Below are positions 1-64,000 of a stretch of 64,000 nucleotides of DNA, piece after piece. The stretch covers positions 3,695 to 67,694 of the forward strand of contig CAYVZU010000004.1 of assembly GCA_964455935.1 (NCBI GenBank), given 5' to 3'. Below the pieces are notes generated by a model, which made no database searches, was not told where the DNA came from, and saw only the letters and a list, made by a program, of their open reading frames with translations. The position numbers and the translations under genes were made by a program. This stretch comes from an uncultured Fibrobacterota bacterium. GTDB lineage: Bacteria; Fibrobacterota; CAYVZU01. The first letter of the stretch is position 1, and every line of letters begins with the position of its first letter.

Positions 1-401
1 AAGTTCTCGAAGATGTTGCGCATCTCAGCATCGCTTGCCGCCACCGCCAGGGAACGATAAAAGTTCACGGCCTGCTCTTCTTTTTTCATGGCAAGGGCAA
101 GGGCGTCCTTGGGCGCGATGGCAATGTTGAGCGCAGGCAATTCGGTGGTCTCCGCGATCTTCCAATCCGCCTTCGGGGCCTGCATTTTCATGGTGAGGCT
201 CGGGTCGGCTTTGAATTGCTCCAGCATTTCGCCGTGCCCAATCTCCTGTTCGGCCAGCTCCGCGAAAATCGCCTTCACGCTGGCATTCTCCACTTTCTGG
301 GCCGCACTGTAATAAAATTCCCTGGCCTCAGCTTCCCGCGCTATGGCGAGGGCAAATAATTTTTCAAGTTCCAGCCAGTCCATGTGGTTGCTCCTCTTGG
401 T

Positions 402-3101
402 TTATCGTGCTGTCTTGTTCACGCGCGCCGCACAGCACTTGAATTCCGGGATCTTGGCCACCGGGTCCAGGGCGTCAATGGTAAGGCGATTGGCCGCGGC
501 CTCGGCAAAATGAAACGCCATGAAAATGGTGCCTTGATGAATGGCTTCCGTCACCAGGGCGCGCGTTTTGACCTCGCCCCGCCGCGTCTTCACCTCCACG
601 ACATCACCATGGGCAATTCCAAGGGCGCCCGCATCCCGCGGATGCATTTCCACTTCACCGTGCGGAACCAGGCTATCCAGAACCTTCGAGCGCCGGCTCA
701 TGGTGCCGGTATGAAAATGCTCCAGAAGCCGACCGGTCGTGAGCCGCAGCGGATAATCCGCATCGGGTTCCTCGGTCGGCGGCCGGTACGCGATGACTGT
801 GAGCAATCCTTTACCGCGGGTAAAATTCGCTTTATGAAGGACCGGCGTGCCCGGATGCTCTTCGCTTGGGCAGGGCCAGCGCAGCCCCTCCTTTTCGAGC
901 CGGGCATAGGTCATCCCGGCGTAGGAAGGCGTCAGCGCCTTTATCTCCGCAAACAGGGCCTCGGGCGTCGACGGGAAACCCGCGCACCCCAGGCGCTTGG
1001 CGATTTCAGCGATGATCTCGTAATCCTGCCTGGCCCCCGCAGGCCCCGTGACAGCGGCGCGGCTGATCTGCACCCTGCGTTCGGTGTTGGTGTAGGTCCC
1101 TGTCTTCTCGGCAAACACCTCGCCCGGCAAAACCACATCCGCCATGCGGGCGGTTTCGGTTAGGAAAACGTCCTGGACAATAAGGAAGTCCAGTTTCTTA
1201 AGCTGCTGCTCGACGTGATTTAGATTTGGGTCCGAAATCATGGGGTTTTCGCCCATGATGTAGAGTGCCTTGATCTCCTGGCCGCAGGCTTCCACCATCG
1301 TGGTCACGGTCTTGCCGATCTGTGCGTCCATCTTGGCCGGATCCAGTCCCCACGCTTTGGCGAACTTCGCCCGGACTTTCTCGTCAAGGACCGGCTGGTA
1401 CCCGGTGAAGACATTGGGAAGCGCTCCCATGTCGCAGGCCCCCTGCACGTTCGATTGACCGCGCAGCGGGTTGACGCCGCCTCCTTCAATTCCCAGGTTT
1501 CCGGTAATCATGGAAAGATTGGCAACGGCTTTGACGTTGTCCACCCCATGGGAACTCTGTGTGATTCCCATGCTGAAGTAGATCGCGCCTTTCCCGCCCG
1601 TGGCAAAGAGCTTTGCGATTTCGTACAGGGTCTGCTGCGGAATGCCGCTGAGTTCTTCCGCTTTTTGCGGCGTATAGAATTCTAGCGACTTACGATACTC
1701 ATCCCATCCTTCGCACCGTTCGTTGATATAGTCCTGCTTCTGCCAACCCTCGCGCACGATAATGTGCTGAAGGCCCATGAGCCAGGCCACGTCGGACCCG
1801 CTCTTCTGCTGGGCAAAAATCGTGGCCTCTTTGGCCAGATCGGTTTCGCGGGGATCGACGACAATGAGCTTGACGCCGTTCTTCTTTACGGCCTTCTTAA
1901 TCATTCCGCCGAAGACGGGATGGCACCACGTGGTGTTGCTTCCGGTAATAAGAATCACATCCGACTTGGCGGCTTCCTGCATGCTGTTGGTCATGGCGCC
2001 GGAACCAAATACGGCGGCCAGTCCCGCCACGGTGGAGGCGTGGCAAAGCCGGGCGCAATGATCCACGTTGTTTGTGCCGATTACCGAGCGGGCAAAGCGC
2101 ATCATGGAATAGTTTTCTTCGTTTGTCACCTTGGCGGAGGCGAAACAGCCGATGGCGCCGGGCCCGTTCTTCTCCTTCACTTCCTTCAGCCGTGAGGCGG
2201 CATAATCGAGTGCTTCGTCCCAGGAGGCCTCCACGAGCCGGCCGTCCTTGCGGATCAAGGGCGTTTTCAACCGATCGGGGTGCGACACAAAATCCAGTCC
2301 GAAACGTCCCTTGACGCAGAGCATTCCTTGGTTGGGCAGGTTCTGCCAGTTTTCCTCGGTGCCCAGAGCCCAGAGAATTTTGTTGTCTTTCACGGCCACA
2401 TCGATGTTACAGCCCACTCCGCAGTAGGGGCAGATCACGCGTTGTTCCCGCACTTCCCACTGGCGCGCCTTCCCCTTGCTCGGCTTGAAAACAAGGGCGC
2501 CCACCGGGCAGACCTGCACGCATTCGCCGCACTGGACGCAGGACGATTCGCCCATGGGTTTGTCGTCATCGCAAACAACCTTGGTCTCCTGGCCGCGAAA
2601 GCCAAAATCGATAACCTCATGCATGACATTATTATTGCACGAGACAATGCAGCGGCCGCACTTGATGCACTTGGCATGGTCGCGGATAATTCCCTCCGAA
2701 GACACATCCTGCTCCGCGGCGGGTTCGCCCAAAGCGAAGGAAGGGCGTTCAATGCCCAGGAAGTAGGCGGCGTTCTGAAGCTCGCAAGCGCCGTTCTGTT
2801 CGCAGGCAAGACAGTCGTGCTTGCCGGACGAAAGGAGCAGATCGACCACCAGACGCTGGGCGGCGCGCACTTTTTCGGAGTCGGTCCGGATGTTCATTCC
2901 GTCTTTAACGGCAACGGTGCATGTAGTCTGCAGCCCCCGCATGCCCTCGATCTCCGCGACACACACGCGACATTTTCCGGCGGGCCCGGTTCGCGGGTGA
3001 TAGCAGAGCGAAGGAATATAAATCCCGCTTTCGCGCGCCACGTCCAAAACGGTCTGGCCCGCGCGGGCCGGATAAGCAATGCCGTCAATGGTAATCTTCA
3101 T
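402..3101 (-). CDS. fdhA: Formate dehydrogenase catalytic (alpha) subunit, FdsA-type: N-terminal NuoG-like Fe-S domains plus Mo-bisPGD domain
   Basis: The 930-aa ORF is trimmed to the MKITIDG start at 3101, which has RBS GGAGGATGGAG upstream. The N-terminus has a plant-type 2Fe-2S motif (CYHPRTGPAGKCRVC), a His-ligated 4Fe-4S site and two CxxCxxCxxxCP ferredoxin motifs. These are followed by a molybdopterin-oxidoreductase domain. The active-site motif reads RLCHASTVAGL, so it carries Cys rather than Sec, and there is no in-frame stop. Confidence 0.85.
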   Translation of the reverse strand: MKITIDGIAYPARAGQTVLDVARESGIYIPSLCYHPRTGPAGKCRVCVAEIEGMRGLQTTCTVAVKDGMNIRTDSEKVRAAQRLVVDLLLSSGKHDCLACEQNGACELQNAAYFLGIERPSFALGEPAAEQDVSSEGIIRDHAKCIKCGRCIVSCNNNVMHEVIDFGFRGQETKVVCDDDKPMGESSCVQCGECVQVCPVGALVFKPSKGKARQWEVREQRVICPYCGVGCNIDVAVKDNKILWALGTEENWQNLPNQGMLCVKGRFGLDFVSHPDRLKTPLIRKDGRLVEASWDEALDYAASRLKEVKEKNGPGAIGCFASAKVTNEENYSMMRFARSVIGTNNVDHCARLCHASTVAGLAAVFGSGAMTNSMQEAAKSDVILITGSNTTWCHPVFGGMIKKAVKKNGVKLIVVDPRETDLAKEATIFAQQKSGSDVAWLMGLQHIIVREGWQKQDYINERCEGWDEYRKSLEFYTPQKAEELSGIPQQTLYEIAKLFATGGKGAIYFSMGITQSSHGVDNVKAVANLSMITGNLGIEGGGVNPLRGQSNVQGACDMGALPNVFTGYQPVLDEKVRAKFAKAWGLDPAKMDAQIGKTVTTMVEACGQEIKALYIMGENPMISDPNLNHVEQQLKKLDFLIVQDVFLTETARMADVVLPGEVFAEKTGTYTNTERRVQISRAAVTGPAGARQDYEIIAEIAKRLGCAGFPSTPEALFAEIKALTPSYAGMTYARLEKEGLRWPCPSEEHPGTPVLHKANFTRGKGLLTVIAYRPPTEEPDADYPLRLTTGRLLEHFHTGTMSRRSKVLDSLVPHGEVEMHPRDAGALGIAHGDVVEVKTRRGEVKTRALVTEAIHQGTIFMAFHFAEAAANRLTIDALDPVAKIPEFKCCAARVNKTAR

Positions 3102-3127
3102 AGCTCCATCCTTTCCAGTTTGGATGA

Positions 3128-6100
3128 TTAATTTTTCCCATAGTCGCACCGAAGGCAGCGCTTGCATTGGGCAAGGGCAACGGGTTCGGTCCACGCCTGC
3201 TCCACCTCGCGGAAGGAATTCTTGCGTTCCGCAATATCCAGCGCGGGTTGTGCGACACGCGGATCGGAAACGGGATCGGCGTTCGGATCAAAGGCGGTCG
3301 TATTCTTCTTCTGTTCCCGCCAGAAGGGATTGGCCTCTCCGTTAAGTAACGCATCGATGCCCAAAGCAGCTCTCTCGCCATCACGGACCGCTTCCACAAC
3401 GGACGCCGCGCCCGCCGTAACGTCACCGCCCGCGAAAAGCCACGGCGTCGACGTGCTTCCCGTAACCAGGTTTACCGGAAGCTGGATGTTTCCGATCGTC
3501 TCCACCTCCACGCCGGAAAGAAGGGAAGGCAGGTCGCATTTTTGCCCAATTGCGAAAATAACGGTATCGGCATCCACCGTAAATGTTTGATCGGTTTTCA
3601 CGGGCTTGCGCCGGCCGCTTTCATCGTATTCGCCCAGCTTCATGACCGCGCAGAGAATTCCGACCGCCTTTCCATCTTTCACCGTCACGGATTCCGGGTT
3701 GGTCAGCGTTTTAAGGACCACGCCTTCGCGCAACGCATCATTGATCTCTTCATCCCAGGCCGGCATTTCCTCGCGGGTCCGCCGGTAAATTAGCGTGACC
3801 TCGGCGCCAAGGCGCAAGGCCGACCGCGCGGCATCGATGGCCGCATTGCCGCCCCCGATAACCGCGACCCGTTTTCCGATTTGCGCTTTTTTCCCTTCGC
3901 TGATCAGTCGCAGAAACTCCAGCGCGTCTGTCACGCCGCCGGCATCTGCGCCCGGAATGGAAAGACGCGCGCCCACCGGGGCACCAACCCCCACAAACAC
4001 GGCTTCATACCCTTCGGCCCGGAGGGAAGGCAAGGTGAAATCCTTTCCCAGCCGCGCTTTGGTCTTAACCGTAACGCCCAGCGAAAGAATCATTTTGATT
4101 TCTTTTTTCAATTCCTCGCGTGGCATCCGGTAGGCGGGAATGGTTTGAACGAGCATGCCTCCAAGCTCGTTTTCCGCTTCAAACAGCACGGGTTTATAGC
4201 CCAAGCGCGCCAGAAAATAGGCGCAGGTCAGACCGGCCGGACCGCCTCCGATAATCGCGATTTTCCTGGAAGCGTTCTTTTCGTTGACCCGGACTTCCGG
4301 TAATTGAGGGGCCTTCTCTTGTTCGACCATAAATCGCTTTACACCGCGGATGGAAACAGGCGAATCGAGCGAAGCGCGGCGGCATTTGGTTTCGCAGGGA
4401 TGGAAACAAACGCGCGCGCAAACAGAGGCGAATGGATTGCGTTCGCGGTGCAACCGCAGGGCCTCATCAAAACGCCGCTCGCCCGTATAGGAGATAAATC
4501 CCGGAACATCCACGGATGCGGGACAACCGCTTTGGCAGGGCGCCCGCACGAGTTTTGAGCAAACCCCGGCATCGCATTGCTTCAGAAGAATGTGGGATTC
4601 GTATTCGTGCCGGAAATGGCGCAGTGTGGAAAGCACGGGGTTGGAGGCCGTTTGCCCCAGGCCGCAAAGCGAGGTGTCCTTGATCTGCTGCCCCATTTTT
4701 TCGAGCGCCGGAATGTCCTGCATTGTTCCCTGGCCCGAACAGATGCGGTTGAGTATCTCGAGCATGCGCATGGTCCCTTCGCGGCAAGGAACGCATTTTC
4801 CGCACGATTCTTCCTGGACGAACTCCAGAAAGAACCGCGCCACGTCCACCATGCAGGAATTCGCGTCCAGAACGATCAAGCCGCCCGAACCCATAATGGC
4901 GCCTAATTCCAGGAGCGACTCGTAATTCAAGGGCACGTTCAAATGCTTGCGCGGAATGCATCCGCCGGAAGGCCCTCCGATCTGGGCGGCCTTGAACTCA
5001 CGGCCCGAAACGATCCCCCCGCCTATATCATAAATCAATTCGGCCAAGGGAGTGCCAATCGGGACTTCCACCAATCCCGTGTATTTTATGGCGCCGGCCA
5101 ACGCGAACACCTTGGAGCCCTTGGCTTGCGCCGTACCGATCTCGGCAAACCATGTGCCGCCATGCAAAATGATTGGCGGGACATTGGCGTATGTCTCCAC
5201 ATTGTTAAGCACGGTGGGCTTGCTCCAAAGCCCCTTCTGCGCGGGAAAAGGCGGACGAGGCCGGGGTTCTCCGCGGTTTCCTTCAATGGAAGCGATCAGC
5301 GCGGTCTCTTCGCCGCATACGAACGCGCCGGACCCCATGCGAATGGAAAGATCAAAGGAAAACGAGGACCCTAGGATATTCTCCCCTAAAAGGCCATATT
5401 GGCGCGCCTGCTTAATCGCGTGCTCCAGCCGCTCGACGGCCAACGGGTATTCGGCGCGCACATAAACAAAACCTTCCTTTGCGCCGATCGCATAGGCGCC
5501 AATCGCCATGCCTTCGATCACGCTGTAGGGATCGCCTTCCAGAACGCTCCGGTCCATATAGGCCCCAGGATCGCCTTCGTCGGCATTGCAAAGGATATAT
5601 TTGGTCTCTCCCGGTTCAGCTTTTGTAAAATTCCACTTCAAGCCTGTAGGAAAACCGGCGCCCCCCCGTCCGCGCAATGCCGAGATCTTTACTTGGCTTA
5701 TAACTTCGTCGGGCGACAGCGAGGTCACGGCCTTGGCAAGGGCGGCGAAGCCATCCATGCCTATGTAATCTTCGATCCGCAGAGGATCTACCTGGCCGCA
5801 GTTGCGGAGAACGATCTTTTTTTGCCGTTTGAAAAAAGGAATATCGCTGAGTTTCGCGAGGGATTCGGATTCCAAATCTCCCTTTGGAAGAAGGCGCTTA
5901 ACGACCTCGCCCTTTTCGATGTGAAGATCAATGATTTCCTCGGCATCTTTCGGTCCGATATTTTGATAAAAAACATCGCCGGGACGGACAAGCAGGACCG
6001 GCCCGCAGACGCAAGGTCCCAGGCATCCTGTTTCCGTAAGCGTGACTTTGCCTTCCAGCTTCTTATCGCGGATGCGCGCAAGAAGCGCCTCTTTTATCCG

Positions 6101-6268
6101 ATGCGAACCCGAAGCGATGCAACCGCCGCCCATGCACAATCGTACCTCGAATTTGCCCCCGGATATCCGGCTTTGCATTTCGGTTTTTACACGGTCCCGC
6201 ATGGCCGCGAGCGCATGGGGATCGCCGATAATCTTTTTTGATTGGATTGTCGCGAATTTCATGCGCAC
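3128..6268 (-). CDS. NuoF-like NADH-binding FMN/4Fe-4S subunit (formate dehydrogenase beta-like) fused to an N-terminal thioredoxin-like [2Fe-2S] domain and a C-terminal GltD/NfnB-like FAD/NAD(P)H oxidoreductase module
   Basis: The protein is 1046 aa. Its N-terminus has CMGGGC...CLGPCVCGP (NuoE-type Trx-like 2Fe-2S). The central region has GAGFPTG and CGEETAL (NuoF 51-kDa FMN/NADH sites) and CGKCVPCREG (4Fe-4S). The C-terminus has two 4Fe-4S Cys clusters followed by IIGGGPAG...VIGGGNAAIDAA...FAGGD, the nucleotide-binding motifs of the glutamate-synthase small-subunit family. It sits 26 nt upstream of fdhA. Confidence 0.8.
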   Translation of the reverse strand: MRMKFATIQSKKIIGDPHALAAMRDRVKTEMQSRISGGKFEVRLCMGGGCIASGSHRIKEALLARIRDKKLEGKVTLTETGCLGPCVCGPVLLVRPGDVFYQNIGPKDAEEIIDLHIEKGEVVKRLLPKGDLESESLAKLSDIPFFKRQKKIVLRNCGQVDPLRIEDYIGMDGFAALAKAVTSLSPDEVISQVKISALRGRGGAGFPTGLKWNFTKAEPGETKYILCNADEGDPGAYMDRSVLEGDPYSVIEGMAIGAYAIGAKEGFVYVRAEYPLAVERLEHAIKQARQYGLLGENILGSSFSFDLSIRMGSGAFVCGEETALIASIEGNRGEPRPRPPFPAQKGLWSKPTVLNNVETYANVPPIILHGGTWFAEIGTAQAKGSKVFALAGAIKYTGLVEVPIGTPLAELIYDIGGGIVSGREFKAAQIGGPSGGCIPRKHLNVPLNYESLLELGAIMGSGGLIVLDANSCMVDVARFFLEFVQEESCGKCVPCREGTMRMLEILNRICSGQGTMQDIPALEKMGQQIKDTSLCGLGQTASNPVLSTLRHFRHEYESHILLKQCDAGVCSKLVRAPCQSGCPASVDVPGFISYTGERRFDEALRLHRERNPFASVCARVCFHPCETKCRRASLDSPVSIRGVKRFMVEQEKAPQLPEVRVNEKNASRKIAIIGGGPAGLTCAYFLARLGYKPVLFEAENELGGMLVQTIPAYRMPREELKKEIKMILSLGVTVKTKARLGKDFTLPSLRAEGYEAVFVGVGAPVGARLSIPGADAGGVTDALEFLRLISEGKKAQIGKRVAVIGGGNAAIDAARSALRLGAEVTLIYRRTREEMPAWDEEINDALREGVVLKTLTNPESVTVKDGKAVGILCAVMKLGEYDESGRRKPVKTDQTFTVDADTVIFAIGQKCDLPSLLSGVEVETIGNIQLPVNLVTGSTSTPWLFAGGDVTAGAASVVEAVRDGERAALGIDALLNGEANPFWREQKKNTTAFDPNADPVSDPRVAQPALDIAERKNSFREVEQAWTEPVALAQCKRCLRCDYGKN

Positions 6269-6792
6269 ACCATCTCTTTCTTTTCCACCTCGCGGTATTG
6301 CTGCAAGATCTGGCGGACTTTTGCGGGCTTAACGCGTTGATGGACCGTATCGTTGACCATAATAACCGGCGCCAAACCGCACGCGCCGAAGCAGCGCCCG
6401 ATTTCTAGGGTAAAAAGGCGGTCCGCCGAGGTTTCTCCGACGTCAATGCCCAGGTCTTTTTTTATGGCTTCCAGCACATCATTACCGCCGCGAACATAGC
6501 ATGCCGTTCCCAGGCAGACGCGGACCGTATATTTCCCGCGCGGAACAAGGGAAAAAAAAGAGTAAAAGGTAATTACGCCCTGAATCTTTGAAAGGGGAAC
6601 ATTCAACTTGCTCCCAATCCGCCGGACCGCTTCGTTCGGGACGTATCCGAACATTTTTTGCGTCTCCTGAAGCGCCGGGATCAGGGGGCTTTGTACGGAT
6701 TTGTATTCCTCCAGTTTGGCGTCCAGGTCGTCCAGAAGGATTTTCTCCTTTTCCGTAAGCGCAAATGCGCTTCGGTTTGCTTTCTTTTCCAT
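6259..6792 (-). CDS. NuoE-like thioredoxin-like [2Fe-2S] ferredoxin subunit (FdsG/HoxE-like)
   Basis: A 177-aa protein with CLGTACYV...CFGACGLAP, the NuoE 24-kDa signature. Its stop overlaps the start of the NuoF-fusion gene, suggesting translational coupling. Confidence 0.8.
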   Translation of the reverse strand: MEKKANRSAFALTEKEKILLDDLDAKLEEYKSVQSPLIPALQETQKMFGYVPNEAVRRIGSKLNVPLSKIQGVITFYSFFSLVPRGKYTVRVCLGTACYVRGGNDVLEAIKKDLGIDVGETSADRLFTLEIGRCFGACGLAPVIMVNDTVHQRVKPAKVRQILQQYREVEKKEMVCA

Positions 6793-6822
6793 TATTCCAG
6801 CTCCCCAAAAATGATTAATTCG

Positions 6823-8121
6823 TTACGCATTGGACTTCGCCGCGTAAGGTTTGTTGCCGGCAATGAAAGAAAGCAGCAATCCGATTGCAAGCACAATCGC
6901 CCCAAACGCAAAGGAGTAGTAGGCGGCATTTGCGGGGCGCAAATCCGAAATGACCGCAACAACCTGGGGGCCCACAATTCCCGCCACCGACCAAGCCGTA
7001 AGAATCGATCCGTATACGATCGGCATCATTTTGGCGCCGAATACCGTGGTAACAAAAGAGGGCATCGTGCCGAATCCGCCGCCATAGCAAAGCAGGATAT
7101 AGCAAATCAGAATTGCAAATACCCAAGGATTCGAAACGAACATGAGTGATATGAAGGCCAGCACCTGGGTTGTAAGCATGATCCGAAAAACCTGTATTCT
7201 TCCGAGTTTATCCGAGGTTCCTCCCCAGAAAAAGCGACCTATGCCATTGAAAAGTGAACTGACGGCGATCAGTGTCGCGCCAATCGCGGCCAACGCTGCT
7301 GCATCGAGGTTGGGATTTGCGGCTTTTGCGAAACCCTGCATAAGAGGGGATTGAAAACCGATGATGGCGATCCCAGCACAGATATTGCAGAAGAAAATTA
7401 GCCACATAATGAAAAAACGACCGCTAAACACATATTCCAAAAGGGTTCCTGAACGTTCATCCACCTGTGCGGATGCGGCCGTTGGCTTGGAAGCGGCGTT
7501 TTGGGCCGCTGGAACGGTATAGCCGGCCGGGGGATTTTGTAGAAAAAATCCGGCAAACATGGTCAGGGCCATGAAAACCAGGCCCAGGTAAGCGAAAACC
7601 TGGACCAGATTGCCGTGAGTGGCCGAAAGCAGCATCGGCGCGAATACTTTGCTCATCAGCAAGGCGCCCAACCCAAAGCCCATGACGACCATTCCCGTAA
7701 TAAAGCCCCGCTTGTCGGGAAACCATTTTGCCGCGGTCGCCACAGGCGTAACATAACCCAGTCCCAGTCCGCATCCGCCAATGACTCCGTATCCAATGTA
7801 CAGCAAAACAAGCGATTGATTTCGCAGCGCAAGAGCGCCCAAAAGGTATCCCAATCCAAAGAGAAATCCGCCGGTCATCGCCAATTTTCGAGGACCATAT
7901 TTGGCCAGATTAACTCCGCCCCAGGCGGCCGAAAGGCCAAGGAAACAGATCGCAAGGCTAAAAGCCCAAGCCGCTTGCGAGTTGCTCCATTGGTAAGTGG
8001 CGGTCAGGGGCTTCTGGAAATAGCTCCAGGCATAAACCGTTCCGAGCATAAGTTGAAGCGCCACGCCGGCGAAGGCTACTCCCCATCGATTCTGCACGGC
8101 CGTCTTTGAACCTCGTTCCAT
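6823..8121 (-). CDS. MFS transporter, oxalate/formate antiporter (OFA) family
   Basis: A 432-aa, 12-TM protein. Its N-terminus (RWGVAFAGVALQLMLGTVYAWSYF) is characteristic of the OFA family. It lies 30 nt upstream of the NuoE-like gene and is first in the fdh operon. Confidence 0.8.
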   Translation of the reverse strand: MERGSKTAVQNRWGVAFAGVALQLMLGTVYAWSYFQKPLTATYQWSNSQAAWAFSLAICFLGLSAAWGGVNLAKYGPRKLAMTGGFLFGLGYLLGALALRNQSLVLLYIGYGVIGGCGLGLGYVTPVATAAKWFPDKRGFITGMVVMGFGLGALLMSKVFAPMLLSATHGNLVQVFAYLGLVFMALTMFAGFFLQNPPAGYTVPAAQNAASKPTAASAQVDERSGTLLEYVFSGRFFIMWLIFFCNICAGIAIIGFQSPLMQGFAKAANPNLDAAALAAIGATLIAVSSLFNGIGRFFWGGTSDKLGRIQVFRIMLTTQVLAFISLMFVSNPWVFAILICYILLCYGGGFGTMPSFVTTVFGAKMMPIVYGSILTAWSVAGIVGPQVVAVISDLRPANAAYYSFAFGAIVLAIGLLLSFIAGNKPYAAKSNA

Positions 8122-8223
8122 GAATCCTCCTGCTTTGTGTGTTTAAGGAATTGTTATTTTTGTACCCGTTCTTAATTGGAGTCGCTTAAAATAAATGCTC
8201 TTATTATGAAATGGCAACGATTA

Positions 8224-8239
8224 TGTGAGAAAAATCACA
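8224..8239. promoter_or_regulatory. CRP/FNR-family binding site TGTGA-N6-TCACA (perfect CRP consensus half-sites)
   Basis: The sequence tTATGTGAgaaaaaTCACATca lies about 105 bp upstream of the OFA-fdh operon start codon. A CATAAT -10-like hexamer on the minus strand lies near 8203-8208, which is compatible with class II positioning. Confidence 0.4.
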
Positions 8240-8696
8240 TCACCGTTTAGCCCTGCTTTGAAATGACCCAAGTTAGAGCATGCGGCCTAAAACACCTTTC
8301 ACACCGATACAAGCCAGTTTGTTGGTGGCTTTAAAGAATCCGTTTCATGGGAAATTTGCCTCGAAAATGAAGCATGAAGCTGAGATGGGGCAAATCTGGC
8401 ATCTCAGCTGCCCCAAAGATAAATGAATTGTGACATTTTAGGTACCCTTAAGCGATTTAAGCATATTTTGTAACATAAACTGGGGCACGCAGCCATCCTA
8501 AATGGTGTAGTGGCATTTATTAAATGCCCAGGTTCCCGCTGCGAAGCTGGGCTCAAACCGACCCGTTCTCCGCTTTGGATGGAGAAATTGGAACAAGATC
8601 TTACCACTTTCAATATGGAGAATCAACTGCGCCATTTGGGATGATGAAGACGGCTTTGGCTGGACCGCCGAGATCAAATTCTGAATCCACGTCGAT

Positions 8697-9497
8697 TCAG
8701 TTATACCCGTGCAGCCCGCCCAGAACCAGCGTGGCAAAAATGGTTGCCAGCACGCAAATGAACCCCAAGAGACTTAAAAGAACCGTCGGCATGCCGCGCC
8801 AACCTCGAATCCAACGGGCATGCAGGTATATAGTATAGACCAGCCAGATGATCAGCGCGCCGACTTCCTTGGGGTCCCAACTCCAGAAGCTGCCCCAGGC
8901 CTGATGCGCCCAAATAGCCCCGGCAAAGAGCGCACCAACGGTGAAAAGCGGGTATCCCGCGGAAATCGCTTTGTATTCAAACTGGTCGATGAGAACCCAA
9001 TCCGGAAGCCTCCGGCCCAAGCGGCTGTGCATCGGGACAGCCCGCTTTAGGAGGAACAGAAGACTCGCGCCAAAGGCCACGGCAAAGGCCGCTTCACCTG
9101 CGGCCGCCAGGGTCACGTGAATCGGCAGCCAGATGCTTCTCAAGGCCGGCACAAGCTGGGCCGAAGGCTCCTTGGGGAGAAGCGAGGCCGCGGCCACAAG
9201 CATGAACACGATCCAGGCAATGGCCGTCTCGAATTCGGGCCTGCGGAATTTCACCATCGCGACGAAGTAAAAGATGGCAGTGGCCCAGGAAAGGAGACCA
9301 AGATATTCGAAAAGGTTCGTGATGGGTAGATGGCCCAAGGCGAATCCGCGGCGGCCCAAGGCCAGGCTCTCCACAATCAATCCGGCAGCCATCGACAGCT
9401 CGGCCGTAAGGCCGATTTTTCTATGCCTCACCACAATGTGAGCCGTGTGCAGGAGACAGGCAGTGCCATAAAGCAGAAAGCAGGTCCGGAAGAGCAC
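8697..9497 (-). CDS. ccsA: Cytochrome c biogenesis protein CcsA (ResC), System II heme-handling WWD protein
   Basis: A 266-aa polytopic protein with WAHQAWGSFWSWDPKE (tryptophan-rich WWD motif) and conserved His residues. Confidence 0.8.
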   Translation of the reverse strand: MLFRTCFLLYGTACLLHTAHIVVRHRKIGLTAELSMAAGLIVESLALGRRGFALGHLPITNLFEYLGLLSWATAIFYFVAMVKFRRPEFETAIAWIVFMLVAAASLLPKEPSAQLVPALRSIWLPIHVTLAAAGEAAFAVAFGASLLFLLKRAVPMHSRLGRRLPDWVLIDQFEYKAISAGYPLFTVGALFAGAIWAHQAWGSFWSWDPKEVGALIIWLVYTIYLHARWIRGWRGMPTVLLSLLGFICVLATIFATLVLGGLHGYN

Positions 9498-9501
9498 GAC
9501 A

Positions 9502-10650
9502 TCAAGGCCGTTCGTAAGAACCTCCCAACTCCGGCACGGAGCGTTTCACAAAGGAGACAAGAATAAGGCCGGCACAGCTTAGGGTGATCGCGATCCAGAC
9601 CAGAAGTTCGGCCGGATTTCGCTTGATCTGAATTCCCGAGGAATAGGCCGGCCGATAATCAACAAGAGCAACATCGAAACTCGTTCGGCTTCCATGAAAT
9701 GTCGGGTGCCGGGCAAAAACCCAACCATTGAAAACCGTATCCGCTTCTCGCACAACAACCGTTCGAAGCGCTGGGTTGCGCGACTGCTTCGATCGCGAAT
9801 AGGCCTGGCGTGTGCGGAGGTCAAAGGCAAAATCTGCGAGGAAGCGATCCAAATGAATCGAAAGGGATTCGGCTATTTGAACTGTCCGGCCATAGGGTAT
9901 GGTGCCTGTGTAGTTCAACCGGGGTCCCGTTATGTTTAGGGAGGCGCTGTCAATGCATTCCGGATCTTCCACATAGGTCATTTGGTAGAAACGGAACCCG
10001 TTAAATTTTGCCGGACGATTCACCTCGGTCGTCAGACGGGCCAGGACCTGCCCTTGGCCGGACAAAAAAGTTAGGTCCGTCTGATAATTGCGGATTGCGC
10101 CTTTCTCATCTTGATCAATACGAAAGCGGTCGGCGCGGACTTGGAAAGACAGGCCCGGGATGGGAATGGCTTCACCGGGCCGCATCTGCACCAGACGGTC
10201 GAATCCAAATCGGCTCAGATATCCGGCAATCAGAAAGAGAACCAATGAAGAATGGAATACCGCCGAACCGATTGTGCGCCAGAACACCCCGGCCTTGGGG
10301 CCGCGATCCGGTTTTGAATGACTCACCGAACCGACGGCTTGAATCGCACGGCGAATACCGCATACCGCCAGTTGAACTCCCAGGAGACCCAGGAGAAACA
10401 AAAAGAGGGGCGAGTCGAACATGCGGTCGAAGCCCGCAAATCGAACCAGCGCAGACCCCGCCCTTCCAAGAAGACGCCGGTGCTGTTCCGGCGAAAGATT
10501 CTGGGGAACAAGGATTCCAACAACCGAGAGCAGGGCGATGCCGGCCGCGACAGCCATGCCCCCCCGCATGGAAAGAAACCGGTTCACGGTCAGAACATTC
10601 CCTTGCCCATTTGCACCAGGAAATATTCCCCCGCGGCAATCATCAGCCAA
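9502..10650 (-). CDS. ccsB: Cytochrome c biogenesis protein CcsB/ResB
   Basis: A 382-aa protein with ResB-family architecture: an N-terminal TM helix ending in VPQ, a large periplasmic domain and C-terminal TMs. The start is uncertain (10650, 10569 or 10557). The longest form overlaps the ccdA 3' end. Confidence 0.7.
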   Translation of the reverse strand: MADDCRGGIFPGANGQGNVLTVNRFLSMRGGMAVAAGIALLSVVGILVPQNLSPEQHRRLLGRAGSALVRFAGFDRMFDSPLFLFLLGLLGVQLAVCGIRRAIQAVGSVSHSKPDRGPKAGVFWRTIGSAVFHSSLVLFLIAGYLSRFGFDRLVQMRPGEAIPIPGLSFQVRADRFRIDQDEKGAIRNYQTDLTFLSGQGQVLARLTTEVNRPAKFNGFRFYQMTYVEDPECIDSASLNITGPRLNYTGTIPYGRTVQIAESLSIHLDRFLADFAFDLRTRQAYSRSKQSRNPALRTVVVREADTVFNGWVFARHPTFHGSRTSFDVALVDYRPAYSSGIQIKRNPAELLVWIAITLSCAGLILVSFVKRSVPELGGSYERP

Positions 10651-11300
10651 CCCAGGGCCTTTTTAATCCGGACCATCCAGGCGCCCGAACGCGGCATATG
10701 CGCGAGCAGCCCCGCAAACGTCCCCACCAGGATCAGCAAAGCCCCGAGCCCAATCGCGTATACAAACAGAAGACTGGAACCATACACAAAGCTCCGGGTT
10801 GTGCCGGCATAGGCCAGGACCACGCCCAGCACCGGCGCGGTGCAAGGAGAGGCGACCAGTCCAAAGACAATTCCCATCAGGAGCACATTGGCGTACTTGC
10901 CGCCCTGCCGGTCGGCTTCCTGCAATTTCGAAAGAAATCCGGGCAAACGGATTTCGTACACACCCAGCATGCTGAGGCCCAGCAGGATGCAGATATTCGC
11001 AACAAGAAACGACACCCAGGGACTACTGCTGATCTGGCCAAACAGCGTACCCGTTCCAACGGCAATCAGGCCAAGAGCCGAATAGGTCAGCGCAATTCCA
11101 ACAACAAAAACCAGGGACAAAAGAAACGATTGCAGCCTTGAGGATTGTTTCTGGCCCGCAATGATGCCAACCGTGATGGGAATCATGGGATAGATACACG
11201 GTGTGAGGCTGGACAATACGCCTCCAAGCAGTACCATCAGGTAGGCCGTCATCTTGCCTTGTGCCAAATACATCTGCAGAGATTGAATGATTGCGTCCAT
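10590..11300 (-). CDS. ccdA: Cytochrome c-type biogenesis thiol-disulfide transporter CcdA (DsbD core)
   Basis: A 236-aa protein with six TMs and two conserved Cys (SLTPCIYPMIP and VASPCTAPVL). Confidence 0.8.
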   Translation of the reverse strand: MDAIIQSLQMYLAQGKMTAYLMVLLGGVLSSLTPCIYPMIPITVGIIAGQKQSSRLQSFLLSLVFVVGIALTYSALGLIAVGTGTLFGQISSSPWVSFLVANICILLGLSMLGVYEIRLPGFLSKLQEADRQGGKYANVLLMGIVFGLVASPCTAPVLGVVLAYAGTTRSFVYGSSLLFVYAIGLGALLILVGTFAGLLAHMPRSGAWMVRIKKALGWLMIAAGEYFLVQMGKGMF

Positions 11301-11309
11301 GGGAAACTC

Positions 11310-11789
11310 CTATTTGAGAAGCGCTTCAATCGCCGCCTCGATCTTCTTGCCTTCGTCGGGTGAATAGCCGCGGAATCGCTTGGCGATATTTCTATTCTCG
11401 TCAAGAATGATCAGCGAGGGGACGCCCTTTATGTCGTAAGGTTTTGTGGTTTCGCCCTTGGGATCCAGCAAAATCATATAACTGATCTGGGCCTTTTTCG
11501 CGAAGCCGGAAATCTTTGGGGACGGCTGCCGGTCCAGGTTGACGCCAACCACCTGAAGCCCTTGCGGTCCATATTTCTTCTGAAGGTCATTCAACGCCGG
11601 AAAGGCCTCTTTGCAGGTCTTGCACCACACAGCCCAAAAATCGAGAACAATGACTTTCGCTTTCAGGTCCTCCAAACGAACCTGATTTCCCTGCAGGTCG
11701 AATAGGCTGAATACAGGGGCCGGCGACGATGCGGTTGCATCGGCAAGAAGACCGGCGACGAACACCAATGTGGCCACGATCCGTTTCAT
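11310..11789 (-). CDS. resA: TlpA/ResA-like periplasmic thiol:disulfide oxidoreductase
   Basis: A 159-aa protein with a signal peptide and a thioredoxin fold carrying WCKTC (CxxC). Confidence 0.8.
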   Translation of the reverse strand: MKRIVATLVFVAGLLADATASSPAPVFSLFDLQGNQVRLEDLKAKVIVLDFWAVWCKTCKEAFPALNDLQKKYGPQGLQVVGVNLDRQPSPKISGFAKKAQISYMILLDPKGETTKPYDIKGVPSLIILDENRNIAKRFRGYSPDEGKKIEAAIEALLK

Positions 11790-11804
11790 GATTCCTCCTT
11801 ACTT

Positions 11805-13076
11805 CTAGAATGAGAACGCGACTCCGGCTTCGATCCAATAGGCTCGGAAGCCTTCGGAAATATCCCAGTAATTGTAATGCAAATCGCGTTCGACAATATC
11901 CGCCGTGCTCGAACGCAGGTAACGATCAAAACCGATATCAACGGTTGTCGGATACAGCGCCCAATAGGAGGACGCAGGCGGTTTGACGAAATCGCGCAGC
12001 TCAAAACTGACCTTGCCTCCGATGGTGTGAGCTGAAAATTCGCTGTGTTTGAAATCGGCGGTCATATAGGCCTGCGGGATCTCATAATAGGGCGCATAGA
12101 AAAACGCCTGGGTTTGCGCATAATACCGATAGTCCGGGCGAACGATGATGTTATCGAGAAATCGAAAATAGACCGCGATTCCCGCCGTGTGGCTTTTGAT
12201 ACCCCAACCATCTTCGTAGTAGCGGTAATCGGCCTGGATCGAAGAGCCATCCAGCAGAGGAACATACTGGTTCAGTTTCGCGACGACGGTCCCGCTTTTC
12301 TTGCTTTCGGGATAGTGCTCCTGATAAAATTGCATGACCCCGGCCCGTGGCCCGACCGACACAACGTAATACGGCCGGTCCAGATATCCGCTCTCGAATC
12401 CGTAGCCCAGAACGACGGATGCCACGGTGGTCAGCGTCAGCCCCTGTGTGAGACTGGCGGTGTAGGCAATGTTCTTGCGCCGGCCTTCTCCCAGGTAGTT
12501 CCAACTTGGATTCAGCGAGTCTGGCAAAAAGCGCTCGGGGGGATTGTATTGATCAAAATTCCGGTTATAGCGGAACCCAAGGGTTGTATTGCGTTCAAAA
12601 AGGTCCTGCGAGATCCCGGCCGAGATGGTGTAAGAACGATAGTCGCTTTCGCGGCTGTCCATGGCGGTTACGGAAATCACCGTGGGATTGTCGGAGTTGC
12701 CCCCGGATTTGAAAGCCTTCCAGAAATCGCGGGTATAGGAGAGAGTCGCGCTGTACTCCTTGCGCTGTTCACTTATGGGAGAGGCGGCCGTAATGGCATC
12801 CACGGGCAAAAGGGTTCCGCGATCTTCGCGCCGTGAAGCCGCGGTGATCGCATCCACCAGAAAACCCACGTTCAGGTTTGTGGATTCCGAGAGCTTTTTC
12901 GAAACATGGGCTGTGTTTGAGCGCACAATGCAGTTGTTGTTATCCTCATAGTACTGGAATTTGTAGGCCAGGCTATTTTCGGCTTCGATGATGCCGGCAA
13001 CCCCGAACAGAAGCGCAGCGGCGCAGCCAACCGTAACGAAGCTTCCGGCTCCCGCCCGCATTGTCAGCATCCGCAA
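11805..13076 (-). CDS. Putative outer-membrane beta-barrel protein, DUF3570-like
   Basis: A 423-aa protein with a signal peptide, an alternating amphipathic beta-strand pattern rich in Y/G/N/D, and a C-terminal ...AGVAFSF with terminal Phe (OMP signature). It lies immediately downstream of a DUF4266-like lipoprotein gene, the pairing reported for DUF3570. Confidence 0.5.
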   Translation of the reverse strand: MRMLTMRAGAGSFVTVGCAAALLFGVAGIIEAENSLAYKFQYYEDNNNCIVRSNTAHVSKKLSESTNLNVGFLVDAITAASRREDRGTLLPVDAITAASPISEQRKEYSATLSYTRDFWKAFKSGGNSDNPTVISVTAMDSRESDYRSYTISAGISQDLFERNTTLGFRYNRNFDQYNPPERFLPDSLNPSWNYLGEGRRKNIAYTASLTQGLTLTTVASVVLGYGFESGYLDRPYYVVSVGPRAGVMQFYQEHYPESKKSGTVVAKLNQYVPLLDGSSIQADYRYYEDGWGIKSHTAGIAVYFRFLDNIIVRPDYRYYAQTQAFFYAPYYEIPQAYMTADFKHSEFSAHTIGGKVSFELRDFVKPPASSYWALYPTTVDIGFDRYLRSSTADIVERDLHYNYWDISEGFRAYWIEAGVAFSF

Positions 13077-13291
13077 CCCCCGCCTGCGCCGCCGTAGCCG
13101 CCTGCGCTGCCTTCCCGTCGCGGGTAGATGTGATTCTTTAGCGCGGACTCCTGTTCGTCCTTATCGAAGTACATGATTGGGTCGCCCAGATACTGGCGTT
13201 GCCATTGCATGATCGTGAAACAACCGCTCAGCCCCAAAGCCAAGATGGTCAGGAAGAGAAAAAGGAGAGCGCGCAGGAATCTATTCTTCAT
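13064..13291 (-). CDS. Small lipoprotein, DUF4266-like
   Basis: A 75-aa protein with a lipobox (LGLSGC) and a Gly/Cys-rich C-terminus (GGAGGGCGC). It is the usual partner of DUF3570 genes. It overlaps the barrel gene start. Confidence 0.5.
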   Translation of the reverse strand: MKNRFLRALLFLFLTILALGLSGCFTIMQWQRQYLGDPIMYFDKDEQESALKNHIYPRREGSAGGYGGAGGGCGC

Positions 13292-14340
13292 TTCCAGTAC
13301 GTCTTTTTGTAAAGGGATGACGACGGGTCACCTCCACCGTGGCAGTCCACATTCGAGCAACTCTTTTCAGCCGCGTTCCAGGCAAACATCGTATCATGCC
13401 CGGGGGTTGCCGCGTTTATGAAACGATTATAGAAGGAAACGTCCTTGGCGCCATTCATATGATGGGCCGTGTTGACCAGCGGAAGAGTATCTCCGTCAGG
13501 TGTTAAAAACACGGTCTGGCCATACCGCACGCGCGGTCCGAACTGCGTGGAGTCAATTGCACTGTCGTAGGCTACGGTTTGGAAGTGGCACTCGATGCAC
13601 TGCCGAATATCGCCGGAGGAATTGCGGGAGACATGAAGGGAATGCAGCCCGGCCATGGGCTTGTAGTCATGGCACGAATTGCATCGACCCAACTGGACCG
13701 ACTCCATCCGGAAGTCCGCTTGGCCGTTGCGGTGCAATGAGTCGATCAGCGAAAATGTATCCGCGCCGTTGAAACTGAATTCATCATGAACGAGCCAGGC
13801 AGCCCGGCGGGTTGTCACAAGGGTGTTGCTGGGTCTCTGAATGTAGGTGGCAACCAACGCGGAGTCTTTTTGAACTGCCCCGGCATGACAAGCAAAGCAG
13901 TTGCCCGCGAAGGATTTGGACATGGGCAGCAGAGAATCCCATTGGCACTTTGGCGAGGGAACCGTATGGCACATAGCGCAGTGCATGGGGCTTGCGGCGG
14001 TATCAAGCCGATCATTCGCATGGAGCCTTCCTGTCCGGGGTTTTTCTTCGCCGTCGATTACATCCGAAGCATCGAAATAGACGAAGTGGTTCGAGGCCGG
14101 ATCCAATGCACTGTCAAGCTGGATTGCATCCCAATGGCAGGCCACGCATTGCGAGTGAGTCGCTCCTTGAACCAGGACGGCCGTGTCTTTGCATGACACG
14201 CCGGGATAATGATGGCACTGATCACAGGAAACCTGTTTTGGCAGAGAACCCGAAACAGGTTCGAACCGCTCAATACAGCCCGCGGCCAAGGCAACGGCCA
14301 CTATGGGAAGCAAAGCGGGTCTGGCGCATCGCCTTTTCAT
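13288..14340 (-). CDS. Multiheme cytochrome c lipoprotein (6 CxxCH plus one CX4CH motif)
   Basis: A 350-aa protein with a lipoprotein signal (LAAGC). Heme-binding motifs are CDQCH, CVACH, CAMCH, CFACH, CNSCH, CIECH and CSNVDCH. Its start overlaps the upstream gene's stop (ATGA). Confidence 0.8.
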   Translation of the reverse strand: MKRRCARPALLPIVAVALAAGCIERFEPVSGSLPKQVSCDQCHHYPGVSCKDTAVLVQGATHSQCVACHWDAIQLDSALDPASNHFVYFDASDVIDGEEKPRTGRLHANDRLDTAASPMHCAMCHTVPSPKCQWDSLLPMSKSFAGNCFACHAGAVQKDSALVATYIQRPSNTLVTTRRAAWLVHDEFSFNGADTFSLIDSLHRNGQADFRMESVQLGRCNSCHDYKPMAGLHSLHVSRNSSGDIRQCIECHFQTVAYDSAIDSTQFGPRVRYGQTVFLTPDGDTLPLVNTAHHMNGAKDVSFYNRFINAATPGHDTMFAWNAAEKSCSNVDCHGGGDPSSSLYKKTYWK

Positions 14341-15134
14341 CTCTTCATCACAAGAACGGGTTGGCGGACAAGCTGACCTTGGAATTCCGCTATGGCCACG
14401 TAGACGCCGTCCTTCAGGCCTTGGACGGGAACACTCTTTTCCGCGGAGGAGACTGATCTTTCCAGATATCGCCGAGCGATTTTCCCCTGAAGATCACAGA
14501 TTGTCAGAGCCAATGGCGCCCCAATTGCGCCGGCGGGAAGCGAGAGCGTTAATACGCCGGATTTTGCCGCAATGCGAGCCTTAAGGCTGGGTTTCCCGGG
14601 GATGGTGTTTATTACGGACGAAGTCGTATCTGTGACTGTTACCGAAATATTGGTAAGAAATGTGGACCCGCTGTTGGCCGAGGAGTCGTATCCGGTGCGG
14701 GAATGGGAATGGCCGTCGATCACGATATTGCCGCGAACCAAGGGGCCCGGCGGGTCGATTGAATTGGAGTGGTCCTCGGTCATTTCGATACAGTACCGGT
14801 AGGTCCCGTTTGCGACGCGCTGTCCGTTCTGGTTAGTCAAGTTCCAGGTTGCTGAGATAGTCCCATGAACATTACGGGTGGCACCTGTCAGGCCGTCTAC
14901 ATCCATGCTGCTTGCGGCTTTCCAGGAGACCAAGTCGTTCTTGCGTTCGGCTGCCCATATCCCGATCGTTTTCACAAACTGGCCAGACGCGTTCTGCATC
15001 CAGACCGCAACCAGGTTCTTTGGGGCCTCGCGGCCGTCGTAGGTTCTTGTTGTCGCGGTGACCCGCAGGCTCCCCGCCAAAGCGGTTGAACTCAACATGC
15101 AGAGCCCCACCCCAATCAGGCAAAAGACTTTCAT
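14337..15134 (-). CDS. Secreted DUF2271-domain protein with T9SS-type C-terminal sorting domain
   Basis: The start is trimmed to MKVFCLIG, which has a signal peptide and RBS GGGGAGGG. The DUF2271 region reads VAVWMQNASGQFVKTIGIW...VDGLTGATR. The C-terminal approximately 70 aa (ICDLQGKIARRY...GLKDGVYVAIAEF) resemble Por/T9SS sorting domains. Confidence 0.55.
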   Translation of the reverse strand: MKVFCLIGVGLCMLSSTALAGSLRVTATTRTYDGREAPKNLVAVWMQNASGQFVKTIGIWAAERKNDLVSWKAASSMDVDGLTGATRNVHGTISATWNLTNQNGQRVANGTYRYCIEMTEDHSNSIDPPGPLVRGNIVIDGHSHSRTGYDSSANSGSTFLTNISVTVTDTTSSVINTIPGKPSLKARIAAKSGVLTLSLPAGAIGAPLALTICDLQGKIARRYLERSVSSAEKSVPVQGLKDGVYVAIAEFQGQLVRQPVLVMKR

Positions 15135-15156
15135 TTTCCCTCCCCGAAATTCCGGG

Positions 15157-15546
15157 TTATACAGAGACCCGTGATAGCCGGTATTGACAATCGCCGCAAT
15201 TTTTTGAACAAAAAGGGCAGCTAATGCCGGCATCGCGCAGGAAGGCCGCCAGTTCATGGCATTTGTCGGCGCGCGCTTTGCGGACAATGCACTTGGTGCA
15301 CCCTCGGCCTTTGCCCTTCATGGCTGCAAATTCCCAGCAGGACATCTGCTGGGGCTTTTTGGAAAAGAACGGTTCGAGACTGGCCCATAGTATTCGAAAG
15401 TGCCCGCCCGCGGTTCTTTTTGCCCTTACTTTTCCGCTTCGGATCCATTTCAAAACCGTATCCGGAGTCACCGAACAACAACGGGCTGCTTGACCTGTAG
15501 TAAGCGTCCCTTTGGCCATAATGGGTTTTATGGGTTTTCCTTCCAT
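15157..15546 (-). CDS. Small excisionase/MerR-type HTH DNA-binding protein with Cys-rich C-terminal domain (putative metal/redox-sensing regulator)
   Basis: This gene is hidden in the C-terminal third of a 320-aa track ORF. The HTH_17-like segment is LTTGQAARCCSVTPDTVLKWIRSGKVRAKRTAGGHFRI. Nine or more Cys follow, including CxxC and CPFCSKNCGDC. The start is ATG 15546 (possibly leaderless, with TATAAT 8 nt upstream) or ATG 15519. It is the first gene of the cytochrome/ccs operon. Confidence 0.5.
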   Translation of the reverse strand: MEGKPIKPIMAKGTLTTGQAARCCSVTPDTVLKWIRSGKVRAKRTAGGHFRILWASLEPFFSKKPQQMSCWEFAAMKGKGRGCTKCIVRKARADKCHELAAFLRDAGISCPFCSKNCGDCQYRLSRVSV

Positions 15547-15757
15547 TTTTAAATTATATGAAAAAGATTCGCTCGCGCAATACTCAGGCACAAGATCTTG
15601 CGCCGGCAAAACCCTTCGTTGTGTTTTCTCCCGTTTTCCCTCTGCGAGCTCGGTGGTTTCAAAGTCCTTCCGACAGATGCGGGCAGGCACAAGCCCGAAA
15701 TATATTTTCCTGTTGGCCGGGATCGGGATTTCACCGTGTCCATCAAAGGAGCGGACT

Positions 15758-16771
15758 GTGCACATGTCCGATGCACTTATTTCGCCGCAGGTCGGCGGCG
15801 CCCTGTGGGCGATTTCGGCCGGACTGCTTGCGGTCTCCGCCCGCAAATTGCGCAAAGAAGCCGACGACAGCAAGACGCCCCTGATGGCCGTGGCCGGGGC
15901 ATTCGTCTTTGCCGCGCAGATGATCAACTTCGCCATTCCCGGGACCGGATCAAGCGGCCACTTGGGAGGGGGCCTGCTTCTGGCAGTCCTGCTGGGTCCC
16001 TCCGCCGCGTTTTTGACCATCGCCTGTGTGCTCATGATCCAGGCGCTGCTCTTTGCCGACGGCGGCCTGCTTGCCCTTGGCTGCAATATCTTTAACATGG
16101 GATTTTTTCCGGCCTTCATCGCTTACCCGTTTATCTATCGCGGCCTCACCGCATCCAGCCTGTCGCAACAGCGAATTTTCTGGGGCTCGCTGGCCGCGGC
16201 CGTGACCGGCCTTCAATTGGGTGCTGTCGGTGTCGTTCTGCAAACCGTGGCTTCCGGAATTTCCGCGATTGACACGGGCCGGTTTCTTCTCTTTATGCAG
16301 CCTATTCATCTGGCCATTGGAATCGTTGAGGGTCTGGCAACGGCCGGCCTGCTGGTTATGCTGCAGAGAAACAGGCCGGGGCTTCTTGCGGCCAATGCCC
16401 GACCAGCCCGGAGCCGAAAAGCGGTGTTGACTCTTGCCGCGCTCACGCTGGCCGTTGCCGGGGTGGTGAGCTGGTTTGCCTCGGAAAACCCGGACGGCCT
16501 GGAATGGGCGCTGGAGAAAACAGAAACTGCGGGAACGATGACCGCATCCGGAATCCACGGCCTTCTGGGCCGTGTCCGGACCGGCACGGCTCGCCTGCCG
16601 GACTATTCGTTCAAGTCCGACAATCATGGAAATGGCGATGCCGTTTCCTCCGCATCCACCTCCACCGCTGGTCTCATAGGCAGTGCCGTGACACTGCTTG
16701 CGGCAGGCCTTATCGGGTACGGCCTGCGCCGGTTCGGCAGAAATTCGCGAACGCCGGGGCCAGGTCAATGA
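15758..16771 (+). CDS. cbiM: ECF transporter substrate-capture component CbiM/NikM fused to a C-terminal PDGLE domain
   Basis: The region MHMSDALISPQVGG...GSSGHLGGG is a CbiM/NikM core. PDGLEWALEKT and a final TM helix at the C-terminus form the PDGLE domain. The start is called at GTG 15758, with AGGAG 7 nt upstream, which yields the Met-His N-terminus that CbiM/NikM need for metal binding. The ATG at 15764 would lack His2. Confidence 0.7.
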   Translation: MHMSDALISPQVGGALWAISAGLLAVSARKLRKEADDSKTPLMAVAGAFVFAAQMINFAIPGTGSSGHLGGGLLLAVLLGPSAAFLTIACVLMIQALLFADGGLLALGCNIFNMGFFPAFIAYPFIYRGLTASSLSQQRIFWGSLAAAVTGLQLGAVGVVLQTVASGISAIDTGRFLLFMQPIHLAIGIVEGLATAGLLVMLQRNRPGLLAANARPARSRKAVLTLAALTLAVAGVVSWFASENPDGLEWALEKTETAGTMTASGIHGLLGRVRTGTARLPDYSFKSDNHGNGDAVSSASTSTAGLIGSAVTLLAAGLIGYGLRRFGRNSRTPGPGQ

Positions 16772-17577
16772 GCGCCATTGCAGCGGGAATTCTCGATGTG
16801 CGAAGGCTGGACGAACTCGCGCGCGCATCAAGCTTCGCGCACGATCTCGATTCGCGCGTGAAGCTGATTGTGACACTCCTATTCCTGGCAGCGATTGCAT
16901 CCTTTCGCGCGTACGAAACTTCGGCTTTGATCCCGTTCTTCCTTTTTCCTTTTGTCATGCTCTCCTTAGGAAACGTGCCGGCCCGACCCATTCTAAAGCG
17001 GCTTGCTTTTGCCGCGCCATTTGCGGTCTGTATGGGCGCCTTCAACCCTTTGTTGGACCGCGCGCCGTTGCTTTCGATTGGCGGCTTTTCCGTAAGCGCC
17101 GGCTGGGTTTCCTACCTTTCCATTCTCTTACGTTTCATACTGGCCGTCAGCTCCGTGCTGCTGCTGATTGCCGTTACCGGAATGGACCATGTCGCGGCGG
17201 CCCTGCGCAAACTTGGATTTCCAAGGCCCCTTGTCAACCAACTGTTGTTGATGTATCGGTATCTATTCCTTCTTTCCGACGAGGCGGAACGGATGATTCG
17301 CTCCCGAGCGCTCCGCGCTTTTGGCCGGCCGCTTGGGCTTGGGCAGTTCGGCTATCTGACCGGTACGTTGCTTTTGCGCACGCTCGACCGCGGCCGGCGA
17401 ATTCATGCCGCCATGGCGTCGCGCGGGTTCCACGGTGAGATCAGGATGTTTTCCGGATCGCGGCTGCGCGCCGCCGATTTTGTTTTCGCGGGCGGCTGGA
17501 TCGGTTACTTCGCCCTCTGTCGGGCCACGAATGTTGCGCACTGGATCGGCGCTCTGGCCTTTGGAGCGATGCAATGA
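16768..17577 (+). CDS. cbiQ: ECF transporter transmembrane (T) component CbiQ
   Basis: A 269-aa polytopic protein of the CbiQ family. It has ATGA overlap with cbiM upstream and with cbiO downstream. Confidence 0.75.
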   Translation: MSAIAAGILDVRRLDELARASSFAHDLDSRVKLIVTLLFLAAIASFRAYETSALIPFFLFPFVMLSLGNVPARPILKRLAFAAPFAVCMGAFNPLLDRAPLLSIGGFSVSAGWVSYLSILLRFILAVSSVLLLIAVTGMDHVAAALRKLGFPRPLVNQLLLMYRYLFLLSDEAERMIRSRALRAFGRPLGLGQFGYLTGTLLLRTLDRGRRIHAAMASRGFHGEIRMFSGSRLRAADFVFAGGWIGYFALCRATNVAHWIGALAFGAMQ

Positions 17578-18332
17578 GCCATCATCTGGTCGAGGCCGTC
17601 AATCTCGGCTATTTATACCCGGACGGAACCGAAGCCCTGAAACGTGTTTCATTTCGCATTGTCCACGGCGAGTCCGTTGCCATTGTCGGCCCCAACGGCG
17701 CGGGAAAATCGACCCTGCTCAATCATCTCAACGGAAGCCTGCTGGCGAGCTCCGGCGAAGCCCGCGTGGGCGGCATTCCCGTGCGCAAAGAAACGCTCTC
17801 TTCGGTTCGCAAAGCCGTTGGAATGGTTTTCCAAGACCCCGACGACCAACTCTTCATGCCTACGGTTATTGAAGACGTAACGTTTGGCCCGCTCAACCTT
17901 GGCCTGTCGCCCGAAGAAGCCCGGCTGCGCGCCCTGGAGGCCCTGCGCCAGGTCGGATGCGAGCACCTGAAAGACCGGCCGCCCTATCATCTTTCGAGTG
18001 GAGAGAAGAAAGCCGTCGCCATTGCCACGGTGCTTTCGACGCTGCCCGATGTTCTGGTGCTCGACGAACCCACAGCAAACCTCGACGCACGCCATCGGCG
18101 GCGCATCATCGATCTGATCCGCGGATTCCATCACACCCGCATCATTGCGACGCACGATCTCGATCTCGTGCTCGATGTCTGCGACCGCGCCATTCTTCTG
18201 AACAACGGCATCCTGGTGGCCGACGCCGCCACAGCCGAACTCATGCGCGACAAAATCCTGCTGGAGCAGCACGGGCTCGAACAACCGCTCCGGATGCAGG
18301 AATGTCCGCTGTGTGGAAAGCATTTGACGTGA
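17574..18332 (+). CDS. cbiO: ECF transporter ATP-binding protein CbiO
   Basis: The protein has Walker A (GPNGAGKST), an ABC signature ([12 protein letters not shown]), Walker B (VLVLDEP) and an H-loop. Confidence 0.85.
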
Positions 18333-18427
18333 AACGTTCAACGTTCGATGCCTAAGAAGGCCCTTCCGTTCGGGCTTGCCGGCGCGCGCCGGTCCCAGGC
18401 GGGGAGACCAACGCACAGGAATTCCTT

Positions 18428-18457
18428 GAAAACTCCCGTCTGAACAAGGGAGTTTTC
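18428..18457 (+). terminator. Rho-independent terminator-like hairpin after cbiO
   Basis: GAAAACTCCC-gtctgaacaa-GGGAGTTTTC forms a perfect 10-bp stem and ends in a U-run. It lies 96 nt downstream of the cbiO stop. Confidence 0.5.
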
Positions 18458-18530
18458 CGCTATGCATTTCGCGCCGGCCTTGTTTGCGGGCCTATCGAGC
18501 GTAATCCCTTCTCCCCTCTTCGCCTGAGCC

Positions 18531-18560
18531 TTTACATCATTTCCTCATCTGTGCTATATT
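18531..18560 (+). promoter_or_regulatory. Putative sigma70-like promoter for the secretin operon
   Basis: TTTACA/TTACAT (-35), a 17-18 nt spacer, then TATATT (-10). It lies about 40 nt upstream of the secretin ATG, which has RBS GGCGGGAG. Confidence 0.3.
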
Positions 18561-18598
18561 CGCTAAGTTCCTAATTCATTATAGAAGGCGGGAGTACC

Positions 18599-20530
18599 AT
18601 GCGGCTGCTGCATTCTTGTACGCTGTTGATTGGATTGACAACAATGGTCTTTGCCGCGCCGCCGGCCGGCACGCCCGCTCCTTCCGCAAAACCTCCCAAG
18701 CCAACTCCCGTCAGCAGCAAACCCGCGACCGCTCCGGAGCCGCCTGCAAGCGTCAGCGCGGCCGTTCCGCGCATGACCTTTGATTTCAAAGACACGGACA
18801 TCCGCGATATCGCCCGTTCCATTTCCATTGCCTATGGTCTTAACATCCTGATCGACAAGGATATCACGGTCAAGGTGACCGTGCATTTGACCGACGTTCC
18901 GGTCATGGAAGGCCTGCGCACGATTCTTGAATCCAACGGCCTGGCCCTAGTTCGCGAAGGCGATCTCTATCGCATCACCAAGCCGGTGGACCGAGGCAGC
19001 GCGGCGATCGATGCCAAGCGCGACACCATCAGTTTCAATATCAGCAACGTGGAAGTCAACGACTTCATCCGCGACATTTCAAGCAAAACGGGGATCAACA
19101 TCATCGCGGAAAAGAATGTCACCGGCCGGGTTTCCGGGTCGCTGCGCAATGTGGATGTGGAAGACGGGATCCGGGCTTTGCTGGAAGCCAACGGGTTTAC
19201 GATGCAGTACCGGGGCGAAATCCTGGTGGTGGGCATGCCATCCGAGGATGCCAAACGAAGGCCCGACCGGGAGGCCCGGCGGCTCGACGTGAGAGTAAAA
19301 GACAAGAAGGTGACCCTCGATCTCAAGGGCGCGGACCTGGGCGATGTATTAAAAGAGATCGCCGACCAGGGCAAGCTCGACATGATCACCTACGGAGCGG
19401 TCCGGGGCGAGGTCAACGCCAAATTGAAGGAGATGCCCATCGAGCATGCGGTCGCTCTCCTGGTTTCGGGGACGCAATACACCTTTGCCATTCGCGAAGA
19501 CATCTTGCTCATCGGCGACCGCAATGTCACCACCCCCTCCGGCCAGGCCTTGAGCATTGCCGAACTGGTTCACGTGAAACACATCAAAGCCGAGGGCCTC
19601 CCCAACCTTCTGCCCAAGACCATTCCAACGGGAAACGTTCAAGTCATTAAGGAGCAGAATGCAGTTTTAGTGACCGGTACCACGGACATCATTGCCCAAG
19701 TCAATGAATTCATTCGGCAAATCGACATTCCAACGCCGCAGATCATGATTGAAGCGGTCATTGTCGAATATGGGCGAGACCAGGGTCGCGAAGTGGGCGT
19801 ATCGGCCAGGTCGGGCCGCGGAGCCGACAGCCTGGAAATGCTCCTTCCCAGCATTGCTTACGGGGTCGGCGCCAGAACCCTCAATCCACGGCTGCCATCG
19901 GATATTGCGGGATTTAAATTCGGGACCGTAGGATTTCTGCCGGACGATTTTGTGATTCGGCTTCACGCATTGGAGCGCGACAAGCGCGCCAAAATTTTGG
20001 CGCAACCGCGCATTGCCACTCTTAACGGCAACAAGGCCTCCATCCATGTCGGCACAACGAGCTATTTCCGCCTGGCCGGCGGCACAACGACCGACCCCAT
20101 CACTCGTTTCCAAACCATCCAGTCCGGGATTACGCTCAACATTACGCCCTGGATTTCCAAAAGCGGGCAGGTCACGGCCGAAATCAGCCCCGAGGTCTCC
20201 AATACCACCGGCATCAACGAGGAAGGATTCCCCGATATTTCCGTGCGCAATGTCTCCACCACGGTGCGGCTCAACGACGGCGAGACGATTATCCTGGGAG
20301 GACTGATTCGCTCCGAGGACAAGAGCACGATCGAGAAAGTCCCCATCCTGGGAGACATTCCTCTGTTGGGATGGCTGTTCCGGTCCAAGATCGCGGCGAA
20401 ATCATCCAGTGAGCTGGCCATTTACATCACCCCTCACATACTGAATAAGGAAGACATTGTGGATATTGATAAAGAGCTGGAACAATTCAAGACACGATCG
20501 AATTCCGGCAAAGTTCCCGAACTCCGCTAG
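18599..20530 (+). CDS. Secretin (GspD/PilQ family) of a type II secretion / type IV pilus-like system
   Basis: A 643-aa protein with a signal peptide and a Pro/Ala-rich linker. It has N0/STN-like domains (FDFKDTDIRDIARSISIAYGLNILID...) and a C-terminal secretin domain (ILGGLIRSEDKSTIEKVPILGDIPLLGWLFRS). Confidence 0.8.
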   Translation: MRLLHSCTLLIGLTTMVFAAPPAGTPAPSAKPPKPTPVSSKPATAPEPPASVSAAVPRMTFDFKDTDIRDIARSISIAYGLNILIDKDITVKVTVHLTDVPVMEGLRTILESNGLALVREGDLYRITKPVDRGSAAIDAKRDTISFNISNVEVNDFIRDISSKTGINIIAEKNVTGRVSGSLRNVDVEDGIRALLEANGFTMQYRGEILVVGMPSEDAKRRPDREARRLDVRVKDKKVTLDLKGADLGDVLKEIADQGKLDMITYGAVRGEVNAKLKEMPIEHAVALLVSGTQYTFAIREDILLIGDRNVTTPSGQALSIAELVHVKHIKAEGLPNLLPKTIPTGNVQVIKEQNAVLVTGTTDIIAQVNEFIRQIDIPTPQIMIEAVIVEYGRDQGREVGVSARSGRGADSLEMLLPSIAYGVGARTLNPRLPSDIAGFKFGTVGFLPDDFVIRLHALERDKRAKILAQPRIATLNGNKASIHVGTTSYFRLAGGTTTDPITRFQTIQSGITLNITPWISKSGQVTAEISPEVSNTTGINEEGFPDISVRNVSTTVRLNDGETIILGGLIRSEDKSTIEKVPILGDIPLLGWLFRSKIAAKSSSELAIYITPHILNKEDIVDIDKELEQFKTRSNSGKVPELR

Positions 20531-20545
20531 CCTCTTTCCGAATCT

Positions 20546-21736
20546 ATGCTCGAAGTCCTTGATCCTGGAAAACGCACGGTCCTCTTTGACGACGTCCTGT
20601 TCTTTCACCGTCCCCGCCAGCCCCAGGACGCAGACCCCATCGCCTACCTGGAGGCGGAGATCGCGGGACTTCTGGGAGCTCAGGAAAGCCTGTCGGATGT
20701 CCTGTACCGATATCGGGAAACCGTCGACGGCTACCTGATCGGCCTGGCCCGGCGCAGCGCGATTCAGGGTCGCAGGCCCGATCCTCTTGTGGTCTGCCGT
20801 ATCCCTCACGCGGTCGCATTATGGCAACGGTTCGAGCAGATCCAGCCGCAGGCCGCTCCCATGGCTTTGCTTTATGTGCGCGATTTCGACCACCACTATA
20901 TTTTGACGGGCGATCGAACCGGGCTGTGCCGCGTGGCCAAGCTCAAGCCCACCCACCGCCTGGGCTATGATGTGTATTCGGCCGTTGAACGGGCTTGCCA
21001 GCTTCGGCCCGACCTGCGCGAAAACAAGCGACTGTATTGCGCGGGCGAAATTCCGGAATTCACCCGCGCGGCCCTGCTCGAACGCCATGTGGAAATCGTT
21101 CAGATCGTTCTTCCCAAGCGCCAGCAACTCGATCCGGCCCTGCTGCAGGAATGGGATTTCCGCCTGCCTCGGGAGGTCGAGGCGCAGATGCGATTTCACG
21201 AGGTGGTCAAAACGATACGGGTCGCCGCCATTTCGGCCGGTGTGATTCTGTCGGTCATCGCGATCCTCTTTGCCATGGAACGCGGCCTGGCCTGGCAGTC
21301 CGGAAAGAGCCGCCTGGTATGGCAAAGTCTCCAGAGCTCCTTGCGTGAGATGAATTTTCTGCGTACGCAGAACATGAACCAGATTTCCGAGCTCGCCATG
21401 GGCGTCCAGCTTTCCGGCATCCGGACAGGTCACGCCGCCGTGCTGCAGGTGCTGGCCGCCACAAGGCCGGCGCCGGTTCGCCTCGAACAGCTCACGCTTG
21501 CTCCATACCGGCAACGCGTTGCAGGCGGCGATTCGACTCCGGTGGTGGTCTACCGTCTTGAACTCAAAGGCCTTTGCGGGGCCGCCGGCCCGATCAGCGC
21601 ATGGATGGCCGCGCTCTCCGCGTCACCGCAGCTCGCGGGCGTCAAACTGATATCGGTGGAGCGCCGCGGAGAGGAACACGCATTCCGCATGGAATGCGAT
21701 GTGGCTGGTTTGGACCCAAAGGCGCGGGGACAATGA
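20546..21736 (+). CDS. GspL-like inner-membrane assembly protein (cytoplasmic domain, single TM, periplasmic domain)
   Basis: A 396-aa protein with one TM (VAAISAGVILSVIAILFAM) near residue 235, then a coiled-coil and a periplasmic domain. Topology, size and its position before a GspM/PilO-like gene match GspL. The call rests on architecture only. Confidence 0.35.
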   Translation: MLEVLDPGKRTVLFDDVLFFHRPRQPQDADPIAYLEAEIAGLLGAQESLSDVLYRYRETVDGYLIGLARRSAIQGRRPDPLVVCRIPHAVALWQRFEQIQPQAAPMALLYVRDFDHHYILTGDRTGLCRVAKLKPTHRLGYDVYSAVERACQLRPDLRENKRLYCAGEIPEFTRAALLERHVEIVQIVLPKRQQLDPALLQEWDFRLPREVEAQMRFHEVVKTIRVAAISAGVILSVIAILFAMERGLAWQSGKSRLVWQSLQSSLREMNFLRTQNMNQISELAMGVQLSGIRTGHAAVLQVLAATRPAPVRLEQLTLAPYRQRVAGGDSTPVVVYRLELKGLCGAAGPISAWMAALSASPQLAGVKLISVERRGEEHAFRMECDVAGLDPKARGQ

Positions 21737-21737
21737 A

Positions 21738-22643
21738 ATGGTGAGTGCGCGCACATACCGCCTGCTCCGGATCCTGATCCCGCTTTTTCTTCTTGTTCTG
21801 GCCCGCGGCTTCATTGGGAAAACCGTGGAGGAGGTTCGAGACGCGTACAGCCTTCTGCAATTCGAGCGCCATCGAATCGAAAACTCGGGTGTGCGCACGC
21901 GCGGACTCCCGGAACTCAAGGCCGACTTTGAAGCCTTGGCCCGCAAGAAGGCCCAGGTTTCCTCGTCGCTATTCGCGGTCAGCAGTGAAGCTTCGCTTTA
22001 CGATCTGCTGTTCCTGAAAGCCGAAGAGGCCGGCGCTATTATCATATCGGTTTCCTCGCGCCCCAAGCGCCGCTGCGCGGGGTACGACGAGCTGCCTCTT
22101 CAGTTGCGCGCCCGGGGCGCCTACCATGATCTGGCCTTGCTGGTAAACAGGATCGAAACATCGAGCCGACTGCTCCACATCGGGGAGTTGCGCATGTCGG
22201 TGGACGGCCGGGGCGAACTGACGGCGGATATGGACGTGACCGCGTACCTGCAATCCGCGGATTCCACGAAGACCGCCGGCCCGCGACGGTCCTCGCCGGC
22301 CCCGGCCTACCTCGCGGCACTCCAGAAAGCGCTGGCCGTGCGCACCATGAAGCCGGCATTCTCCTATGCGGCAACCGGAGGCGATCCGTTCTCGGCCCTG
22401 CCGGTCCGCAGATCCGGCGCAAAAGCAACGGGTATGGCCTCCGAGGCCCCCAATGTCAAGCTCAAGGGAATCCTCTGGAAGCAACCACCGCTTGCGGTTT
22501 TGGAATCCCTCGATGGTCAGACCCTGATCCTCCGTGAAGGCGATGAAATCGGCGGCTACAAGGTGCAATCGATTCTGCGCTCGGCCGTAAATCTGGTGGG
22601 GCCCAAGGGGACCCATGTTCTGGAACAGTATCAGCAGAAATAG
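21738..22643 (+). CDS. GspM/PilO-like protein fused to a PilP/GspC-HR-like C-terminal beta domain
   Basis: The start MVSARTYRLLRILIPLFLLVLA is an N-terminal TM. A PilO/GspM-like periplasmic fold follows. The C-terminus (KLKGILWKQPPLAVLESLDGQTLILREGDEIGGYKVQSI) resembles the PilP / GspC HR domain. It has a 4-nt overlap with the upstream gene. Confidence 0.45.
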   Translation: MVSARTYRLLRILIPLFLLVLARGFIGKTVEEVRDAYSLLQFERHRIENSGVRTRGLPELKADFEALARKKAQVSSSLFAVSSEASLYDLLFLKAEEAGAIIISVSSRPKRRCAGYDELPLQLRARGAYHDLALLVNRIETSSRLLHIGELRMSVDGRGELTADMDVTAYLQSADSTKTAGPRRSSPAPAYLAALQKALAVRTMKPAFSYAATGGDPFSALPVRRSGAKATGMASEAPNVKLKGILWKQPPLAVLESLDGQTLILREGDEIGGYKVQSILRSAVNLVGPKGTHVLEQYQQK

Positions 22644-22733
22644 CATGCCGGTCGGGAACCCACGATATGAAAACTATGCTTTGCTTTCCGACCGCTGAAG
22701 CTCGGCGATTCCTTGGCCGCTAACCCTCTTTTT

Positions 22734-24077
22734 ATGCTCTTTCGCACGCGTTCGAACGAATCCGGTTCCGCCATGGTACTCGCGATTGGGGTGGGAACCA
22801 TCGTTCTGCTGCTTGTATTTGGTTGGGCCGCTTTTTCGGTGCGACAGACCCGTTCGGGCTTGCACGATGAAAGCGAGCTGCGCGCCCGCTATGCCGCCGA
22901 ATCCGTGATCAGCAAATCCGTGTATGCTCTAATGGCCGCCCAAGCCGGTGTGCCCTTCGTGGATACCATTAAAATCGCGGGCGATTCTGTTTTGGAGCAG
23001 ATGATTGACTACTCGGATTCGGTCCATTCAAGCTCCGCCTCGGCAATGCTGGCCCATAAAGGGCCTTTTCTTCGCATCAGAGCCACGGGCCGCTCCAAAC
23101 AAAACCAGTGCATTGTCGAAGCCCAGTTTGGCCGCGAACTCTCAGCGGAGTTCCGCTATGCCCTGATCCTCACCGATGCGCGGCCCTTGAAGATCAACAA
23201 CGGGCTTGTCCGGGGCGACATCCAGGCCCCTTTCCCGCCGGCCGGCCAATTCGAGGGCAAATACCAGAAGGGGGCTTCTTGGCCAAATGTGGATTTCGCA
23301 CCCTTTCTGAATGTGATGGGAAGATTTGGCAACCGAATCAGGGCCCCGCAGCCGGGCGACAGCATTGTGGCCGGGCCCAAGGCTTACTCGCGAAAAAATC
23401 CTGTCCCGCTCAAACAGAACGCCGTGTTGTTTGTGGATGGGCCAATGCTGATCGACAATCCGCCGCCCTCCCCCGAAATGGTTCTGGAGGGACCGGCGAC
23501 CCTTATCGTCACCCGGGATCTTCAAATCTCCGGAAATGTGCGCCTGGACAATCTGGAAATTCTGGTCCGTGGACGGGTAAACTGCTTTGATCAGGCCCGG
23601 TTTCGCAACGTCACGATCTGCTCCCAAGGCACCATCTACTTCGACGATCAGGTGCGCTTCTGGGGGAGCCTGTATGCGGGCGAAAGCATCATTCTCAACA
23701 ACCAGGCATATGCCGAATCGCCCACACTGGCCTTCATTGCAGGGGCGGGAAAGCCGGCCCGCAGCTTCTTCCTGGGACAGGAAGCGCGGTTTGAAGGTGT
23801 AATGGTCTGCAAGGATAACCGGATCCCTTCAGGCATCGCAAAGACCGCGCTCTTCACCGGCGTTTTATACACCCTGGGCCCCCTCGCGCTGGAGGGCACG
23901 GTCCACGGATGCGTGGCCGCACGGTCTTTAGTCAACGACTTCGCGCCCGGACAGAATGCTCTCTGGAACGGTCGGATCATGCGCAACCAATTATCGCCTC
24001 ATTTCGTTTTGCCGGTCACCTTTGGAAAGCCCGGCCAAGATTACAAATTGATGAAGTGGACCGAGGCGCGCCAATGA
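22734..24077 (+). CDS. GspK/PilX-like minor pseudopilin-type protein (PilX_N-like hydrophobic N-terminus, beta-helix-like body)
   Basis: The N-terminus (RSNESGSAMVLAIGVGTIVLLLVFGWAAF) resembles PilX_N/GspK and lacks a conserved Glu5. The body is repetitive and beta-rich. The stop overlaps the next pseudopilin start (ATGA). The start is uncertain (22713 TTG or 22734 ATG). Confidence 0.4.
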   Translation: MLFRTRSNESGSAMVLAIGVGTIVLLLVFGWAAFSVRQTRSGLHDESELRARYAAESVISKSVYALMAAQAGVPFVDTIKIAGDSVLEQMIDYSDSVHSSSASAMLAHKGPFLRIRATGRSKQNQCIVEAQFGRELSAEFRYALILTDARPLKINNGLVRGDIQAPFPPAGQFEGKYQKGASWPNVDFAPFLNVMGRFGNRIRAPQPGDSIVAGPKAYSRKNPVPLKQNAVLFVDGPMLIDNPPPSPEMVLEGPATLIVTRDLQISGNVRLDNLEILVRGRVNCFDQARFRNVTICSQGTIYFDDQVRFWGSLYAGESIILNNQAYAESPTLAFIAGAGKPARSFFLGQEARFEGVMVCKDNRIPSGIAKTALFTGVLYTLGPLALEGTVHGCVAARSLVNDFAPGQNALWNGRIMRNQLSPHFVLPVTFGKPGQDYKLMKWTEARQ

Positions 24078-24454
24078 AGAAGTCGCCTGGATTTACGCTG
24101 ATCGAGGTCGTGGTTGCCGTGGTTGTTTTTGCCCTCATGATCACACCCGCAATCGGGGTGCTCTATGCCGAAGGCAAGCTGCAGCGCAAATACCAGGAAA
24201 AAAGCCGGGCCATGCTGATTGCCAAGTCCGAGATCGAACGATGGAAAGCCTGGCCCGGCGACTTGAAGGAGTTCGAGCGTCCGGTGGTCAGCAATGGCCG
24301 AACCTGGCATGTGACTCTTTCCGTAGAGCCCAGCGAAGAAGCTCTACGCATCGGCCGGCGCATCATTCGCCCGGAATTCATCACGGTATCCGTCGTAAAC
24401 GAGAACGGGAACGCCCTGGCGGAGTTTCGGGTCATGCGGGAGCCGTATCGATGA
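24074..24454 (+). CDS. Pseudopilin (prepilin-type N-terminal cleavage/methylation domain)
   Basis: A 126-aa protein. MKKSPGFTLIEVVVAVVVF is a class III signal with G|FTLIE. Confidence 0.7.
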   Translation: MKKSPGFTLIEVVVAVVVFALMITPAIGVLYAEGKLQRKYQEKSRAMLIAKSEIERWKAWPGDLKEFERPVVSNGRTWHVTLSVEPSEEALRIGRRIIRPEFITVSVVNENGNALAEFRVMREPYR

Positions 24455-25059
24455 AGAACATATGCGGGACCGCAAAGCAGACACCGCCTGCAGATTTCCG
24501 GCCACGGAGCATCATTCTGCGGCGGCTGTATTTCCGCCGCGGATTCGCCCTGATCGAATTGCTGGTGGCCCTCTCCCTTCTGGGGCTGGTGAGCGTTATG
24601 GTGTTTTCCTTTCACCAATTTACGCAGAGGTACGTTTTTTCCCGGCAGAAGAGCGCCCTTGCCTTTGAACAATCGCAGGCACTGCTGCGCAGCGCAAGTC
24701 GCAACATCCGCCTCAGTCGCGCCACTCTCTTGCTTGCGCCGCAGCAATGGGATTTCGTCCGCGCCGACGGCGAGACCTGTTCATACTCGTTCGGAGACAA
24801 TGTCCTTCGGTTTGACTCCACGGTAGTTCTGCGCGACAGCTCCGTCACAATCAGCTTCACGGGATTTGGCCAGGACAGCCTGCTCGATCTCAACCGCGAT
24901 CAAATGCTGGACTTCAAGGAAATGGATCTGGATGCCGACGGAAAACTCGAACCTCCCGAGACCGGCCGGATCGAACGGATCCGGGTGACAATCATGCCCA
25001 AAGCCAAAGGCGAGGACTTCATTCTGTTGAGTGAAGAAGCAATCCGCAATCGGATGTAA
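24451..25059 (+). CDS. Pseudopilin (prepilin-type N-terminal domain), GspH/J-like
   Basis: A 202-aa protein. RRGFALIELLVALSLLGLV is a class III signal-like segment with Glu5. It has ATGA overlap with the upstream pseudopilin. Confidence 0.65.
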   Translation: MKNICGTAKQTPPADFRPRSIILRRLYFRRGFALIELLVALSLLGLVSVMVFSFHQFTQRYVFSRQKSALAFEQSQALLRSASRNIRLSRATLLLAPQQWDFVRADGETCSYSFGDNVLRFDSTVVLRDSSVTISFTGFGQDSLLDLNRDQMLDFKEMDLDADGKLEPPETGRIERIRVTIMPKAKGEDFILLSEEAIRNRM

Positions 25060-25150
25060 CAGGGCTAATCAGACTCACGGGCAAACGGGTATTCCAAACC
25101 GGAAAAGGGACTGCAAACATTGTCCTGCGCCCTGAGGTGTTGGGGAGTAT

Positions 25151-25400
25151 GCCTGGAACCCGCGTAATTCGACCAATGGCGGGGCAGCCTGGGAAACCCG
25201 GGCATCCGGCACATATCAGGATTTGCGCTCGGTTTGTTTTGCGAATGCGCAGAACTGATGGGTCGCCGGCGACAACGGAGTAATTCTGGCAACATCAAAT
25301 GGCGGCGCGACCTGGATTGCTCGATGCGACCAATGGCTGGATTGTCGGCGACGCTGGAACCGTTCTAAAAGTTCAAAAGCAAGCGGAAGTCGCGGATAAA
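25151..25400 (+). pseudogene. Remnant of a BNR/Ycf48-like repeat protein gene (internal stop and frameshift)
   Basis: One frame reads STNGGAAWETRASGTYQDLRSVCFANAQN*WVAGDNGVILATSNGGATWIAR, with TGA where the repeat Gly is expected. A +2 frameshift then gives TNGWIVGDAGTVLKVQK. Both parts match the DGG-TW...GWxVGDxGTIL repeat of Ycf48/BNR proteins. There is no start and no N-terminal part. Confidence 0.4.
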
Positions 25401-25403
25401 TTT

Positions 25404-25438
25404 CGTGCGGAGACGTTGCCAGGCAACGTCTCCGCACG
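25404..25438. terminator. Bidirectional terminator-like hairpin between convergent pseudopilin operon and gdhA
   Basis: CGTGCGGAGACGTTG-ccagg-CAACGTCTCCGCACG is a perfect 15-bp stem. It lies 19 nt downstream of the gdhA stop (minus strand). Confidence 0.45.
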
Positions 25439-25456
25439 ATCTGAAAATGTTGCCGG

Positions 25457-27804
<2,348 letters not shown>

Positions 27805-27961
27805 GCAAGATTCCTTTTGATTATGCTGAGCAATATAAAATATTAATAAAACTAATGTAAAGCTCGGGTCGGGAAGAAGGAATTGCCGCACCGCCAACCC
27901 ATCCTGAACAGCGGCAAATAGCTATTTTCCAATACTCCAATTACGATTATCTCCAAATCAT

Positions 27962-29701
27962 ATGGACGAATATTATTATCCTTGGGCCGTTCCGTGGGCG
28001 CGATGGCTTAACCGCATTCTCATGTTGGTGGGGCTTGTCTCCGGCGCCGCGCTTGTAGCGCGGTACGGTTTTGAGTTTTCCGCCGCAATGATGGATCGAC
28101 TGGACGGGCTTCTCCCTCCGGTTCTTCTTTTCTTCGCGGCTCAGCATGGGATCAAAATCCTCCTGAGTCGAAGCAAGCCGCTTTTTTTACGCAGTCATGG
28201 TCTTGAAACGGCCCTGGTGCTGCTGAGCCTGATCGGAATGGGATTCTACCTCCTCATCGGAGGCCGCAGCAGAAGTCTCCCCTTGCCCTCCGGCACAATC
28301 CGGGTAGCCGCGCAGGTCCTGGTTGCCCTTAGCATTGCCGCAGGTCTGGTCCGGCTTAATCTGCGCATCGCAAATCTGCGCCTGAAACCCTCCACGACCT
28401 TTGCGGCCAGTTTCGTGCTGGTGATTCTGGTTGGGGCAGTCCTGCTGATGTTGCCCAATGCCACGCAACCGGGCCATGGGATTTCCTTCCTGGACGCGCT
28501 CTTTACGGCCACCAGCGCCACCTGTGTCACGGGACTCACCCTGTTCGACACCGGAACCCATTTTACGCTCCTGGGCCAAACCATTATCCTTGGTTTGATT
28601 CAGATCGGCGGTTTGGGAATTATGACATTTGCCAGTGCCCTGGCCATCTTTCTGGGAATGAGCTTTTCAATCCGAGACCGGATCATGCTGGGCGAAATGG
28701 TCAATGTGGATCAAATTGGCCTGATTTCCCGGACCTTGCGCAACATCGTGTTGATTACCTTCGGCATTGAAGCGGTGGGCGCGTTGATGCTTTCTCTCCT
28801 GTGGCGCAGCGAAGGTTGGGGCTTGGGCCGTCTGGCCTATAATTCGATTTTCCATTCCATTTCAGCGTTCTGCAATGCGGGGTTTTCCTTGTTCGGTTCG
28901 AACCTGTGCGCATACCAAAGCAGGGCCGGCATTCTGTCGGTTTTCTCCGCTCTCATTATTTTCGGCGGCCTTGGTTTTGCCGTGCTAATGGATCTGGGTG
29001 GATCGCATATTCTGTCCGGGGAAAAAACCGGGTTCCGCAAAATGCGATTGCAGTCCCGCATGGCTCTGCTGATGACCGGATTTCTGATCATTGCCGGAGC
29101 GGCGCTTCTCTACCTGCTTGAAAGGGGCAACCCGGAGTGGACGGGGCGCGAACGATTCTTTTCGGCTTTGTTTACATCCATCACAGCCCGAACGGCGGGG
29201 TTCAACACCGTGGATACAGCGGCCCTGTCCATCACATCGGCTTTGGTGCTGGTTGTTCTTATGTTCATCGGCGCTTCTCCGGGCGGAACCGGCGGAGGTA
29301 TTAAGACCACCTCGTTTGGCGTCCTGATCGCGGGGATTGCCGCGATGCTAACGGGGAAAAACCGGATCGTTCTCTTTCGCAGAAACATCCCTTTTGTGGC
29401 TCTCAACAAGGCACTTATCGTATTCTGCTTCTCGGCTGTGGCGGTCCTTCTTGGCACATTCGTTCTCACGATTACGGAGCGGGCCGACTTCATGGATATC
29501 ATCTTCGAGCAGGTCTCGGCCTTTGGAACCGTTGGCCTTTCGCGCGGATTGACGCCCAGGCTGAGCATTGTCGGAAAAATTGTGATTTCAATCACCATGC
29601 TGATCGGCCGGCTGGGGCCGATTACGCTGGCCTATGCAATCGGCGTTTCGCGCGAACGCCAGCGGATTGAATACCCGCAGGAACATGTCATGATCGGCTG
29701 A
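27962..29701 (+). CDS. trkH: Trk/Ktr-type potassium uptake membrane protein TrkH
   Basis: A 579-aa polytopic protein with repeated pore-loop motifs of the TrkH/KtrB family. Confidence 0.85.
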   Translation: MDEYYYPWAVPWARWLNRILMLVGLVSGAALVARYGFEFSAAMMDRLDGLLPPVLLFFAAQHGIKILLSRSKPLFLRSHGLETALVLLSLIGMGFYLLIGGRSRSLPLPSGTIRVAAQVLVALSIAAGLVRLNLRIANLRLKPSTTFAASFVLVILVGAVLLMLPNATQPGHGISFLDALFTATSATCVTGLTLFDTGTHFTLLGQTIILGLIQIGGLGIMTFASALAIFLGMSFSIRDRIMLGEMVNVDQIGLISRTLRNIVLITFGIEAVGALMLSLLWRSEGWGLGRLAYNSIFHSISAFCNAGFSLFGSNLCAYQSRAGILSVFSALIIFGGLGFAVLMDLGGSHILSGEKTGFRKMRLQSRMALLMTGFLIIAGAALLYLLERGNPEWTGRERFFSALFTSITARTAGFNTVDTAALSITSALVLVVLMFIGASPGGTGGGIKTTSFGVLIAGIAAMLTGKNRIVLFRRNIPFVALNKALIVFCFSAVAVLLGTFVLTITERADFMDIIFEQVSAFGTVGLSRGLTPRLSIVGKIVISITMLIGRLGPITLAYAIGVSRERQRIEYPQEHVMIG

Positions 29702-29784
29702 CTTCCTGCGCCCGGTTGATCCGGGCTTTGCCTTTTGCGTTTAGCGCTTTGCATTTTAAGCATGGGTTTAATACAAGGAGATCT

Positions 29785-30453
29785 ATGGACCGCTATATCG
29801 TGATTGGACTGGGCGTCTTCGGCCGCAACCTGGCATTGAAGCTGATGGAGCGAGGGGCTGAAGTGGTGGCCGTTGATTCTAAGATGGAGTTGATCGAGCA
29901 GATCAGCGACAAAGTCACTTACGCCGCGTGCCTCGATGCCACGGACGAGAAGTCACTGCAGGGCCTAAACCTGGGTGAATTTGAAGCGGCGGCGGTATGC
30001 ATCGGCGAAGACTTCGAGGCCAATCTCCTGACATGCGTGTTGCTCAAACAGAATGGCGTGCCCCGGGTTGTGACACGGGCCTCCAATCCCACGCACGTTA
30101 AAATTCTGAAGGCAGTTGGCATCGATCAAATCATTACGCCCGAAGTGGAAGCCGCCGAGCGGCTGGCCAACAGCTTGATCCATGCGCGTCTGCTGGATCT
30201 TACGGTGATCGGCGACACAACGGCAATCGCAAAAGTGGCCGCGCCCCCGGCCTTTGTGGGAAAAACCATCGAGAGCCTGAAGCTGCGGACCAAATACGGG
30301 GTAAATGTGATTGCGATTCATAAAATGACATCAAAAGACGGCAAAGACACTCGCGAAGAAACCAAAAACGCGAACCCTTCTGCCGAAACCATAATCGAAG
30401 CCAGTGATATTCTGGTTGTCATCGGCGACAGCGCGAATCTGCGCAAGTTGTAG
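29785..30453 (+). CDS. trkA: Trk potassium uptake NAD-binding protein TrkA/KtrA (RCK_N + RCK_C)
   Basis: The start is trimmed to MDRYIVIGLGVFGRNLA, with GxGxxG and RBS AAGGAG. The C-terminus has a TrkA_C domain. Confidence 0.85.
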   Translation: MDRYIVIGLGVFGRNLALKLMERGAEVVAVDSKMELIEQISDKVTYAACLDATDEKSLQGLNLGEFEAAAVCIGEDFEANLLTCVLLKQNGVPRVVTRASNPTHVKILKAVGIDQIITPEVEAAERLANSLIHARLLDLTVIGDTTAIAKVAAPPAFVGKTIESLKLRTKYGVNVIAIHKMTSKDGKDTREETKNANPSAETIIEASDILVVIGDSANLRKL

Positions 30454-30581
30454 CAAGGATGATTTTAGCAGGATTGCGGGATTGGGCCCGTAGATACCGG
30501 ATTTCCATCAATTCCGCAATCATAGAATGGTCCTCCCAAATAGGATTATGACCGTCCGTTTGTTTTGAAGGAAAGAGCTGT

Positions 30582-30677
30582 ATGGAAAACTGCATTTTCT
30601 GCAAAATTGCGCAGAAGAAAATTCCATCAAATTTGATTTACTATGAATTTCGCAGTAGCATGCGCGGCGGAGTTTAA
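30582..30677 (+). pseudogene. Truncated HIT-family (histidine triad) gene remnant, N-terminal 31 codons only
   Basis: MENCIFCKIAQKKIPSNLIYYEF matches the HIT N-terminus (ENCIFCKI...IPS..VYED), then TAA. The histidine-triad region is absent. The 3' end of the opposite-strand methyltransferase gene occupies the site. RBS GAAGGAAAGAG lies upstream. Confidence 0.4.
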
Positions 30678-30689
30678 GGTATCGTAGAA

Positions 30690-31355
30690 CTATTGCCTAT
30701 ATCGGCAAATGATTACAAACTGGTAGGTAAATTCGATCGGCAGCAAGTTGACAATGGCCAATGCGAGTCTCTTGGGAATGCCCAGGATGCCCCGGTCAAG
30801 CCAACCAGGTCCCACGTCGGAATAGCAGGATTCGGGGTGAAACCCATTCTCGGCGAACAGCTTCTTCCACTCGTTGAATGACCTGGGCGTCTCGTGAATT
30901 TGGCCCGTGCCGTTGAGATAGCGGAAGAGAGGGAACCGGCTGTTGGGCACGACCAAACAGACCTTGGCGCCCGTCTTCAGCGTTCGCCCGGCTTCTTGCA
31001 GGGCTGCCTTTGGATTGGGAAAGTGCTCTAAGGTTCCCATGAACAGGGCTTTGTCAAACGATCCGTTTCGGAAGGGCAGACATTCGGAATTTGCCTGAAC
31101 GCTGGTTACGCCGATTTTGTGAGCGCAGCGGGCAGCTCCATACGAGAGATCGATTCCAACAGCTTTTCCACCCGCTTCCAAGACATGGGAACTTGTTCCT
31201 CCAAATCCGCACCCGACATCCAACACTCTCTCTCCGCTTCGAAACGGTATTCCTCTTAAATTGCTCCGTATTCGCCGAGGATTGTTTCTGAATTTCGCAT
31301 TTCCCTCCGTATAGCAGCTTTCGTAGTATTCGCGCGCTGTTTTCTGGAGTTTCAT
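30690..31355 (-). CDS. Class I SAM-dependent methyltransferase
   Basis: The SAM motif I is VLDVGCGFGG. The start is trimmed to MKLQKTAREYY. It has a 4-nt overlap with the upstream flippase-like gene. Confidence 0.7.
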   Translation of the reverse strand: MKLQKTAREYYESCYTEGNAKFRNNPRRIRSNLRGIPFRSGERVLDVGCGFGGTSSHVLEAGGKAVGIDLSYGAARCAHKIGVTSVQANSECLPFRNGSFDKALFMGTLEHFPNPKAALQEAGRTLKTGAKVCLVVPNSRFPLFRYLNGTGQIHETPRSFNEWKKLFAENGFHPESCYSDVGPGWLDRGILGIPKRLALAIVNLLPIEFTYQFVIICRYRQ

Positions 31356-32320
31356 AACCGTGTCCTCCCCAAGGGTCGAATCAACAGCGGGATGCCGCCG
31401 ATTACTTTTAGAAGGCTCGAGAGCAAAGTGAAAACCACGTAGACCCCAATCGCCTCGCCAGGCAGTCCCATTTGCCGGAACATCAAGGCGCTGAGGCTCT
31501 CCCGCACCCCAATTCCGCTGGGCGTAAGAGCCGCGCCAACCGATAGGATCTCGATGAGAGGAATGTAGGCGAAGCATTCATTGAAGTAGAACCTGCCTGT
31601 AATGCCCCGAATCAGAAAACAGGACGCAATGGCAACGAGCGCTTGAATGGCGACACTCACACCAAACACGACAAGGAGCGCAGGGCTTTTTGTCCGAAAC
31701 CGATAAACGCCCTCGCGGATGCGATCGGCGAAGCCGAAGATACGCGCCGGCAAGAGCCTCCGAAGGATGGATCGAAAAGGCCTTGTCAGCGCCTTACTAA
31801 ACGAGAACGCGAAGAGGGCCGTCATGAGACCCGCAATTAGAACTATCAAAATAAGAAGACCTTTTGGCGGACCGGAATGGAACAGGGAGGCCAATCCATA
31901 AAGCGAACAGGCAAGCAGGCTGGCAATTCCCAATACGCGGCAAACCCAGGTTGCCCCCCAGGAAACCGAATAATCTATGTTGCGAGAGATCAGCACCGTT
32001 CGGACGATGTCTTGCGCACTGCTTGGAAGAACCACCGAATAGAACTGGCCTACAAAATGAGCGTACAACGCCCGGGCAGCGGAAAGGTCCGGGGCAAAGG
32101 CGCGCAGAAGGATCCACCAGCGCACCCCTTGGAGCGTCATGGCGATGATCAGAAGGCCCAAAAACAGAGCTGCCGTCCAAAGGGCGGTCTGTTCGAAAGC
32201 TCCCCTCAATGATTTTGCCGGGATCTGGTAGTAGACCCAGCCCAAAGCCAAGGCAGCCAAACCATAGCGTAATACCAGGATGGCTCGTTTTTTGGTAATC
32301 GCCTGCAAGGCGGGCACCAC
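31352..32320 (-). CDS. Lysylphosphatidylglycerol-synthase-TM-like / flippase-like membrane protein (UPF0104)
   Basis: A 322-aa protein with about 8 TMs and Arg-rich loops. Its pattern is like the LPG_synthase_TM flippase-like domain. Confidence 0.55.
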   Translation of the reverse strand: MVPALQAITKKRAILVLRYGLAALALGWVYYQIPAKSLRGAFEQTALWTAALFLGLLIIAMTLQGVRWWILLRAFAPDLSAARALYAHFVGQFYSVVLPSSAQDIVRTVLISRNIDYSVSWGATWVCRVLGIASLLACSLYGLASLFHSGPPKGLLILIVLIAGLMTALFAFSFSKALTRPFRSILRRLLPARIFGFADRIREGVYRFRTKSPALLVVFGVSVAIQALVAIASCFLIRGITGRFYFNECFAYIPLIEILSVGAALTPSGIGVRESLSALMFRQMGLPGEAIGVYVVFTLLSSLLKVIGGIPLLIRPLGRTRL

Positions 32321-32388
32321 CGTCGGAAAGAGGGAAATTTGTTATATTTACGGTTCCAAAATAATATATAGCCGCAAAGGACGGACTT

Positions 32389-34761
32389 TTGGCAACCAAA
32401 CAAAAAAACAAACGGAACCTCTCCGCGACGTCGCCCAAACAAGGCCTTGAGTCCGGGTCCGGCCTTGTCGGCCGCTGGTGGTTTCCCGCGTGCATCATTC
32501 TGGTTGTGGCATGCCTTTTTTACGCCCCTTTTCTATTCTCCGACGAAATGCTCTCTTGCTCGGACCAAATCACCTCGCTTGACAGCAAGGTCTTGTACCA
32601 GAACGAGCTTCACCATTTTCGTTTCCCGCTTTGGACCTCAACCCGGTTATCCGGCATGCCCACGGTCGACGCCATGTTTGGCGATGCCTTTTATCCGGTG
32701 AATGTTGTCTTCAATTTTCTTTTTTCCGTTCCTCGCCTCATAGGGTACAAGATCTTTCTCCATGTCTTCCTGGCCGGGCTGTTCGCATCTTTGATGTTCG
32801 AAAAAGGGTTCCGGCTCGAACGGCGCATTGCCCTGCTGGGCGGGCTGCTTTACATGCTCAACGCGGAGTTTGTGTCGCATACCTATCCGGGCCACGACGG
32901 CAAGATGTATGTGATTTCGCTGCTGCCGCTGTGCATCTGGATGCTCGAACGGCTTATTGAAAAGCCCACGCTGCGCAACAGCGCCCTGTTTGGGCTTCCC
33001 ATTGGCTTGAGCCTTCTCACCTCGCACATTCAGATGACTTATTTCGTGCTCTGGGGGCTTTTTGCCTACATGGTGTTCCGTGTCGTTTTCATCATCCGCG
33101 ATAAAAAGGCCGTGCGGCCGGCGGTTCCGGTATTCTCCTTCTTCTGGGTTGGGGTGGCCCTGGGCCTGGGATTGGGGATGATCCAGTTCCTTGCTCCTTA
33201 CATGTTTGTCCAGGAAGGTCTCTCGGTGCGCGGCCCGGAAAAGGGCTTTGAGTATGCGGCAAGCTGGTCGCTGCATCCGGAGGAAGCGGCTTCGCTGTGG
33301 GTACCCGAATTCGGCAATACGCTCGAAAATTACTGGGGTCGCAACTACTTCAAACTCAACACGGAATACGTGGGGCTGGTCTCCACCATGCTCTTTGTAT
33401 TTTCGCTGATCGTTCTTGCGGACCGGACCAAGCTCTTCTGGATGGGCGCCGGCCTGTTCGGGCTGTTTTACAGCCTGGGCGCCCATACGCCGTTGTTCCG
33501 CCTCTGCTACGAATTGATTCCCGGCGTAAAAAGTTTCCGCGGGCCCAGCATGCTTATGCTCTGGTTCGCCTTTGGCCTGGTTATGGTTGCGGCAACCGGC
33601 CTTTCCCAGTTTCTAAAGGAGTCGCCGGCCTGGCCGCATGAACGCAAGGAGCGGATCATAAAGCGATTGCTGTACGCCGCCGGCGGCGTCTTGGGCCTTT
33701 GCGTTGTGTTGAGCATTGCGGGCGATGCCGTGCAGTCGATCTGGCGCTCGATCTTCTATGGCGATATGACAGCCGAAAAGGCGCAGATCATGGCGGCCAA
33801 TTATCCGAATTTCGTCAAAGGGCTGTGGATCTGGGGCGTTCTAACGGCCGGCTCTCTTTTCGTTCTGCGGATGTATGTGCAGGGACAGCTCAAGGCGGCC
33901 ACACTGGTCTCCATTCTGGCGGTTGTGGCGGTGATTGACCTCTGGCGGGTGGACAGCCGGTTCATTCAGGTTCAGGACCCGTTGGAGTATACAACCCCCG
34001 ATGCGGCTATCATGCAGGTGCGGCGCGATCCCGAGCCCAAGCGGGTCTTCGATCTTCCGGGCAGCTATAACCAAAATTTCGTGGGTAACTTCGGCCTGGA
34101 GAGCGTGGGCGGCTTTCACGACAACGAACTCAAGTGGTATCGCGCATTCCGCGGCGAGAACTCGGCCAATCTCGTCGAGCAGCTTCAGCGCGGAAATGTG
34201 GAGGGCAATCCCTTTCTCAATCTGCTCAACACGAAATACCTGCTTTACAGGCCCGGCCGGGGGCAGGCTGTTAGCGTGATTCCCAATCCCGGCGCTTTGC
34301 CGCGGGTATTTCTTGCGGACCGGTTTGAGATCCTTCCGGAAAGCCTGGCAGTGCAACGGCTCAAAGACCCTGGCTTCGATTATCGCAGAGTGCTGTTGCT
34401 GGAAAAGAAACCCGAAGGCTATACCCCGTCAGCCGATTCCACATCAGCGGGGACGACCGTCTACCGGAAAGTCTCGTCCAACCGGTTCCAGGTTCAGGTG
34501 GCCGCGTCACGATCCAGTCTGCTCTTTGTGAGCGAAGTGTTCTATCCCGGCTGGCAGGCCGCGATCAACGGCGCGCGTTCGGAGATCTATCGGGCCGATG
34601 GTGCATTGATGGCCGTTGTTGTCCCGGCCGGGAAATCGACCGTGGACTTCACAATCCATTCGCGCTACCTGAAGATTGGGACGGCGGTCTCGGCTGTTTC
34701 GCTCGTTCTTTTGCTTGGCATTCTCTTTGTTCCCGGCTTGAAAAGACATGATGACCTGTAA
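32389..34761 (+). CDS. YfhO-family membrane glycosyltransferase (GT-C-like)
   Basis: A 790-aa protein with about 12 N-terminal TMs, a large C-terminal extracytoplasmic domain with the VSEVFYPGWQAAINGA motif, and a terminal TM. This architecture matches YfhO. Confidence 0.7.
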   Translation: MATKQKNKRNLSATSPKQGLESGSGLVGRWWFPACIILVVACLFYAPFLFSDEMLSCSDQITSLDSKVLYQNELHHFRFPLWTSTRLSGMPTVDAMFGDAFYPVNVVFNFLFSVPRLIGYKIFLHVFLAGLFASLMFEKGFRLERRIALLGGLLYMLNAEFVSHTYPGHDGKMYVISLLPLCIWMLERLIEKPTLRNSALFGLPIGLSLLTSHIQMTYFVLWGLFAYMVFRVVFIIRDKKAVRPAVPVFSFFWVGVALGLGLGMIQFLAPYMFVQEGLSVRGPEKGFEYAASWSLHPEEAASLWVPEFGNTLENYWGRNYFKLNTEYVGLVSTMLFVFSLIVLADRTKLFWMGAGLFGLFYSLGAHTPLFRLCYELIPGVKSFRGPSMLMLWFAFGLVMVAATGLSQFLKESPAWPHERKERIIKRLLYAAGGVLGLCVVLSIAGDAVQSIWRSIFYGDMTAEKAQIMAANYPNFVKGLWIWGVLTAGSLFVLRMYVQGQLKAATLVSILAVVAVIDLWRVDSRFIQVQDPLEYTTPDAAIMQVRRDPEPKRVFDLPGSYNQNFVGNFGLESVGGFHDNELKWYRAFRGENSANLVEQLQRGNVEGNPFLNLLNTKYLLYRPGRGQAVSVIPNPGALPRVFLADRFEILPESLAVQRLKDPGFDYRRVLLLEKKPEGYTPSADSTSAGTTVYRKVSSNRFQVQVAASRSSLLFVSEVFYPGWQAAINGARSEIYRADGALMAVVVPAGKSTVDFTIHSRYLKIGTAVSAVSLVLLLGILFVPGLKRHDDL

Positions 34762-34895
34762 AGACTTTACCAGTGCAGCCGCTCAGCCTCAAGCGGTTGC
34801 CTGCCTGGGTGTGCCATGGCTGCCCCCGGCCATGAACACGGTCCAGGAGGACCGTGCCATACGGACCCGACGTCACCCGGAATACGAGTAGCCGG

Positions 34896-35798
34896 ATGGA
34901 TTTTCGCAAAACCGTCCTGATCACGGGCGCCAACGGGCTGCTGGGCCAGAACCTGGCGGCTGCCTATTGCGACGCCCCGAAGCTGGTGATGAGCGATCTT
35001 CATCCCGCAAGCGCCGTTTCCCCGGCCGGAAATAGTTCCTATGTTCAGGCGGATCTTGCCGATTCGGCTCAGGTCCAAAACCTGGTCCATGCCGCCAAAC
35101 CCGATCTGATCCTGCATGCCGCTGCCATGACCAACGTGGATGCCTGCGAGGACCAGCCCCAGGCGGCGCACAAGGCGAATGTGACGGCGACACAAAATCT
35201 GGTCTCGGCGTCGCCGGACGGGAGTCGTTTCATCTATCTCTCCACGGACTATGTATTTGATGGCCGGAACGGCCCTTACCGGGAAGAGGATAGCCCCAAT
35301 CCGCTGGGTGTTTACGGGAAGACCAAACTCGAAGGCGAGCGGGTTGTCTCGGCCCTGCCCGACTTCCTGATTGTCAGGACAATTGTCCTTTACGGGACGG
35401 GGCGAAACCTTCGGCCGTTGTTTCCCGATTGGATATTAGGCAAACTTTCCGCGGGAGAACCATTCCGCGTGGTGGACGATCAGACCGGCAATACAACGCT
35501 GGCCAGCAACCTGGCTCGCATCTGCCGCGCTCTTGGCGAAAATGCCCGGCCCGGACTGTATCATGCCGCCGGGGCCGGGATGCTCAGCCGGTTCGAATTT
35601 GCCAGAGCCGTGGCCAGGACATTCGGCTTTCCGGAAAACCTGATCTCCCCCTGCAAAACAAGCGATATTTCCCAGAAGGCGCCGCGTCCGCTGCGCTCGG
35701 GATTTATCCTGGACAAGGTTCGCGATGTGGCCGGCGTGGAGCTTCTTGAGATCAGCGAACAACTGGCGCGCTACAAAGAGGAGAAGCGGCTTGGATAA
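34896..35798 (+). CDS. rmlD: dTDP-4-dehydrorhamnose reductase-like NAD(P)-dependent reductase (RmlD family)
   Basis: The segments VLITGANGLLGQNL, YLSTDYVFDG...GPYREED and NPLGVYGKTKLEGE are characteristic of the RmlD substrate-binding domain. Confidence 0.65.
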   Translation: MDFRKTVLITGANGLLGQNLAAAYCDAPKLVMSDLHPASAVSPAGNSSYVQADLADSAQVQNLVHAAKPDLILHAAAMTNVDACEDQPQAAHKANVTATQNLVSASPDGSRFIYLSTDYVFDGRNGPYREEDSPNPLGVYGKTKLEGERVVSALPDFLIVRTIVLYGTGRNLRPLFPDWILGKLSAGEPFRVVDDQTGNTTLASNLARICRALGENARPGLYHAAGAGMLSRFEFARAVARTFGFPENLISPCKTSDISQKAPRPLRSGFILDKVRDVAGVELLEISEQLARYKEEKRLG

Positions 35799-35814
35799 AA
35801 CGGCGGAGAAGAAC

Positions 35815-36561
35815 GTGGAGAGAATCCTGGTCATTATTCCTACGTACAACGAACGTGAGAACATCGCGGAACTCATTCCGGCGGTCCTGACCAAGAAGCC
35901 GGAATTGGAGGTTCTGGTGGTCGATGATGGCTCGCCCGACGGAACCGCCGAACTTGTCAGCGGGCTTTCGGATCACGAACCGCGCATTCACCTTCTTCGG
36001 CGCAAAGCCAAAGAGGGTTTGGGCCGTGCCTATGTGGCCGGGTTCCGCTATGCCCTGGAGCATGGCTATGACCTGGTGTTTGAAATGGACGCGGACTTTT
36101 CGCACAATCCCAAGTACATTCCCTCCTTTCTCAAGGCCGCCCGCGAGGCAGACCTGGTGATCGGCTCGCGCTATCTTACGGGCGTTAATGTGATCAACTG
36201 GCCCATGTCGCGCCTGTTGCTTAGCTACTTCGCCAACCTGTTTGCCCGGGTTGTGACGGGGTTGCCACTGCGCGACTCGACCGGCGGGTACAAATGCATC
36301 CGACGCATAGTCCTCGAAAGCATCGATCTGGATCGGATCGGTTCGGAAGGCTACTCGTTCCAAATCGAAGTGAACTACAAGGCCTGGAAAATGGGATTTC
36401 GAATCAAGGAAATACCCATCGTATTCTATGAGCGGGCGCGCGGAACCTCGAAGATGTCCACGAAAATCATCCGCGAGGCCCTGCTTCTGGTCTGGAAGAT
36501 GCGCGTGCTTGCGCTCTTTCATCCGATCAAGCCGGTCGGGGAAAAAAGTCGTGAGTCGTGA
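35815..36561 (+). CDS. GT2 polyprenol-phosphate glycosyltransferase (DPM1/CsbB/GtrB-like)
   Basis: ILVIIPTYNE...VVDDGSPDGT...EMDADFSHNP are DPM1-like GT2 motifs. A GTG start is proposed at 35815, with GGAG 6 nt upstream. It is in frame with track ORF 35725. Confidence 0.7.
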   Translation: MERILVIIPTYNERENIAELIPAVLTKKPELEVLVVDDGSPDGTAELVSGLSDHEPRIHLLRRKAKEGLGRAYVAGFRYALEHGYDLVFEMDADFSHNPKYIPSFLKAAREADLVIGSRYLTGVNVINWPMSRLLLSYFANLFARVVTGLPLRDSTGGYKCIRRIVLESIDLDRIGSEGYSFQIEVNYKAWKMGFRIKEIPIVFYERARGTSKMSTKIIREALLLVWKMRVLALFHPIKPVGEKSRES

Positions 36562-36663
36562 GTTCGAGACAGGATGTTGCAGGCAACCGAAGTGCCCCCC
36601 TTTTTTGCTTTGCGGTATTTAATACTGATTAACAACTTGCAATTTACCACTCACGATTAATCT

Positions 36664-38238
36664 ATGCAGCCCAAAATTTCCGTTATCATCGTTACCTACC
36701 AGGTTCAGGCGTACCTCGCACAGTGCCTTAATTCACTGGAAGCGGCTTGCCAGGGCCTGGCCGCGGAGGTCGTGATCGTTGATAACGCTTCCAACGATGG
36801 AACGGCCGAGTTTGTAGCGCAGTCCTATCCCAAGATTCCTCTGATCCGGAATTCCGATAACGTGGGATTTGGCAGGGCCTGCAACCAGGGGGTCCGGCGC
36901 ACAACCGGGGAATACGTCCTCTTTCTAAATCCCGATACGATGGTCCAGAACAGTTCTCTTGCGGAGCTCGCTTCTTTTCTCGATCATCATCCGGACGCCG
37001 GCATCGTGGGTCCGCGTATTCTGGGGCCCGACGGCCGGCTGCAACTGGCCTGTCGGCGCAGCTTTCCGACGCCTGCAGCGGCGCTCTTTCGTTTACTGGG
37101 ATTGAGCCGGCTTTTTCCACGGAGCCGGCGCTTGGGACGCTACAATCTCACGTTCCTCGATCCGGAAATCGAGTCGGAGGTCGATGCGGTTTCCGGTTCG
37201 TGCATGATGGTTCGTCGCAGCGCGCTGGACCGGATTGGCGGGTTTGATGAGGAATTCTTTCTCTACGGAGAAGACCTTGATCTTTGCCACCGCGTCCGAA
37301 CGGCAGGCTGGAAAATCATGTATACGCCCGCCACCCAGATTGTCCACTTCAAAGGACAAAGCGCGCGGCATAATCCGTTGCGGACCCGGCTGGCGTTTTA
37401 CAATGCCATGTTTCTCTTTTCGCGCAAACACGTGGCGGCCCGCCATTCCTTTCTGCCGCGCTGGATCCTGTATGCCGGAATCGCTTTGAATGCCGCGGCC
37501 GGGCTTCTGCGCCTGCCGGGCCGGCACCTGCCTTCCGCCGTCCTGGATCTGGCCCTTCTCAATGCGCTGCTGTTTGGCTTTCTCGAACTCTGGTTCCGTC
37601 ACGTTGGACTAGTCTCGCCCTACGTCGCCCCAAACCGCTATCTTGGGGCCGCTCATCTGACCTTCAGCCTTGTCTGGCTGGGCTGTCTGGGGGTTGGCGG
37701 AGCCTATGGAAGCCGGCGGCAGTGGGTGCTCCGGTCTTTTCGGGCAGGAATGATCGCTTCGCTGCTGACGCTTACCACCGTGTACCTCTTTCGGCAATTC
37801 GCCTTTTCGCGCGCCGCTTTTACGCTGACATCCCTTTTCAGCGTGGCGGCTCTTCCGGGGTGGCGCTGGCTGGTGGACCGGGCCGGGGCCAAGGGCCTTT
37901 TGGCGCCCGAGCATCACGTTTTGGTCGTTGGCGATTCAGCGCAAGTGGCACTGGCCATCCAATCCCTGCGCGGCCCGGCTCATTTGCGAATCAGCTATCT
38001 CGCGCCAGAGGCAGATTGCCATGTTTTCGCCGAACACCTGGGCGCGGCGTCCGCGATTCAAGACATCCTGCGCGCCCGGCGAATCGATGAACTAATCTGT
38101 TTTGAAAACGCGGTTCCCTACACGCAAATTATCGAGATCATCGCTGCCAAGCACAAGGTGCGCCCGCTGATCCGGCTGGCTTCGAAATCGCCCGATGGAC
38201 GTCTGCTGATGGCGGAACTGGGACAAACCGCGGAATAA
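36664..38238 (+). CDS. GT2 glycosyltransferase with C-terminal multi-TM domain
   Basis: ISVIIVTYQV...VIVDNASNDGT...DEEFFLYGEDLDLCHR is a GT2 rhamnosyltransferase-like catalytic domain. The C-terminal half is polytopic. Confidence 0.7.
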   Translation: MQPKISVIIVTYQVQAYLAQCLNSLEAACQGLAAEVVIVDNASNDGTAEFVAQSYPKIPLIRNSDNVGFGRACNQGVRRTTGEYVLFLNPDTMVQNSSLAELASFLDHHPDAGIVGPRILGPDGRLQLACRRSFPTPAAALFRLLGLSRLFPRSRRLGRYNLTFLDPEIESEVDAVSGSCMMVRRSALDRIGGFDEEFFLYGEDLDLCHRVRTAGWKIMYTPATQIVHFKGQSARHNPLRTRLAFYNAMFLFSRKHVAARHSFLPRWILYAGIALNAAAGLLRLPGRHLPSAVLDLALLNALLFGFLELWFRHVGLVSPYVAPNRYLGAAHLTFSLVWLGCLGVGGAYGSRRQWVLRSFRAGMIASLLTLTTVYLFRQFAFSRAAFTLTSLFSVAALPGWRWLVDRAGAKGLLAPEHHVLVVGDSAQVALAIQSLRGPAHLRISYLAPEADCHVFAEHLGAASAIQDILRARRIDELICFENAVPYTQIIEIIAAKHKVRPLIRLASKSPDGRLLMAELGQTAE

Positions 38239-38377
38239 GAAATAGTTGTCAGTTCGCGGTTCGCAGTTCTCGGTGGGGCAAGGCCGCAAAGTGATGCGCT
38301 GTTTTGCTTTGATCCTGTTCCCCTGCGGTCCCAACCGACAACTGAAAACCAAAAACGGAGGTAACCACACAGGTCCC

Positions 38378-38513
38378 CATGAAACCACAGAGAGAAATCC
38401 GAGTTAAGAATGAGAACACAGAGGGAATCCTTCTGGCGCGCACCGCGCCGGAGTGGATCTTTTCCCCCTCTGTGTCCTCTTCTCCGGCCTCAGTGTTTCT
38501 CTGTGGTTTCATG
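38378..38513. repeat. Nested imperfect palindrome (about 136 bp) intergenic element, copy A
   Basis: The outer arms are CATGAAACCACAGAGA (38378-38393) and TCTCTGTGGTTTCATG (38498-38513). The inner arms are CACAGAGGG (38417-38425) and CCCTCTGTG (38466-38474). The central hairpin is GGCGCG-cac-CGCGCC (38435-38449). Confidence 0.5.
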
Positions 38514-38557
38514 ATTTTTTCGAGAGACGTGAGTAGTTACAAACGAAGAACTCTGAA

Positions 38558-39235
38558 ATGATTGTTCTGCTTTGGGACATCGATGGAACGCTGGTTCGCA
38601 CCGGAGGGGCCGGGATGGCGGCCCTTACCAATGCCGCGGCCCGGTTCACCGGCAGGCAGGAAGACCTTTCCAGCATCAACCTGGCCGGAAGCATGGACGG
38701 AGATGTCTTTGAAAAAGTATGCGCGCCGCGCGGCATCGACGTGCAGGCCCTGACAGCCGCATACCTCGAGGAGTTGCCTTTATGCCTGGCACGGGCGAGC
38801 GGGCTTGTTCCGCCCGGCGTCCACGCGATGCTCGAAATCACGCATGCATCCGCGCAATTCTGCAATGGGCTTCTGACCGGGAACCTGCGTCAGGGCGCCG
38901 AGATGAAGCTGCGCCATTACGGGATCTGGGACTATTTCCGGTTTGGCGCGTTTGGCGACGAGGGCCGCCTGCGCGCGGATCTGGGCCCTGTGGCCATGAA
39001 GAAAGCCTCCCGCCACACCGGTCTTGCGCTTTTGCCCGAGTCGTTCTGGATCATTGGCGACACGCCGCGCGATGTGGCATGCGCGCGCGCCTGCGGGTTC
39101 CGCTGCCTGGCCGTGGGGACCGGGGTCAGCCCCGCCGAGGAAATCCGGGCGGCAGGACCGGATGCCTTCTTTCCCGATCTGTCGGATACGGAAGAAGTGA
39201 TAAAGGTGCTGAACGAAAAACCAGTTAGTAGATAG
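38558..39235 (+). CDS. HAD-superfamily hydrolase (HAD-IA, phosphatase-like)
   Basis: WDIDGTLV is motif I (DxDGT). IGDTPRDVACARACG is motif IV. Confidence 0.75.
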   Translation: MIVLLWDIDGTLVRTGGAGMAALTNAAARFTGRQEDLSSINLAGSMDGDVFEKVCAPRGIDVQALTAAYLEELPLCLARASGLVPPGVHAMLEITHASAQFCNGLLTGNLRQGAEMKLRHYGIWDYFRFGAFGDEGRLRADLGPVAMKKASRHTGLALLPESFWIIGDTPRDVACARACGFRCLAVGTGVSPAEEIRAAGPDAFFPDLSDTEEVIKVLNEKPVSR

Positions 39236-39347
39236 GAATTGGTAGATTGCAGTCAAGAATTTTGGGGCAAATCAGAGCAGAAGCACTCAGAATTTTCCGA
39301 AACCACTAATTCTTATCTACTATCTACAAACTCCCAATTTCCCCGTT

Positions 39348-40211
39348 TTACTCCCACGGATCCAGCGGACGGGTCTCGATCTGTTTTCCGATCCAGCCGC
39401 CGCGGCCTTTTTCGACCAGGGCAATGGTGCAAACCGGATCGTGCGGCAGCGCGATCATCCAATTTCCGGCGGCCGCCTTCTTTAAAAATGCCAGCTTGCT
39501 GTCATGGGTCAGAGTGGGAAACAATTCGCCGGATTCAAGAACTTTCGGATTCAAATGAAACAAGGTTGGAATGAAATCAGCCGTGATTGCAATACCGGAC
39601 CGGCTGTCCTGAACCATGACGATCTGGTCAGCGCCCGTGTGCCCTCCGATGACCTCGACCCGGATGTTTGGGGCAATTTCGAAGTCCCCTTGGAGAAGGC
39701 GGAGGTCGGCTTCTCTCTCCAGAATCTCGAAATTGCATTTGTTGTAGCAATAGGATGCCAGCGCATGCGGCCGTTGGGCAATTTTCCATTCCTTACTCTG
39801 AATCCAATACCGCGCCTTGCAAAAAACCGGCGAAAGCCGGCCGGAAACCGAAAGGCCGGTGTTCCATCCGCAATGCGAGAAATGCAGGTGCGTGTTGATC
39901 ACGTCTGTGATATCGTCCGGCGCCACACCGACGGCCTTGAGCCCTAAAAGCAGGTTGCCGGAGTCGTTGCGGGCATAGAGACGCTGAAGATCCTTGGGAA
40001 GGGGCTTGGCGCCGAACCCCGTATCAACCAGTATGCTTCGTCCATTGCCCCGCAGCAGATAACAGCGCGACGGCACCAAGATCCGATTGTTTTCATCGGG
40101 AGGGAAATTGCCGGCCCATTGCAGGTAGGGCGTGCACCCGAACAGCGACGAGCCGTCCATGAAAAAGGCGCCGTCATCAATGCAGTCGATTTCATAGCCG
40201 GCAATTTTCAT
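39348..40211 (-). CDS. MBL-fold metallo-hydrolase
   Basis: The metal-binding motif is HLHFSHCGWN. The start is trimmed to MKIAGYEIDC, with GGAGG immediately upstream. Confidence 0.75.
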   Translation of the reverse strand: MKIAGYEIDCIDDGAFFMDGSSLFGCTPYLQWAGNFPPDENNRILVPSRCYLLRGNGRSILVDTGFGAKPLPKDLQRLYARNDSGNLLLGLKAVGVAPDDITDVINTHLHFSHCGWNTGLSVSGRLSPVFCKARYWIQSKEWKIAQRPHALASYCYNKCNFEILEREADLRLLQGDFEIAPNIRVEVIGGHTGADQIVMVQDSRSGIAITADFIPTLFHLNPKVLESGELFPTLTHDSKLAFLKKAAAGNWMIALPHDPVCTIALVEKGRGGWIGKQIETRPLDPWE

Positions 40212-40304
40212 TGGCCTCCCAATGCTCGCTCTCATGGCTCGACCCGTCCTCCGCAGCCGATCCTGCGGAGGCGGACCAGCTCGGCAAGAGCGGGCCTCTT
40301 TCGC

Positions 40305-43130
40305 TTACGATGACAATTCTTGCTGAAGAAACTTTCCCGTATAGGAACGGGCAACCCGTGCCACCTGCTCGGGAGTTCCTTCCGCGATGACTTCCCCACC
40401 GCGGTCGCCGCCTTCGGGGCCCAGGTCGATCACCCAGTCAGCGCCCTTGATGACATCCATGTTGTGCTCGATCACCAGCACCGTGTTTCCCATTGCGACA
40501 AGCTCGTTGAGCACCCGCATCAGCATGCGAATATCGTCGAAGTGAAGACCCGTGGTGGGCTCATCCAGAATATAGAAAGTTTTTCCGGTGCTGCGCTTCG
40601 AAAGCTCGGTGGCCAGTTTCACCCGCTGGGCTTCGCCGCCCGAAAGCGTCGTGGCCTGCTGGCCCAAGTGGATATAGCCAAGGCCCACCTCGGACAGTGT
40701 CTTGAGTTTGCCTTTGGCCTGGGGAATGCTTTCCAAAAAGGCCAATGCCTCATCCACGGTCATCTCCAGCACGTCGGCGATACTCTTTCCCTTGTAGCGG
40801 ACATCAAGCGTTTCGCGATTGTAGCGGCGGCCCTTACAGATTTCGCATGGGACATATACATCGGGCAGGAAATGCATTTCAATTTTTGTAATGCCATCGC
40901 CCTTGCAGGCCTCGCAGCGGCCGCCTTTCACATTGAAACTGAATCGCCCCTGGTCGTAACCGCGAATCTTCGCCTCGGGCAATTGCGAAAACAGGGTGCG
41001 GATCGCGTCGAACAATTTGGTGTAGGTGGCCGGATTGGAGCGCGGCGTGCGGCCAATGGGCGACTGATCGATATCGATCACCTTGTCGATGTGCTCCAAA
41101 CCCTCGACTTTGCGGTAGGGCAGGGGCTGTTCCTTGGGCGAGTAAAAATGGCGCGCCATGATCGGATAGAGGGTCTCGTTGATCAGGGTGGATTTTCCCG
41201 AGCCCGAAACGCCCGTGATCGCGATCATGCAGCCCAGCGGAAAACGGACATCCACCTCTTTGAGGTTATGGCCGCGCGCGCCTTGCAGAACAATGGCCCG
41301 GCCGTTTCCCGGCCGCCGCTGGGAGGGCGTGGGAATTCTTTCCTTGTCCGAGAGGTATTGCCCCGTAATGGACTGGCTGTTGCGGCGAATGGCCGCGGGC
41401 GTTCCCGCTGCGATCAACTGCCCTCCATGGCGCCCAGCGCCCGGGCCCAAATCGATAACCCAGTCGGCGGATTCCATGGTCTCGCGATCATGCTCGACCA
41501 CGATAACGGTGTTGCCCAAATCGCGCAACCGCAAAAGGGAATCGATCAACCTGCGATTGTCGCGCTGATGCAGGCCGATCGAAGGCTCGTCGAGAATATA
41601 GAGCACACCCACAAGTTGCGAGCCGATCTGGGTGGCCAAGCGTATGCGCTGGGCCTCGCCGCCCGAGAGTGTCCCGGCGGCGCGGTCCATGGACAGATAA
41701 TCCAGTCCCACGTTGATGAGAAATCCAAGCCGCTCGCGAATCTCCTTTAAGATCTGGTCGCCAATGGTCCGTTCGCGCTGCGTCAGGTTCAGCGAAGAAA
41801 GCGATTCCTGCAACTGCACAATCGAGTATCGGCAGAGCGTGGCGATGTCCGTGTTGTTGATCTTCACCGCCAGAGCCTCGGGCTTCAGCCGTTTGCCCCC
41901 GCATACCCCGCAGGGCTTGGAGGTCATGAATCCCTCGATCCACTCGCGGATGTCGTCGGAACCCGAGTCCTTATAGCGGCGCAGGAGGTTCGGAATCACA
42001 CCCTCGAATGTCCGCTGGAATTCCCCCCGGCCCTTGCCATGCTGAAATTCATATTCGAAATGAATCTCCTGGTCGCCGGTTCCGTAGAGAATGATTTTCT
42101 TGTCCTTGGCGGACAGTTCCTTAAACGGGCGATTCAGGTCGATCCCATAATGTTTCGAGAGAGCTTTGAGCATGGTTCCATAGTAGCTTCCCTGAACGCC
42201 TCCCCACGGGGCCAACGCGCCCTGATTGATCGACAATCGCGGGTCGGGCACGGCCATTTCCGGATCGATCTCCAGCTGCGAACCAAGCCCTGAGCAGGCC
42301 GGGCAGGCGCCATAAGGGCTGTTAAATGAAAACAGGCGCGGCGAGATTTCGTCGTAACTGATGCCGCAGTCCGGACAGGCGAGCTTTTCGTTGAACAGCC
42401 GTTCTTTGCGGCCCTCGGCATCCAGAAGAACCAGTCCATTGGCCAGGGCCAGGCTTGTCTGAAGGCTGTCGGCCAGGCGCTGCCTGATTTTATTGCTTAC
42501 CACCAGGCGGTCCACCACGACTTCGATGTCGTGCTTCCGGGTTTTATCCATCCGGATTTCCTGATCCAGTTCGCACATTTTGCCATCAATGCGGACCCGG
42601 ACATAACCGTCCTTGCGGACCTGTTCCAACAATTCACGGTATTCGCCTTTGCGGCCGCGAATCATGGGCGAGAGAATCTGGATCTTTGTGCCTTCGGGCA
42701 GATTCAACACGGCATCGACCATCTGTTCGATGGTCTGGCTCGAAATGGGCTTGCCGCACTGGTAACAGTGAGGCCGGCCCACCCGGGCATACAGCAGGCG
42801 CAGGTAGTCATACACTTCTGTCACCGTGCCCACCGTCGAGCGGGGATTGCGCTGGCCGGATTTCTGCTCGATCGAAATGGCGGGGGAAAGGCCGTCGATC
42901 GAGTCCACATCAGGCTTCTCCATCAAACCCAGAAACTGGCGGGCATAGGCCGAAAGCGACTCGACATAGCGGCGCTGGCCCTCCGCGTAAAGCGTATCGA
43001 AGGCCAGGGAGGACTTGCCCGACCCCGAAAGCCCGGTAATGACCACCAGCTTGTCGCGCGGGATCTCGACGTCGATATTTTTTAGATTGTGTTCGCGGGC
43101 CCCGCGAATGAGAATACGGTTTTGTTCCAT
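40305..43130 (-). CDS. uvrA: Excinuclease ABC subunit A
   Basis: A 941-aa protein with two ABC ATPase modules (GLSGSGKSS and GVSGSGKST) and zinc-finger Cys pairs. It aligns over its full length to the UvrA pattern. Confidence 0.95.
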
Positions 43131-43164
43131 GCGTTTATGCGAGATAAGTTAGAAAAATACTACT

Positions 43165-43254
43165 CACCACAGAGACGCAGAAATTACAGAGAAAGAAGGA
43201 TCTTGGGCAAAGCTTTTCTAGGAAAAGTCTTCTTCTCTGCGATAACCTCTGTGT
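43165..43254. repeat. Nested palindrome element, copy B (related to 38378-38513)
   Basis: The arms are CACCACAGAGA...CCTCTGTGTG and CAGAGAAAGAAG...CTTCTTCTCTG. The central palindrome is CTTTTC-tag-GAAAAG. It shares the CACAGAG/CTCTGTG arm core and layered symmetry with copy A. Confidence 0.35.
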
Positions 43255-43440
43255 GCGCCGCGACTCTGCGGGATGACTTCTTTCCAACACGTGAATAGTT
43301 ACGAAAAGATAATCAATTGCGACGGGTGGGAAGTGCGGCAAACCAGTCAGAGCGCGCCTGGTCACCCATGCGCTTGGGTCATGCGGGGGCGAGGCGTCCA
43401 GCTGCTATCTCAAAATGCGTTGCATCCCTGGCGTGATGCT

Positions 43441-44502
43441 CTACATTCTCCGATACAACTCCACCAGCTTCTCCCGCGTGAGAATGTTGCGGAAGTCCGG
43501 GCCTAGTGCGTGCGTCAGCGCGCGTTCGAGCCGATAGGCCATTTCGATCATTTTATCCATTTGCTCGCTTGTAGCCTTGGCGGTCACATTCGCGGGCAGC
43601 GCGATGCGGTGCTCGGCGAGCATGGCATGAAACTTCCGCACATCGGTTCCATAAAACTCGCCAAGCTGGTTAAATACGATCGAGTTGGCCAGGCCATGGC
43701 GAATCCCAAAGACCAGGCTTAGTCCGTACGACATGGCATGGCAGACACCCACCTCGGCATTGGCCACCGAGCAACCGCCCAAATACGAGGCGACCATCAG
43801 CTCGCCGTAATTCTTTTCCCGAAGAAAAAAGCTCTCCATCATTTCTTTTGACTTTGAGGCAAATCCCTTTCCGATCTCGTTGATCAGGGACCCGTTCAAC
43901 GACTCGACACAATGAATGAAGCAGTCCATGGCCGTGTAGAATTCCTGCTCGCGCTCCACGGTTGACAGGAGTTCCGGGTCCATGATGATGGCGTCGTATA
44001 TGCTCTGGTCGCTGTTGATGCCCAGCTTTTTGACGGGACCCACCAGAACGCAGGTGCGGGTGGCTTCAGCTCCGGTCCCCGAGAGCGTGGGGACCGCCAG
44101 TTTGGCAATCGCATTCTGCCTGGGGAGATCATAGCCTTGGTAGTCGGCCGACGAGCCTTCGTTTGTGAGCATGATCGAAACGGCCTTGGCGATGTCCATG
44201 GTCGAGCCGCCGCCAATGCCCACCACAACCGCAGGCAGATCCTTTCGCTGGGTCAGAACCTGATCGCGAATGGAATCAACCTGGCCGGTCCGGGGCTCGT
44301 GGTCCGAGATGTCAGCTTCAATCACCAGATCCTTGGGTGTCGGCTTCAGGCGCGCTTTTAACCCGGTCCGGCCATGTACCGCGTCAATGATATAGAGTAC
44401 ATAGCCATCAGTTGCGGCGAAAAGCTCATGCAGAGCGGCTGGCAAATCATTGAAGGATCCGGGGCCGAAAACGATGCGGGGGACCAGTTTTGTGACTTTC
44501 AT
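43441..44502 (-). CDS. Iron-containing alcohol dehydrogenase family protein
   Basis: GGGSTMDIAK is the Fe-ADH NAD-binding motif. The C-terminal half has conserved metal-binding His residues. Confidence 0.7.
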   Translation of the reverse strand: MKVTKLVPRIVFGPGSFNDLPAALHELFAATDGYVLYIIDAVHGRTGLKARLKPTPKDLVIEADISDHEPRTGQVDSIRDQVLTQRKDLPAVVVGIGGGSTMDIAKAVSIMLTNEGSSADYQGYDLPRQNAIAKLAVPTLSGTGAEATRTCVLVGPVKKLGINSDQSIYDAIIMDPELLSTVEREQEFYTAMDCFIHCVESLNGSLINEIGKGFASKSKEMMESFFLREKNYGELMVASYLGGCSVANAEVGVCHAMSYGLSLVFGIRHGLANSIVFNQLGEFYGTDVRKFHAMLAEHRIALPANVTAKATSEQMDKMIEMAYRLERALTHALGPDFRNILTREKLVELYRRM

Positions 44503-44615
44503 ATAAACTCCCGATTCACATGGGTGTTGTCAAACCAAAATATATTCTACTGCATGCAATCTAAAGGAACTCGGGACAACTGTGCCCGGTCTGTCTTTCT
44601 AGTATCTTCAGCACC

Positions 44616-46073
44616 ATGAAATCCGTTCGCGTCAACCGCTCGGGCCATACACTCAACCCCGACCGGACCCGGGTTCTGATCCGGCCGTTCACGCCCGAAT
44701 CCGAACACCGCTCCTACCGGATCATCGCGCGCGTCCTCACGCTTCCCGAGGAACGGGTTCGCGTGCTCCTTGAGAAAATCCTGGTCGACTTTGGCGAGAG
44801 ACATCAGCAGATCGAGCGGTTTCTCCTTCGGCGCTTCGAACAGCTCAGGCACCATCTGCTGACCGACCAGCAGATTTCGTCGGAGCGCAAACTTCTGATC
44901 GGGTCTTTTTTCACACAGGAATATTCCCTTGAATCCGCGGCCCTTTTCAATCCGTCCATTGTGGCGGACCCCAATCAGGAGGAACTTGCGCCCGGTTGCC
45001 TGCGCGTAATCCTTAGCTTGCGTGCGACAGGGGAAGGCCATATTTCCTCCATCACATTCCGCAGCGCGATTGTGGATCCCGAAGGAAGCATTCAGGTCGC
45101 CCAGCCCAGCCGGTATGTCACACAACCCGAACGCATTCCCGATCCCTCCTACCAAAAGGTCCTCTTCTCGCGCAAGCTGCGCGAACTGGGACTGGACAAC
45201 GAATTCAGCCGAAGGGCCATGTCCATGCTGGGCCACACGTTCACCTTTGCCGAACTGATGCGCACGGTAGGCGACCTCAGGCGCCAAAGCGGAGTTCTGG
45301 GGGCGCCGGCCGACGGGGCGACTGCCCAGGGCATCAAGGCGCTGGCCGAACAGAATTACGAAGTGCGCTTTTCGCCGGAGCAGCGGGTTGCGGAGCGGGC
45401 TATTTTTCCATCATCGCCAAGCCAAAGCAACGGCATCGAGGACGCGCGCTTCGTGCGGTTCGAGAACGAGGAGGGCGCGATTGTCTACTATGCGACCTAC
45501 ACGGCCTTTGACGGAAAACTGGTTCTTCCGCAGCTTCTGGAGACCCCGGATTTTCTGCACTTCCGTTTTGTCACTTTAAACGGGCCGGCCGTGCAGAACA
45601 AGGGCATGAGCCTGTTCCCGCGCAAGGTCAACGGTTTTTATGCAATGCTCTCGCGCCAGGACAATGAGAACATCTACTTGATGTACTCGGACAATCTCCA
45701 CTTCTGGTATGAAGCGCAGATCGTCGCCCGGCCTACGTATTCCTGGGAGTTCGTGCAGTTGGGAAATTGCGGGTCGCCCATCGAAACCGAACGGGGCTGG
45801 CTGGTACTCTCACACGGAGTGGGGCCCATGCGGCGTTACTGCATTGGCGCTTTTCTTCTCGACAAGGCCGATCCGTCGCTGGTGATTGGCCGGCTGCGGA
45901 CACCCCTGATCGAGCCCTCGGCCAACGAGCGTGAAGGATATGTGCCCAACGTGGTCTATACGTGCGGCGCCCTGCTCCACGGCCGCAAGCTCCTCATCCC
46001 CTATGCAATGGCGGATTATGCCACAAGCTTTGCCACGGTGGACATTGATGAATTGCTGGATGCTTTGGAATAG
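44616..46073 (+). CDS. Glycoside hydrolase family 130 protein (beta-mannoside phosphorylase/mannosidase family) with N-terminal extension
   Basis: The segments NPSIV, EDARFVRF, YYATYTAFDG, NKGMSLFPRKVNGFYAML, GWLVLSHGVG, GAFLLDKADP and EREGYVPNVVYTCG form the GH130 five-bladed propeller pattern. About 100 extra residues lie at the N-terminus. Confidence 0.6.
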   Translation: MKSVRVNRSGHTLNPDRTRVLIRPFTPESEHRSYRIIARVLTLPEERVRVLLEKILVDFGERHQQIERFLLRRFEQLRHHLLTDQQISSERKLLIGSFFTQEYSLESAALFNPSIVADPNQEELAPGCLRVILSLRATGEGHISSITFRSAIVDPEGSIQVAQPSRYVTQPERIPDPSYQKVLFSRKLRELGLDNEFSRRAMSMLGHTFTFAELMRTVGDLRRQSGVLGAPADGATAQGIKALAEQNYEVRFSPEQRVAERAIFPSSPSQSNGIEDARFVRFENEEGAIVYYATYTAFDGKLVLPQLLETPDFLHFRFVTLNGPAVQNKGMSLFPRKVNGFYAMLSRQDNENIYLMYSDNLHFWYEAQIVARPTYSWEFVQLGNCGSPIETERGWLVLSHGVGPMRRYCIGAFLLDKADPSLVIGRLRTPLIEPSANEREGYVPNVVYTCGALLHGRKLLIPYAMADYATSFATVDIDELLDALE

Positions 46074-46122
46074 GAAGAAACCGCTGGACGTTAAACGTTA
46101 GACCGGCGGCGCGCCCGCCCAA

Positions 46123-47853
46123 TCACTCCAACGCGAACGGATAGGTATGCTGGAACGCCCCGGATTTCACCCGGACAAACAATGAGCCACGGGCCGGAAC
46201 TCCATCCGGCCACAGGATTCTCCGCTGATTATTGGCGGATTTGTCCGTGTGACGCCATAGCGTACGGCCCCGGGCATCCAGAACCGTCAGCACCACAGGT
46301 CCCGGGTTTGCGGGCGCAAAAGAAAAGACAACCCCCCCGCGTGTTCGAAATACCTTGAGTGAAGCCGCGGCCGCCTGGCTTTGCGGAATACTGCCGATCC
46401 TGGCGAGCTCGCCAATCCGGATCCTCAGCTCGAAGGTGTCCACATATCCGCCGAATTCGAAGCGGATGCGCAGTGTATCCATGCCGGGCTTGAAGGGCGC
46501 TGGTCCTCCGATCAGCATGTTTCCGATCATGTTCACGCTCCAGCTGAGTGTGTTGATCAAGGAGAACGAAGCCTGGCCGGCATAGCCGGCATTGTTGTAG
46601 GTCAGGATGTAGTTGAAGGTTCCCTGGGGTGGCACAAAAACGGTATCCGGGGAAGTGACGAATGGCACGCCTGTGATTGTGACGGGATCCGATTCATCGC
46701 TGATTACCGGCCCCGCACTGTACCCGGAAATCTTGATCCAGCATGGCGAACCCGCGGAACCGGGTGCATTCCAATTATAAGAGCCGCTTGCCGCCTCGAC
46801 GCCGGCGATCACTTGCCATATTGTGTGATTCACGCTATAAAACAACGAGCATGCGGCAAAGACCCCCTGGCTGGTCCAGCGGATTGTTTGCTGGGATCTG
46901 GCGGGCCAGCTTTGCCCGGCACCGGGTTCCGTGATTGTCAGGCTTCGCTGCACCACGGGTTGCGCCAAAGCAAAAACAGCCGACGTGGCCGAATCCAGGT
47001 TTCCGGCCGCATCATAGGCAATCACGCGTATTTTGCATTGGGTCGATGGCCCTGTTGCGGGTGTGGTCCACGTATAGGAGCCGCTCCACAAACTTGTGGG
47101 GGCCACCGAGGTGTCCGCAATCCCCGTCCAGGTGGCGCCGTTGTCTTTGGAAAGGCGCAGAATAAAACGCGCCACGCCCACGTTATCGGTGGCCGACCAG
47201 GTCAGGGTTTGCGCAGTGGACAGGTTCCACGATGTGGTGCCATCGGCTTTGGGCGAGGAAATCCCGGTGATAGCGGGTCTGGTGGCATCTCCCGCCGAGG
47301 AGAGCACGCATACAAGTTTGGGCCGGCTGGCTACAGTCGCATATTCCCGCGAGCGATATTGAGCATACAGATTGCCCGTTGCATCCTTGACCTGAATTGT
47401 GAGTTTTTTATCTCCGGCACTTTCCCGCAGGACAATGGGAGTCAAATCGACCTCAATCGTTGGGACCAGCGTATCGATGGGCCAGGTGGCAAGCGTTTCG
47501 CTTGCGGCCGGCATTGTGTTCCATGTGATCGTGGTCTCGCTCCAGGAATCATTGCTTACGAACAGTGCCGTATGCGAACCGTTTTGACCCCACCAATACC
47601 TAGTGAGCTTAAGCTTGGCCGAGGTAATGGTTCCGCTCAAGCCGGAAAGATCGAACCGAAAGTATCCGATGTAGTTAAAGCCTGGCGCGCTCCTTTTAAT
47701 CAGTAGATATTGTTCGCCGCCAAAATTGGTGTCGGCTCTTGCCCCGTCGTTGACAAAAGCATCCGCCTCGGCCACGATCTCGGTCTGAGACAAGGCTGCG
47801 CACGGCGACAATAGAAGGCTTATCAGTATGGGATAACACTTAATGAGTTTCAT
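46123..47853 (-). CDS. Secreted multidomain protein (N-terminal carbohydrate-binding-like domain, Ig/FN3-like repeats) with T9SS-type C-terminal sorting domain
   Basis: The start is MKLIKCYPILISLLLSPCAA (signal peptide). The protein has beta-rich repeats. The C-terminus (RILWPDGVPARGSLFVRVKSGAFQHTYPFAL) is Por/T9SS-like. Confidence 0.5.
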   Translation of the reverse strand: MKLIKCYPILISLLLSPCAALSQTEIVAEADAFVNDGARADTNFGGEQYLLIKRSAPGFNYIGYFRFDLSGLSGTITSAKLKLTRYWWGQNGSHTALFVSNDSWSETTITWNTMPAASETLATWPIDTLVPTIEVDLTPIVLRESAGDKKLTIQVKDATGNLYAQYRSREYATVASRPKLVCVLSSAGDATRPAITGISSPKADGTTSWNLSTAQTLTWSATDNVGVARFILRLSKDNGATWTGIADTSVAPTSLWSGSYTWTTPATGPSTQCKIRVIAYDAAGNLDSATSAVFALAQPVVQRSLTITEPGAGQSWPARSQQTIRWTSQGVFAACSLFYSVNHTIWQVIAGVEAASGSYNWNAPGSAGSPCWIKISGYSAGPVISDESDPVTITGVPFVTSPDTVFVPPQGTFNYILTYNNAGYAGQASFSLINTLSWSVNMIGNMLIGGPAPFKPGMDTLRIRFEFGGYVDTFELRIRIGELARIGSIPQSQAAAASLKVFRTRGGVVFSFAPANPGPVVLTVLDARGRTLWRHTDKSANNQRRILWPDGVPARGSLFVRVKSGAFQHTYPFALE

Positions 47854-48028
47854 TTTGCACCTCACTTGCCCCATTTGAACGATTAACCCTCGTCCTCAGA
47901 TTCTTGCGGGTCCCTATTAATGAAATCTACAAAGAATGAGGGAAATAGTCAAAGCGATCCACCGCAATGGCGAAATATTTTTTTGAGCTGAGCGCGCAGC
48001 GGAGGCGGATGCTGATGCGTCTTGGCGG

Positions 48029-49717
48029 CTATTCGAACAGCACAACCCTCAGAAGCTCTTCGATCGAGGTGATCCCTTCCCGCACCTTAGCCAAGCCGTG
48101 ATCGGATAGCTTCATCATGCCGCCGGCCAGAGCGGCTTCCCGAATGCGATGCTCGGGTTCATTGCGCGTAATCAGGTCGCGCACAGTCGCGTCAATTTTT
48201 AAAAATTCGAAAACGCCGGTACGGCCTTTAAAGCCCGTGTTATTGCAGTTCTTGCAGCCCCGGCCGTAAAAGGACGGCGGCACGGGCGTTTCGCCCAGCA
48301 CCATCTTGTAGCGAAAAAGGACCTCCTCGCAGGGATGATACTCTTCTTTGCACTCTGGACAGATCACGCGCACCAGGCGCTGGGCCAGCACGCCCAGCAC
48401 GGCCGAGGCAATCAGGAAAGGCGCAATGCCCAGATCGCGAAGCCGCGTGATCGCCGAGATAGAGTCGTTCGTGTGCAGGGTCGAAAAGACCAGGTGTCCT
48501 GTCTGCGACGATTGCAGAGCGATCTGGGCGGTTTCGGGATCGCGGATCTCGCCCACCAGAATGACATCGGGGTCCTGGCGCAGAATCGAACGCAGCGTGT
48601 CTGCGAATGTGAGCCCGGCCTTGTCGTTGATCTGAACCTGGTTGATGCCGGGTAGCTTGTATTCGATCGGGTCCTCGATGGTCGTGATGTTGATGGCCTT
48701 GGCCTTGATTCGGTTGAGGCAGGCGAAAATGGTGGACGATTTGCCCGATCCAGTGGGGCCTGTTACAAACAGCATTCCCTGGGGTTTGTTGATCAGCTCG
48801 TTGAGCCATTCGAGATCGCGCCCCTCCAGGCCCAGCGGCTCCAACTGAAGCAGCGCCTCGGTATGGCGCAGAATGCGGATCACCGTCTTTTCCCCATGGT
48901 GGGTGGGCAGCGTCGAGACGCGCAAATCCACTTCTTCACCGGCCACCATGCGTTTGATCCGGCCATCCTGGGGAATCCGCTTCTCGGCGATATCCAGATT
49001 GGCCAGGATCTTGACCCGCGACGTCAGCGGGCTCTGCATCCATTCGGGCAGGTCCATCATGTCGAGCAGCATCCCATCAATCCGGTAGCGGATGTGGAGC
49101 GAGTTCTCATGGGGCTCCAGATGAATGTCGCTGGCACCCTTGGCCACCGCCTCATCCAGAACCAGATTGACCATGCGCACTACCGGCTCGGCCTCCGTTT
49201 CCCGGCGCAGTTTCTCGACCTGCGAGGCGCCAGGATCAGCCCGTCCGAATTCCTTCAAGTTCCGCGCAATGCTGTTGGCGTCTTCGCTCAGCCGGCTTAC
49301 CGTGCCATAGCAGCGTTCGATGGAACCCAGAATATCGGTCTCGGTCGCGATGCGGCGGTTTACGCGGCATTGGGTGAGAAACTCGATTTCGGCCACCAGT
49401 TCCATATCGTGGGGGTCGGCCACCGCCAGATCGAGCAGGGCCGATTCGCGCAAAAGAGGAAAACACAACCGCTTTTCGGCGATGCGGCGCGGGATGATCT
49501 TGTCGGGCGCCTCGACCACAAAATCCGCGATGCGCGCGAACGGGAGGGCGTATTGCTCGGCCAGGGCGCGGTAGAGGTCTTCTTCCGAAATTCTCCCGGA
49601 CAGCACCAGGACGCGGCCTATGGGCCGTCGCGTCCGGGCCGCCTCTTCCGCGGCCGATGCAATCTCGGCCTCGGACAGGCTCAACTCGCGGCTCAGGATT
49701 TTTCCGATTTTTTCCAT
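48029..49717 (-). CDS. gspE: Type II secretion / type IV pilus assembly ATPase GspE/PilB
   Basis: A T2SSE_N domain is followed by Walker A (GPTGSGKSS), Asp/His boxes and a tetracysteine motif (CPECK...CKNC). Confidence 0.85.
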   Translation of the reverse strand: MEKIGKILSRELSLSEAEIASAAEEAARTRRPIGRVLVLSGRISEEDLYRALAEQYALPFARIADFVVEAPDKIIPRRIAEKRLCFPLLRESALLDLAVADPHDMELVAEIEFLTQCRVNRRIATETDILGSIERCYGTVSRLSEDANSIARNLKEFGRADPGASQVEKLRRETEAEPVVRMVNLVLDEAVAKGASDIHLEPHENSLHIRYRIDGMLLDMMDLPEWMQSPLTSRVKILANLDIAEKRIPQDGRIKRMVAGEEVDLRVSTLPTHHGEKTVIRILRHTEALLQLEPLGLEGRDLEWLNELINKPQGMLFVTGPTGSGKSSTIFACLNRIKAKAINITTIEDPIEYKLPGINQVQINDKAGLTFADTLRSILRQDPDVILVGEIRDPETAQIALQSSQTGHLVFSTLHTNDSISAITRLRDLGIAPFLIASAVLGVLAQRLVRVICPECKEEYHPCEEVLFRYKMVLGETPVPPSFYGRGCKNCNNTGFKGRTGVFEFLKIDATVRDLITRNEPEHRIREAALAGGMMKLSDHGLAKVREGITSIEELLRVVLFE

Positions 49718-49720
49718 GAC

Positions 49721-50920
49721 TCAGCCAAGGCCCTGTGTGATCTCGAACATGGGAAGATACATGGCGATTAAAACCGCGGCAACCGCAATGCCCATCAGCA
49801 CGATCAATACCGGCTCGATCAGCGAAGTGACCGTACCCAGGGCCGTGTCAACCTCGACTTCATAGTAATCGGAAATTCGGGTCAGCATCTCGGCCAATCC
49901 GCCTGTGCGCTCTCCCACCGAGACCATCTGCACGACCATGGCCGGAAACAGGCCGGCCCGCGCCAGTCGTGACGAGATGGTGTTTCCGGCCTTGACAGCT
50001 TCGAGAGTTTGGAGCAAGGCGGCTTCCACCGCGCCATTGCCCGCGGTTTCGGCCGTGATCTCGAGGGCTGCGGGCAGCGGAACGCCGCCTGTGAGAAGCG
50101 CGCCCAGCGTGCGCGAGAATCGCGCAATGGCGCTTTTGCGGGCCAGGTCGCCCAGAACCGGCAAGCGCAGAAGTAGCGTGTCAAGCTGGAGCCGAAACGC
50201 CGGGCTGCGCCGGTACGATAGAACAAACCAGATCAGGATTCCGGCAAACGATGCCAATGCAGGCATCCAGAACCGGCGCACAATTTCGCTTGCCTGGATC
50301 ACAAGCCGGGTGGAGGCGGGCAGGGCCGCACCCAGATCCGTGAGCATTGATGCGAAGGTTGGAACGACAAAGGTCATTAGCGCGGCCAGCGCGCCCGCGG
50401 TCACTAGCAGAACGACGGCCGGATAGGCCAGCGCGCCGCGAATGCGGCGCTGCAGGTTGGCCTGGCGCTCCTGGTAGTCGGCCAGCCGTTTGAGAATGTC
50501 GCCCAACATTCCACCGGCTTCTCCGGCTCGAACCATGGCGCAGTAGAGCCGGTTGAATATGCGGGGGTGCTGCGAAAGTGCTTCGGCCAGCGCGCCGCCG
50601 CCCTGTACATCCACCGAGACCTTGGCCACCGCCTCGCGAAGAGGGCGGTTTTCGACCTGTCCGGATATTGTGTCGAGACAGGCCACCATGGGCAGCCCGG
50701 CTGCGGTCATAGCGGAAAACTGCCGGGTAAACCGCGACAGCTCGCGAATCCCCACGCCGCTTGAGAGATTCAGAGTTAAAGTAGATACAGGCGCGATCTT
50801 CTCCAAACGAATTCGCCGACGCTGAAGAAGCTCCATGGCTTCCTCCCGCGAACGCGCTTCGATCTCGCCCTGCACCGCCTTGCCGTCGAAAAGAATCCCG
50901 GAGTATCTGAACTTGGCCAT
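49721..50920 (-). CDS. gspF: Type II secretion / type IV pilus platform protein GspF/PilC
   Basis: A 400-aa protein of two T2SSF repeats with three TMs. The start is trimmed to MAKFRYSGI. It ends 3 nt upstream of gspE. Confidence 0.8.
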   Translation of the reverse strand: MAKFRYSGILFDGKAVQGEIEARSREEAMELLQRRRIRLEKIAPVSTLTLNLSSGVGIRELSRFTRQFSAMTAAGLPMVACLDTISGQVENRPLREAVAKVSVDVQGGGALAEALSQHPRIFNRLYCAMVRAGEAGGMLGDILKRLADYQERQANLQRRIRGALAYPAVVLLVTAGALAALMTFVVPTFASMLTDLGAALPASTRLVIQASEIVRRFWMPALASFAGILIWFVLSYRRSPAFRLQLDTLLLRLPVLGDLARKSAIARFSRTLGALLTGGVPLPAALEITAETAGNGAVEAALLQTLEAVKAGNTISSRLARAGLFPAMVVQMVSVGERTGGLAEMLTRISDYYEVEVDTALGTVTSLIEPVLIVLMGIAVAAVLIAMYLPMFEITQGLG

Positions 50921-51211
50921 ATTCAGGAGATCCCTTTTGATTGATGAAAAGTAAAGTATTAGATTGGGGCGCGTATTTTCAATCACGCCGGCAGAATGGA
51001 TATTTGATCAACTGGTAAAATTTGTTGCCGCACAAGTTCGGGCTTGCTGTGTAGATTGGAGGAAAATACGCTTTGAAACCCTCACAAGCGATATGGGCAA
51101 ATCGCGGTCCGGCCCTTTGCAGCAAATGGCCTCTTAACCAAATGGGTTCGCGAAGGCGGAATAAAACAGAAGGGAAAAAGCCACTGGGCAATTATTGCCA
51201 ACGATGCATTT

Positions 51212-52738
51212 TCATTTCAATTGCAGATAAAATATTCCTGAAAGCGCACTAGGTAAAAGTACTGTTTGCATGCCGCTGCTTCCGGTTTTGCGCCGGTATT
51301 GCCAAACTTTTTTGCCCGAAACATCATAGACGGTCATTTTGGCATAACCATCATCCAGCTCCATTGCATTCTCTCTGCCTCCCACCGCCAATATCCATTG
51401 GCCTACCATTCCATGCGTAATTTTGCTTTGCGCGATTTTCGTAACAATCCCTGTAGATAGGGTCGTTGCGGATGCTTCGTTCGAATAGCCCGATGCCCCC
51501 AAATCACCAAGCGCATATACCCTGTAGTAAAACGTATGCGATGCTCCCAATCCCGTGCTGCTGAATGTTGTAACATTGGGTCCCACGCTGCCGCATTGGG
51601 CCCAAGTGGAGGTTGGATTAATTTTTCTTTCAATTACAAAACCTGTTTCGTTATTGGAGCTTTCGGTCCATGTTAAATTAATTTGCACGGAAGAAACGGC
51701 AATGGCGTTCAGGTTGGATGGCGTTGAAGGAATTGTATCGCCCTGCCCCGCTCCAAACACCGGATAGCCTACTGCATTGGTTGCGCCGCTGGCGTCAACC
51801 ACATATAAGAAAAGCTTATCGGATGTACCGAACGTTCCCCTGTTAATTTTGCAAACCGCGCGGCTGCCGGCCCATTCGCTTGGGATTTGAATTTCTCTTT
51901 TTGTGCATGACAACCATGACGCCTTATTGCCAAGTTCAACCCGGGCCAATGTATTATCGATATAAACATCGCCTATGTAAATAGTACGAGTTCCGCTTTC
52001 GTTATAATAAGGTAGAAAAACTTGGTTATAAACGGTAGAAGATGCGCCATCGGCCAAAGTTTTTACTGCGGTATTATAAAAAAGCCGCACTGCGTTGCGC
52101 CAAGCGCCCACGGTGCCATTTGCCACATTTTTCGTTCCGATTGTCGACCACAAATCATCTCGCGTCCACTGTCCTTCGGGCGCGCCATTGGCCATATTTA
52201 GAAGGTTTGTTTCCACTGAACCGGCAATAACGTACCAATAGTTCGGGTTGAAAGCGGTTAGGCCCGCAAGAGGAAAACTATGAACATCGTTATCGCTGCC
52301 AATTCTTCCCATTTTGGTATGGTCGCCTGTCCCGCCCGGAACAACATAGTAATGATAGGATAAAAAAATCTTTGTTTGATTTCCCAAAACCCCTAATGTC
52401 GTTCTAGTATGGCACGCAGCATTCGTTTTTAATACCTGCGCCGCCGATAATGCGTTTTGGCCATAATGCATTGCATTGGAATAAGTCCCAGCACAGGCGC
52501 TTTCCACGGTCCAGGGAGACCCCGTGCCGCTGCTTAAGGGTTGTCCGGATGTGCCGCGAGAAAAGTCATCCCATAACAGGGGAGCCGCTGGGGTTTTAAT
52601 GCCGAAATTGGATCCTGTGATGGTAATGAACTGAGTGTTCATAATGGCGCCCGTTATATTTGGAACGGCTGCAGCCATTTGGACCGAAAAGGCAGACATC
52701 ATTGCGGCAAGAAGCGAAATAGAGCTAATGAGTTTCAT
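51212..52738 (-). CDS. Secreted protein: IPT/TIG-like N-terminal domain, jelly-roll (ConA/glycanase-like) central domain, FN3 domain, T9SS-type C-terminal domain (paralog 1)
   Basis: It has a signal peptide (MKLISSISLLAAMMSAFSV) and the segments ITITGSNFG, DHTKMGRIGSDNDVH and TRTIYIGDVYIDNTLARVEL. An FN3 domain (NLTWTESSNNETGFVIER) follows. The C-terminus (KVWQYRRKTGSSGMQTVLLPSALSGIFYLQLK) is T9SS-like. Confidence 0.5.
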   Translation of the reverse strand: MKLISSISLLAAMMSAFSVQMAAAVPNITGAIMNTQFITITGSNFGIKTPAAPLLWDDFSRGTSGQPLSSGTGSPWTVESACAGTYSNAMHYGQNALSAAQVLKTNAACHTRTTLGVLGNQTKIFLSYHYYVVPGGTGDHTKMGRIGSDNDVHSFPLAGLTAFNPNYWYVIAGSVETNLLNMANGAPEGQWTRDDLWSTIGTKNVANGTVGAWRNAVRLFYNTAVKTLADGASSTVYNQVFLPYYNESGTRTIYIGDVYIDNTLARVELGNKASWLSCTKREIQIPSEWAGSRAVCKINRGTFGTSDKLFLYVVDASGATNAVGYPVFGAGQGDTIPSTPSNLNAIAVSSVQINLTWTESSNNETGFVIERKINPTSTWAQCGSVGPNVTTFSSTGLGASHTFYYRVYALGDLGASGYSNEASATTLSTGIVTKIAQSKITHGMVGQWILAVGGRENAMELDDGYAKMTVYDVSGKKVWQYRRKTGSSGMQTVLLPSALSGIFYLQLK

Positions 52739-52758
52739 AATTGATTTTCCTACCTGTT

Positions 52759-55092
52759 TTAATCGAGGCTTAGCATTCGTTTGGCCCAATGCGATTTTCC
52801 GCCATGAATTCGGCAAATGTAGCTCCCTTTGGCAAGTGAAATGCCATGATTATCTTTCCCATCCCATATAATATCATGGGTGCCTGGCTTTTGGCGTCCC
52901 GCATTCAATGTCCGCAACGTCTTGCCCGAAGCGTTCATGATGCTGATGCGGATGTCACCTTCCGCGGCCAGGGTATAGGTTATTTTATTTCTCGCAAAAG
53001 ACGGGTGTGCAAAAACAATGGTATCCCTTGTTTTTTCGTTATGTGGCATGCTGGGGACCTCCACTACCGATTTGGACATGATTAACTGATTCGGAGTTCC
53101 CGTCGCCGCAAAGGCTGTGCGTGTCCATGCGAACTTGGTTGTGTCGCTGGAGGCAATCACGCATGTCCGAGGCGCCAGCAAACCCGCGACCTGCGGGATG
53201 TCGCAATATTTCAACACGCTCATTAAAACGGGCGCCCTGGTTTTTTCCTCCGCATAAATATGACTATATGGAACGTTGCTCAGGTATACACCTTTTATAT
53301 CCATTTCGTTTAATGCGGCCACATATAACGAAATCACCGCGCCTTTGCCTGATCCGCAAATTCGTATTTCCGATGCATTTATTCTTTCATCCGCTTTCAG
53401 CACTTCCACGGCTCTAAGCAAATCCACCGCACCCATGGCTACCGGTGAGCGGCCAATGCAATTCGCCGAACGCAAGGTGTACCATTCCTCGGTCTGCGAG
53501 CCCGCGGATCGCAATGTATCGCTGATGGCTCCACGCTGTTTTACCTCCAATACTGCAATCCCGCTTGCGATGAATTGAGAGAGAGTTGCTTCCATTTGCA
53601 TATTCACAGTTGCCAGTTCATCTATTGCATAGATATATACGGGGTACGGTGCTGTTCCTACTTTAGGTATGCGCAAACGCGCAAAGCCCCGGTAATTTGC
53701 TTCGCACTGGTACGTTAATCCTTCCCGTGTATAGGTTCCCTGATCCGAAGCCGCTTCGGTTTGTATTACCTGCAAAGCGCGGGACGAAAAGCCGGCATCG
53801 GTAAAATGGTAAAAACAATATTGCTTTAGATTATTTACCACGCTTTTCTTATAGGCAGCCAAATCGGAAGCGCTGGACAATATGGGCGCAACGGTCACAG
53901 GATTAAATTCGGTCTCAAGGAAGGCATTGCGCTGATCGGCCGGAAACCCAGCGGGGAAACAAACGAGTTGCGATGAAGTAAAAAGACTTTCCGGCATGAC
54001 GGGCGTAAGTTGGCTATTATCATTTTTAAAATTCCAATTAAACCATTCATATTGATCCGCTAGCATTTCGGGTGTTTCGCAATGGGGAACCGCATATTCT
54101 TTGGGCGCTAAATTCTGCGAAGCGCCGCAAAGAGAATAAATTCTTGTGTATCCTGCGGTAAATTCCTCATAGCCTGTTTTGGGGTAATACATGTCCTGGG
54201 TGCCATTTTGGTACATGACCGGTCTTGGAGCAATACAGCCAAACGCTTCTTGCATGGATAATTTAAAGATATCCGGAAAATAATCGCAGTCACAATCTTC
54301 GTTTATCGTCTGCTCATTTATCAGTTGATGCTGCGAACATGTGCCGCAGGTGGGGGCGGCGCAGGCAACTCGGTCATCCACCGCCGGCAGGAACCAACTC
54401 ATGCGGCCGCCGCCGCTTATGCCTGCTACGCCAAGTTTTGTTGTATCCACTTCGGGTCTGGTGCAAAGATAATCGAGCGCACGAATGGCATTCCATGTTT
54501 CGGGCCCGGCCGGGGTGAAGCCTCGAGAATACAAATCGAATTTGCCGTAATTATACACGCCATGGTGCAGGTCGACCCCAAATTCGTTGCTGTATAGATT
54601 GTCCATAACAAGGCATACATAGCCGTGCCGCGCAAACCAGATACCGTGGTGCTGGTATTTGATTTTGGATCCACCGGCGCGCGGAGTATGGCCGCACACA
54701 TAGAGTATTGTCGGCACTTGTGCCGTAAGATTGCGCGGTACGAATAAATTGCCGGTGATATAAACCTTGGGCTTCGATTCAAACACCAGCTTCTCTACGA
54801 TAAATGGATATGCGGCATTATCGATTGTCCCTGTTATCTGAGCATTTAACGGCGTCCTTGCGGGCATTGGGTCCAGTCCCAGCATATATTTCAGCTTCCG
54901 CTGCATGTCGGAACGCTGGGCCTGCCATTGTGCCAGCGTGGCGCATTGCGAAAAGCTATTTGCCGACATGGCATTTGATTCGGCCTTCAAATAATCTACA
55001 ATGTCAGGATATTTTACAATGGGTACTGCCATCGCATTGGTCTCCAAACAAAGAGCTGCATAAGTAAAAACATAAAGAAATTGGATTCGCAT
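52759..55092 (-). CDS. Secreted tandem alpha/beta-hydrolase (acetyl-xylan-esterase/glucuronoyl-esterase-like) with T9SS-type C-terminal domain
   Basis: A 777-aa protein with a signal peptide. It has two esterase-like modules, with GISGGG (GxSxG) in the first. The C-terminus (GSYICRIHGGKSHWAKRMLSLD) is T9SS-like. Confidence 0.55.
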   Translation of the reverse strand: MRIQFLYVFTYAALCLETNAMAVPIVKYPDIVDYLKAESNAMSANSFSQCATLAQWQAQRSDMQRKLKYMLGLDPMPARTPLNAQITGTIDNAAYPFIVEKLVFESKPKVYITGNLFVPRNLTAQVPTILYVCGHTPRAGGSKIKYQHHGIWFARHGYVCLVMDNLYSNEFGVDLHHGVYNYGKFDLYSRGFTPAGPETWNAIRALDYLCTRPEVDTTKLGVAGISGGGRMSWFLPAVDDRVACAAPTCGTCSQHQLINEQTINEDCDCDYFPDIFKLSMQEAFGCIAPRPVMYQNGTQDMYYPKTGYEEFTAGYTRIYSLCGASQNLAPKEYAVPHCETPEMLADQYEWFNWNFKNDNSQLTPVMPESLFTSSQLVCFPAGFPADQRNAFLETEFNPVTVAPILSSASDLAAYKKSVVNNLKQYCFYHFTDAGFSSRALQVIQTEAASDQGTYTREGLTYQCEANYRGFARLRIPKVGTAPYPVYIYAIDELATVNMQMEATLSQFIASGIAVLEVKQRGAISDTLRSAGSQTEEWYTLRSANCIGRSPVAMGAVDLLRAVEVLKADERINASEIRICGSGKGAVISLYVAALNEMDIKGVYLSNVPYSHIYAEEKTRAPVLMSVLKYCDIPQVAGLLAPRTCVIASSDTTKFAWTRTAFAATGTPNQLIMSKSVVEVPSMPHNEKTRDTIVFAHPSFARNKITYTLAAEGDIRISIMNASGKTLRTLNAGRQKPGTHDIIWDGKDNHGISLAKGSYICRIHGGKSHWAKRMLSLD

Positions 55093-55319
55093 CGCCCTAA
55101 TACACTCATGTGTTGTGCATTATTAATTTTGACACTAACCCCGGTCTATTCACAAACAATTCTACTGCCGGTCCACAATTATCCACCATCTACGCCCGTT
55201 TTCGGTCAGCGCATCCTCGACGTACTTTTCAAGTACGCCTCCGGGTTCCCGGACCTTCAATTGGCCATATCTGAAGGGCACTTGCGGACCTCGCTGCGAA
55301 AGTTTATGAATGGATCGGG

Positions 55320-56612
55320 TTACCGCATCACGGAAAAGCTTTTTGCAATTTTATGCCTGTTTTGCTCCAGCACAGCCAGCCGTATTCCGGTCGAAACCGC
55401 TGCAATTCTAATGGTGTTATATCCTGCCGCTGCAGCCCTGCCGACATACTGGAATATCTTCTCGCCCGTAACGTTAAAAATGGATACTGAGAAATTCCCC
55501 TGCTCCGGAAGATAAAGGCTGAAATCGGCTCCGTGTTCAGAAACACCTTTGCATGAAATTGCGAGCAGGCTGGATGAGCCAGCGTGATATGCGGGTGCGG
55601 TAATTCCAGTGGTATATGTGGCCCCTGTTGCGTTTGCCGCCCCGCTGGCATCCACCACATATATGTATGGTTTGCTGGAAGCGTTTCCGGTATTGGCTTT
55701 GCATACTATCCGGCCGTTGGCCCATTCGGTGGGGGCCTGAATATCGCACTTTCCGCGATTTGCCCAAGTGGAACCGGGGCATAGCTCTACGCGGGCAAGC
55801 GTATTATCGATGTATACGTCATCAACATAAATTGTTCTGGTGCCATCTTCGGCGTAATAAGGAAGGAAAAATTGGTTATATGGTTGCCTTAAATTGTTAT
55901 TATTTATCGTTGTGCTGAAATATTTTTGAGCACCATCACGCCATACACCCACTGCTCCGTTGGCTTGGCCGGTAGCGCCCTGCATGGTCCACAGGTCGTC
56001 CCGCACCCATGCATCTACAACATCCGGAACCTCCTGCCATAGGACTTTCTCACCATACCGGTCGGAAAATGCATAATAATAGCAAGGGCCAAACGCCGTA
56101 TAGCCCATACTAGGCCAGCAGTGGACATCATTATTACAGCCAATTCGGCCCATTTTGACATGATCCCCAGCGCCACCGCCAAGGGCATAAAATCTATAGG
56201 ATGCAAATATCTGGTTTTGGCTTCCCAGTATTCCGCTACGGGTACGGGACCAGCAGGGAGCACCCGTCAGTAGCAATTGTTTGGCCGATTTGGTTCCGGA
56301 ATAGGCCTTATCGGTGGAAAATATTTCGGTCTCTTTGCTACCTCTTGTACATTCAATCTGGGTCTCCCATACATTGCTGGTGCTAAGAAGCGTGCCGGCC
56401 GTACCGCCTTCAAAATTCTCCCACACCAATGGTGCGGCAGGTGATTTTGTTCCAAACCCGGCGCCCAAGATGGTAATTGTCTGATTGGCGAAAGAGACGC
56501 CACCGATAACTGGGGCTGCAATGGAAATTTGAAACGTAATCCCTAATAATAATCCAATAAGAACGAATAGCTCAATGAATCCAACGCCTAAAAGCTTCTT
56601 TGCTATTTCCAT
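55320..56612 (-). CDS. Secreted protein, paralog 2 of 51212-52738 (IPT/TIG-like plus jelly-roll domain plus T9SS-type C-terminus)
   Basis: It shares ITILGAGFG, DHVKMGRIGCNNDVH and TRTIYVDDVYIDNTLARVEL with paralog 1 and lacks the FN3 domain. The C-terminus (IFNVTGEKIFQY...GYNTIRI) is T9SS-like. Confidence 0.5.
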   Translation of the reverse strand: MEIAKKLLGVGFIELFVLIGLLLGITFQISIAAPVIGGVSFANQTITILGAGFGTKSPAAPLVWENFEGGTAGTLLSTSNVWETQIECTRGSKETEIFSTDKAYSGTKSAKQLLLTGAPCWSRTRSGILGSQNQIFASYRFYALGGGAGDHVKMGRIGCNNDVHCWPSMGYTAFGPCYYYAFSDRYGEKVLWQEVPDVVDAWVRDDLWTMQGATGQANGAVGVWRDGAQKYFSTTINNNNLRQPYNQFFLPYYAEDGTRTIYVDDVYIDNTLARVELCPGSTWANRGKCDIQAPTEWANGRIVCKANTGNASSKPYIYVVDASGAANATGATYTTGITAPAYHAGSSSLLAISCKGVSEHGADFSLYLPEQGNFSVSIFNVTGEKIFQYVGRAAAAGYNTIRIAAVSTGIRLAVLEQNRHKIAKSFSVMR

Positions 56613-56761
56613 GCAAGGCCCCTTTTCGAGTTAACCGATTTAAATTCAGTCCTCACATTTTCAAACCGTCGACTGGTAACTCCACGGTTGAAAATATACC
56701 GGCTCCAAGGTTATATTGCTATACAAAAATGATGTTTTGATTATACAAATTCCAAAGCCCA

Positions 56762-59035
56762 ATGAATCAAAGCCATTACCATCTTTTGGTAAGCAAAGCG
56801 ATCGCTACTATAAGGGCAAATATCGCAGGTCCTGTTTCGGTTTCCCAAATTGCCAAGCAACTTCATTATTCAGAAGTCCAATTTCGCACTATTTTCAAAA
56901 AAACAACAGGCGAAGGAATTTTGGAGCATATTCTCCGCTTGCGGCTCGACAAGGCTAAAGAGCTCTTGCGCAATACTGATTTGGCCATCACAGATATTGC
57001 AATGGATGTTGGTTTTGGAAGCCACACGCATTTTACGCGAACGTTCAGTAAAAGGGCGGGACTCACGCCTTCCGCATTTCGGATCTTGTCGCGCAAGCAA
57101 ATGGGGGCGGAGCTTGATACGAACAAAAACGGAAAGCAGAATAGCCGGATAATATCCAACATTCCGGCCGAGATGGAGCTGGGGCGTCTATGGCAGCCGC
57201 TTTGCGGGACATGGATCCATAAGGAGGGGATTGTTTGGGGAACTGCGGAAGAAGATACGGTCTTGCGCTACGCACGCCGGCTCCCCGAAAATTTCGCCAT
57301 TCAGCTCGAACTGCGATTTACTCCAACAAAAGAATTGGGCCAAACGGAATTCCATCTTCGGCTGGAAGATAACGAAAACCAACAAACGTATTGCCTGTTC
57401 AAACTGGGAATCAATGATAATACATCTGGAACATTGGCCCGCACAGGTCTTGCAATGCAGGGGAACTTCGGCGCCGTTTTCAAGCCAAACCATTGGCAGA
57501 AGGTGCGCGTGGAATTGAAAGACGACCATTTGCAGCTCCGCTTGGATGATGAAATGCTGTTCCGATTCCGAGATCCATTCCCGGCTCCGTATTTGGGCCG
57601 CTGTAAATTGTCGTTTGGAAGCTGGCGCAGCAATATTCAAATCCGCAACATTTCGATTGAGGATTTGGGTTTCCTTCCGCTTATACGCACAGTGCGGCAG
57701 GGAGATTCGCTTTTTAATTTGCAGCTATATGATCAGGCCAGAGACTTCTATATGCGGCTTCTGGAATCGGACGTGTCTTTTGCCGACCAAATGGAATTGC
57801 ATTATAAGATTGCCATGTGCTATGTCCGCCAGGGCCTTTATGCCGAAGCCCGTCCCAGGCTCTTGAAGGTTGCGACCCTACCTCTGCGCGACTTCTGGGG
57901 GCAGCATGCGCGATTGGCCCTTTTGGAGGTCGGTTGGAAAGAAGGAAGGCATGAGAATTTGGTCCTGGAAATGAAGCAGCTCTTCGGCCACAAACCGCTT
58001 TGCGACGGCATCCGCCAAATGGCCAAGGAGGCAGCAGACCAATACAATTTAAACGGTTTTTACACGCGAGCGTTGAAGCTGCAGCAAATGCTCAGCGAGG
58101 TGGAGAATAAGAGCGTACTATGTCGCCAAAATCATCTGGATCTGGCCGAGGCTCTAATCACGCTGAACCATTTTGAGCAGGCGGAAAAAGAGCTATTGCG
58201 CCTGGCCGAATCGACGGCTGGACTTAACCAGATCCATACCTATACCCTTCTAACCCTTGCAGACGTTCAGCTTTATCAGGGAAAAACCAGCGAGTGCATG
58301 CAAACACTGGAGCTTGCGCGCAGCAGAACGCAAAATCAAACAATGCTGGCGCATTGTGATATTCATTTTGCCGGGGTACTGCGCTCGCAAGAGCGTATGC
58401 CTGAATCCATAGCACTTCTGGAGGACGTTCCGCGAAAATACCCAAATGTGGGCCGGCTGGCCCAATACGCAGAGCTTATGGCTTCACTCACATGGTGCGC
58501 CTTGGAAAATTGCGACGAAGCACTTAGGATATTGGAGCGAATTAAACAAAAATCACCGGATCATCCCAACCTTGCGGCCGGAAGCGGAAGCAAGTTTCTT
58601 TTCGTCCCTCATCTTGTGAAAGGCGATTTTCTTCAAGCCGCAGAAATAATCCACCGCGATGCGCAACATAACGATGATCGGGCGGCCCTTCATGCTCTGC
58701 AGGCGATCCGGGCAGGCATAGTATTCGAACTTGCCGGAAACGTGAAGGCCGCAAGAAAAATCTGGTCCAATGTTACGCGGCGCTATCCTTCCTCTGCAGT
58801 TCCATTTCTCGGCATGCTCGCGCATAATCTGCTTGGTGGTAGCGTGGACCAATTGGAGTCCATGCCCTATCCGATGTTCAACCGTTCCGAGATATTTTAT
58901 CTTGTCGCGCTGCTCGAAGAAAAGCGGGGCGAAAAGAGCGCCGCGGATCTTTTGGAGATGAGCTGGAAAGAAGACCGCTCACTAATATGGCCAGCATACT
59001 TGGCCAAACAAAGGCTGCAAAAACTCCGACCGTGA
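56762..59035 (+). CDS. Transcriptional regulator with N-terminal AraC-type HTH and about 650-aa C-terminal helical-repeat (TPR-like) domain
   Basis: Residues 1-110 (IAKQLHYSEVQFRTIFKKTTG...DIAMDVGFGSHTHFTRTFSKRAGLTPSAFR) are a classic AraC HTH pair. It is unusually placed at the N-terminus. It is divergent from the secreted-protein block. Confidence 0.6.
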   Translation: MNQSHYHLLVSKAIATIRANIAGPVSVSQIAKQLHYSEVQFRTIFKKTTGEGILEHILRLRLDKAKELLRNTDLAITDIAMDVGFGSHTHFTRTFSKRAGLTPSAFRILSRKQMGAELDTNKNGKQNSRIISNIPAEMELGRLWQPLCGTWIHKEGIVWGTAEEDTVLRYARRLPENFAIQLELRFTPTKELGQTEFHLRLEDNENQQTYCLFKLGINDNTSGTLARTGLAMQGNFGAVFKPNHWQKVRVELKDDHLQLRLDDEMLFRFRDPFPAPYLGRCKLSFGSWRSNIQIRNISIEDLGFLPLIRTVRQGDSLFNLQLYDQARDFYMRLLESDVSFADQMELHYKIAMCYVRQGLYAEARPRLLKVATLPLRDFWGQHARLALLEVGWKEGRHENLVLEMKQLFGHKPLCDGIRQMAKEAADQYNLNGFYTRALKLQQMLSEVENKSVLCRQNHLDLAEALITLNHFEQAEKELLRLAESTAGLNQIHTYTLLTLADVQLYQGKTSECMQTLELARSRTQNQTMLAHCDIHFAGVLRSQERMPESIALLEDVPRKYPNVGRLAQYAELMASLTWCALENCDEALRILERIKQKSPDHPNLAAGSGSKFLFVPHLVKGDFLQAAEIIHRDAQHNDDRAALHALQAIRAGIVFELAGNVKAARKIWSNVTRRYPSSAVPFLGMLAHNLLGGSVDQLESMPYPMFNRSEIFYLVALLEEKRGEKSAADLLEMSWKEDRSLIWPAYLAKQRLQKLRP

Positions 59036-59709
59036 CAACGATTTTGTTTCTTCGTTCAGACCCGTTGCCAGGCCACGGTTTTGGAATTATGGATCCGTTA
59101 CGGTGCCCGTGTTTTTTTGGCCGCTTTGCCCTGGCGACCAATGGATTCATATGGCACGCACTTGGGCGTGTTCGGAGATTTAGGAGCATTTCCGAAGTAG
59201 CATAGGCTTTGGCCTGTGCTGCGTCAGAAAGTTCTTCCCGAGATGCGCTCCAAGAAATAATTGGAAAAATCCGTTCCCAGCGCGCTGAGTTTTGGTCGGG
59301 CCACCCCTTCCGCAACACCCCAATTATCCACCACCGGATCGAACAGCATGGCTTGAAGCGCGATGTCGTCCGTGCAAACCTTGGAATTCACGTCCGAATA
59401 CGAGAAATAGGGCCTATTTTTGCAATTCCTCTTTGCCGTAAATTGCGCAATACCATTGGTGCGTGCTCCATTGATGGGGGGAACGTGATATTGAGCATCG
59501 GCCTCTTTGGAAGCCAAGGTTTGAATGGAAATGGGGAGTACGAATCAATGACTTCATTTCGGCCGATTCCGCTGTCTAGTATATTAGTGTTTTACTATGA
59601 CAGGAGATGCCGGTTTGGCGCCGGTCAGGGCCAAATTGCGTTTATTAAGTGCGCAATCAAACCGACGAGGGCGCGCGATTGGCATGCGTCCGCGGACACA
59701 ATTGATTTT

Positions 59710-62700
59710 ATGCAAACAGTAGCCACAAAGAGCCTGCGCGATTTTGTTCTGGATCTGGACCAGGGCGAACTGGAACCCATCCTTTCCGCGCCCGGCCAGG
59801 AACCGGTTCTTGTGGAAGGCCTGGCAGCATCGGCCCCGACATTCCTGATCGCCCGTGCATTTCTCCAGCAGAAAAAATCGATCCTTGTCCTGTGCCAATT
59901 CCCCAAGACGGCCGAAGCGTTGCAGTCGGACCTGGAAGGCTTTTTGGGCGAGGACCAGGTCCGGTTCTTTCCGCACCGCGAAGGCAGCATCTACGACGGC
60001 CATTCGCCCTTTGGCCATACCAGCGAGCTGCGTTTCCAAACCCTGGAATCCCTGCTGCGCAAAGAGCCTTGCGTGGTCATTGCCACCGTGCAGGCCTTCA
60101 TGCAGAAGATCGTGCCGCCCCGGGAGCTCCTTCACAATATTCTCCGGCTCGAAGTGGGCCAGGAGTTCGATCTGCGCGACCTGCGCTCTTCCTTGGTGCA
60201 AATGGGATTTGCCCACGCGCCGGTGGTGGAGGAGATCGGCCAGTTCAGCGTGCGCGGCGGAATCGTGGACATCTTCCCCTATTTGGCGGACCAACCGCTG
60301 CGTGTCGAGTTCTGGGGTGACGAGATTGAATCGATCCGCAAGTTCGACATTTTTTCCCAGCGCTCGCTGGACCGCCTGGAAATCGCGCAGATCTTTCCGC
60401 TGCAGGAATTTATGCTGGATGAGGACGAGCGTAGGGCCGGCCTGGACGCCATGGCTGCGGAACCCGATGCAGGCGACGCGATCAAGAATTTGGAGCGAAA
60501 GCTTTTATCGCAGTCCCGGGATTCGGGTCTGGAATGGTACGCGGGCTGGTTCAAACGCAACTTCGCTTCGATCCTCGATTACCTGCCCCAGCCGGGCCTG
60601 GTCTTTGAAGTGGAATCGAACCTGGACTGGCGGCAGCGCCATAACGAACTGGCGCGGCTCTATGCGCAGTGCCATGCCAAAGCGCGCTCGCACGGGATGC
60701 CGCTCTTTTCCCCTCCCGACCAATTGCTGTGGAACATTCCTGAGCTGGAGGAAAAGCTGCGGCTCCATAGCAACACGCGGTTTGGCTATTTCGCGGGGAC
60801 AAGTCCCGCGGTGCGTTTCACCGTCAAAGAGCAGCCGCGGTATTTGGCGGCGGTGGCTTCGTTTGTCGAGGACTTCAAGGTTTTGCATGCCAATGGCTTT
60901 TCGGTCCATGTCCTGTGCGACAACCGGGCACAAGCCGAACGCCTCGAGGAGCTGCTGGGCGACGATGCGGTCTGGGTGCAGTTGCTCATCGGCACCATTA
61001 CCCAGGGCTTCCTGATCGAGGAGTGGAAGCTGGCCCTTTACACCGATCATCAGATCTTCAGCCGTTATAGCCGCAAAATTAAGTACCGGCGCTACAAGGG
61101 CGGAGTCTCCATTCCCAGCTTCGAGGCCCTCACGCCGGGCGACTACGTGGTTCATGCGGATCACGGCATAGGCCGGTTCACGGGAATCGAACGGGTCTCC
61201 ACCGGTGACGGCCACCGCGACTGCATGGTCCTGGTCTATGCCGAGGGCAACAAGCTTTTTGTGCCGGTCGAATCCTTCGACCGTATTCAGAAATACGTAG
61301 GCAAGGACGCCACGCCCCCGACGCTTTCGCACCTGGGCACCAAGGCCTGGGAAAAGCTGAAGGAGCGCGCCAAGCAAGTAATCGCAGCAATGGCGCGCGA
61401 GCTGCTTGAACTCTATGCAAAACGCAAATTCCAACCCGGATATGCCTTCGGCCCCGATACGCACTGGCAAAAGGAGTTTGAGGACGCGTTCATCTACGAA
61501 GAGACCGCCGATCAGGTCAAGGCCATCGCCGAGGTCAAAATGGATATGGAGAAGCCGCATCCCATGGACCGGCTCATCGCCGGCGACGTGGGTTTCGGCA
61601 AGACCGAGGTGGCCATGCGCGCGGCGTTTAAGTGCGTCATGGAGGGAAAGCAGACGGCCGTGCTTGTTCCCACCACGATTCTTGCGGCCCAGCACCTGCA
61701 AACCTTCCGGGAGCGCATGGCCGACTTTCCCGTAAAGATCGAAATGCTGAGCCGCTTTGTGGGGCCCAAGGAGCAAAAGCGGGTTGTCGCCCGGATCGCC
61801 CAGGGGGACACCAACATCGTCATCGGTACGCACCGGCTGCTGTCCAAAGACATCCGCTTCAAAGACCTGGGCACATTGATCGTGGATGAGGAGCACCGAT
61901 TCGGCGTGCGGCACAAAGAGAAAATCAAACAGATCAGAAGCAATGTGGACGTCATTTCCATGACCGCCACGCCCATCCCGCGAACGCTCCATATGTCAAT
62001 GATGGGCGTGCGCGACGTGTCGCTCATCAACACCCCGCCCCTCAACCGGCTGCCGGTCCAGACCCGCGTAACCGAATACAACGAAGAGATTATCGCCGAA
62101 GCCATTCAGCACGAACTGTCGCGCCAGGGCCAGGTGTATTTCGTATATAACCGCGTTGCCACAATTGAGGAGGCGGCGCAGCTGGTCGAGCGGCTGGTAC
62201 CGGGGGCGCGGGTGGCAACAGCCCACGGCCAAATGGAGGAAGACGATCTCGAAACGATCATGGACAGCTTCATGCGGGGGCAGTTCGATGTGCTGGTCTC
62301 GACCGTGATCATCGAATCCGGTCTCGACATCCCCAACGTCAACACGCTGATCGTCAACCGCGCCGATACCTTTGGTCTGGCCCAGCTATATCAATTGAGG
62401 GGTCGCGTGGGCCGCTCGTCGGTTCAAGCCTATGCGTATCTGCTCACCCCTCCCCCTTCGCTGATCCGCGACGACGCGCTGCGCCGGCTGAAGGCCCTGG
62501 AGCAGTTTACCGATCTGGGTTCCGGATTTCAGATCGCCATGCGCGATCTAGAGATTCGCGGGGCCGGCAACATCCTGGGCACCGAGCAGCACGGCTTCAT
62601 CGCGGCTGTCGGCTTCGAAATGTATATGCGGCTCCTCAAAGAGACCATGCAGGAGATCAAGGGCGAGGGCCCCGCTATTACCGTCCAGCCCAAGATGGAT

Positions 62701-63207
62701 ATCGATGTCGAGGCCTTCCTGCCCGAAACCTACATCGAGGACCGCGAGCAGCGCGTGGCTTTGTATCAGAAGATTTCGCAGGCCGAGAACCTGGAGAGCC
62801 TGCACCAGATGACCGGAGAACTAAGCGATCGGTTTGGCGAATTGCCCAGGGAAGCGCGCTCGCTTCTGGCGATTATGTCCATGAAACTCGTGGCCCGGCA
62901 GCTTTACTTTGGCCGCGTGGCCATTGGCTTCGACCGGCTTCTGCTGGAGTTTGCCAAAGAATACGAGCCCGAGCAGAAAAAACTGGGGATTCTCGTCGAG
63001 CGCATCGGCCGGCCCTTCGAATTCCTCTATGAGAAGCCTCTCAAGATCAGCGTCGAACTCTCCGAGACCGATCCCTACCTGAAGTTGCAGCAGGCCAAGC
63101 GGGTCATGGAAGCCTTGTCGCCCGAGAAAACAGGAGAGAAAAAGGGCGAGGCCGAAACCGGAGCCGCGGTCAAAGCCGATGCTGAATCAGGCACGGCGGA
63201 AAGATAG
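59710..63207 (+). CDS. mfd: Transcription-repair coupling factor
   Basis: A 1166-aa protein with a UvrB-homology N-terminus, an RNAP-interaction domain, superfamily-2 helicase motifs (GDVGFGKTEVAMRAA, DEEHRFG, TATPIPRTL) and a TRCF C-terminus. ATG 59710 is chosen within the longer track ORF. Confidence 0.9.
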   Translation: MQTVATKSLRDFVLDLDQGELEPILSAPGQEPVLVEGLAASAPTFLIARAFLQQKKSILVLCQFPKTAEALQSDLEGFLGEDQVRFFPHREGSIYDGHSPFGHTSELRFQTLESLLRKEPCVVIATVQAFMQKIVPPRELLHNILRLEVGQEFDLRDLRSSLVQMGFAHAPVVEEIGQFSVRGGIVDIFPYLADQPLRVEFWGDEIESIRKFDIFSQRSLDRLEIAQIFPLQEFMLDEDERRAGLDAMAAEPDAGDAIKNLERKLLSQSRDSGLEWYAGWFKRNFASILDYLPQPGLVFEVESNLDWRQRHNELARLYAQCHAKARSHGMPLFSPPDQLLWNIPELEEKLRLHSNTRFGYFAGTSPAVRFTVKEQPRYLAAVASFVEDFKVLHANGFSVHVLCDNRAQAERLEELLGDDAVWVQLLIGTITQGFLIEEWKLALYTDHQIFSRYSRKIKYRRYKGGVSIPSFEALTPGDYVVHADHGIGRFTGIERVSTGDGHRDCMVLVYAEGNKLFVPVESFDRIQKYVGKDATPPTLSHLGTKAWEKLKERAKQVIAAMARELLELYAKRKFQPGYAFGPDTHWQKEFEDAFIYEETADQVKAIAEVKMDMEKPHPMDRLIAGDVGFGKTEVAMRAAFKCVMEGKQTAVLVPTTILAAQHLQTFRERMADFPVKIEMLSRFVGPKEQKRVVARIAQGDTNIVIGTHRLLSKDIRFKDLGTLIVDEEHRFGVRHKEKIKQIRSNVDVISMTATPIPRTLHMSMMGVRDVSLINTPPLNRLPVQTRVTEYNEEIIAEAIQHELSRQGQVYFVYNRVATIEEAAQLVERLVPGARVATAHGQMEEDDLETIMDSFMRGQFDVLVSTVIIESGLDIPNVNTLIVNRADTFGLAQLYQLRGRVGRSSVQAYAYLLTPPPSLIRDDALRRLKALEQFTDLGSGFQIAMRDLEIRGAGNILGTEQHGFIAAVGFEMYMRLLKETMQEIKGEGPAITVQPKMDIDVEAFLPETYIEDREQRVALYQKISQAENLESLHQMTGELSDRFGELPREARSLLAIMSMKLVARQLYFGRVAIGFDRLLLEFAKEYEPEQKKLGILVERIGRPFEFLYEKPLKISVELSETDPYLKLQQAKRVMEALSPEKTGEKKGEAETGAAVKADAESGTAER

Positions 63208-64000
63208 AGTCATTGCCTAAGCTGCCCGGTACCGATAAATCGTAGTGCCTGAAAGGCATTTGACGTAGCCCGGAGCGCAGCGGCTCACCAAGGAGTTCGA
63301 AACACCTTTGACGCATTAGGCTTTAGGTTATTGATTTCTGAAGATTGAGCATTCTAACTGTCAGCTCTGCGACATGTTGCTGGAGAGGGTACGCTGCCGC
63401 GGTGAACACCCAATGCAGCATAATTATAGTTTGGCGTTCAGTATGCCTCGCCAAAAATCTGGCAATATCTTGATTACTATAATCTTTCAAAACCTTCAGC
63501 AATGTTGGACATATCCGATACCGGCGAGCGACGAATTTGATCCGCGGGCCAAAGTCACGAGAAAATGAGTCGCCAGCACTGACTTTGTAGATCTCCAGGC
63601 TCAGCTCCAAAGCTTTTTTGCCAAATGAAAAGATCCCTCAAATCGTTAAACTTTCTTAGCATCTGCACTCCTTCACATTTGCACTGTTTGCACTTCAACC
63701 TAAAATCCGCAGTTGCATGCGGCGCACAACACGCAATCTCTTGCGCATCAAGGGCTTCAGGCTTCTTGCTCATATCACATTGCTGATATGCGCCGCGAAC
63801 CCTTTAACCCTTGCTTCATCAAAATCTTGCGGTTCTGCATTCACAGCCAACCGAGGATTTGAATTGGTTCGCAATTTGCCTTTTGGCGTCCCCGCGGGGA
63901 AAGAGGGGGCCGGACGCCGACCATCGGCGCCCGGCAGGGGGGACAGCTTTATTTGATCGTCAACATTCTCGCTCTCGAAGGAGCATTGGAAATCAAACGG

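Follow-up and report, generated by a model that had tools for sequence, protein, structure and literature searches.

Gene content of the operon

The 64-kb stretch of DNA analysed here (the window) holds nine co-encoded genes, all on the minus strand (8697..15519), which form one operon. The first four encode a small excisionase/MerR-type HTH protein with a Cys-rich C-terminal half (15157..15519, alternative ATG at 15546), a secreted DUF2271 protein with a C-terminal T9SS-type sorting domain (14337..15134), a lipoprotein heptaheme c-type cytochrome (13288..14340) and a DUF4266 lipoprotein (13064..13291). They are followed by the genes for a DUF3570 protein, predicted to be an outer-membrane beta-barrel (11805..13076), a secreted TlpA/ResA-like thioredoxin-fold protein (11310..11789), a CcdA/DsbD-type transmembrane thiol-disulfide electron carrier (10590..11300) and two components of System II cytochrome c biogenesis, ResB/CcsB (9502..10650, probable start at ATG 10569) and the heme lyase subunit CcsA/ResC (8697..9497). 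Pfam and NCBIfam profiles and the reading of motifs bore out the initial annotation in its family assignments, heme motifs, lipoboxes and gene order, and in the association of an outer-membrane beta-barrel, a lipoprotein multiheme cytochrome and Ccs genes within one operon.

The HTH protein matched Pfam HTH_17 (E 4e-7) and exceeded the cutoff of the excisionase-type domain model TIGR01764. Its Cys-rich half contains 10 Cys, among them those of CPFCSKNCGDC, and the protein is a putative redox- or metal-sensing regulator. No homologue was found at any related locus; hence, it is part of the module in the window alone.

A predicted barrel with flavinylation motifs and its lipoprotein partner

The DUF3570 protein matched PF12094 with an E-value of 2.4e-38 (132.5 bits, cutoff 25), and its likely start is ATG 13070, giving 421 aa. 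Its structure was predicted as a 16-strand outer-membrane barrel that resembles PelB and PgaA, not MtrB, in agreement with the beta-barrel earlier proposed for the 423-aa version. The hydrophobicity alternation along the strands of the model was moderate (0.60 vs -1.24).

What had been overlooked were the flavin motifs, DAITAAS twice in the DUF3570 protein and DGLTGAT in the DUF2271 protein. The two DAITAAS copies (residues 75-81 and 93-99; nt 12834-12854 and 12780-12800) sit in the loop joining strands 3 and 4, the same loop in which the clade relatives have 2-4 copies of the flavinylation motif. The D, A and S columns of the motif are invariant across the clade, and the DAITAAS form is also present in the DUF3570 proteins of non-cytochrome loci. 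By standard topology and the long-loop pattern, the flavin loop would face outward; since its pLDDT is below 50, the model does not fix its position as outside, in the lumen or elsewhere.

The DUF4266 protein has an LSGC lipobox, matched PF14086 (E 2e-18) and ends in ...GGAGGGCGC, with a C-terminal CXC (CGC) at 13067-13075. This tail (...PRREGSSGGxxGAGGGCGC) was kept in all 12 readable orthologues and in L094, which together with L095 represents the closest relative of the operon.

The DUF2271 protein matched PF10029 (E 6.4e-13), and its DGLTGAT motif (residues 80-86, nt 14877-14897) fits the [S/T]GA[S/T] site. Its tail scored under the cutoffs of Por_Secre_tail (PF18962, 19.4 bits, cutoff 27) and TIGR04183 (17.1 bits, cutoff 23). 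Residues 190-262 were predicted as a beta-sandwich (pLDDT 72-87), and this C-terminal domain resembled the T9SS CTDs 8glk_D, 8gl6_D and 8qb1 (target-normalised TM 0.64-0.78), the fold matches having a probability of 1.0 and weak E-values (3e-3 to 1.5e-2). Sub-threshold T9SS-tail matches were likewise obtained for proteins of loci L006, L001, L007 and L015. The same domain with a [S/T]GA[S/T] site occurs in PepSY-like/DUF4198 clusters (PMC8238504). The window protein differs in being fused to the T9SS-type domain and in lacking those partners, both of which were absent in Pfam scans of the window; in some window relatives, an FN3 scaffold with the same motif replaces DUF2271.

The initial annotation considered DUF4266-DUF3570 a pair of unknown function. 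This part has to be revised, as a system of DsbD, a thioredoxin-like protein, DUF4266, DUF3570 and ApbE has been described by Méheust et al. 2021 (PMC8238504; eLife 10:e66878), who pointed out the CXC at the DUF4266 C-terminus and showed experimentally that ApbE flavinylates two sites in DUF3570 and one in DUF2271. The operon shares with that system a DUF3570 protein with two flavinylation motifs, a DUF4266 protein with a C-terminal CXC, the clustering of a secreted thioredoxin-fold protein with a DsbD/CcdA membrane protein and, in the closest relative, ApbE. It differs in that the clade adds a penta- or heptaheme lipoprotein cytochrome directly upstream of DUF4266 and has a T9SS-tailed flavoprotein as first gene, whereas in the window ApbE is missing, ResB-CcsA take its place and the thioredoxin belongs to Redoxin/AhpC-TSA rather than to PF13899. 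PMC8238504 makes no mention of an outer-membrane barrel or cytochromes for the DsbD/DUF3570 system.

No match to ApbE (PF02424) was obtained among the scanned ORFs of the window, and tblastn and iterated HMM searches of the window gave none either. Nor did ApbE turn up in the available DNA of the 15 cytochrome-type loci that the HMM survey included. Adjacency of ApbE is not universal: of 28 other DUF3570 loci, only 10 have it within ~3 kb. Motif conservation and the relative L094 suggest that the window proteins would be flavinylated.

A small family of multiheme lipoprotein cytochromes

The window cytochrome has an LAAGC lipobox and seven heme motifs, six CxxCH and a C-terminal CSNVDCH (CX4CH) at 13339-13359. 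The core of its family comprises four CxxCH plus the CX4CH in ~250 aa, with a di-heme unit duplicated in the window copy. A search of 1.84 billion proteins gave ~31 representatives with E below 1e-8, and neither sequence nor profile comparison found a relative in the PDB. The NCBIfam matches were all far under the model cutoffs, including that to the Geobacter-type CxxxxCH/CxxCH domain TIGR01904 (19.9 bits, cutoff 27). The CX4CH had been singled out as unusual: it is conserved in 10 of 12 members of the family, although TIGR01904 already records motifs of this type. The multiheme cytochrome family is small and previously undescribed.

Conservation of the cytochrome-DUF4266-DUF3570 module

The order cytochrome-DUF4266-DUF3570 was kept in 17 loci (the window, 14 from the HMM survey and L094/L095), mainly from Fibrobacterota MAGs. 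In L094/L095, whose DUF3570 is 52% identical to that of the window, the operon reads DUF2271-cytochrome-DUF4266-DUF3570-TlpA-CcdA-ApbE, with ApbE in the position that ResB-CcsA occupy in the window. The first gene was read in the window, L001, L002, L004 and L094. In all five its product is secreted, combines a flavinylation-like motif with a T9SS-like tail, and is built on DUF2271 in some and on FN3 in others; in L006, proteins with both features are encoded on the opposite strand. Accessory genes vary by locus, each supplying cofactor or reductant, such as heme biosynthesis genes in L002 and a thioredoxin reductase directly upstream of the module in L006. Two TonB-dependent receptors lie downstream of the module in L004, and an Rrf2 regulator lies beside it at the P0006 locus.

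Could a cytochrome plus Ccs unit simply have come to lie next to an unrelated DUF3570 flavin module? The missing ApbE in the window and the adjacency of ccsBA in only 3 of the 17 loci would be compatible with chance neighbours. We nevertheless disfavour this explanation as highly improbable: the cytochrome is immediately upstream of DUF4266 in 17/17 loci, with reading frames that overlap or abut; the family is tiny and shows the DUF4266-DUF3570 context at every locus examined; and cytochromes also adjoin DUF3570 independently at L015, L038 and L079. A clade pairing a lipoprotein multiheme cytochrome with DUF4266-DUF3570-TlpA, here at 17 loci, is new.

Thiol carriers and heme-attachment genes

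The four last genes had been read as a System II maturation set, resA-ccdA-ccsB-ccsA. This held for ccsB (PF05140, E 2.6e-31) and ccsA (PF01578, E 2e-40), the latter exceeding the equivalog cutoff of TIGR03144 (193.8 vs 187.6 bits). It was less clear-cut for the thioredoxin-fold protein (Redoxin, E 2e-25; active site CKTC at 11613-11624), which scored 87 bits with its best NCBIfam model, ResA (cutoff 170). The gene order resembles the canonical CcdA-ResA-ResB/CcsB-ResC/CcsA set, with ResB and CcdA (DsbD_TM, E 5e-51) as clear members, whereas the TlpA-like protein falls under the ResA cutoff and has CKTC in place of a proline-containing CxxC.

A TlpA homologue adjoins DUF4266-DUF3570 in 24 of 28 other loci, even in those without a cytochrome, and follows DUF3570 in every cytochrome-type locus with DNA reaching that far. 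The window CcdA is 58-64% identical to the gene in the same position in L001, L002, L004, L006 and L094. CcdA accompanies the module in most cytochrome-type loci, yet only 3 of 28 other DUF3570 loci have it nearby, and it could in part be there to mature the cytochrome and not to supply electrons. TlpA-CcdA remain with DUF4266-DUF3570 in relatives without ccsBA. As a near-universal partner that is retained without ccsBA, the "resA" thioredoxin is most likely a member of the flavin module. Given that the flavin motifs and the terminal CGC are kept, "resA-ccdA" most likely belong to the core of this module and do not serve maturation only. Within the set, ccsBA, adjacent in the window, L007 and L008, is the sole variable add-on.

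Wolinella succinogenes has dedicated System II heme lyases, NrfI for CX2CK and CcsA1 for CX15CH. The window is similar in having a ccs gene beside a cytochrome with a non-standard heme motif, CX4CH; it differs in that its CcsBA scores as an ordinary CcsA and the adjacent copy is missing in most relatives.

Comparison with known conduits

The proteins all fall outside the Mtr/Pcc families, as the initial annotation had anticipated. As in MtrCAB/PioAB/Pcc, a barrel is encoded with a lipoprotein multiheme cytochrome, here two genes upstream, and electron transport to the surface is plausible. An Mtr/Pcc-type conduit, in which the cytochrome would run through the DUF3570 barrel or plug it, with resA-ccdA-ccsBA only maturing the cytochrome and DUF4266 and DUF2271 as accessory proteins, would be in line with this joint arrangement together with Ccs genes, with the recurrence of Ccs genes close to the module at L007 and L008, and with sub-threshold matches to the OmcA/MtrC-type TIGR03507 and, for P0027 and P0028, to Mtrc-MtrF_II-IV_dom. 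However, the DUF3570 barrel is non-homologous and has 16 strands, against 26 in the solved Mtr complex 6r2q, and a periplasmic MtrA-type decaheme is missing, the only cytochrome being the lipoprotein with seven motifs. The candidate internal carriers would instead be covalent barrel flavins and a dithiol lipoprotein, and the proposed electron input a thiol relay, not quinol dehydrogenase cytochromes. We regard such a conduit as improbable.

A comparison on the flavin side is the extracellular electron transfer of Listeria, in which PplA is flavinylated by the ApbE homologue FmnB (PMC8238504). By analogy, a surface protein with FMN covalently attached in the ApbE manner would be a terminal electron carrier; the Listeria system differs in being Gram-positive and quinone-fed, without outer membrane, hemes or thiol relay.

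A possible relay from thioredoxin to the cell surface

With a probability of roughly 55%, the operon is a version of the ApbE-dependent DUF3570/DUF4266/thioredoxin/DsbD system for extracytosolic electron transfer that contains a cytochrome and comes packaged with the System II heme lyase for maturing that cytochrome. Electrons would pass from cytoplasmic thioredoxin to CcdA in the inner membrane, to the CKTC of the periplasmic TlpA-like protein and on to the CGC with which the DUF4266 lipoprotein ends. This dithiol would then reduce covalent FMN on the DUF3570 barrel loop in a two-electron thiol-to-flavin step comparable to that of flavocytochrome c sulfide dehydrogenase. From the flavins, single electrons would go to the heptaheme cytochrome, the T9SS-exported DUF2271 flavoprotein, or both, which at or beyond the outer membrane would reduce an external or surface acceptor. 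CcsBA would attach the hemes to the cytochrome. FMN would be attached in the periplasm by an ApbE from another part of the genome, ahead of the assembly of the barrel and the export through T9SS. What we infer is in which order the carriers act, which way the electrons flow, that the flavin loop points outward and that the cytochrome lies at the surface.

TlpA/DsbD pathways commonly feed periplasmic reductases. A thiol/flavin/heme chain could accordingly face the periplasm without crossing the outer membrane, the barrel being a mere membrane anchor or solute channel; it could then serve in assimilatory iron reduction, in peroxide/oxygen detoxification in an anaerobe or in the repair of oxidised envelope proteins. 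The low-confidence modelling of the flavin loop (pLDDT < 50) leaves room for this, and so do the TonB-dependent receptors in L004 and the redox- or Fe-S-type regulators next to the module, the Cys-rich HTH protein in the window and Rrf2 at the P0006 locus. The function of the DUF3570 system was left open in PMC8238504, with VIT1 iron transporters in 25 clusters. Yet the long-loop pattern sets the flavin loop on the outward side, the first gene has a T9SS-type export tail in several loci, and a lipoprotein and a barrel at the outer membrane suggest a role beyond the periplasm. We consider a periplasmic chain possible but rather unlikely.

Envelope electron transfer, as initially proposed, is the most reasonable role of the operon, and we consider a thiol-to-flavin-to-heme relay to the outer membrane or cell surface its best reading. 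Rnf needs ApbE. The cultured relatives live by fermentation, lack a respiratory chain and possess Rnf as well as Por/T9SS sorting domains (PMC4814513). A quinone-independent thiol route over the inner membrane fits such a lifestyle, and the operon may move electrons from the thioredoxin pool to the cell surface.

Gene organization of the minus-strand operon

Gene calls on the window placed nine tightly spaced genes on the minus strand, from 15519 to 8697, with junctions that either overlapped by 4-13 nt or were spaced by no more than ~22 nt. The Pfam and NCBIfam searches and the motif checks bore out every detail of gene order, protein families, heme motifs and lipoboxes described in the initial annotation. 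The first gene codes for an excisionase/MerR-type HTH protein (15157-15519), followed by a DUF2271 protein (14337-15134) that also gave a sub-threshold Por_Secre_tail match, a lipoprotein cytochrome with a Cytochrome_C7 match and an LAAGC lipobox (13288-14340), a DUF4266 lipoprotein with an LSGC lipobox and a C-terminal CGC (13064-13291) and a DUF3570 protein (11805-13076). The proposed placement of three of these proteins in the DUF2271, DUF4266 and DUF3570 families was confirmed with E-values of 6e-13, 2e-18 and 2e-38, respectively. The remaining genes encode a Redoxin/AhpC-TSA thioredoxin-fold protein of the TlpA type, initially called "resA" (11310-11789), a DsbD_TM/CcdA protein (10590-11300), ResB (9502-10650) and CcsA, which scored above the TIGR03144 cutoff (8697-9497). 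The scan for promoters and terminators performed no better than chance, and no Rfam or tRNA match was obtained.

The HTH protein contains 10 Cys residues, including those of the motif CPFCSKNCGDC, and this composition suggests a putative Fe-S or Zn site. A homologue of this regulator was found in none of the 95 related DUF3570 loci gathered for comparison (L001 to L095); the locus of the homologous protein P0006 has an Rrf2 regulator in its place. Divergent from the operon, and separated from it by a ~245-nt intergenic region in which no riboswitch was detected, lies a CbiM (with PDGLE domain)-CbiQ-CbiO ECF-type Co/Ni transporter (15765-18332, plus strand).

On the other side, 575 nt lie between CcsA and the following minus-strand gene, which encodes an L-lactate-type MFS transporter (6823-8121). 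Beyond it, still on the minus strand, we observed genes for a NuoE-like protein (6259-6792), for a fusion of a NuoF-like part with a GltD-type NAD(P)H flavoprotein (3128-6268) and for a molybdopterin oxidoreductase whose N-terminus is of the NuoG type (402-3194). As a set, these resemble a soluble, NAD(P)-linked complex of the formate dehydrogenase type. Elsewhere in the window, a secretin, PilO-like and pseudopilin cluster (18599-25059, plus strand) includes two large ORFs without a Pfam match (20546-21736 and 22713-24077), and a separate T2SSE/T2SSF pair occupies 48029-50986 (minus strand). The stretch 52000-58000 has a GC content of ~0.48, against ~0.56 elsewhere, and may be acquired DNA; besides a 430-aa ORF without a Pfam match, it encodes an fn3 protein, an AraC-TPR protein and an esterase whose C-terminus bears a FlgD_ig tail.

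The cytochrome belongs to a small lipoprotein family

Word-indexed homologue searches with the cytochrome and with the DUF2271 protein returned the query alone. When 1.84 billion representative proteins were searched exhaustively with HMMER, a cytochrome family of 31 proteins was recovered (E < 1e-8), mostly of ~240-260 aa, with one of 346 aa. The family core combines a lipobox with four CxxCH and, at the C-terminus, a CX4CH. The latter, which had been regarded as unusual, is a motif type already catalogued (TIGR01904) and is kept in 10 of the 12 aligned family members.

The cytochrome of the window has six CxxCH and a C-terminal CSNVDCH. Overlapping tblastn alignments revealed that its ~100 additional residues, with two more CxxCH, are a duplicated first di-heme unit (13669-14000, minus strand; residues ~115-215), which takes the number of hemes from 5 to 7. 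One other family member, the 346-aa protein P0027, also carries an internal di-heme duplication. Matches to named cytochrome families were all far below the cutoffs and no PDB chain gave a significant match by sequence or profile. Hence, NrfB, NapC and other known enzymes were rejected as identities for this protein.

The operon is a cytochrome-bearing variant of the "DsbD system"

The DUF3570 protein has nine close homologues, all metagenomic, with 41-52% identity, and identity to the others falls to 22-29%. Locus context was collected by combining homologue look-ups with scans of species-representative genomes and of metagenomes, using tblastn and iterated HMMs. A lipoprotein cytochrome directly upstream of DUF4266-DUF3570 was found in 17 loci, the window included, which we refer to as cytochrome-type loci. 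The species-representative scan yielded eight matching genomes, all MAGs, seven of which are labelled Fibrobacterota, Fibrobacteres, Chitinispirillaceae or Chitinivibrionales.

The closest homologue of the DUF3570 protein, P0002 (52% identity), is encoded in a seven-gene operon (L094/L095). This operon comprises, in order, DUF2271 (motif CIDGVTAAS), a lipoprotein cytochrome (lipobox, four CxxCH and CSNIECH), DUF4266 ending in GGGCGC, DUF3570 with three flavinylation motifs, TlpA, CcdA and a lipobox-bearing ApbE (PF02424). The ResB-CcsA pair of the window occupies exactly the slot of this ApbE. A combination of DsbD, a thioredoxin-like protein, DUF4266 (its C-terminal CXC was noted), DUF3570 and ApbE has been described as the "DsbD system", with its function left uncertain (Méheust et al. 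2021, PMC8238504). The operon is a cytochrome-bearing variant of this published ApbE/DUF3570 system; the variant occurs mostly in Fibrobacterota MAGs, and in the window it is joined to System II heme lyase genes. The initial interpretation is supported in part, as the operon is neither a porin-cytochrome conduit of a known type nor a module whose function is wholly obscure.

TlpA lies downstream of DUF3570 in every cytochrome-type locus whose contig reaches far enough, and it is followed by CcdA in the window, L001, L002, L004, L006, L094/L095 and the P0006 locus. Other genes vary at the edges of this common core: CcsA is present in L008, ResB and CcsA in L007 and an alternative heme-biosynthesis operon in L002, and in L006 a thioredoxin reductase gene is co-directional with and directly upstream of the cytochrome gene. 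Each accessory gene serves one of the three predicted cofactor systems, which attach flavin, attach or make heme, or provide thiol reductant. In L007 (3913-4885, plus strand), genes for a rhodanese-domain protein and a MauE/DoxX membrane protein come after ResB-CcsA, and no CcdA follows TlpA; this may be an alternative thiol-redox partner.

The operon had been read as containing a full set of System II maturation genes. This holds for ResB and CcsA; the thioredoxin-fold protein (active site CKTC) scored 87 bits against the ResA model, whose cutoff is 170. Since TlpA-type genes adjoin DUF4266-DUF3570 in 24 of the 28 loci without a cytochrome, "resA" is most probably part of the flavin module. 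CcdA is frequent in the cytochrome-type clade and rare outside it (3/28 sampled loci), and it may have a double role, reducing TlpA and DUF4266 on the one hand and the apocytochrome on the other.

Heme proteins also occur near DUF3570 outside the clade. In L015, two ApbE genes accompany those for a DUF2271 protein with a T9SS tail and for proteins with 5 and 9 hemes, and L079 (256-10104) encodes proteins with 16 and 17 CxxCH together with TrxB. L038 and L043 share the order ApbE-TlpA-DUF4266-DUF3570, heme-motif ORFs, ResB-CcsA-CcdA, with the intervening ORFs of L038 (803-9501) comprising heme ORFs with one and two CxxCH and an FG-GAP protein. These loci support the view that DUF3570 modules and c-type cytochromes are generally linked in function.

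Flavinylation signatures in DUF3570 and DUF2271

The DUF4266-DUF3570 pair had been described as of unknown function. Both DUF3570 and DUF2271 are in fact published ApbE substrates, and the pair is part of the described DsbD system; experimentally, DUF2271 is covalently flavinylated at one [S/T]GA[S/T] site and DUF3570 at two sites (PMC8238504). In the window, the DUF2271 protein carries DGLTGAT and the DUF3570 protein carries DAITAAS twice (12834-12854 and 12780-12800), the motif residues of DUF3570 being invariant across the clade. We considered whether the Gly-to-Ala change in DAITAAS could disable flavinylation and rejected it, as the Ala form dominates non-cytochrome DUF3570s. DAITAAS occurs in those only 22-29% identical to the window protein, so this form is normal for the DUF3570 family.

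ApbE was found neither in the 64-kb window nor in the sequence of 15 cytochrome-type loci in an HMM survey. Its adjacency is patchy in other DUF3570 loci, where it lies within ~3 kb in only 10 of 28 and within ~10 kb in 7 of 15, and its absence from the window is thus weak evidence against flavinylation. The Rnf complex requires ApbE. Rnf is present in cultured relatives (PMC4814513).

Predicted DUF3570 barrel and exported first-gene proteins

The DUF3570 protein was predicted to form a 16-strand barrel, with connections of 21-27 residues after strands 3, 7, 9, 13 and 15, and connections mostly of 4-5 residues, two being of 15, after even-numbered strands. These lengths fit the pattern of outward loops and periplasmic turns, and the strand 3-4 connection, which carries the flavin sites, would hence point outward or be folded into the lumen. 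This flavin loop was modelled with pLDDT < 50 and expands in relatives to hold three or four motif copies. Strand hydrophobicity was compatible with a membrane barrel, albeit not decisive, and no description of DUF3570 as an outer-membrane barrel was found in the literature searched. Flavinylated DUF3570 was recovered in the insoluble pellet and purified after denaturation (PMC8238504), which suggests that a properly folded barrel is perhaps not needed for flavinylation.

Within the clade, the gene preceding the cytochrome (the first gene of the module) encodes DUF2271 in the window, L002, L003 and L094/L095, and in L001 and L004 an FN3 scaffold whose N-terminal part carries DA[IV]TAAT. L006 has three paralogous secreted FN3 proteins on the strand opposite to the module (3737-7583, minus strand), with T9SS-like tails and a deviant flavinylation-like motif at their start (CTAVDAITTST); one of them is a fusion that also includes Ig repeats and a DUF2271 domain, the latter with VDAVTSPT. 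All of these proteins share a C-terminal beta-sandwich tail with sub-threshold Por_Secre_tail matches. In the single-sequence AlphaFold2 model of the window DUF2271 protein (pLDDT 46), this tail was the sole confident part, and it matched solved T9SS CTDs. Por/T9SS sorting domains are in use among relatives of the lineage (PMC4814513).

A putative thiol-flavin-heme relay

The best-supported reading of the operon is a thiol-flavin-heme relay, for which carrier order, flow direction and surface exposure are all inferred. Electrons would pass from cytoplasmic thioredoxin to CcdA, then to TlpA and to the CGC of DUF4266, which would reduce the FMN on DUF3570. From there they would move on to the cytochrome hemes or to FMN on the exported DUF2271 protein, or to both of these, and finally to an acceptor at the cell surface. 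Flavocytochrome c sulfide dehydrogenase offers a precedent for a thiol-to-flavin-to-heme c chain. Cultured relatives are fermenters without a respiratory chain (PMC4814513), and for such organisms a thiol route through the inner membrane would be fitting. Compared with porin-cytochrome complexes, the relay, if working, would be a second architecture for moving electrons across the outer membrane.

A bolder version, which we put forward tentatively and with the odds against it, is a "flavin wire". This would be a new class of trans-outer-membrane conduit, in which a loop with 2-4 covalent FMNs, instead of a multiheme cytochrome, runs through the 16-strand barrel. The Gly-rich CGC tail of the small lipoprotein would feed these FMNs from the periplasm, and electrons would continue to a surface lipoprotein cytochrome and the T9SS-exported flavoprotein. 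If true, fermentative Fibrobacterota without a quinone-based respiratory chain would spill reducing power of the thioredoxin pool onto external acceptors.

The clade provides three clues to the function of DUF3570 systems. The flavoprotein DUF3570 is predicted to form a barrel in the outer membrane, with its flavin sites on an outward loop; in the clade it always occurs together with a dedicated lipoprotein cytochrome and usually also with a T9SS-exported flavoprotein. If the thiol-flavin-heme relay works as proposed, thiols, flavins and hemes would together make up a quinone-independent path of extracellular electron transfer, and this would explain why lineages deemed purely fermentative have kept c-type cytochrome maturation genes.

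Follow-up and report, generated by a model that had tools for sequence, protein, structure and literature searches.

A small BldC-like helix-turn-helix protein with a conserved seven-cysteine module at the head of a cytochrome and thiol-redox gene row in an uncultured Fibrobacterota bacterium

A small gene inside a spurious open reading frame

We analysed a window of 64,000 nucleotides from an uncultured Fibrobacterota bacterium (GCA_964455935.1, CAYVZU010000004.1:3695-67694), whose minus strand carries a 320-residue open reading frame (ORF) at 15157..16119. The original prediction held that only the last part of this ORF is a real gene, encoding a small regulator, and that the remainder is spurious and antisense. 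Both statements are borne out: in Pfam and NCBIfam scans, family matches are confined to residues 206–251, in the last third, and the upstream two thirds oppose cbiM and the 215-nt spacer in front of it. The following features were assigned to the small gene and its upstream region.

15157..15546, minus strand: small regulator gene, 129 residues from ATG 15546, TAA stop at 15159–15157
15367..15507, minus strand: winged helix-turn-helix (HTH), BldC/excisionase-like, residues 14–60, above the cut-offs of PF12728 and TIGR01764
15169..15351, minus strand: seven-cysteine module, residues 66–126, with C70-W-E, C83xxC86, C96 and C113xxxC117xxC120-x-Y
15517..15534, minus strand: candidate operator of two 9-nt direct repeats, CCCATAAAA and CCCATTATG, from the tandem repeat and the family matrix
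15553..15580, minus strand: candidate sigma-70-type promoter, TTGCGC at 15580–15575, a 16-nt spacer and TATAAT at 15558–15553
15585..15604: palindrome GGCACAAGATCTTGCGCC, overlapping the first copy of the 10-mer CAGGCACAAG

Translated from ATG 15546, the gene returns the same HTH matches as the long ORF, and its product begins MEGKPIKPIMAKGTLTTGQAARCCSVTPDTVLKWIRSGKVRAKRTAGGHFRI and terminates CPFCSKNCGDCQYRLSRVSV. An in-frame ATG at 15519, a start at least as good, gives a 120-residue version. The protein has 10 cysteines, eight of which lie in the tail (C70, C83, C86, C96, C110, C113, C117 and C120). By identity look-up, the exact 129-residue product is absent from sequence records. Judged by its sequence, the small hidden gene is real and encodes a predicted DNA-binding protein with a conserved seven-cysteine tail; a genuine regulator lying under a spurious 320-residue ORF is an error type typical of automatic annotation pipelines.

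Genomic setting of the regulator gene

Downstream of the regulator on the same strand, and divergently across the spacer, the genes listed below were assigned with Pfam and, for the transporter genes, also NCBIfam.

15134–14337, minus strand: DUF2271 protein
14340–13288, minus strand: multihaem cytochrome
13291–13064, minus strand: DUF4266 protein
13076–11805, minus strand: DUF3570 protein
11789–11310, minus strand: redoxin
11300–10590, minus strand: CcdA/DsbD_TM protein
10650–9502, minus strand: ResB
9497–8697, minus strand: CcsA
15761..18332, plus strand: divergent transporter operon of cbiM(-PDGLE), cbiQ and cbiO

The regulator had been placed at the head of a cytochrome/ccs operon and divergent from cbiMQO, and both placements hold. 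It is the first gene of a packed minus-strand row that ends with ResB and CcsA, and cbiM, cbiQ and cbiO follow one another on the plus strand across the 215-nt spacer. Within the co-directional row (8697..15134), intergenic gaps measure 22 nt at most and some genes overlap slightly; the regulator stop lies 22 nt from the DUF2271 gene, and behind the regulator the minus strand showed no terminator-like site. The row encodes an extracytoplasmic electron-transfer and thiol-redox set together with System II cytochrome c maturation. On the other side, cbiM starts at ATG 15761 and scores 194.9 bits against CbiM and 87.6 bits against PDGLE. Its 336-residue product (15761–16771, plus strand) is a CbiM protein fused to a C-terminal PDGLE domain. 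A CbiO identical to that of the window is encoded on a groundwater metagenome contig.

Part of the row resembles a described gene cluster. DUF2271 and DUF3570 proteins are experimentally shown substrates of ApbE flavinylation (PMC8238504), and a cluster that joins DUF3570 and DUF4266 to a thioredoxin-like protein and DsbD has been described as the ‘DsbD system’ (Meheust et al. 2021, PMC8238504). The window operon likewise has DUF3570, DUF4266, a thioredoxin-like protein and a DsbD/CcdA-type protein, to which it adds DUF2271, the multihaem cytochrome and ResB/CcsA. No ApbE gene was found among the window ORFs scanned, and the available portions of the ‘DsbD system’ description (PMC8238504) mention no regulator of the seven-cysteine HTH kind. 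The DUF2271 protein has a TGAT motif (DGLTGATR) of the [S/T]GA[S/T] type, plus a weak T9SS tail. The window DUF3570 protein has two DAITAAS stretches.

The DNA-binding domain resembles BldC

The regulator passes the cut-offs of HTH_17 (PF12728; 30.4 bits against 27) and of the ‘excise’ model TIGR01764 (34.0 bits against 28.8). Against the MerR models it reaches 27.0 bits for PF00376, just under the cut-off of 28.2, and 15.9 bits for PF13411, where 21.6 is needed. In the AF2 model, the HTH region has a pLDDT of 89–98, and the helices that follow it are all short (residues 54–60, 70–76, 80–85, 87–90, 96–105 and 121–127). The domain had been predicted to be an excisionase/MerR-type HTH: profile searches do find an HTH, and the excisionase part of that description stands on PF12728 and TIGR01764. 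Classical MerR was rejected, both MerR models being below their cut-offs and the AF2 model being without the long coiled-coil dimerisation helix.

The nearest sequence in the PDB is BldC (6ama, E 8e-6), which aligns ungapped over regulator residues 11–69. BldC also comes first among the Foldseek matches of the AF2 model, followed by RacA, phage Pukovnik Xis, the CarH N-terminus and MerR proteins. By sequence (about 35% identity over 46–59 residues) and by fold, BldC of Streptomyces (6ama, 6amk) is thus the nearest solved relative; against the NCBIfam BldC model NF033787, the regulator scores 34.5 bits, the cut-off being 77. On DNA, BldC subunits line up head to tail along direct repeats AATTXXXX(C), each subunit taking up one 9-bp repeat; this binding needs Arg30, which contacts guanine, His46, which enters the minor groove, and Gly44, at the subunit interface (PMC5859096). 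In the alignment to 6ama, these residues correspond to K33 (Arg30), H49 (His46) and G47 (Gly44) of the regulator. K33, G47, G48 and H49 are each kept in 164–168 of 169 relatives (K33 in 164, G47 and H49 in 168), and lysine for arginine is a conservative change. BldC Lys26 is replaced by Asp in the window protein. Whereas BldC is a 68-residue HTH alone, the regulator adds the seven-cysteine module and most relatives also have a receiver-like domain. From these sequence comparisons we propose that the label ‘BldC-like HTH with conserved seven-Cys module’ should replace MerR.

Two better-known groups share parts of this architecture. Like the regulator, the MerR sensors SoxR, CueR and CadR combine an N-terminal winged HTH of the same superfamily with a C-terminal cysteine sensor, and MerR-family metal and redox sensors are weak Foldseek matches of the regulator model. 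SoxR carries an Fe-S cluster, with the motif CX2CXCX5C; this motif is absent from the regulator, where the spacing is C-x12-CxxC-x9-C-x16-CxxxCxxC. The binding sites would differ as well, those of the regulator family being direct repeats past the -10 box and those of MerR proteins a palindrome inside the 19–20 bp promoter spacer. The second group consists of Xis-type HTH_17 proteins (TIGR01764), whose models the DNA-binding domain passes and which oligomerise head to tail along direct repeats. Unlike these, the regulator has no mobile-element context and carries a cysteine module, and its family is tied to respiratory and redox operons.

A conserved seven-cysteine module

The tail of the protein had been described as cysteine-rich, and its pattern proves to be conserved: seven cysteines are kept in 162–169 of 169 relatives (96–100%), whereas the eighth tail cysteine, C110, is not conserved. 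Residue by residue, the counts out of 169 are 169 for C70, 166 for W71, 149 for E72, 168 for C83, 169 for C86, 168 for C96, 162 for C113, 168 for C117, 167 for C120 and 155 for Y122. A module histidine occurs in 101 of 169 relatives and is Ile in the window protein.

No Pfam or NCBIfam model matches the module. A profile of the module only gives 60.1 bits (E 1.5e-16) on the window protein, which is itself among the 56 sequences that built the profile, and it finds nothing meaningful among PDB sequences. The AF2 model of the isolated module has no Foldseek match in the PDB at E <= 10. Model confidence is moderate here, with a pLDDT of 68–81 in the full-length model and 72.7 for the module alone, and all helices are short. 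In two family members, modules stand in tandem behind one HTH, three in P0153 and two in P0164; in P0153, a zf_CopZ/Fer2_BFD protein and a methyltransferase then follow downstream. In six-frame translations of 165 loci, the module never occurs without an HTH. By these comparisons, the tail is a discrete module and acts as a unit of its own.

With seven invariant cysteines, CxxxCxxC among them, the module may hold one or two metal centres. The CxxxCxxC motif and the four further invariant cysteines favour an Fe-S cluster. Metal or redox sensing (Fe-S or Zn) by the tail, as originally envisaged, is plausible.

A multi-phylum family at the head of redox operons

A word-indexed search returned 17 relatives of the regulator, and a profile search over 1.84 billion representatives returned 169 clusters (50% identity) at E <= 1e-30. 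When a single genome of each species was scanned, 130 family matches were confirmed. Members are found in Gemmatimonadota, Zixibacteria, Acidobacteriota (Holophagae and Bryobacterales), Elusimicrobiota, Myxococcota and Planctomycetota, as well as in Latescibacterota, Chitinivibrionia, Ignavibacteria and others, so that the relatives span at least eight phyla. In the sources consulted, they go by no more specific name than ‘excisionase family DNA binding protein’ and ‘helix-turn-helix domain-containing protein’. A literature search for a DsrC-linked HTH/Cys regulator, or for a BldC-like protein with Cys or Fe-S, found nothing relevant.

Most relatives have 250–285 residues. In 149 of the 169, the protein is at least 230 residues long and has a third domain weakly similar to response-regulator receivers, with the phospho-acceptor Asp present in 139 of these long forms. 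The window protein is a short form, which stops 9 residues past the last cysteine and is without the receiver-like domain. Further short forms are P0002, P0123, P0146, P0148, P0151, P0155, P0156, P0158, P0162 and P0163.

Neighbouring genes in the fetched family loci were clustered and the cluster representatives scanned with Pfam. Two operon types recur, each with the regulator first. One continues with DsrC, a NarI-like cytochrome b and an HdrD/DsrK-like Fe-S and CCG protein; the other continues with a Macro domain, a NarI-like protein, an HdrD-like protein and a PAS histidine kinase. Among loci with at least 2.5 kb of downstream sequence, 81 of 94 have DsrC, NarI-like or HdrD-like genes within 4 kb. 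In P0025 and P0026, the entire regulator is fused to a C-terminal DsrC/TusE domain, and these fusions tie the family physically to DsrC. Short forms share the setting: P0155 stands at the head of a canonical DsrC operon, and P0151 lies upstream of a multihaem cytochrome and a CCG protein. Seven Gemmatimonadota loci (L007, L015, L017, L023, L037, L039 and L052) hold two paralogous family genes back to back, one heading a DsrC / NarI-like / HdrD-like operon and the other a DsrC / Macro / NarI-like / HdrD-like / PAS kinase operon. A CbiA/CobB-type amidase resembling DsrN is found near these paralogues.

No DsrC, DsrM-like/NarI-like or DsrK-like/HdrD-like gene was found in the whole 64-kb window, and at 164 loci no other family member has cbiM, cbiQ, DUF2271, DUF4266, DUF3570, ResB or CcsA beside it. 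Scans of genome and metagenome contigs gave no relative above 47% identity. With its neighbours unshared and no closer relative found, the association of the regulator with its operon has a single genome behind it. The theme that the operon would have in common with the DsrC and DsrMK-like partners is thiol-disulfide chemistry and haem-based membrane electron transfer. Taken with its relatives, the window regulator is a short member of a widespread, unnamed, multi-phylum family whose members are probably on/off switches for redox operons.

With 149 of 169 relatives longer than the window protein, one may ask whether the gene is a decayed remnant of a long form. Equally, its best curated models describe an excisionase-family DNA-binding domain and phage Pukovnik Xis is among its fold matches, as would suit an excisionase or recombination directionality factor of a mobile element. 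We consider either origin highly improbable. The gene lies inside a chromosomal respiratory operon, and no integrase was found among the ORFs scanned across the window. As for decay, all seven conserved cysteines are intact and the protein ends exactly at a domain boundary; independent short forms exist, P0155 heading an intact canonical operon; and the next gene, 22 nt past the stop, leaves no room for the remains of a frameshifted receiver.

Direct repeats upstream of family genes

For the family loci, k-mers were counted over 129 non-redundant regions, each being the 300 nt in front of the HTH. The 7-mers CCATAAA and CATAAAA each occur in 52–53 of these regions (about 7 expected), and the -35-like CTTGACA occurs in 38 (4 expected). 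Copies of the pattern C.AT[AT] are 9 nt apart in 91 cases, 18 nt in 46 and 27 nt in 32, where other spacings give about 6. In the resulting arrays, 3–6 units of (t/c)C(g/a/c)ATA(a/g)a(a/t) follow one another exactly every 9 nt. Shifted to another register, the unit becomes NATAAAAYC and, like the BldC site AATTXXXX(C), opens with an AT-rich stretch and closes on a fixed C, here at position 9.

Arrays of at least 10 bits are present in 58 of 174 family upstream regions and in 2 of 174 shuffled ones; strong arrays thus occur in only about one third of the family regions. Arrays that reach 12 bits or more number 88 over 1.42 Mb; 56 of these are found no further than 200 nt upstream of a family gene and share its strand, and many of the others inspected sit close in front of a family gene on the opposite strand. 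The arrays begin about 30–32 nt past the TTGAC of the -35 box, right after the -10 box, and therefore cover the transcription start, a position typical of a repressor site. In 27 of 55 family loci with strong arrays, the array is non-coding, since an in-frame stop falls within or after it. By analogy with BldC, these arrays are candidate operators that would be bound in BldC fashion, and the 9-bp direct-repeat element offers a concrete candidate binding site. Such binding would carry the unusual BldC mode, described so far for an effector-less protein, over to regulators with sensor domains.

The candidate operator and start codon in the window

A repeat matrix was derived from the other family loci only, with the window left out. 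Its top match in the 64 kb, on both strands, is at 15534–15517 (minus strand), where CCCATAAAA scores 11.6 bits and CCCATTATG 4.1 bits. The array is short, with two good units and flanking units that score below zero. Because a score as high arises somewhere in 14–18% of random 64-kb sequences, the weight of the match rests on its position: the repeats lie on the gene's own strand, 18 nt past a perfect TATAAT and directly at the coding start, the second unit including ATG 15519. TTGACA-type boxes occupy the same place relative to the repeats in family loci as the candidate -35 box does here. A sigma-70 consensus scan of the window does not list this promoter, because its -35 hexamer matches at only 3 of 6 positions.

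The original prediction described a TATAAT 8 nt upstream of ATG 15546 and a leaderless transcript. The TATAAT is present, and its distance to the A of the ATG is 6 nt rather than 8. This spacing is correct for a leaderless mRNA and makes one from ATG 15546 possible. The case is weakened by the coding sequence itself. Between ATG 15546 and ATG 15519, the two repeat units encode a KPIKPI(M) stretch; as these codons are the 9-nt repeat, which in other members belongs to non-coding upstream DNA, ATG 15519 is a serious alternative. A 27-nt operator leader followed by a start at ATG 15519 (MAKGTLTTGQ...) would fit the family layout at least as well, and the N-termini of family members vary too much to choose between the two starts.

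The spacer and the divergent cbiMQO operon

As the regulator and cbiM diverge from a shared 215-nt spacer, the protein might instead be a Co or Ni sensor that controls the cbiMQO transporter. A cysteine-rich tail could bind Co or Ni. A search of the window found no known RNA or cobalamin riboswitch before cbiM at Rfam gathering scores, and none at E <= 1 over 15100–15900; as the spacer yielded no such riboswitch, cbiM is likely to be controlled by some protein. There are also sequence features peculiar to the spacer. The palindrome GGCACAAGATCTTGCGCC lies just upstream of the candidate -35 box, and the 10-mer CAGGCACAAG has two exact copies in the 64 kb, both in the spacer and 99 nt apart, the second at 15684–15693.

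We nevertheless judge a Co or Ni sensor unlikely. Neither cbiM nor cbiQ adjoins any of 164 family members, and the conserved repeats are placed at the regulator's own start, in its own orientation and about 230 nt from cbiM. The palindrome does not resemble the family's 9-nt repeats and has no convincing second site in the window; together with the 10-mer it may mark the site of a different regulator. In the cbiM leader, at 15680–15707 (plus strand), a GC-rich hairpin CGGGCAGGCACAAGCCCG is followed by AAATATATTT and holds the second copy of the 10-mer. The hairpin is terminator-like, and shuffled sequence yields at least as many sites of this kind as the region itself.

Sensor or structural domain

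The main rival to a sensing role, one that we hold to be doubtful, has the cysteine module as a purely structural zinc or oligomerisation domain that senses nothing. The long forms would then take their signal through the receiver-like domain, and the window protein would be constitutive or architectural. Two zinc sites, Cys4 and Cys3His, could be built from the seven cysteines plus the histidine that 101 of 169 members possess; this histidine is, however, exchanged for Phe, Tyr, Pro or Ile in 40% of members. A signal entering by the receiver would agree with the phospho-acceptor Asp of 139 of 149 long forms and with the PAS histidine kinase of one operon type, and BldC is itself without a sensor domain (PMC5859096). 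A structural role accounts less readily for proteins in which the module is multiplied two or three times, and the link to DsrC and HdrD-like thiol and Fe-S partners, with DsrC fusions in some cases, suits a sensor better. The redox or thiol sensor is the better fit because of this multiplication, the DsrC fusion and the constant link to Fe-S, haem and thiol operons.

Proposed mechanism

Of the readings set out here, we regard as reasonably likely that the protein binds direct repeats to regulate its own gene and operon, and that it carries a metal or thiol sensor. It would be a small cytoplasmic transcription regulator that combines a BldC-like winged HTH with the seven-cysteine module. Several HTH copies would bind head to tail on the 9-bp direct repeats (in the window, CCCATAAAA and CCCATTATG) just past the -10 box of the gene's own promoter and over the transcription start. 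Binding at 15534–15517 would place the regulator and the genes that follow it under common control; the operon so controlled comprises DUF2271, the multihaem cytochrome, DUF4266, DUF3570, redoxin, CcdA, ResB and CcsA. The cysteine module would hold a metal centre, with an Fe-S cluster favoured, or reactive thiols, and its redox or occupancy state would alter DNA binding or oligomerisation. The analysis establishes the gene, its two domains, its place in the family, the conserved cysteines, the repeat element of the family and the order of the genes. What we infer is that the protein binds the repeats and a metal and that the genes behind it are co-transcribed, along with the nature of the signal and whether regulation is positive or negative.

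A bolder proposal goes beyond this, and we offer it tentatively, as a possibility that is well short of likely. The seven-cysteine module may be a new Fe-S or thiol sensor for electron-transfer systems of the DsrC and thiol-disulfide types, registering their redox or sulfuration state and thereby steering the polymerisation of a BldC-like HTH on 9-bp repeats. The family would then be a widespread and unrecognised switch, and the window short form one that has been re-used for a flavin and haem operon of extracytoplasmic electron transfer. If this is true, the switch would serve membrane redox modules in Gemmatimonadota, Zixibacteria, Acidobacteriota, Elusimicrobiota, Myxococcota, Planctomycetota and others.

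The most interesting result lies at the level of the family, which unites a new cysteine module with conserved direct repeats as its candidate operator and is strongly linked to DsrC and DsrMK-like genes. The gene opens the way into a tractable family of at least 169 clusters (50% identity), whose central cysteine module has no model or solved structure. As the family precedes DsrC and DsrMK-like modules in many uncultured and poorly understood phyla, it could help to explain the signals to which such modules respond.

Other genes in the window

At 402–8121 (minus strand) lie genes for an MFS transporter, a NuoE-like 2Fe-2S protein, a 1046-residue NuoF-like/GltD-like fusion and a molybdopterin formate-dehydrogenase-like subunit, a combination that resembles a soluble NAD-linked formate dehydrogenase. 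Components of type IV pilus or type II secretion systems are found at 18599–24077 (plus strand) and 48029–50986 (minus strand), with secretin and PilO-like genes in one place and T2SS E and F ATPase and platform genes in another.

Follow-up and report, generated by a model that had tools for sequence, protein, structure and literature searches.

A probable type IVa pilus-derived gene cluster with a T2SS-like fused scaffold in an uncultured Fibrobacterota bacterium

Introduction

To what machine does a run of genes for a secretin, two scaffold proteins and three pilin-like proteins belong, and has it lost its motor? This question is raised by positions 18599-25059 of the window (the whole 64-kb stretch of DNA analysed here), where the original prediction saw a hybrid T2SS/T4P cluster lacking its ATPase, platform, major pilin and prepilin peptidase. 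With a probability of about 0.75, we interpret the region as the module for conduit, alignment and priming in one type IVa pilus (T4aP)-derived filament machine in a Chitinispirillia-like lineage of the Fibrobacterota.

Results

Six intact, co-oriented open reading frames on the plus strand follow one another in the predicted order: secretin, GspL-type PilM/PilN fusion, PilO/GspM-HR fusion, tip pilin and two minor pilins (Table 1). Other assemblies of the same organism, gene-called independently, agree with these six frames, and their lengths are close to those of the orthologues. Junctions overlapping as ATGA, said to be several, number two (24074 and 24451), at the starts of the two minor pilin genes; the scaffold genes meet as TGA-a-ATG, a 15-nt gap follows the secretin gene, and about 90 nt separate the fusion gene from the K-like gene, whose start is most likely ATG 22734 rather than TTG 22713. 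As had been claimed, no gene for E, F, G or O lies inside the cluster. The GFxxxE prepilin motif does not recur anywhere in the 64-kb window, where we also saw no gene for a major pilin, prepilin peptidase or PilT. No model of the T2SS/T4P set attains its curated cutoff. The assignment of 20546-22643 survived profile and fold searches, none of which moved it to unrelated families, and the cluster genes are not degenerate.

Table 1. Features of the cluster, its flanks and the distant platform/ATPase pair (window coordinates).
Feature	Position	Strand	Evidence or remark
Sigma-70-like promoter candidate, TTTACA-18-TATATT with TG	18531-18560	+	Consensus scan, 10/12 matches, weak
Secretin, 643 aa	18599-20530	+	Pfam Secretin 5.5e-47, STN, type_II_gspD_N0, Secretin_N
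GspL-type bitopic scaffold protein, 396 aa	20546-21736	+	TM prediction, AF2, Foldseek
PilO/GspM-HR fusion protein, 301 aa	21738-22643	+	PilO 3.6e-7, T2SSM_b, GspM_XpsM 2.6e-7 at N-terminus
Large tip minor pilin, ComZ/beta-solenoid PilX type, 447 aa	22734-24077	+	AF2, Foldseek
Minor pilin 1, GspI/PilV-like, 126 aa	24074-24454	+	N_methyl 1.6e-7, TIGR01707 gspI 3.5e-8, XpsI 1e-6
Minor pilin 2, GspH/J-like, 202 aa	24451-25059	+	N_methyl 1.9e-5, gspH 1.4e-4, EF-hand_5 0.0055
Ycf48/BNR-like pseudogene fragment	25166-25382		Frameshifted
Perfect 16-bp inverted repeat, 3-nt loop	25404-25438		Read directly from sequence
gdhA	25457-26833	-	Convergent with pilin operon
Assembly ATPase, PilB-type	48029-49717	-	T2SSE 2.3e-132, MshEN 5.6e-15, PilB 585 vs GspE 582 bits
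Platform protein GspF/PilC	49721-50986	-	T2SSF 2.9e-63, PilC 376.9 vs GspF 374 bits

The secretin, 54-57% identical to its orthologues, has a signal peptide and a Pro-rich linker. Its N0/STN-like domains number three, arranged in tandem (about 58-130, 139-214 and 231-308; self-alignment z = 19.9 and 13.1), and besides them it has one N1 domain (323-381) and the secretin domain (457-615), but no AMIN domain. PilQ and GspD tie in comparison with the PDB, and their HMM scores (254.7 and 236.8 bits) are both under the cutoffs. None of the papers that we found describes a secretin with three such domains in tandem.

The predicted GspL-like identity of the second protein (cytoplasmic, TM and periplasmic parts) is supported by its AF2 model (pLDDT 82.8). 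A small actin-like cytoplasmic domain (about 1-205) precedes a region of TM segment plus long helix (208-306, with the single TM at about 226-248) and a periplasmic ferredoxin-like PilN/GspL domain (312-386); a WDFRL motif is invariant. In Foldseek, the model matches PilM (1e-5) and cytoplasmic GspL (4pht_Y, 5tkw and 1yf5, TMt 0.40-0.44), and its C-terminal domain matches periplasmic PilN (4bhq), XcpY (6ghu) and PulL (5hl8). It also matches the actin-like Bacteroides protein BT_3980, whose function is unknown. An orthologue matches PilN at 7.5e-7, and the family has only 10 matches among 1.8 billion representatives. Here a single protein of GspL size combines PilM and PilN, and its actin-like domain is reduced.

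The third protein was expected to join a GspM/PilO-like to a PilP/GspC-HR-like domain, and it does: an N-terminal TM segment, a PilO/GspM ferredoxin-like domain (about 48-183) and a linker lead to a C-terminal beta domain (about 207-295). By itself the C-terminus gives weak matches (PilP 0.02, GspC 0.039); its HR assignment is strengthened by the orthologues, five of eight of which match T2SSC (best 9.9e-6), while all eight match PilO and T2SSM_b. Searched against the PDB, the family profile finds PilO (1e-5) and Myxococcus xanthus PilP (3jc8_Pa, 0.006-0.02). The C-terminal block LKGILWKxPPLA..LDG...I.R.GD is invariant. A PilO-HR fusion is not described in the papers that we found.

The fourth protein occupies the K position and is of PilX type, as the GspK/PilX-like call implied, but the GspK alpha-domain is replaced by a beta-solenoid. 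Its hydrophobic N-terminus (G-SA) has no Glu5. In the AF2 model (pLDDT 85.7, pTM 0.79), a pilin helix (12-70) is followed by a four-strand sheet (90-135), an ice-binding-protein (IBP)-like solenoid (about 145-416) and a last strand (437-446). The sequence-family search matched no family. Foldseek ranks Thermus ComZ (6qvi, 1.8e-5) first and IBP solenoids next, and the family profile matches an IBP-type antifreeze protein weakly (0.066). Twenty homologues were found, part of them from Chitinispirillaceae MAGs. The two pseudopilins predicted at the cluster end are confirmed by their N_methyl motifs and their GspI and GspH matches; an orthologue of the first also matches T2SSI (3.8e-4). The second has an unusually long basic leader (29 residues); its EF-hand-like double loop, DxNxD...ELDxxxDG, is conserved, with acidic residues that are invariant in five orthologues.

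The only E/F pair of the window lies 23 kb away on the other strand, as first noted, flanked by genes for CBM96, fn3 and esterase/FlgD_ig proteins. The platform gene probably starts at ATG 50920. The ATPase begins with an MshEN domain of the c-di-GMP-binding type; its Walker A lies at residue 320, and CxxC occurs twice. Among its best PDB matches, PilB aligns over residues 3-560 and GspE only from about residue 155. In HMM scores, the T4aP and T2SS models tie for E, F and the secretin.

Related loci in Chitinispirillaceae/Fibrobacteres MAGs and metagenome contigs place this pair in context. The six-gene order is kept in at least six other loci, and in at least five the six genes are directly followed by a small major pilin gene and a platform gene. 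The shared gene order reads D-L-MP-K-pp1-pp2-pp3-F, and E is adjacent or nearby (L006/L007, the P0011 contig, L010, the P0034 contig and L012, which comes from a Chitinispirillaceae MAG). GspE/PilB adjoins the cluster in four of these loci (L006/L007, L010, L012); on the P0011 and P0034 contigs the pilin and platform genes are adjacent, and the ATPase gene is beyond the contig end or not nearby. The major pilins of the relatives (135-157 aa) have no T2SSG domain and score higher with PilA than with GspG. A prepilin peptidase gene was found in none of these loci.

The window's E is 70-73%, and its F 51-56%, identical to the cluster-adjacent E and F of relatives (for F, L006 and L010), identities higher than or similar to those of the cluster proteins to their own orthologues (32-57%). 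Judged by sequence, E and F at 48029-50986 are the cognate ATPase and platform of the six-gene cluster. Because they are orthologous to the cluster-adjacent genes of relatives, the cluster has not lost its motor, and the predicted lack of ATPase and platform does not hold; motor and platform genes lie 23 kb off since the locus was split. No component except the major pilin and the prepilin peptidase is really missing, and these only from the 64 kb: their genes are outside the window. The cluster is thus one half of a locus split after its sixth gene. Such a split would suit a division into D-L-MP-K-I-J and G-F(+E) as separate transcription units. In another lineage, L013 independently has the same six-gene module with the same break after pp2.

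The promoter candidate lies 39 nt upstream of the secretin start, after a 266-nt gap behind a cbiO-like gene. Directly after the last pilin gene come the Ycf48/BNR-like fragment and, before gdhA, the inverted repeat, which is probably a terminator marking the module end. The junction of pp2 with gdhA is supported by one 71-kb contig, with uniform GC content across it; a shorter independent contig (L001) stops inside this intergenic region.

Discussion

The cluster is best read as encoding a T4aP-derived filament system with a T2SS-like fused scaffold. The proposed hybrid T2SS/T4P character is upheld by the GspL-type fusion, the PilO/GspM-HR fusion, the K-position tip pilin and the I/J-like minor pilins, and gene-by-gene comparison agrees that the secretin-first order and the M-P/C fusion depart from both canonical systems. 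Features shared with T4aP of the Thermus/cyanobacterial style are a PilB-type ATPase with an MshEN N-terminus, the PilO, PilP-like HR and PilN-like periplasmic domains, the secretin, and a beta-solenoid PilX/ComZ-type tip pilin followed by GspI/PilV-like and GspJ/H-like minor pilins; T4aP genes, too, may occupy more than one locus. Unlike in T4aP, PilM is fused to PilN and PilO to HR, the secretin comes first rather than last, without AMIN and with three N0 domains, and neither PilT nor PilY1 was seen here.

The main alternative, possible although we consider it rather unlikely, is a protein-secretion machine. Within the Fibrobacteres-Chlorobi-Bacteroidetes (FCB) group, T4aP would have given rise to a T2SS analogue whose short periplasmic endopilus would push folded glycoside hydrolases through the secretin. 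The GspL architecture of the fused scaffold (cytoplasmic domain, TM, periplasmic ferredoxin-like domain), the GspM_XpsM, T2SSM_b and GspC HR-like (T2SSC) matches, the GspI/GspH-like pseudopilins and the K-position pilin without Glu5 are all T2SS-like, as are the contiguous locus of relatives, the K-I-J trio sharing an operon with the secretin, and a secretin with four periplasmic ring domains and no AMIN; E and F, moreover, lie among genes for secreted CAZymes. However, the gene order D-L-M/C-K-I-J-G-F(E) is not that of T2SS, M is fused to a C-type HR domain, and the cluster lacks the PDZ or coiled-coil part by which GspC recognizes substrates. The solenoid tip pilin is of a type known from pili, the relatives' major pilin is PilA-like by score, and the ATPase N-terminus resembles PilB/MshE instead of GspE. 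The FlgD_ig/Por-type C-terminal domains on the neighbouring CAZymes suggest another export route for them.

The precedent for secretion is the Bacteroidetes 'T2SS' of Cytophaga hutchinsonii (CHU_3191-3201) and Flavobacterium johnsoniae (Fjoh_0611-0622), with which our lineage shares the FCB superphylum. The Cytophaga system, with very divergent L/M/C, is required for cellulose use (PMC5553014) and groups phylogenetically with T4aP (PMC6668835). Compared by description, it likewise has L/M/C detectable by remote homology only and a non-proteobacterial gene order, but E, O, G and F are located beside D there, with the prepilin peptidase in the cluster (PMC5553014), and neither an M-C fusion nor a solenoid tip pilin has been reported.

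A dedicated competence pilus like that of Thermus ComZ/PilA2, with the tip pilin as DNA receptor, is improbable. ComZ is the nearest solved structure to the K-like protein, the triangular IBP-like solenoid is likewise inserted between the penultimate and last pilin strands as in cyanobacterial PilX, and a GspI-like partner is encoded alongside, as published for ComZ. Identity to ComZ is only about 10%, however, with low TM-scores, the solenoid, at about 270 residues against about 380, is shorter, the gene shares an operon with secretin and scaffold genes instead of a pilin-only locus, and no comEA, comEC or dprA lies near any of the loci examined. According to published work on ComZ and cyanobacterial PilX, such pilins are found at T4P tips in organisms without PilY1, and motility and competence pili alike use the cyanobacterial solenoid PilX; the fold therefore does not specify DNA binding.

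The MSH pilus (mshI-Q) offers a further parallel, as it shares the MshEN-type ATPase N-terminus and has, like our relatives, a single locus without prepilin peptidase. It also has a fused PilM/N-like protein, MshI. Its secretin model nevertheless scores far lower here (MshL 130 bits, against 254/237 for PilQ/GspD), and the gene order and accessory genes mshM, N, F, O, P and Q are not matched.

It is very unlikely that the cluster is a decaying remnant or an assembly chimera, with the separation of E/F/G due to a mis-join or loss of function: the frameshifted fragment, the contig end in the adjoining spacer and the missing major pilin gene would fit, but all six frames and also E and F are intact, their motifs are conserved and their lengths normal, L013 breaks at the same point, GC is uniform over the junction, and the F-E junction is found in three independent assemblies.

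For the T4aP-derived machine that we favor, the secretin would form the outer-membrane channel. By analogy, the L-like protein could dock the PilB-type ATPase and platform through its reduced actin-like domain, while its periplasmic domain would pair with the PilO/GspM domain of the fusion protein, whose C-terminal HR domain might reach one of the secretin's N0 domains. The job of PilM, N, O and P, or of GspL, M and C, would thereby fall to two polypeptides. The predicted machine may be complete in this genome: the major pilin and the prepilin peptidase, which like PilT are not visible in the 64 kb, would be encoded elsewhere, and peptidase cleavage would come first. The solenoid pilin without Glu5 and the GspI-like and GspH/J-like pilins would then constitute a K-I-J-type priming complex that starts and caps the filament, for which the major pilin would supply the subunits. 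The most likely output would be a surface or periplasm-spanning pilus, with the solenoid tip potentially serving as a plug, an adhesin, or a receptor for polysaccharide or DNA. In kind the machine is known and not new; the cluster encodes an unusual form of it.

Results

The cluster is genuine, and its genes are both intact and conserved. Six co-oriented genes make it up, encoding a secretin, a GspL-like protein (L-like), a fusion protein (M-P), a GspK/PilX-like pilin (K-like) and two minor pilins (pp1 and pp2), and the same genes were called independently on two shorter groundwater-metagenome assemblies of this organism. Upstream it is bordered by a cbiM-cbiQ-cbiO transporter operon followed by a 266-nt spacer, and on its downstream side gdhA is convergent to it. 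A horizontal island was rejected because GC content shows no shift across the region and the flanks (cbiMQO, gdhA) are housekeeping genes.

Features of the filament system and its surroundings (window positions)
Feature	Position	Strand	Length (aa)	Remark
Molybdopterin oxidoreductase, NuoF-like and NuoE-like genes	402-6792	-		three adjoining genes
Cytochrome c biogenesis system II set	8697-14340	-		CcsA and ResB-like, DsbD, thioredoxin-like
DUF2271 gene	14337-15287	-		away from ATPase and platform genes
Sigma-70-like site (candidate)	18531-18560			within the 266-nt spacer
Secretin	18599-20530	+	643	15-nt gap to L-like
L-like	20546-21736	+	396	TGA-a-ATG junction to M-P
M-P	21738-22643	+	301	~90-nt gap to K-like
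K-like	22734-24077	+	447	ATGA overlap with pp1
pp1	24074-24454	+	126	ATGA overlap with pp2
pp2	24451-25059	+	202	
Ycf48/BNR-repeat gene fragment	25166-25382	+		directly 3' of pp2
Perfect 16-bp hairpin	25404-25438			downstream of cluster
Secreted-protein gene(s)	46123-47874			near ATPase and platform genes
ATPase (GspE/PilB-type)	48029-49717	-		3 nt from platform gene
Platform (GspF/PilC)	49721-50986	-		start probably 50920
Secreted-protein genes	51212-55092	-		near ATPase and platform genes

According to the original prediction, the cluster lacked its ATPase, platform, major pilin and prepilin peptidase. None of these is indeed encoded within it, but the motor genes are at hand. Through homologues of L-like and K-like on longer contigs we found the loci of relatives, where the order secretin, L-like, M-P, K-like, pp1, pp2 continues with a major pilin of 135-157 aa (pp3) and then the platform gene (L006/L007, L010, L012 from a Chitinispirillaceae MAG, and two JGI contigs of 14 and 123 kb). 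The ATPase gene lies convergent, directly after the platform gene, in L006/L007, L010 and L012. A further locus from an 'uncultured Fibrobacteres' MAG (L003) carries the first four cluster genes and then reaches the contig end. In L012 alone, a gene for a 247-aa CxxCxxCC (putative Zn/Fe-chelating) protein (12533-13276, minus strand) sits between the platform and ATPase genes; the other loci have no such insert.

The only ATPase/platform pair of the window lies 23 kb from the cluster, between CBM96, fn3 and esterase genes, and has the domains required of the superfamily of type IV filaments (TFF) (T2SSE, 2.3e-132; T2SSF, 2.9e-63). Its two genes run in the same direction, and their junction is reproduced in three independent assemblies. 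The window ATPase is 70-73% and the platform 51-56% identical to the cluster-adjacent genes of the relatives, against 32-57% for the six cluster proteins and their counterparts; on these identities, the distant pair is assigned as the cognate motor and platform of the cluster. The apparent incompleteness is thus explained by a split locus, and the impression of a missing motor arose from viewing one half of it. In L013, from another lineage, the module also stops after pp2 and unrelated genes follow, so the pp2|pp3 boundary is a recurrent break point, compatible with two transcription units. No pp3-type major pilin, counterpart or remnant, was found within the 64-kb window; a prepilin peptidase was found neither in the window nor at any related locus, and pilT neither in the window nor at the related loci with as much as 10 kb of flanking sequence on each side. 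Although the longest ORF for the platform opens at a GTG (50986), the true start is probably the ATG at 50920, since the conserved N-terminus MAKFRYSG... begins there and the long form is absent from the protein collection.

Directly behind pp2 there is a frameshifted, stop-interrupted Ycf48/BNR-repeat gene fragment (PSII_BNR, 1.5e-7), and an independent contig (L001) terminates within it. This fragment may be the scar of a rearrangement that separated the cluster from the pilin/platform module. Elsewhere in the window, three adjoining genes code for a molybdopterin oxidoreductase whose N-terminus is NuoG-like, a NuoF-like protein of 1046 aa with a fused pyridine-nucleotide-disulphide oxidoreductase domain, and a 2Fe-2S protein of NuoE type; as a set they resemble an electron-bifurcating complex of the formate dehydrogenase or hydrogenase type. 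The system II cytochrome c biogenesis set adjoins a gene for an outer-membrane-type protein with DUF3570 and one for a multihaem protein resembling cytochrome c7.

Profile searches bore out the proposed domain fusion in M-P. An N-terminal TM segment is followed by a PilO/GspM domain (PilO, 3.6e-7; GspM_XpsM, 2.6e-7; PilO in the PDB, 1e-5) and a strongly conserved, beta-rich C-terminal domain. The latter gives weak matches to PilP (TIGR03021, 0.007-0.02) and GspC (0.039), and matches Myxococcus xanthus PilP in the PDB at 0.006-0.02; Pfam T2SSC was hit at 9.9e-6 in the L010 orthologue and at E <= 0.05 in five of eight orthologues. Because these individually weak matches share the same residues and one homologous superfamily, we accept M-P as a predicted fusion of a PilO/GspM domain with a PilP/GspC-type (HR) domain. 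The searches showed neither a PDZ nor a coiled-coil domain in it, and the literature accessible to us, which was a part of the whole, held no report of PilO-PilP or GspM-GspC fusions.

L-like, with one TM segment, matched no sequence family above threshold and not GspL at the sequence level (Pfam, NCBIfam, PDB sequences). NCBIfam has no family for it or for K-like, and single-sequence and profile searches of both against PDB sequences gave nothing useful. An AF2 model was built from 10 family members (pLDDT 82.8). Its N-terminal ~205 residues resemble PilM and cytoplasmic GspL in fold comparison (4pht_Y, 5tkw, 1yf5), with target-normalised TM-scores of 0.40-0.44 for GspL against 0.27-0.36 for PilM, and its C-terminal domain matches the periplasmic folds of PilN (4bhq) and GspL (XcpY 6ghu/5n7l, PulL 5hl8). 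The predicted cytoplasmic-TM-periplasmic architecture therefore finds support in the model: the protein is bitopic, with an actin-like cytoplasmic and a ferredoxin-like periplasmic domain as in GspL, and PilM/PilN match equally well. Given the fold matches of both domains and one orthologue that passes the Pfam PilN threshold (7.5e-7), L-like is, as modelled, a GspL-type fused PilM/PilN. Among the best structural matches to its cytoplasmic domain was Bacteroides thetaiotaomicron BT_3980 (PDB 3hrg; TMt 0.43), a structural genomics entry described as 'actin-like ATPase fold, unknown function'. This protein may belong to a filament system of Bacteroidetes, as a scaffold of the GspL/PilM type that has gone unrecognised.

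The secretin has a Pfam Secretin domain (5.5e-47) together with N0/STN and Secretin_N, and the domain search found no AMIN domain in it. At residues 58-308, three N0/STN-like repeats stand in tandem (z = 19.9 and 13.1 when self-aligned and compared with shuffles), after which comes a single N1 domain. Secretins with three N0 domains are not known to have been described, and we found no such description in the portion of the literature to which we had access.

K-like matched no family in Pfam, NCBIfam or PDB sequences. Its family begins with G-S-A and ~22 hydrophobic residues without Glu5, which is the pattern of GspK/PilX-type pilins. In the AF2 model from 18 homologues (pLDDT 85.7, pTM 0.79), a long N-terminal helix leads into a four-strand sheet, a ~270-residue beta-solenoid and a last strand. 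Foldseek against the PDB returned the Thermus competence pilin ComZ as best match (1.8e-5), followed by ice-binding-protein (IBP) solenoids; the family profile against PDB sequences gave a weak IBP match only. ComZ consists of a GspK-like pilin domain with an FfIBP-like solenoid inserted before the final strand (PMC6561018), and all cyanobacterial PilX homologues likewise combine a pilin domain with a solenoid inserted before the last strand (2026 preprint). K-like has this arrangement and belongs with the ComZ/beta-solenoid PilX tip pilins. The JGI name 'bactofilin' carried by some homologues reflects the solenoid alone and was rejected on the N-terminal pilin helix, the sheet and the operon context.

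The two minor pilins, with N_methyl class III signal peptides as in the TFF superfamily (starts 24074 and 24451), are GspI/PilV-like (pp1; gspI 3.5e-8, and a T2SSI match in an orthologue) and GspH/J-like (pp2). No further prepilin motif occurs elsewhere in the window. Residues ~140-170 of pp2 contain an acidic double loop, DSLLDxNxD...ELDxxxDGxxxxxE, invariant in the window, L006, L010, L012 and L013, which in sequence resembles an EF-hand or dockerin Ca2+ site. The basic leader of pp2 is unusually long in the window, at 29 residues against 9-20 in the orthologues.

Discussion

The system belongs neither to the canonical T2SS nor to the canonical type IVa pilus (T4aP), since each has defining features that we tested for and did not find. 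No equivalog model reaches its cutoff: the T2SS models are missed by GspE (582.5 against 630), GspF (374 against 424) and GspD (236.8 against 351), the secretin is tied between GspD and PilQ (254.7 bits, also under cutoff), as are its PDB matches, and the ATPase is tied between GspE and the PilB model TIGR02538 (585, cutoff 675). The major pilin of the relatives scores 32-43.5 against GspG (cutoff 88.9), scores higher against PilA and lacks the T2SSG Pfam domain. There is no separate GspM or GspC (TM, HR and PDZ or coiled coil), the M-like and HR-like parts sharing one protein, and instead of a GspK with alpha-helical insertion plus GspH, I and J there is a beta-solenoid pilin with only two further minor pilins. 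The separate PilM, N, O and P of T4aP, with a usually AMIN-bearing secretin last, are equally absent: M is fused to N and O to P, and the secretin comes first. An MSH pilus was rejected on the poor score of the secretin against MshL.

The signs point both ways. T2SS-like traits are the L-type scaffold with its fusion, the matches of M-P to GspM and HR, the K-I-J-type trio sharing an operon with a secretin that has no AMIN domains, and the contiguous locus of the relatives. The best PDB matches of the ATPase, in contrast, are the PilB proteins of Geobacter (466 bits) and Myxococcus (436 bits), aligned across residues 3-560, whereas GspE in the PDB aligns only from about residue 155. The pilus side is joined by the relatives' major pilin, with its higher PilA score, and by the solenoid tip pilin, a type known only from pilus systems. 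We therefore class the system among type IV filament systems, as one that derives from T4aP and has a fused scaffold like that of T2SS. Residues 3-55 of the ATPase hold two tandem 24-residue MshEN-type motifs, also a T4P-like trait, and the NCBIfam c-di-GMP motif domain scores 35 bits there against a cutoff of 38; the tandem motifs suggest that filament assembly could be under c-di-GMP control.

The Bacteroidetes 'T2SS' always clusters with T4aP and has been proposed to be an independent secretion derivative (Denise et al., PMC6668835), and the Cytophaga system has equally divergent L, M and C genes in a non-canonical order (PMC5553014). Compared by published order alone, the Bacteroidetes loci (CHU_3191-3201 / Fjoh_0611-0622) differ from ours in gene order. 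The present system, from the same superphylum, may be related to them.

Presence, order and orthology of the components are read from the loci, and from these we infer how they might contact one another. The cytoplasmic domain of L-like would dock the ATPase and platform, while its periplasmic domain would pair with the PilO/GspM domain of M-P, whose HR domain could bind one of the secretin's N0 domains. K-like, pp1 and pp2 would prime and cap a filament of pp3-type pilin. The output could be an adhesive or receptor pilus, DNA uptake or secretion; our preferred reading, at a probability of roughly 0.5-0.6, is a solenoid-tipped pilus. Protein secretion is an unlikelier output, though one to be taken seriously. 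Among the secreted-protein genes around the ATPase/platform pair are those for a CBM96 protein, an fn3 protein and a protein resembling acetyl-xylan esterase that has a FlgD_ig domain at its C-terminus, and the distant DUF2271 protein has weak Por_Secre_tail and FlgD_ig matches; domains of this kind at the C-terminus suggest sorting of the T9SS type, not export via a pilus-like machine.

A more far-reaching reading, which taken whole we consider quite improbable, is that the Chitinispirillia-type cluster marks an independent shift in the Fibrobacteres-Chlorobi-Bacteroidetes lineage from a type IVa pilus to a T2SS-like single-locus machine. Two fusion proteins, PilM-N and PilO-HR, would form the envelope scaffold, PilO-HR would tether the inner-membrane platform directly to the three-N0 secretin, and polysaccharide-degrading proteins would be exported or presented in bacteria without a canonical T2SS. 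If true, the machine would represent a 'minimal alignment complex' made by nature, and T4aP would have been converted to secretion independently for a second time.

An exhaustive representative search detected only 10 members of the L-like family among 1.8 billion cluster representatives, and 20 K-like members were detected; a word-indexed protein search gave just 3-4 close homologues for L-like and M-P, and scans of genome and metagenome contigs yielded one and two loci, respectively. Every named source of L-like or K-like homologues is a Chitinispirillaceae or Fibrobacteres MAG, and it is from these relatives that the taxonomy of the window is inferred. TXSScan-type automated annotation would probably call the system 'generic' or incomplete.

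Neither tip pilins with a solenoid nor L-type scaffolds with a fusion are new. Judging by the PilO-HR fusion, one polypeptide seems able to carry the platform-pairing and secretin-binding domains; the fusion is a simple natural construct for structural study of the alignment complex. As a T4aP-derived filament system, the cluster adds a compact, well-conserved variant to the TFF superfamily, from a phylum of polysaccharide degraders that has received little study. Since it joins a fused scaffold in the style of T2SS to a T4P-like ATPase and tip pilin, it is relevant to the divergence between secretion systems and pili, a question brought up by Denise et al. in connection with the Bacteroidetes 'T2SS'.

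Follow-up and report, generated by a model that had tools for sequence, protein, structure and literature searches.

A 136-nt palindrome between a glycosyltransferase gene and a hydrolase gene of an uncultured Fibrobacterota bacterium is probably one copy of a dispersed REP/MITE-like repeat with CACAGAG heptamer arms

The window analysed here is a 64,000-nt stretch of contig CAYVZU010000004.1 from an uncultured Fibrobacterota bacterium. A gene for a GT2 glycosyltransferase (36664-38238, + strand) is followed there by a gene for a HAD-family hydrolase (38558-39235, + strand), whose protein homologues are found in Opitutaceae-like Verrucomicrobiota from groundwater. A 136-bp palindrome at 38378-38513, between these two genes, had been noticed in an original prediction made from the sequence; both the palindrome (by sequence inspection, folding and a second assembly) and its position between the GT2 and HAD genes were confirmed. 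On its left lies intergenic DNA (38239-38377) that is absent from relatives and is not significantly structured (z = -0.8). On its right, a tail beginning ATGATTTTTTCGAGAGACGTGAGTAGTTACAAACGAAGAAC (38514-38557, + strand) places A+T6 directly after the stem and reaches the HAD start codon.

The outer arms of the palindrome are 16 nt long, as predicted. The left arm CATGAAACCACAGAGA (38378-38393) and the right arm TCTCTGTGGTTTCATG (38498-38513) are exact reverse complements (100% complementary). The left arm contains the cap sequence AAACC and the heptamer CACAGAG at 38386-38392; in the right arm CTCTGTG occupies 38499-38505 and the cap is GGTTT. Inner arms are also present, but the 9 bp first claimed for them is too short: GAGAACACAGAGGG (38412-38425) and CCCTCTGTGTCCTC (38466-38479) are 14 nt long and 93% complementary, with a single mismatch outside a perfect 10-nt core (ACACAGAGGG/CCCTCTGTGT). 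These carry a second heptamer, CACAGAG at 38417-38423 and CTCTGTG at 38468-38474. The GC-rich hairpin described at the centre, GGCGCG-cac-CGCGCC, was found as TCTGGCGCG-cac-CGCGCCGGA at 38432-38452. All three repeats had been thought to be concentric. The two outer pairs do share a centre, at 38445.5, whereas the central hairpin is centred at 38442 and is thus not exactly concentric with them, and this offset gives rise to a 7-nt bulge on the 3' side of the fold. A consensus scan flagged the central hairpin, with the TGGATCTTTT that follows it, as terminator-like on the + strand.

Fold prediction returned a strong hairpin (about -75 kcal/mol, z about -8.4). The minimum-energy fold was -75.1 kcal/mol on the + strand and -79.9 kcal/mol on the - strand, with z-scores of -8.45 and -8.15 respectively, and 0 of 200 dinucleotide shuffles folded as well. 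A contig from an independent ENA assembly (L001) was identical to the window over the entire GT2-HAD intergenic region, indicating that the palindrome is not a fold-back chimera or other assembly artefact. A JGI contig (L002) ended inside the palindrome, its partial copy differing by one base at the contig end; short-read assemblies tend to break at hairpins. Although this broken contig could be taken as a sign of an artefact, a chance palindrome or fold-back chimera is hardly credible given the fold statistics, the independent assembly, arms that are imperfect and structured unlike those of a perfect fold-back, and the homologous elements at 89 or more loci described below.

Two mirror-image reading frames had been reported in the palindrome, and both were seen: 38379-38561 on the + strand starts MKPQRE and 38249-38512 on the - strand starts MKPQRN. 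Each reads ATG AAA CCA CAG AGA off one of the two copies of the outer arm, so their shared N-termini result from the palindromic symmetry of CATGAAACCACAGAGA, and the frames are by-products of that symmetry rather than genes. The ATG starts and the open lengths of the frames (60 aa on the + strand, 87 aa on the - strand) are what real small proteins would display, but the chance that they encode such proteins is negligible: neither frame has a Pfam match, among 178 arms from other members of the family just 2 have an ATG in this frame, the centres are unrelated from copy to copy, and the region is missing in relatives.

The GT2-HAD gap is 319 nt in the window, compared with 0-30 nt or an overlap in four relatives (L003, L005, L006 and L007), three of which have gaps of 30, 20 and 19 nt while in the other the genes overlap by 4 nt. 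Since the two genes abut in these relatives, the element arrived by insertion. The relatives are distant (69-73% identity in the HAD protein) and the insertion boundaries are not base-exact. By comparison of the sequences, about 320-330 nt were added at the junction in the window lineage, replacing the last GT2 codons and the first HAD codons. The GT2 protein ends LGQTAE in the window and LGQSLEPLA in the four relatives, and the HAD protein begins MIVLLWDIDG in the window and MNTDSPSIILLWDIDG in the relatives, the window gene now using a new start codon (ATG) 44 nt past the element. The palindrome accounts for only 136 nt of the added DNA; about 185 nt are non-palindromic.

Related elements were sought in 596 Gb of species representatives (one genome per GTDB species) with the pattern AAACCACAGAG-N(91-121)-CTCTGTGGTTT, which specifies the terminal 11-mers only. 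At least 89 loci matched, compared with about 1 expected by chance according to our own calculation (22 fixed bases, 31 spacings, self-complementary pattern). The sampling of the family is biased in that the pattern was derived from the window copy. About 90% of the matches listed had two or more additional CACAGAG-like heptamers in each arm, although the pattern specified nothing between the 11-mers. The layout seen in nearly all matches listed is an AAACC cap, 2-4 CACAGAG heptamers, a variable centre and the inverse array opposite, with the heptamers mostly repeating every 8 or 9 nt across a purine spacer. Among the matches listed, the centres were unrelated between lineages and often formed a GC hairpin of their own. 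The copies had a mean length of 128 nt and a mean fold energy of -60 kcal/mol on either strand, and in 37 of 87 the palindrome stopped exactly at AAACC/GGTTT.

The window palindrome belongs to this family. It fits in length (136 nt; about 110-145 nt for the family), in its intergenic site and in having a unique GC hairpin as its variable centre, and its first 17 nt exactly match verrucomicrobial copies such as L072. Its caps agree exactly, as (A)ACC-ACAGAG...CTCTGT-GGT(T) at 38382-38392 and 38499-38509, a circular result because the pattern was taken from this copy. A profile built with nhmmer from the 178 arms, a short model of low information with little power to discriminate, gave only weak scores (E = 0.01 for the right arm and 0.42 for the left). 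The window copy is atypical in the spacing of its two heptamers per arm, starting at 38386 and 38417 on the left and at 38468 and 38499 on the right: they lie 31 nt apart, versus 8-9 nt as the family norm. Spaced-heptamer variants also occur at L009, L021, L041, L047 and L063. Two scans of the metagenome collection with the window-specific arms gave 0 matches to a near-identical paralogue, and so no sign of recent transposition in this genome.

The whole window was also scanned for at least two forward heptamers followed by at least two reverse heptamers. Exactly two places were found in the 64 kb, the palindrome and 43168-43270, while 20 base shuffles of the window, which preserve composition only, gave none apart from one place in one run. 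The second place is a degenerate copy (43166-43270) between the start of uvrA (43130, - strand) and a gene at 43441-44502 (- strand). Its left array reads CCACAGAG-ACGCAGAA-ATTACAGAG and its right array CTCTGCG..CCTCTGTG..CTCTGCGG; the left arm still shows an 88% match to Limisphaera arrays across 35 nt, and the fold is no longer significant (z = -1.2). The right tails of the two window copies are identical at 27 of 41 positions without gaps, around ACGTGARTAGTTACRAA, a motif that occurs nowhere else in the 64-kb window. The TAGTTAC tail was rejected as a feature of the family, being confined to the flanks of the two window copies. Heptamer-like remnants (AACGGAG, CCACACAGG) at 38356-38372, in the extra DNA left of the palindrome, may on their similarity be a decayed arm.

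According to record titles, the matches listed span about 18 phyla. They include Verrucomicrobiota (among them the cultured Limisphaera sp. 4302-co), Planctomycetota, Chlamydiota, Omnitrophota, Bacteroidota/Ignavibacteria, Chlorobiota, Acidobacteriota, Nitrospirota, Chloroflexota, Bacillota, Actinomycetota, Gemmatimonadota, Abditibacteriota, Bdellovibrionota, Calditrichota, SAR324, deltaproteobacterial lineages and a few Pseudomonadota, as well as one Methanosarcinales bin that may be mis-binned. The taxonomy of metagenome-assembled genomes can err, as seen for L073 and L090, which share an element and are binned as Prevotella and Lachnospiraceae respectively. Several matches lie on long-read contigs of 1-4 Mb, however, so single-source contamination does not explain the distribution. 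With genes at these other loci called as naive ORFs, which are crude in GC-rich DNA, the copies were mostly intergenic and often 3-30 nt from gene ends, and the bacterial copies lay in convergent contexts more often than in divergent ones (18 versus 11).

Within several genomes the element is dispersed in multiple copies. Copies on different contigs of the same genome were 75-90% identical over 125-217 nt, beyond which the flanks were unrelated; in the pair L012/L092, 183 nt were 90% identical and homology was restricted to the element. The copies of a SAR324 genome have a non-palindromic centre in common. Limisphaera, Longilinea, SAR324 and a Chlamydiae bin are dense in the element: 8 kb can contain several copies, in some cases arranged in tandem. 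Gain of the element was also seen at a second junction, between PSD1 and DUF1501 genes, where the gap is 246-446 nt with the element (L009, L098) and 4-5 nt in L104-L108. At L009 the 246 nt include a 131-nt element, and contigs with a 95% identical DUF1501 protein carry the L009 element plus a nested, unrelated GC-rich palindrome. In the empty relatives, at 83-85% identity, stop and start codons are 4-5 nt apart.

The original prediction had offered a REP/MITE-like element as one explanation of the palindrome, and this idea was supported and extended by the 89 or more loci, by homology that is bounded by the element, by the second copy in the window and by the empty site in relatives. We conclude that the palindrome is probably one copy of a dispersed, non-coding REP/MITE-like repeat. 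How such copies spread was approached through their flanks and neighbours. The best length of a target-site duplication was 0-1 nt in 80 of 87 family copies, flanking direct repeats were no commoner than in controls, and the flanks in the window (...GGTCCC on the left, ATTTTT... on the right) showed no repeat. As no target-site duplication is left, classical DDE cut-and-paste transposition is unlikely. No neighbouring gene family or transposase recurred in the 89 listed loci (8 kb each), nor was a mobilising enzyme, an autonomous partner or a parent insertion sequence with the same ends found at the listed loci. An association with GxxExxY/PDDEXK_3 genes, raised by L028 and L073/L090, was rejected: it held at 4 of about 89 listed loci, approximately the chance level, and in L069 two GxxExxY genes lack adjacent arrays.

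Copies were also found in phages. In IMG/VR, the exact pattern that includes the AAACC cap had 0 matches, while a cap-free heptamer pattern gave 24 loci; the zero reflects variation of the cap in phage copies (TCACC...GGTGA), not their absence. The phage copies end GGTGA or GGTTC and have no U-tract. In tailed-phage structural modules they are separated by 3-15 nt from the preceding stop codon and by 0-15 nt from the following start codon. At L118 the element sits 3 nt past the stop of a T7-like portal gene, and at L131, in an HK97-like head module, it takes up the whole space from the head-closure gene to the gene that follows. This tight intercistronic placement suggests that transcripts at least tolerate the hairpins and perhaps make use of them. 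A BLAST search of plasmid and phage records gave no phage match but revealed a solitary CTCTGTG array on a plasmid of Anabaena cylindrica, which hints at a link to intergenic heptamer direct repeats.

We then compared the element with known systems. Rfam 15 gave no family for the window copy (E<=10) or for 29 family loci (gathering, E<=1), the sub-threshold matches being only miRNA-precursor and other hairpin noise, and a literature search by sequence and by descriptive terms found no description of CACAGAG arrays. REP units are 20-40 bp long, form their own stem-loop, carry a GTAG/CGTC tag, are species- or genus-specific and are linked to RAYT (PMC3733652). Like REP, BIME and REPIN elements (PMC3733652), the CACAGAG element is intergenic, non-coding, hairpin-forming and multi-copy, often lies just past stop codons, lacks target-site duplications, is sometimes clustered or in tandem, and is compatible with roles in mRNA stability or termination. 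It does not qualify as a REP or REPIN, because its arms are tandem heptamers with no stem or tag of their own and because the arm sequence recurs in about 18 phyla among the matches listed and in phages. No RAYT (TnpA_REP) gene was recurrent beside the copies, in the 64-kb window or in the 8-kb loci.

The likeness to bacterial MITEs such as Correia, Nezha, ERIC and the Porphyromonas MITE (PMC4596501) lies in a length of about 100-200 bp, terminal inverted repeats around a variable non-coding interior, dispersed copies with homology that ends at the element, and filled and empty sites between relatives. The window copy itself is small, lacks coding capacity and has terminal inverted repeats; dispersed copies are seen in other genomes, while the window holds one intact and one decayed copy only. 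Unlike MITEs, the element has no target-site duplication and no parent insertion sequence was found, its inverted repeats are internally repetitive, and the arm is conserved across phyla. Inverted repeats built of short tandem repeats around a variable middle, able to snap back into a hairpin, are also seen in the eukaryotic Foldback/Galileo transposons (PMC3573991). Those are kilobase-sized and have P-superfamily transposases, so the likeness is one of architecture only and no homology is claimed.

Heptamer repeats of the word TAACTGA are common to cyanobacteria, Beggiatoaceae and Bacteroidetes (PMC4679880). Such heptamer direct repeats (PMC4679880; Nostoc, bioRxiv 10.1101/2022.06.06.494920) resemble the present arrays in that intergenic DNA of distant phyla contains 2-6 iterations of a 7-nt word. 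The TAACTGA and Nostoc repeats are direct, have a contiguous 7-nt period and lie upstream of start codons, whereas the CACAGAG arrays have a period of 8-9 nt (31 nt in the palindrome at 38378-38513), are inverted, use a different word and possess a conserved cap. Integron attC sites are likewise imperfect palindromes (57-141 nt) with conserved outer motifs, a variable centre and no target duplications, and at the Limisphaera locus L028 the element lies between small accessory gene cassettes as attC sites do. Most copies, by contrast, are solitary between housekeeping genes with no integrase seen nearby, and attC was rejected since the ends ATGAAAC-C and G-GTTTCAT fail the R'' RYYYAAC and R' GTTRRRY motifs at the RRR/YYY positions. 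The LexA box, parS, hix/gix and the V(D)J RSS were likewise rejected on reading the sequence.

As for intrinsic terminators and phage RNase III hairpins, the element shares with them a stable intercistronic hairpin, a U-run after the stem of the window copy and caps that provide A- and T-tracts on both sides. It differs in its stems, which are far longer than those of terminators, the AU-rich base of the stem in the window copy, the missing U-tract in phages and the lack of strand or orientation bias. In the window copy AUUUUUU directly follows the stem, although its final base pairs are AU-rich.

What might read the element can be addressed from its symmetry. There was no consistent difference between sense and antisense fold energies, either in bacterial tandem contexts (n=14, p=0.95) or in viral ones (n=17, p=0.29), although in one phage copy the sense strand gave a fold more stable by 19 kcal/mol. 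The A/T-richness of the flanks was symmetric and independent of gene direction. The spacers between heptamers are purines on both arms, and their complementarity was 45/89 compared with about 36 expected. This weak complementarity indicates that the constraint is on the word CACAGAG and not on pairing. On the sequence evidence, such a constraint suggests a factor that reads the sequence, and not pairing alone, and it is plausible that the heptamer arrays are candidate protein-binding sites, a role that had been among those first proposed. A role in RNA stability, also proposed then, is possible given the tight intercistronic sites, including those in phage structural operons. An attenuator, the remaining proposal, finds no support: neither leader-peptide logic nor an alternative pairing is seen, and the region is absent in relatives.

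Within the REP/MITE-like reading, the heptamer arrays would be recognition sites for a putative trans-acting protein. This could be an enzyme of recombinase/transposase type or a conserved factor that binds nucleic acids, and it would copy or maintain the element without duplicating the target. In the GT2-HAD transcript the element is predicted to fold at about -75 kcal/mol and to be followed by AUUUUUU, and the hairpin would probably uncouple GT2 from HAD, by partial termination, by 3'-end protection or as a processing site. REP and BIME elements uncouple cistrons in these same ways.

The strongest alternative is that the element is an intercistronic RNA element selected by host and phage, whose long hairpin would protect mRNA 3' ends, be processed by an enzyme of the RNase III type or terminate transcription in both directions. 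In that case the CACAGAG/CUCUGUG duplexes would be read by a widespread RNA-binding or RNA-cleaving factor, and the element would have spread by recombination, not transposition. Its tight packing in tailed-phage structural modules (L118, L131) agrees with such a role, as do the single phage copy that folds better on the sense strand, the excess of convergent over divergent contexts, the retention of elements at one locus in three or four deltaproteobacterial species, and the A+U6 that follows the window copy on the coding strand, together with its terminator-like central hairpin. We nevertheless consider this alternative unlikely, though worth serious attention, because sense and antisense energies are alike in both bacterial and viral sets, the T-richness of the flanks ignores the direction of the incoming genes, phage copies do without a U-tract, the inter-heptamer spacers are not kept complementary, Rfam gives only generic hairpin noise, and relatives manage without the element at the GT2-HAD junction. 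By analogy with REP elements, this alternative and the REP/MITE-like reading would not exclude each other. The packing in phage operons and the occurrence of some copies at the same locus in different species are explained by selection for a function no less well than by pure selfishness.

A second alternative, which we regard as improbable, is a double-stranded DNA platform on which cooperative protein arrays flank a short spacer and serve regulation or chromosome organisation. Ribbon-helix-helix-type repressors, nucleoid proteins and partition proteins, the candidates here, bind 7-9-bp iterated sites, and MetJ (8-bp metboxes), the omega repressor (7-bp heptads) and ParG/ParR offer analogues with comparable sites. 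The fixed heptamer sequence, repeated 2-4 times per arm with a period of 8-9 bp and inverted, is in keeping with this, as are the constraint on sequence rather than pairing and the strand-symmetric arrangement. However, the neighbouring genes are unrelated and form no common regulon, local density reaches several copies per kb, tandem arrays are present, copies occur inside phage structural operons, the centres are often palindromic too, which a duplex binding site does not need, and no candidate protein was found.

Interspersed palindromic repeats (REP, MITE, BIME) are normally lineage-specific. The REP/MITE-like repeat described here could tentatively be extended to a new cross-phylum hairpin family that includes phages and whose word is read by one widespread protein, a novel mobiliser that leaves no target duplication or a conserved RNA- or DNA-binding factor; we give this broader proposal a little less than an even chance. 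If it is true, the family would be among the very few interspersed repeats common to PVC, FCB, Acidobacteriota, Nitrospirota, Chloroflexota and Bacillota and their phages. The same arm in about 18 phyla and in tailed phages would imply either a shared reader of CACAGAG arrays or unusually promiscuous spread. In practical terms, these elements break short-read assemblies (as in L002), yield spurious mirror-image ORFs in annotation and can split operons (GT2-HAD in the window, PSD1-DUF1501 in L009). Limisphaera sp. 4302-co, a cultured and copy-rich isolate, makes the question open to experiment, and the partner protein, once found, could reveal new mobilisation chemistry or broadly conserved post-transcriptional control.

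Both genes that flank the intact palindrome at 38378-38513 have altered ends at this junction. Compared with four relatives, the upstream glycosyltransferase (GT2) has lost its C-terminal residues, terminating in LGQTAE in the window versus LGQSLEPLA (38220-38238), and the N-terminus of the downstream HAD hydrolase is about six residues shorter, MIV versus MNTDSPSII (38558-38575). The new stop codon of GT2 and the new start codon of HAD therefore came from the inserted DNA.

A decayed second copy of this heptamer-palindrome family was located at 43166-43270, between the start codon of uvrA (− strand, 43130) and the end of the neighbouring gene 43441-44502, which is also on the − strand. In a relative in which GT2 and HAD abut (L003), the uvrA upstream region (4870-5160) carries an 18-nt exact direct repeat, TATAAGTCCGCAGAAAAG, flanking about 110 nt of inserted, hairpin-rich DNA without heptamers. 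The corresponding imperfect repeat in the window, GATAAGTTAGAAAAA / GAATAGTTACGAAAAG (43144-43308), surrounds the decayed element. This arrangement suggests an old insertion upstream of uvrA, before the two species split.

The two window copies also have homologous right-hand tails (38514-38554 and 43271-43311), which match at 27 of 41 positions. The sequence TAGTTAC occurs at two sites in the 64 kb, both of them in these tails. Either the repeat unit of this genome extends about 45 nt past the palindrome, or the duplication of one copy carried its flank along.

Outside the window, tailed-phage contigs of 60-70% GC carry several family copies, which occupy the gaps between structural genes. 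Examples are L118 (4468-4571), L131 (5456-5567) and IMGVR_UViG_3300037755_001324 (loci L112, L120 and L127), and at least four copies lie on one 33.8-kb tailed-phage contig.

In Limisphaera sp. 4302-co (L028, 1-4700), small accessory genes are spaced by dense CACGGAG/CACAGAG arrays, a layout that resembles a cassette array; the genes encode HEPN, putative nucleotidyltransferase, GxxExxY/PD-(D/E)XK and MarR-like proteins and an IS110 transposase fragment. In a Chlamydiae bin (L063, 2280-2760), a unit of about 158 nt, consisting of one element and a 43-nt spacer, stands in tandem in at least three copies. Bins labelled Prevotella and Lachnospiraceae (L073 and L090) share one element with its adjoining GxxExxY gene (98% identical), reflecting either mis-binning or recent transfer. 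Plasmid pANACY.02 of Anabaena cylindrica PCC 7122 (L097, 1490-1545) bears four CTCTGTG heptamers in a solo array that lacks an inverted partner. This array is located upstream of a P-type ATPase gene, with further heptamer repeats (TCTGCGT) nearby.

In some loci the short centre is replaced by a whole small gene enclosed by the left and right arms, DUF971-like in L094 (4030-4760) and DUF1992/DnaJC28-like in L044 (3088-3560). In L094 a right arm also stands directly against the next left arm (GGTTT followed by AAACC). At 880-1090 of contig L098 (also L099-L103), an insert of about 200 nt is nested within the orthologue of the element at a PSD1/DUF1501 junction (L009). This insert is an unrelated GC-rich palindrome, CGGAGCGCGGCTGTG...CACAGCCGCGCTCCG, with CTCTGT at both flanks; it appears to be a second type of small element, which may target the heptamer.

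Family elements also leave their mark on assemblies. A JGI metagenome contig from the same organism as the window (L002, 1-94) terminates within the palindrome, with one mismatch at the tip, an example of the way in which such elements break up short-read assemblies.
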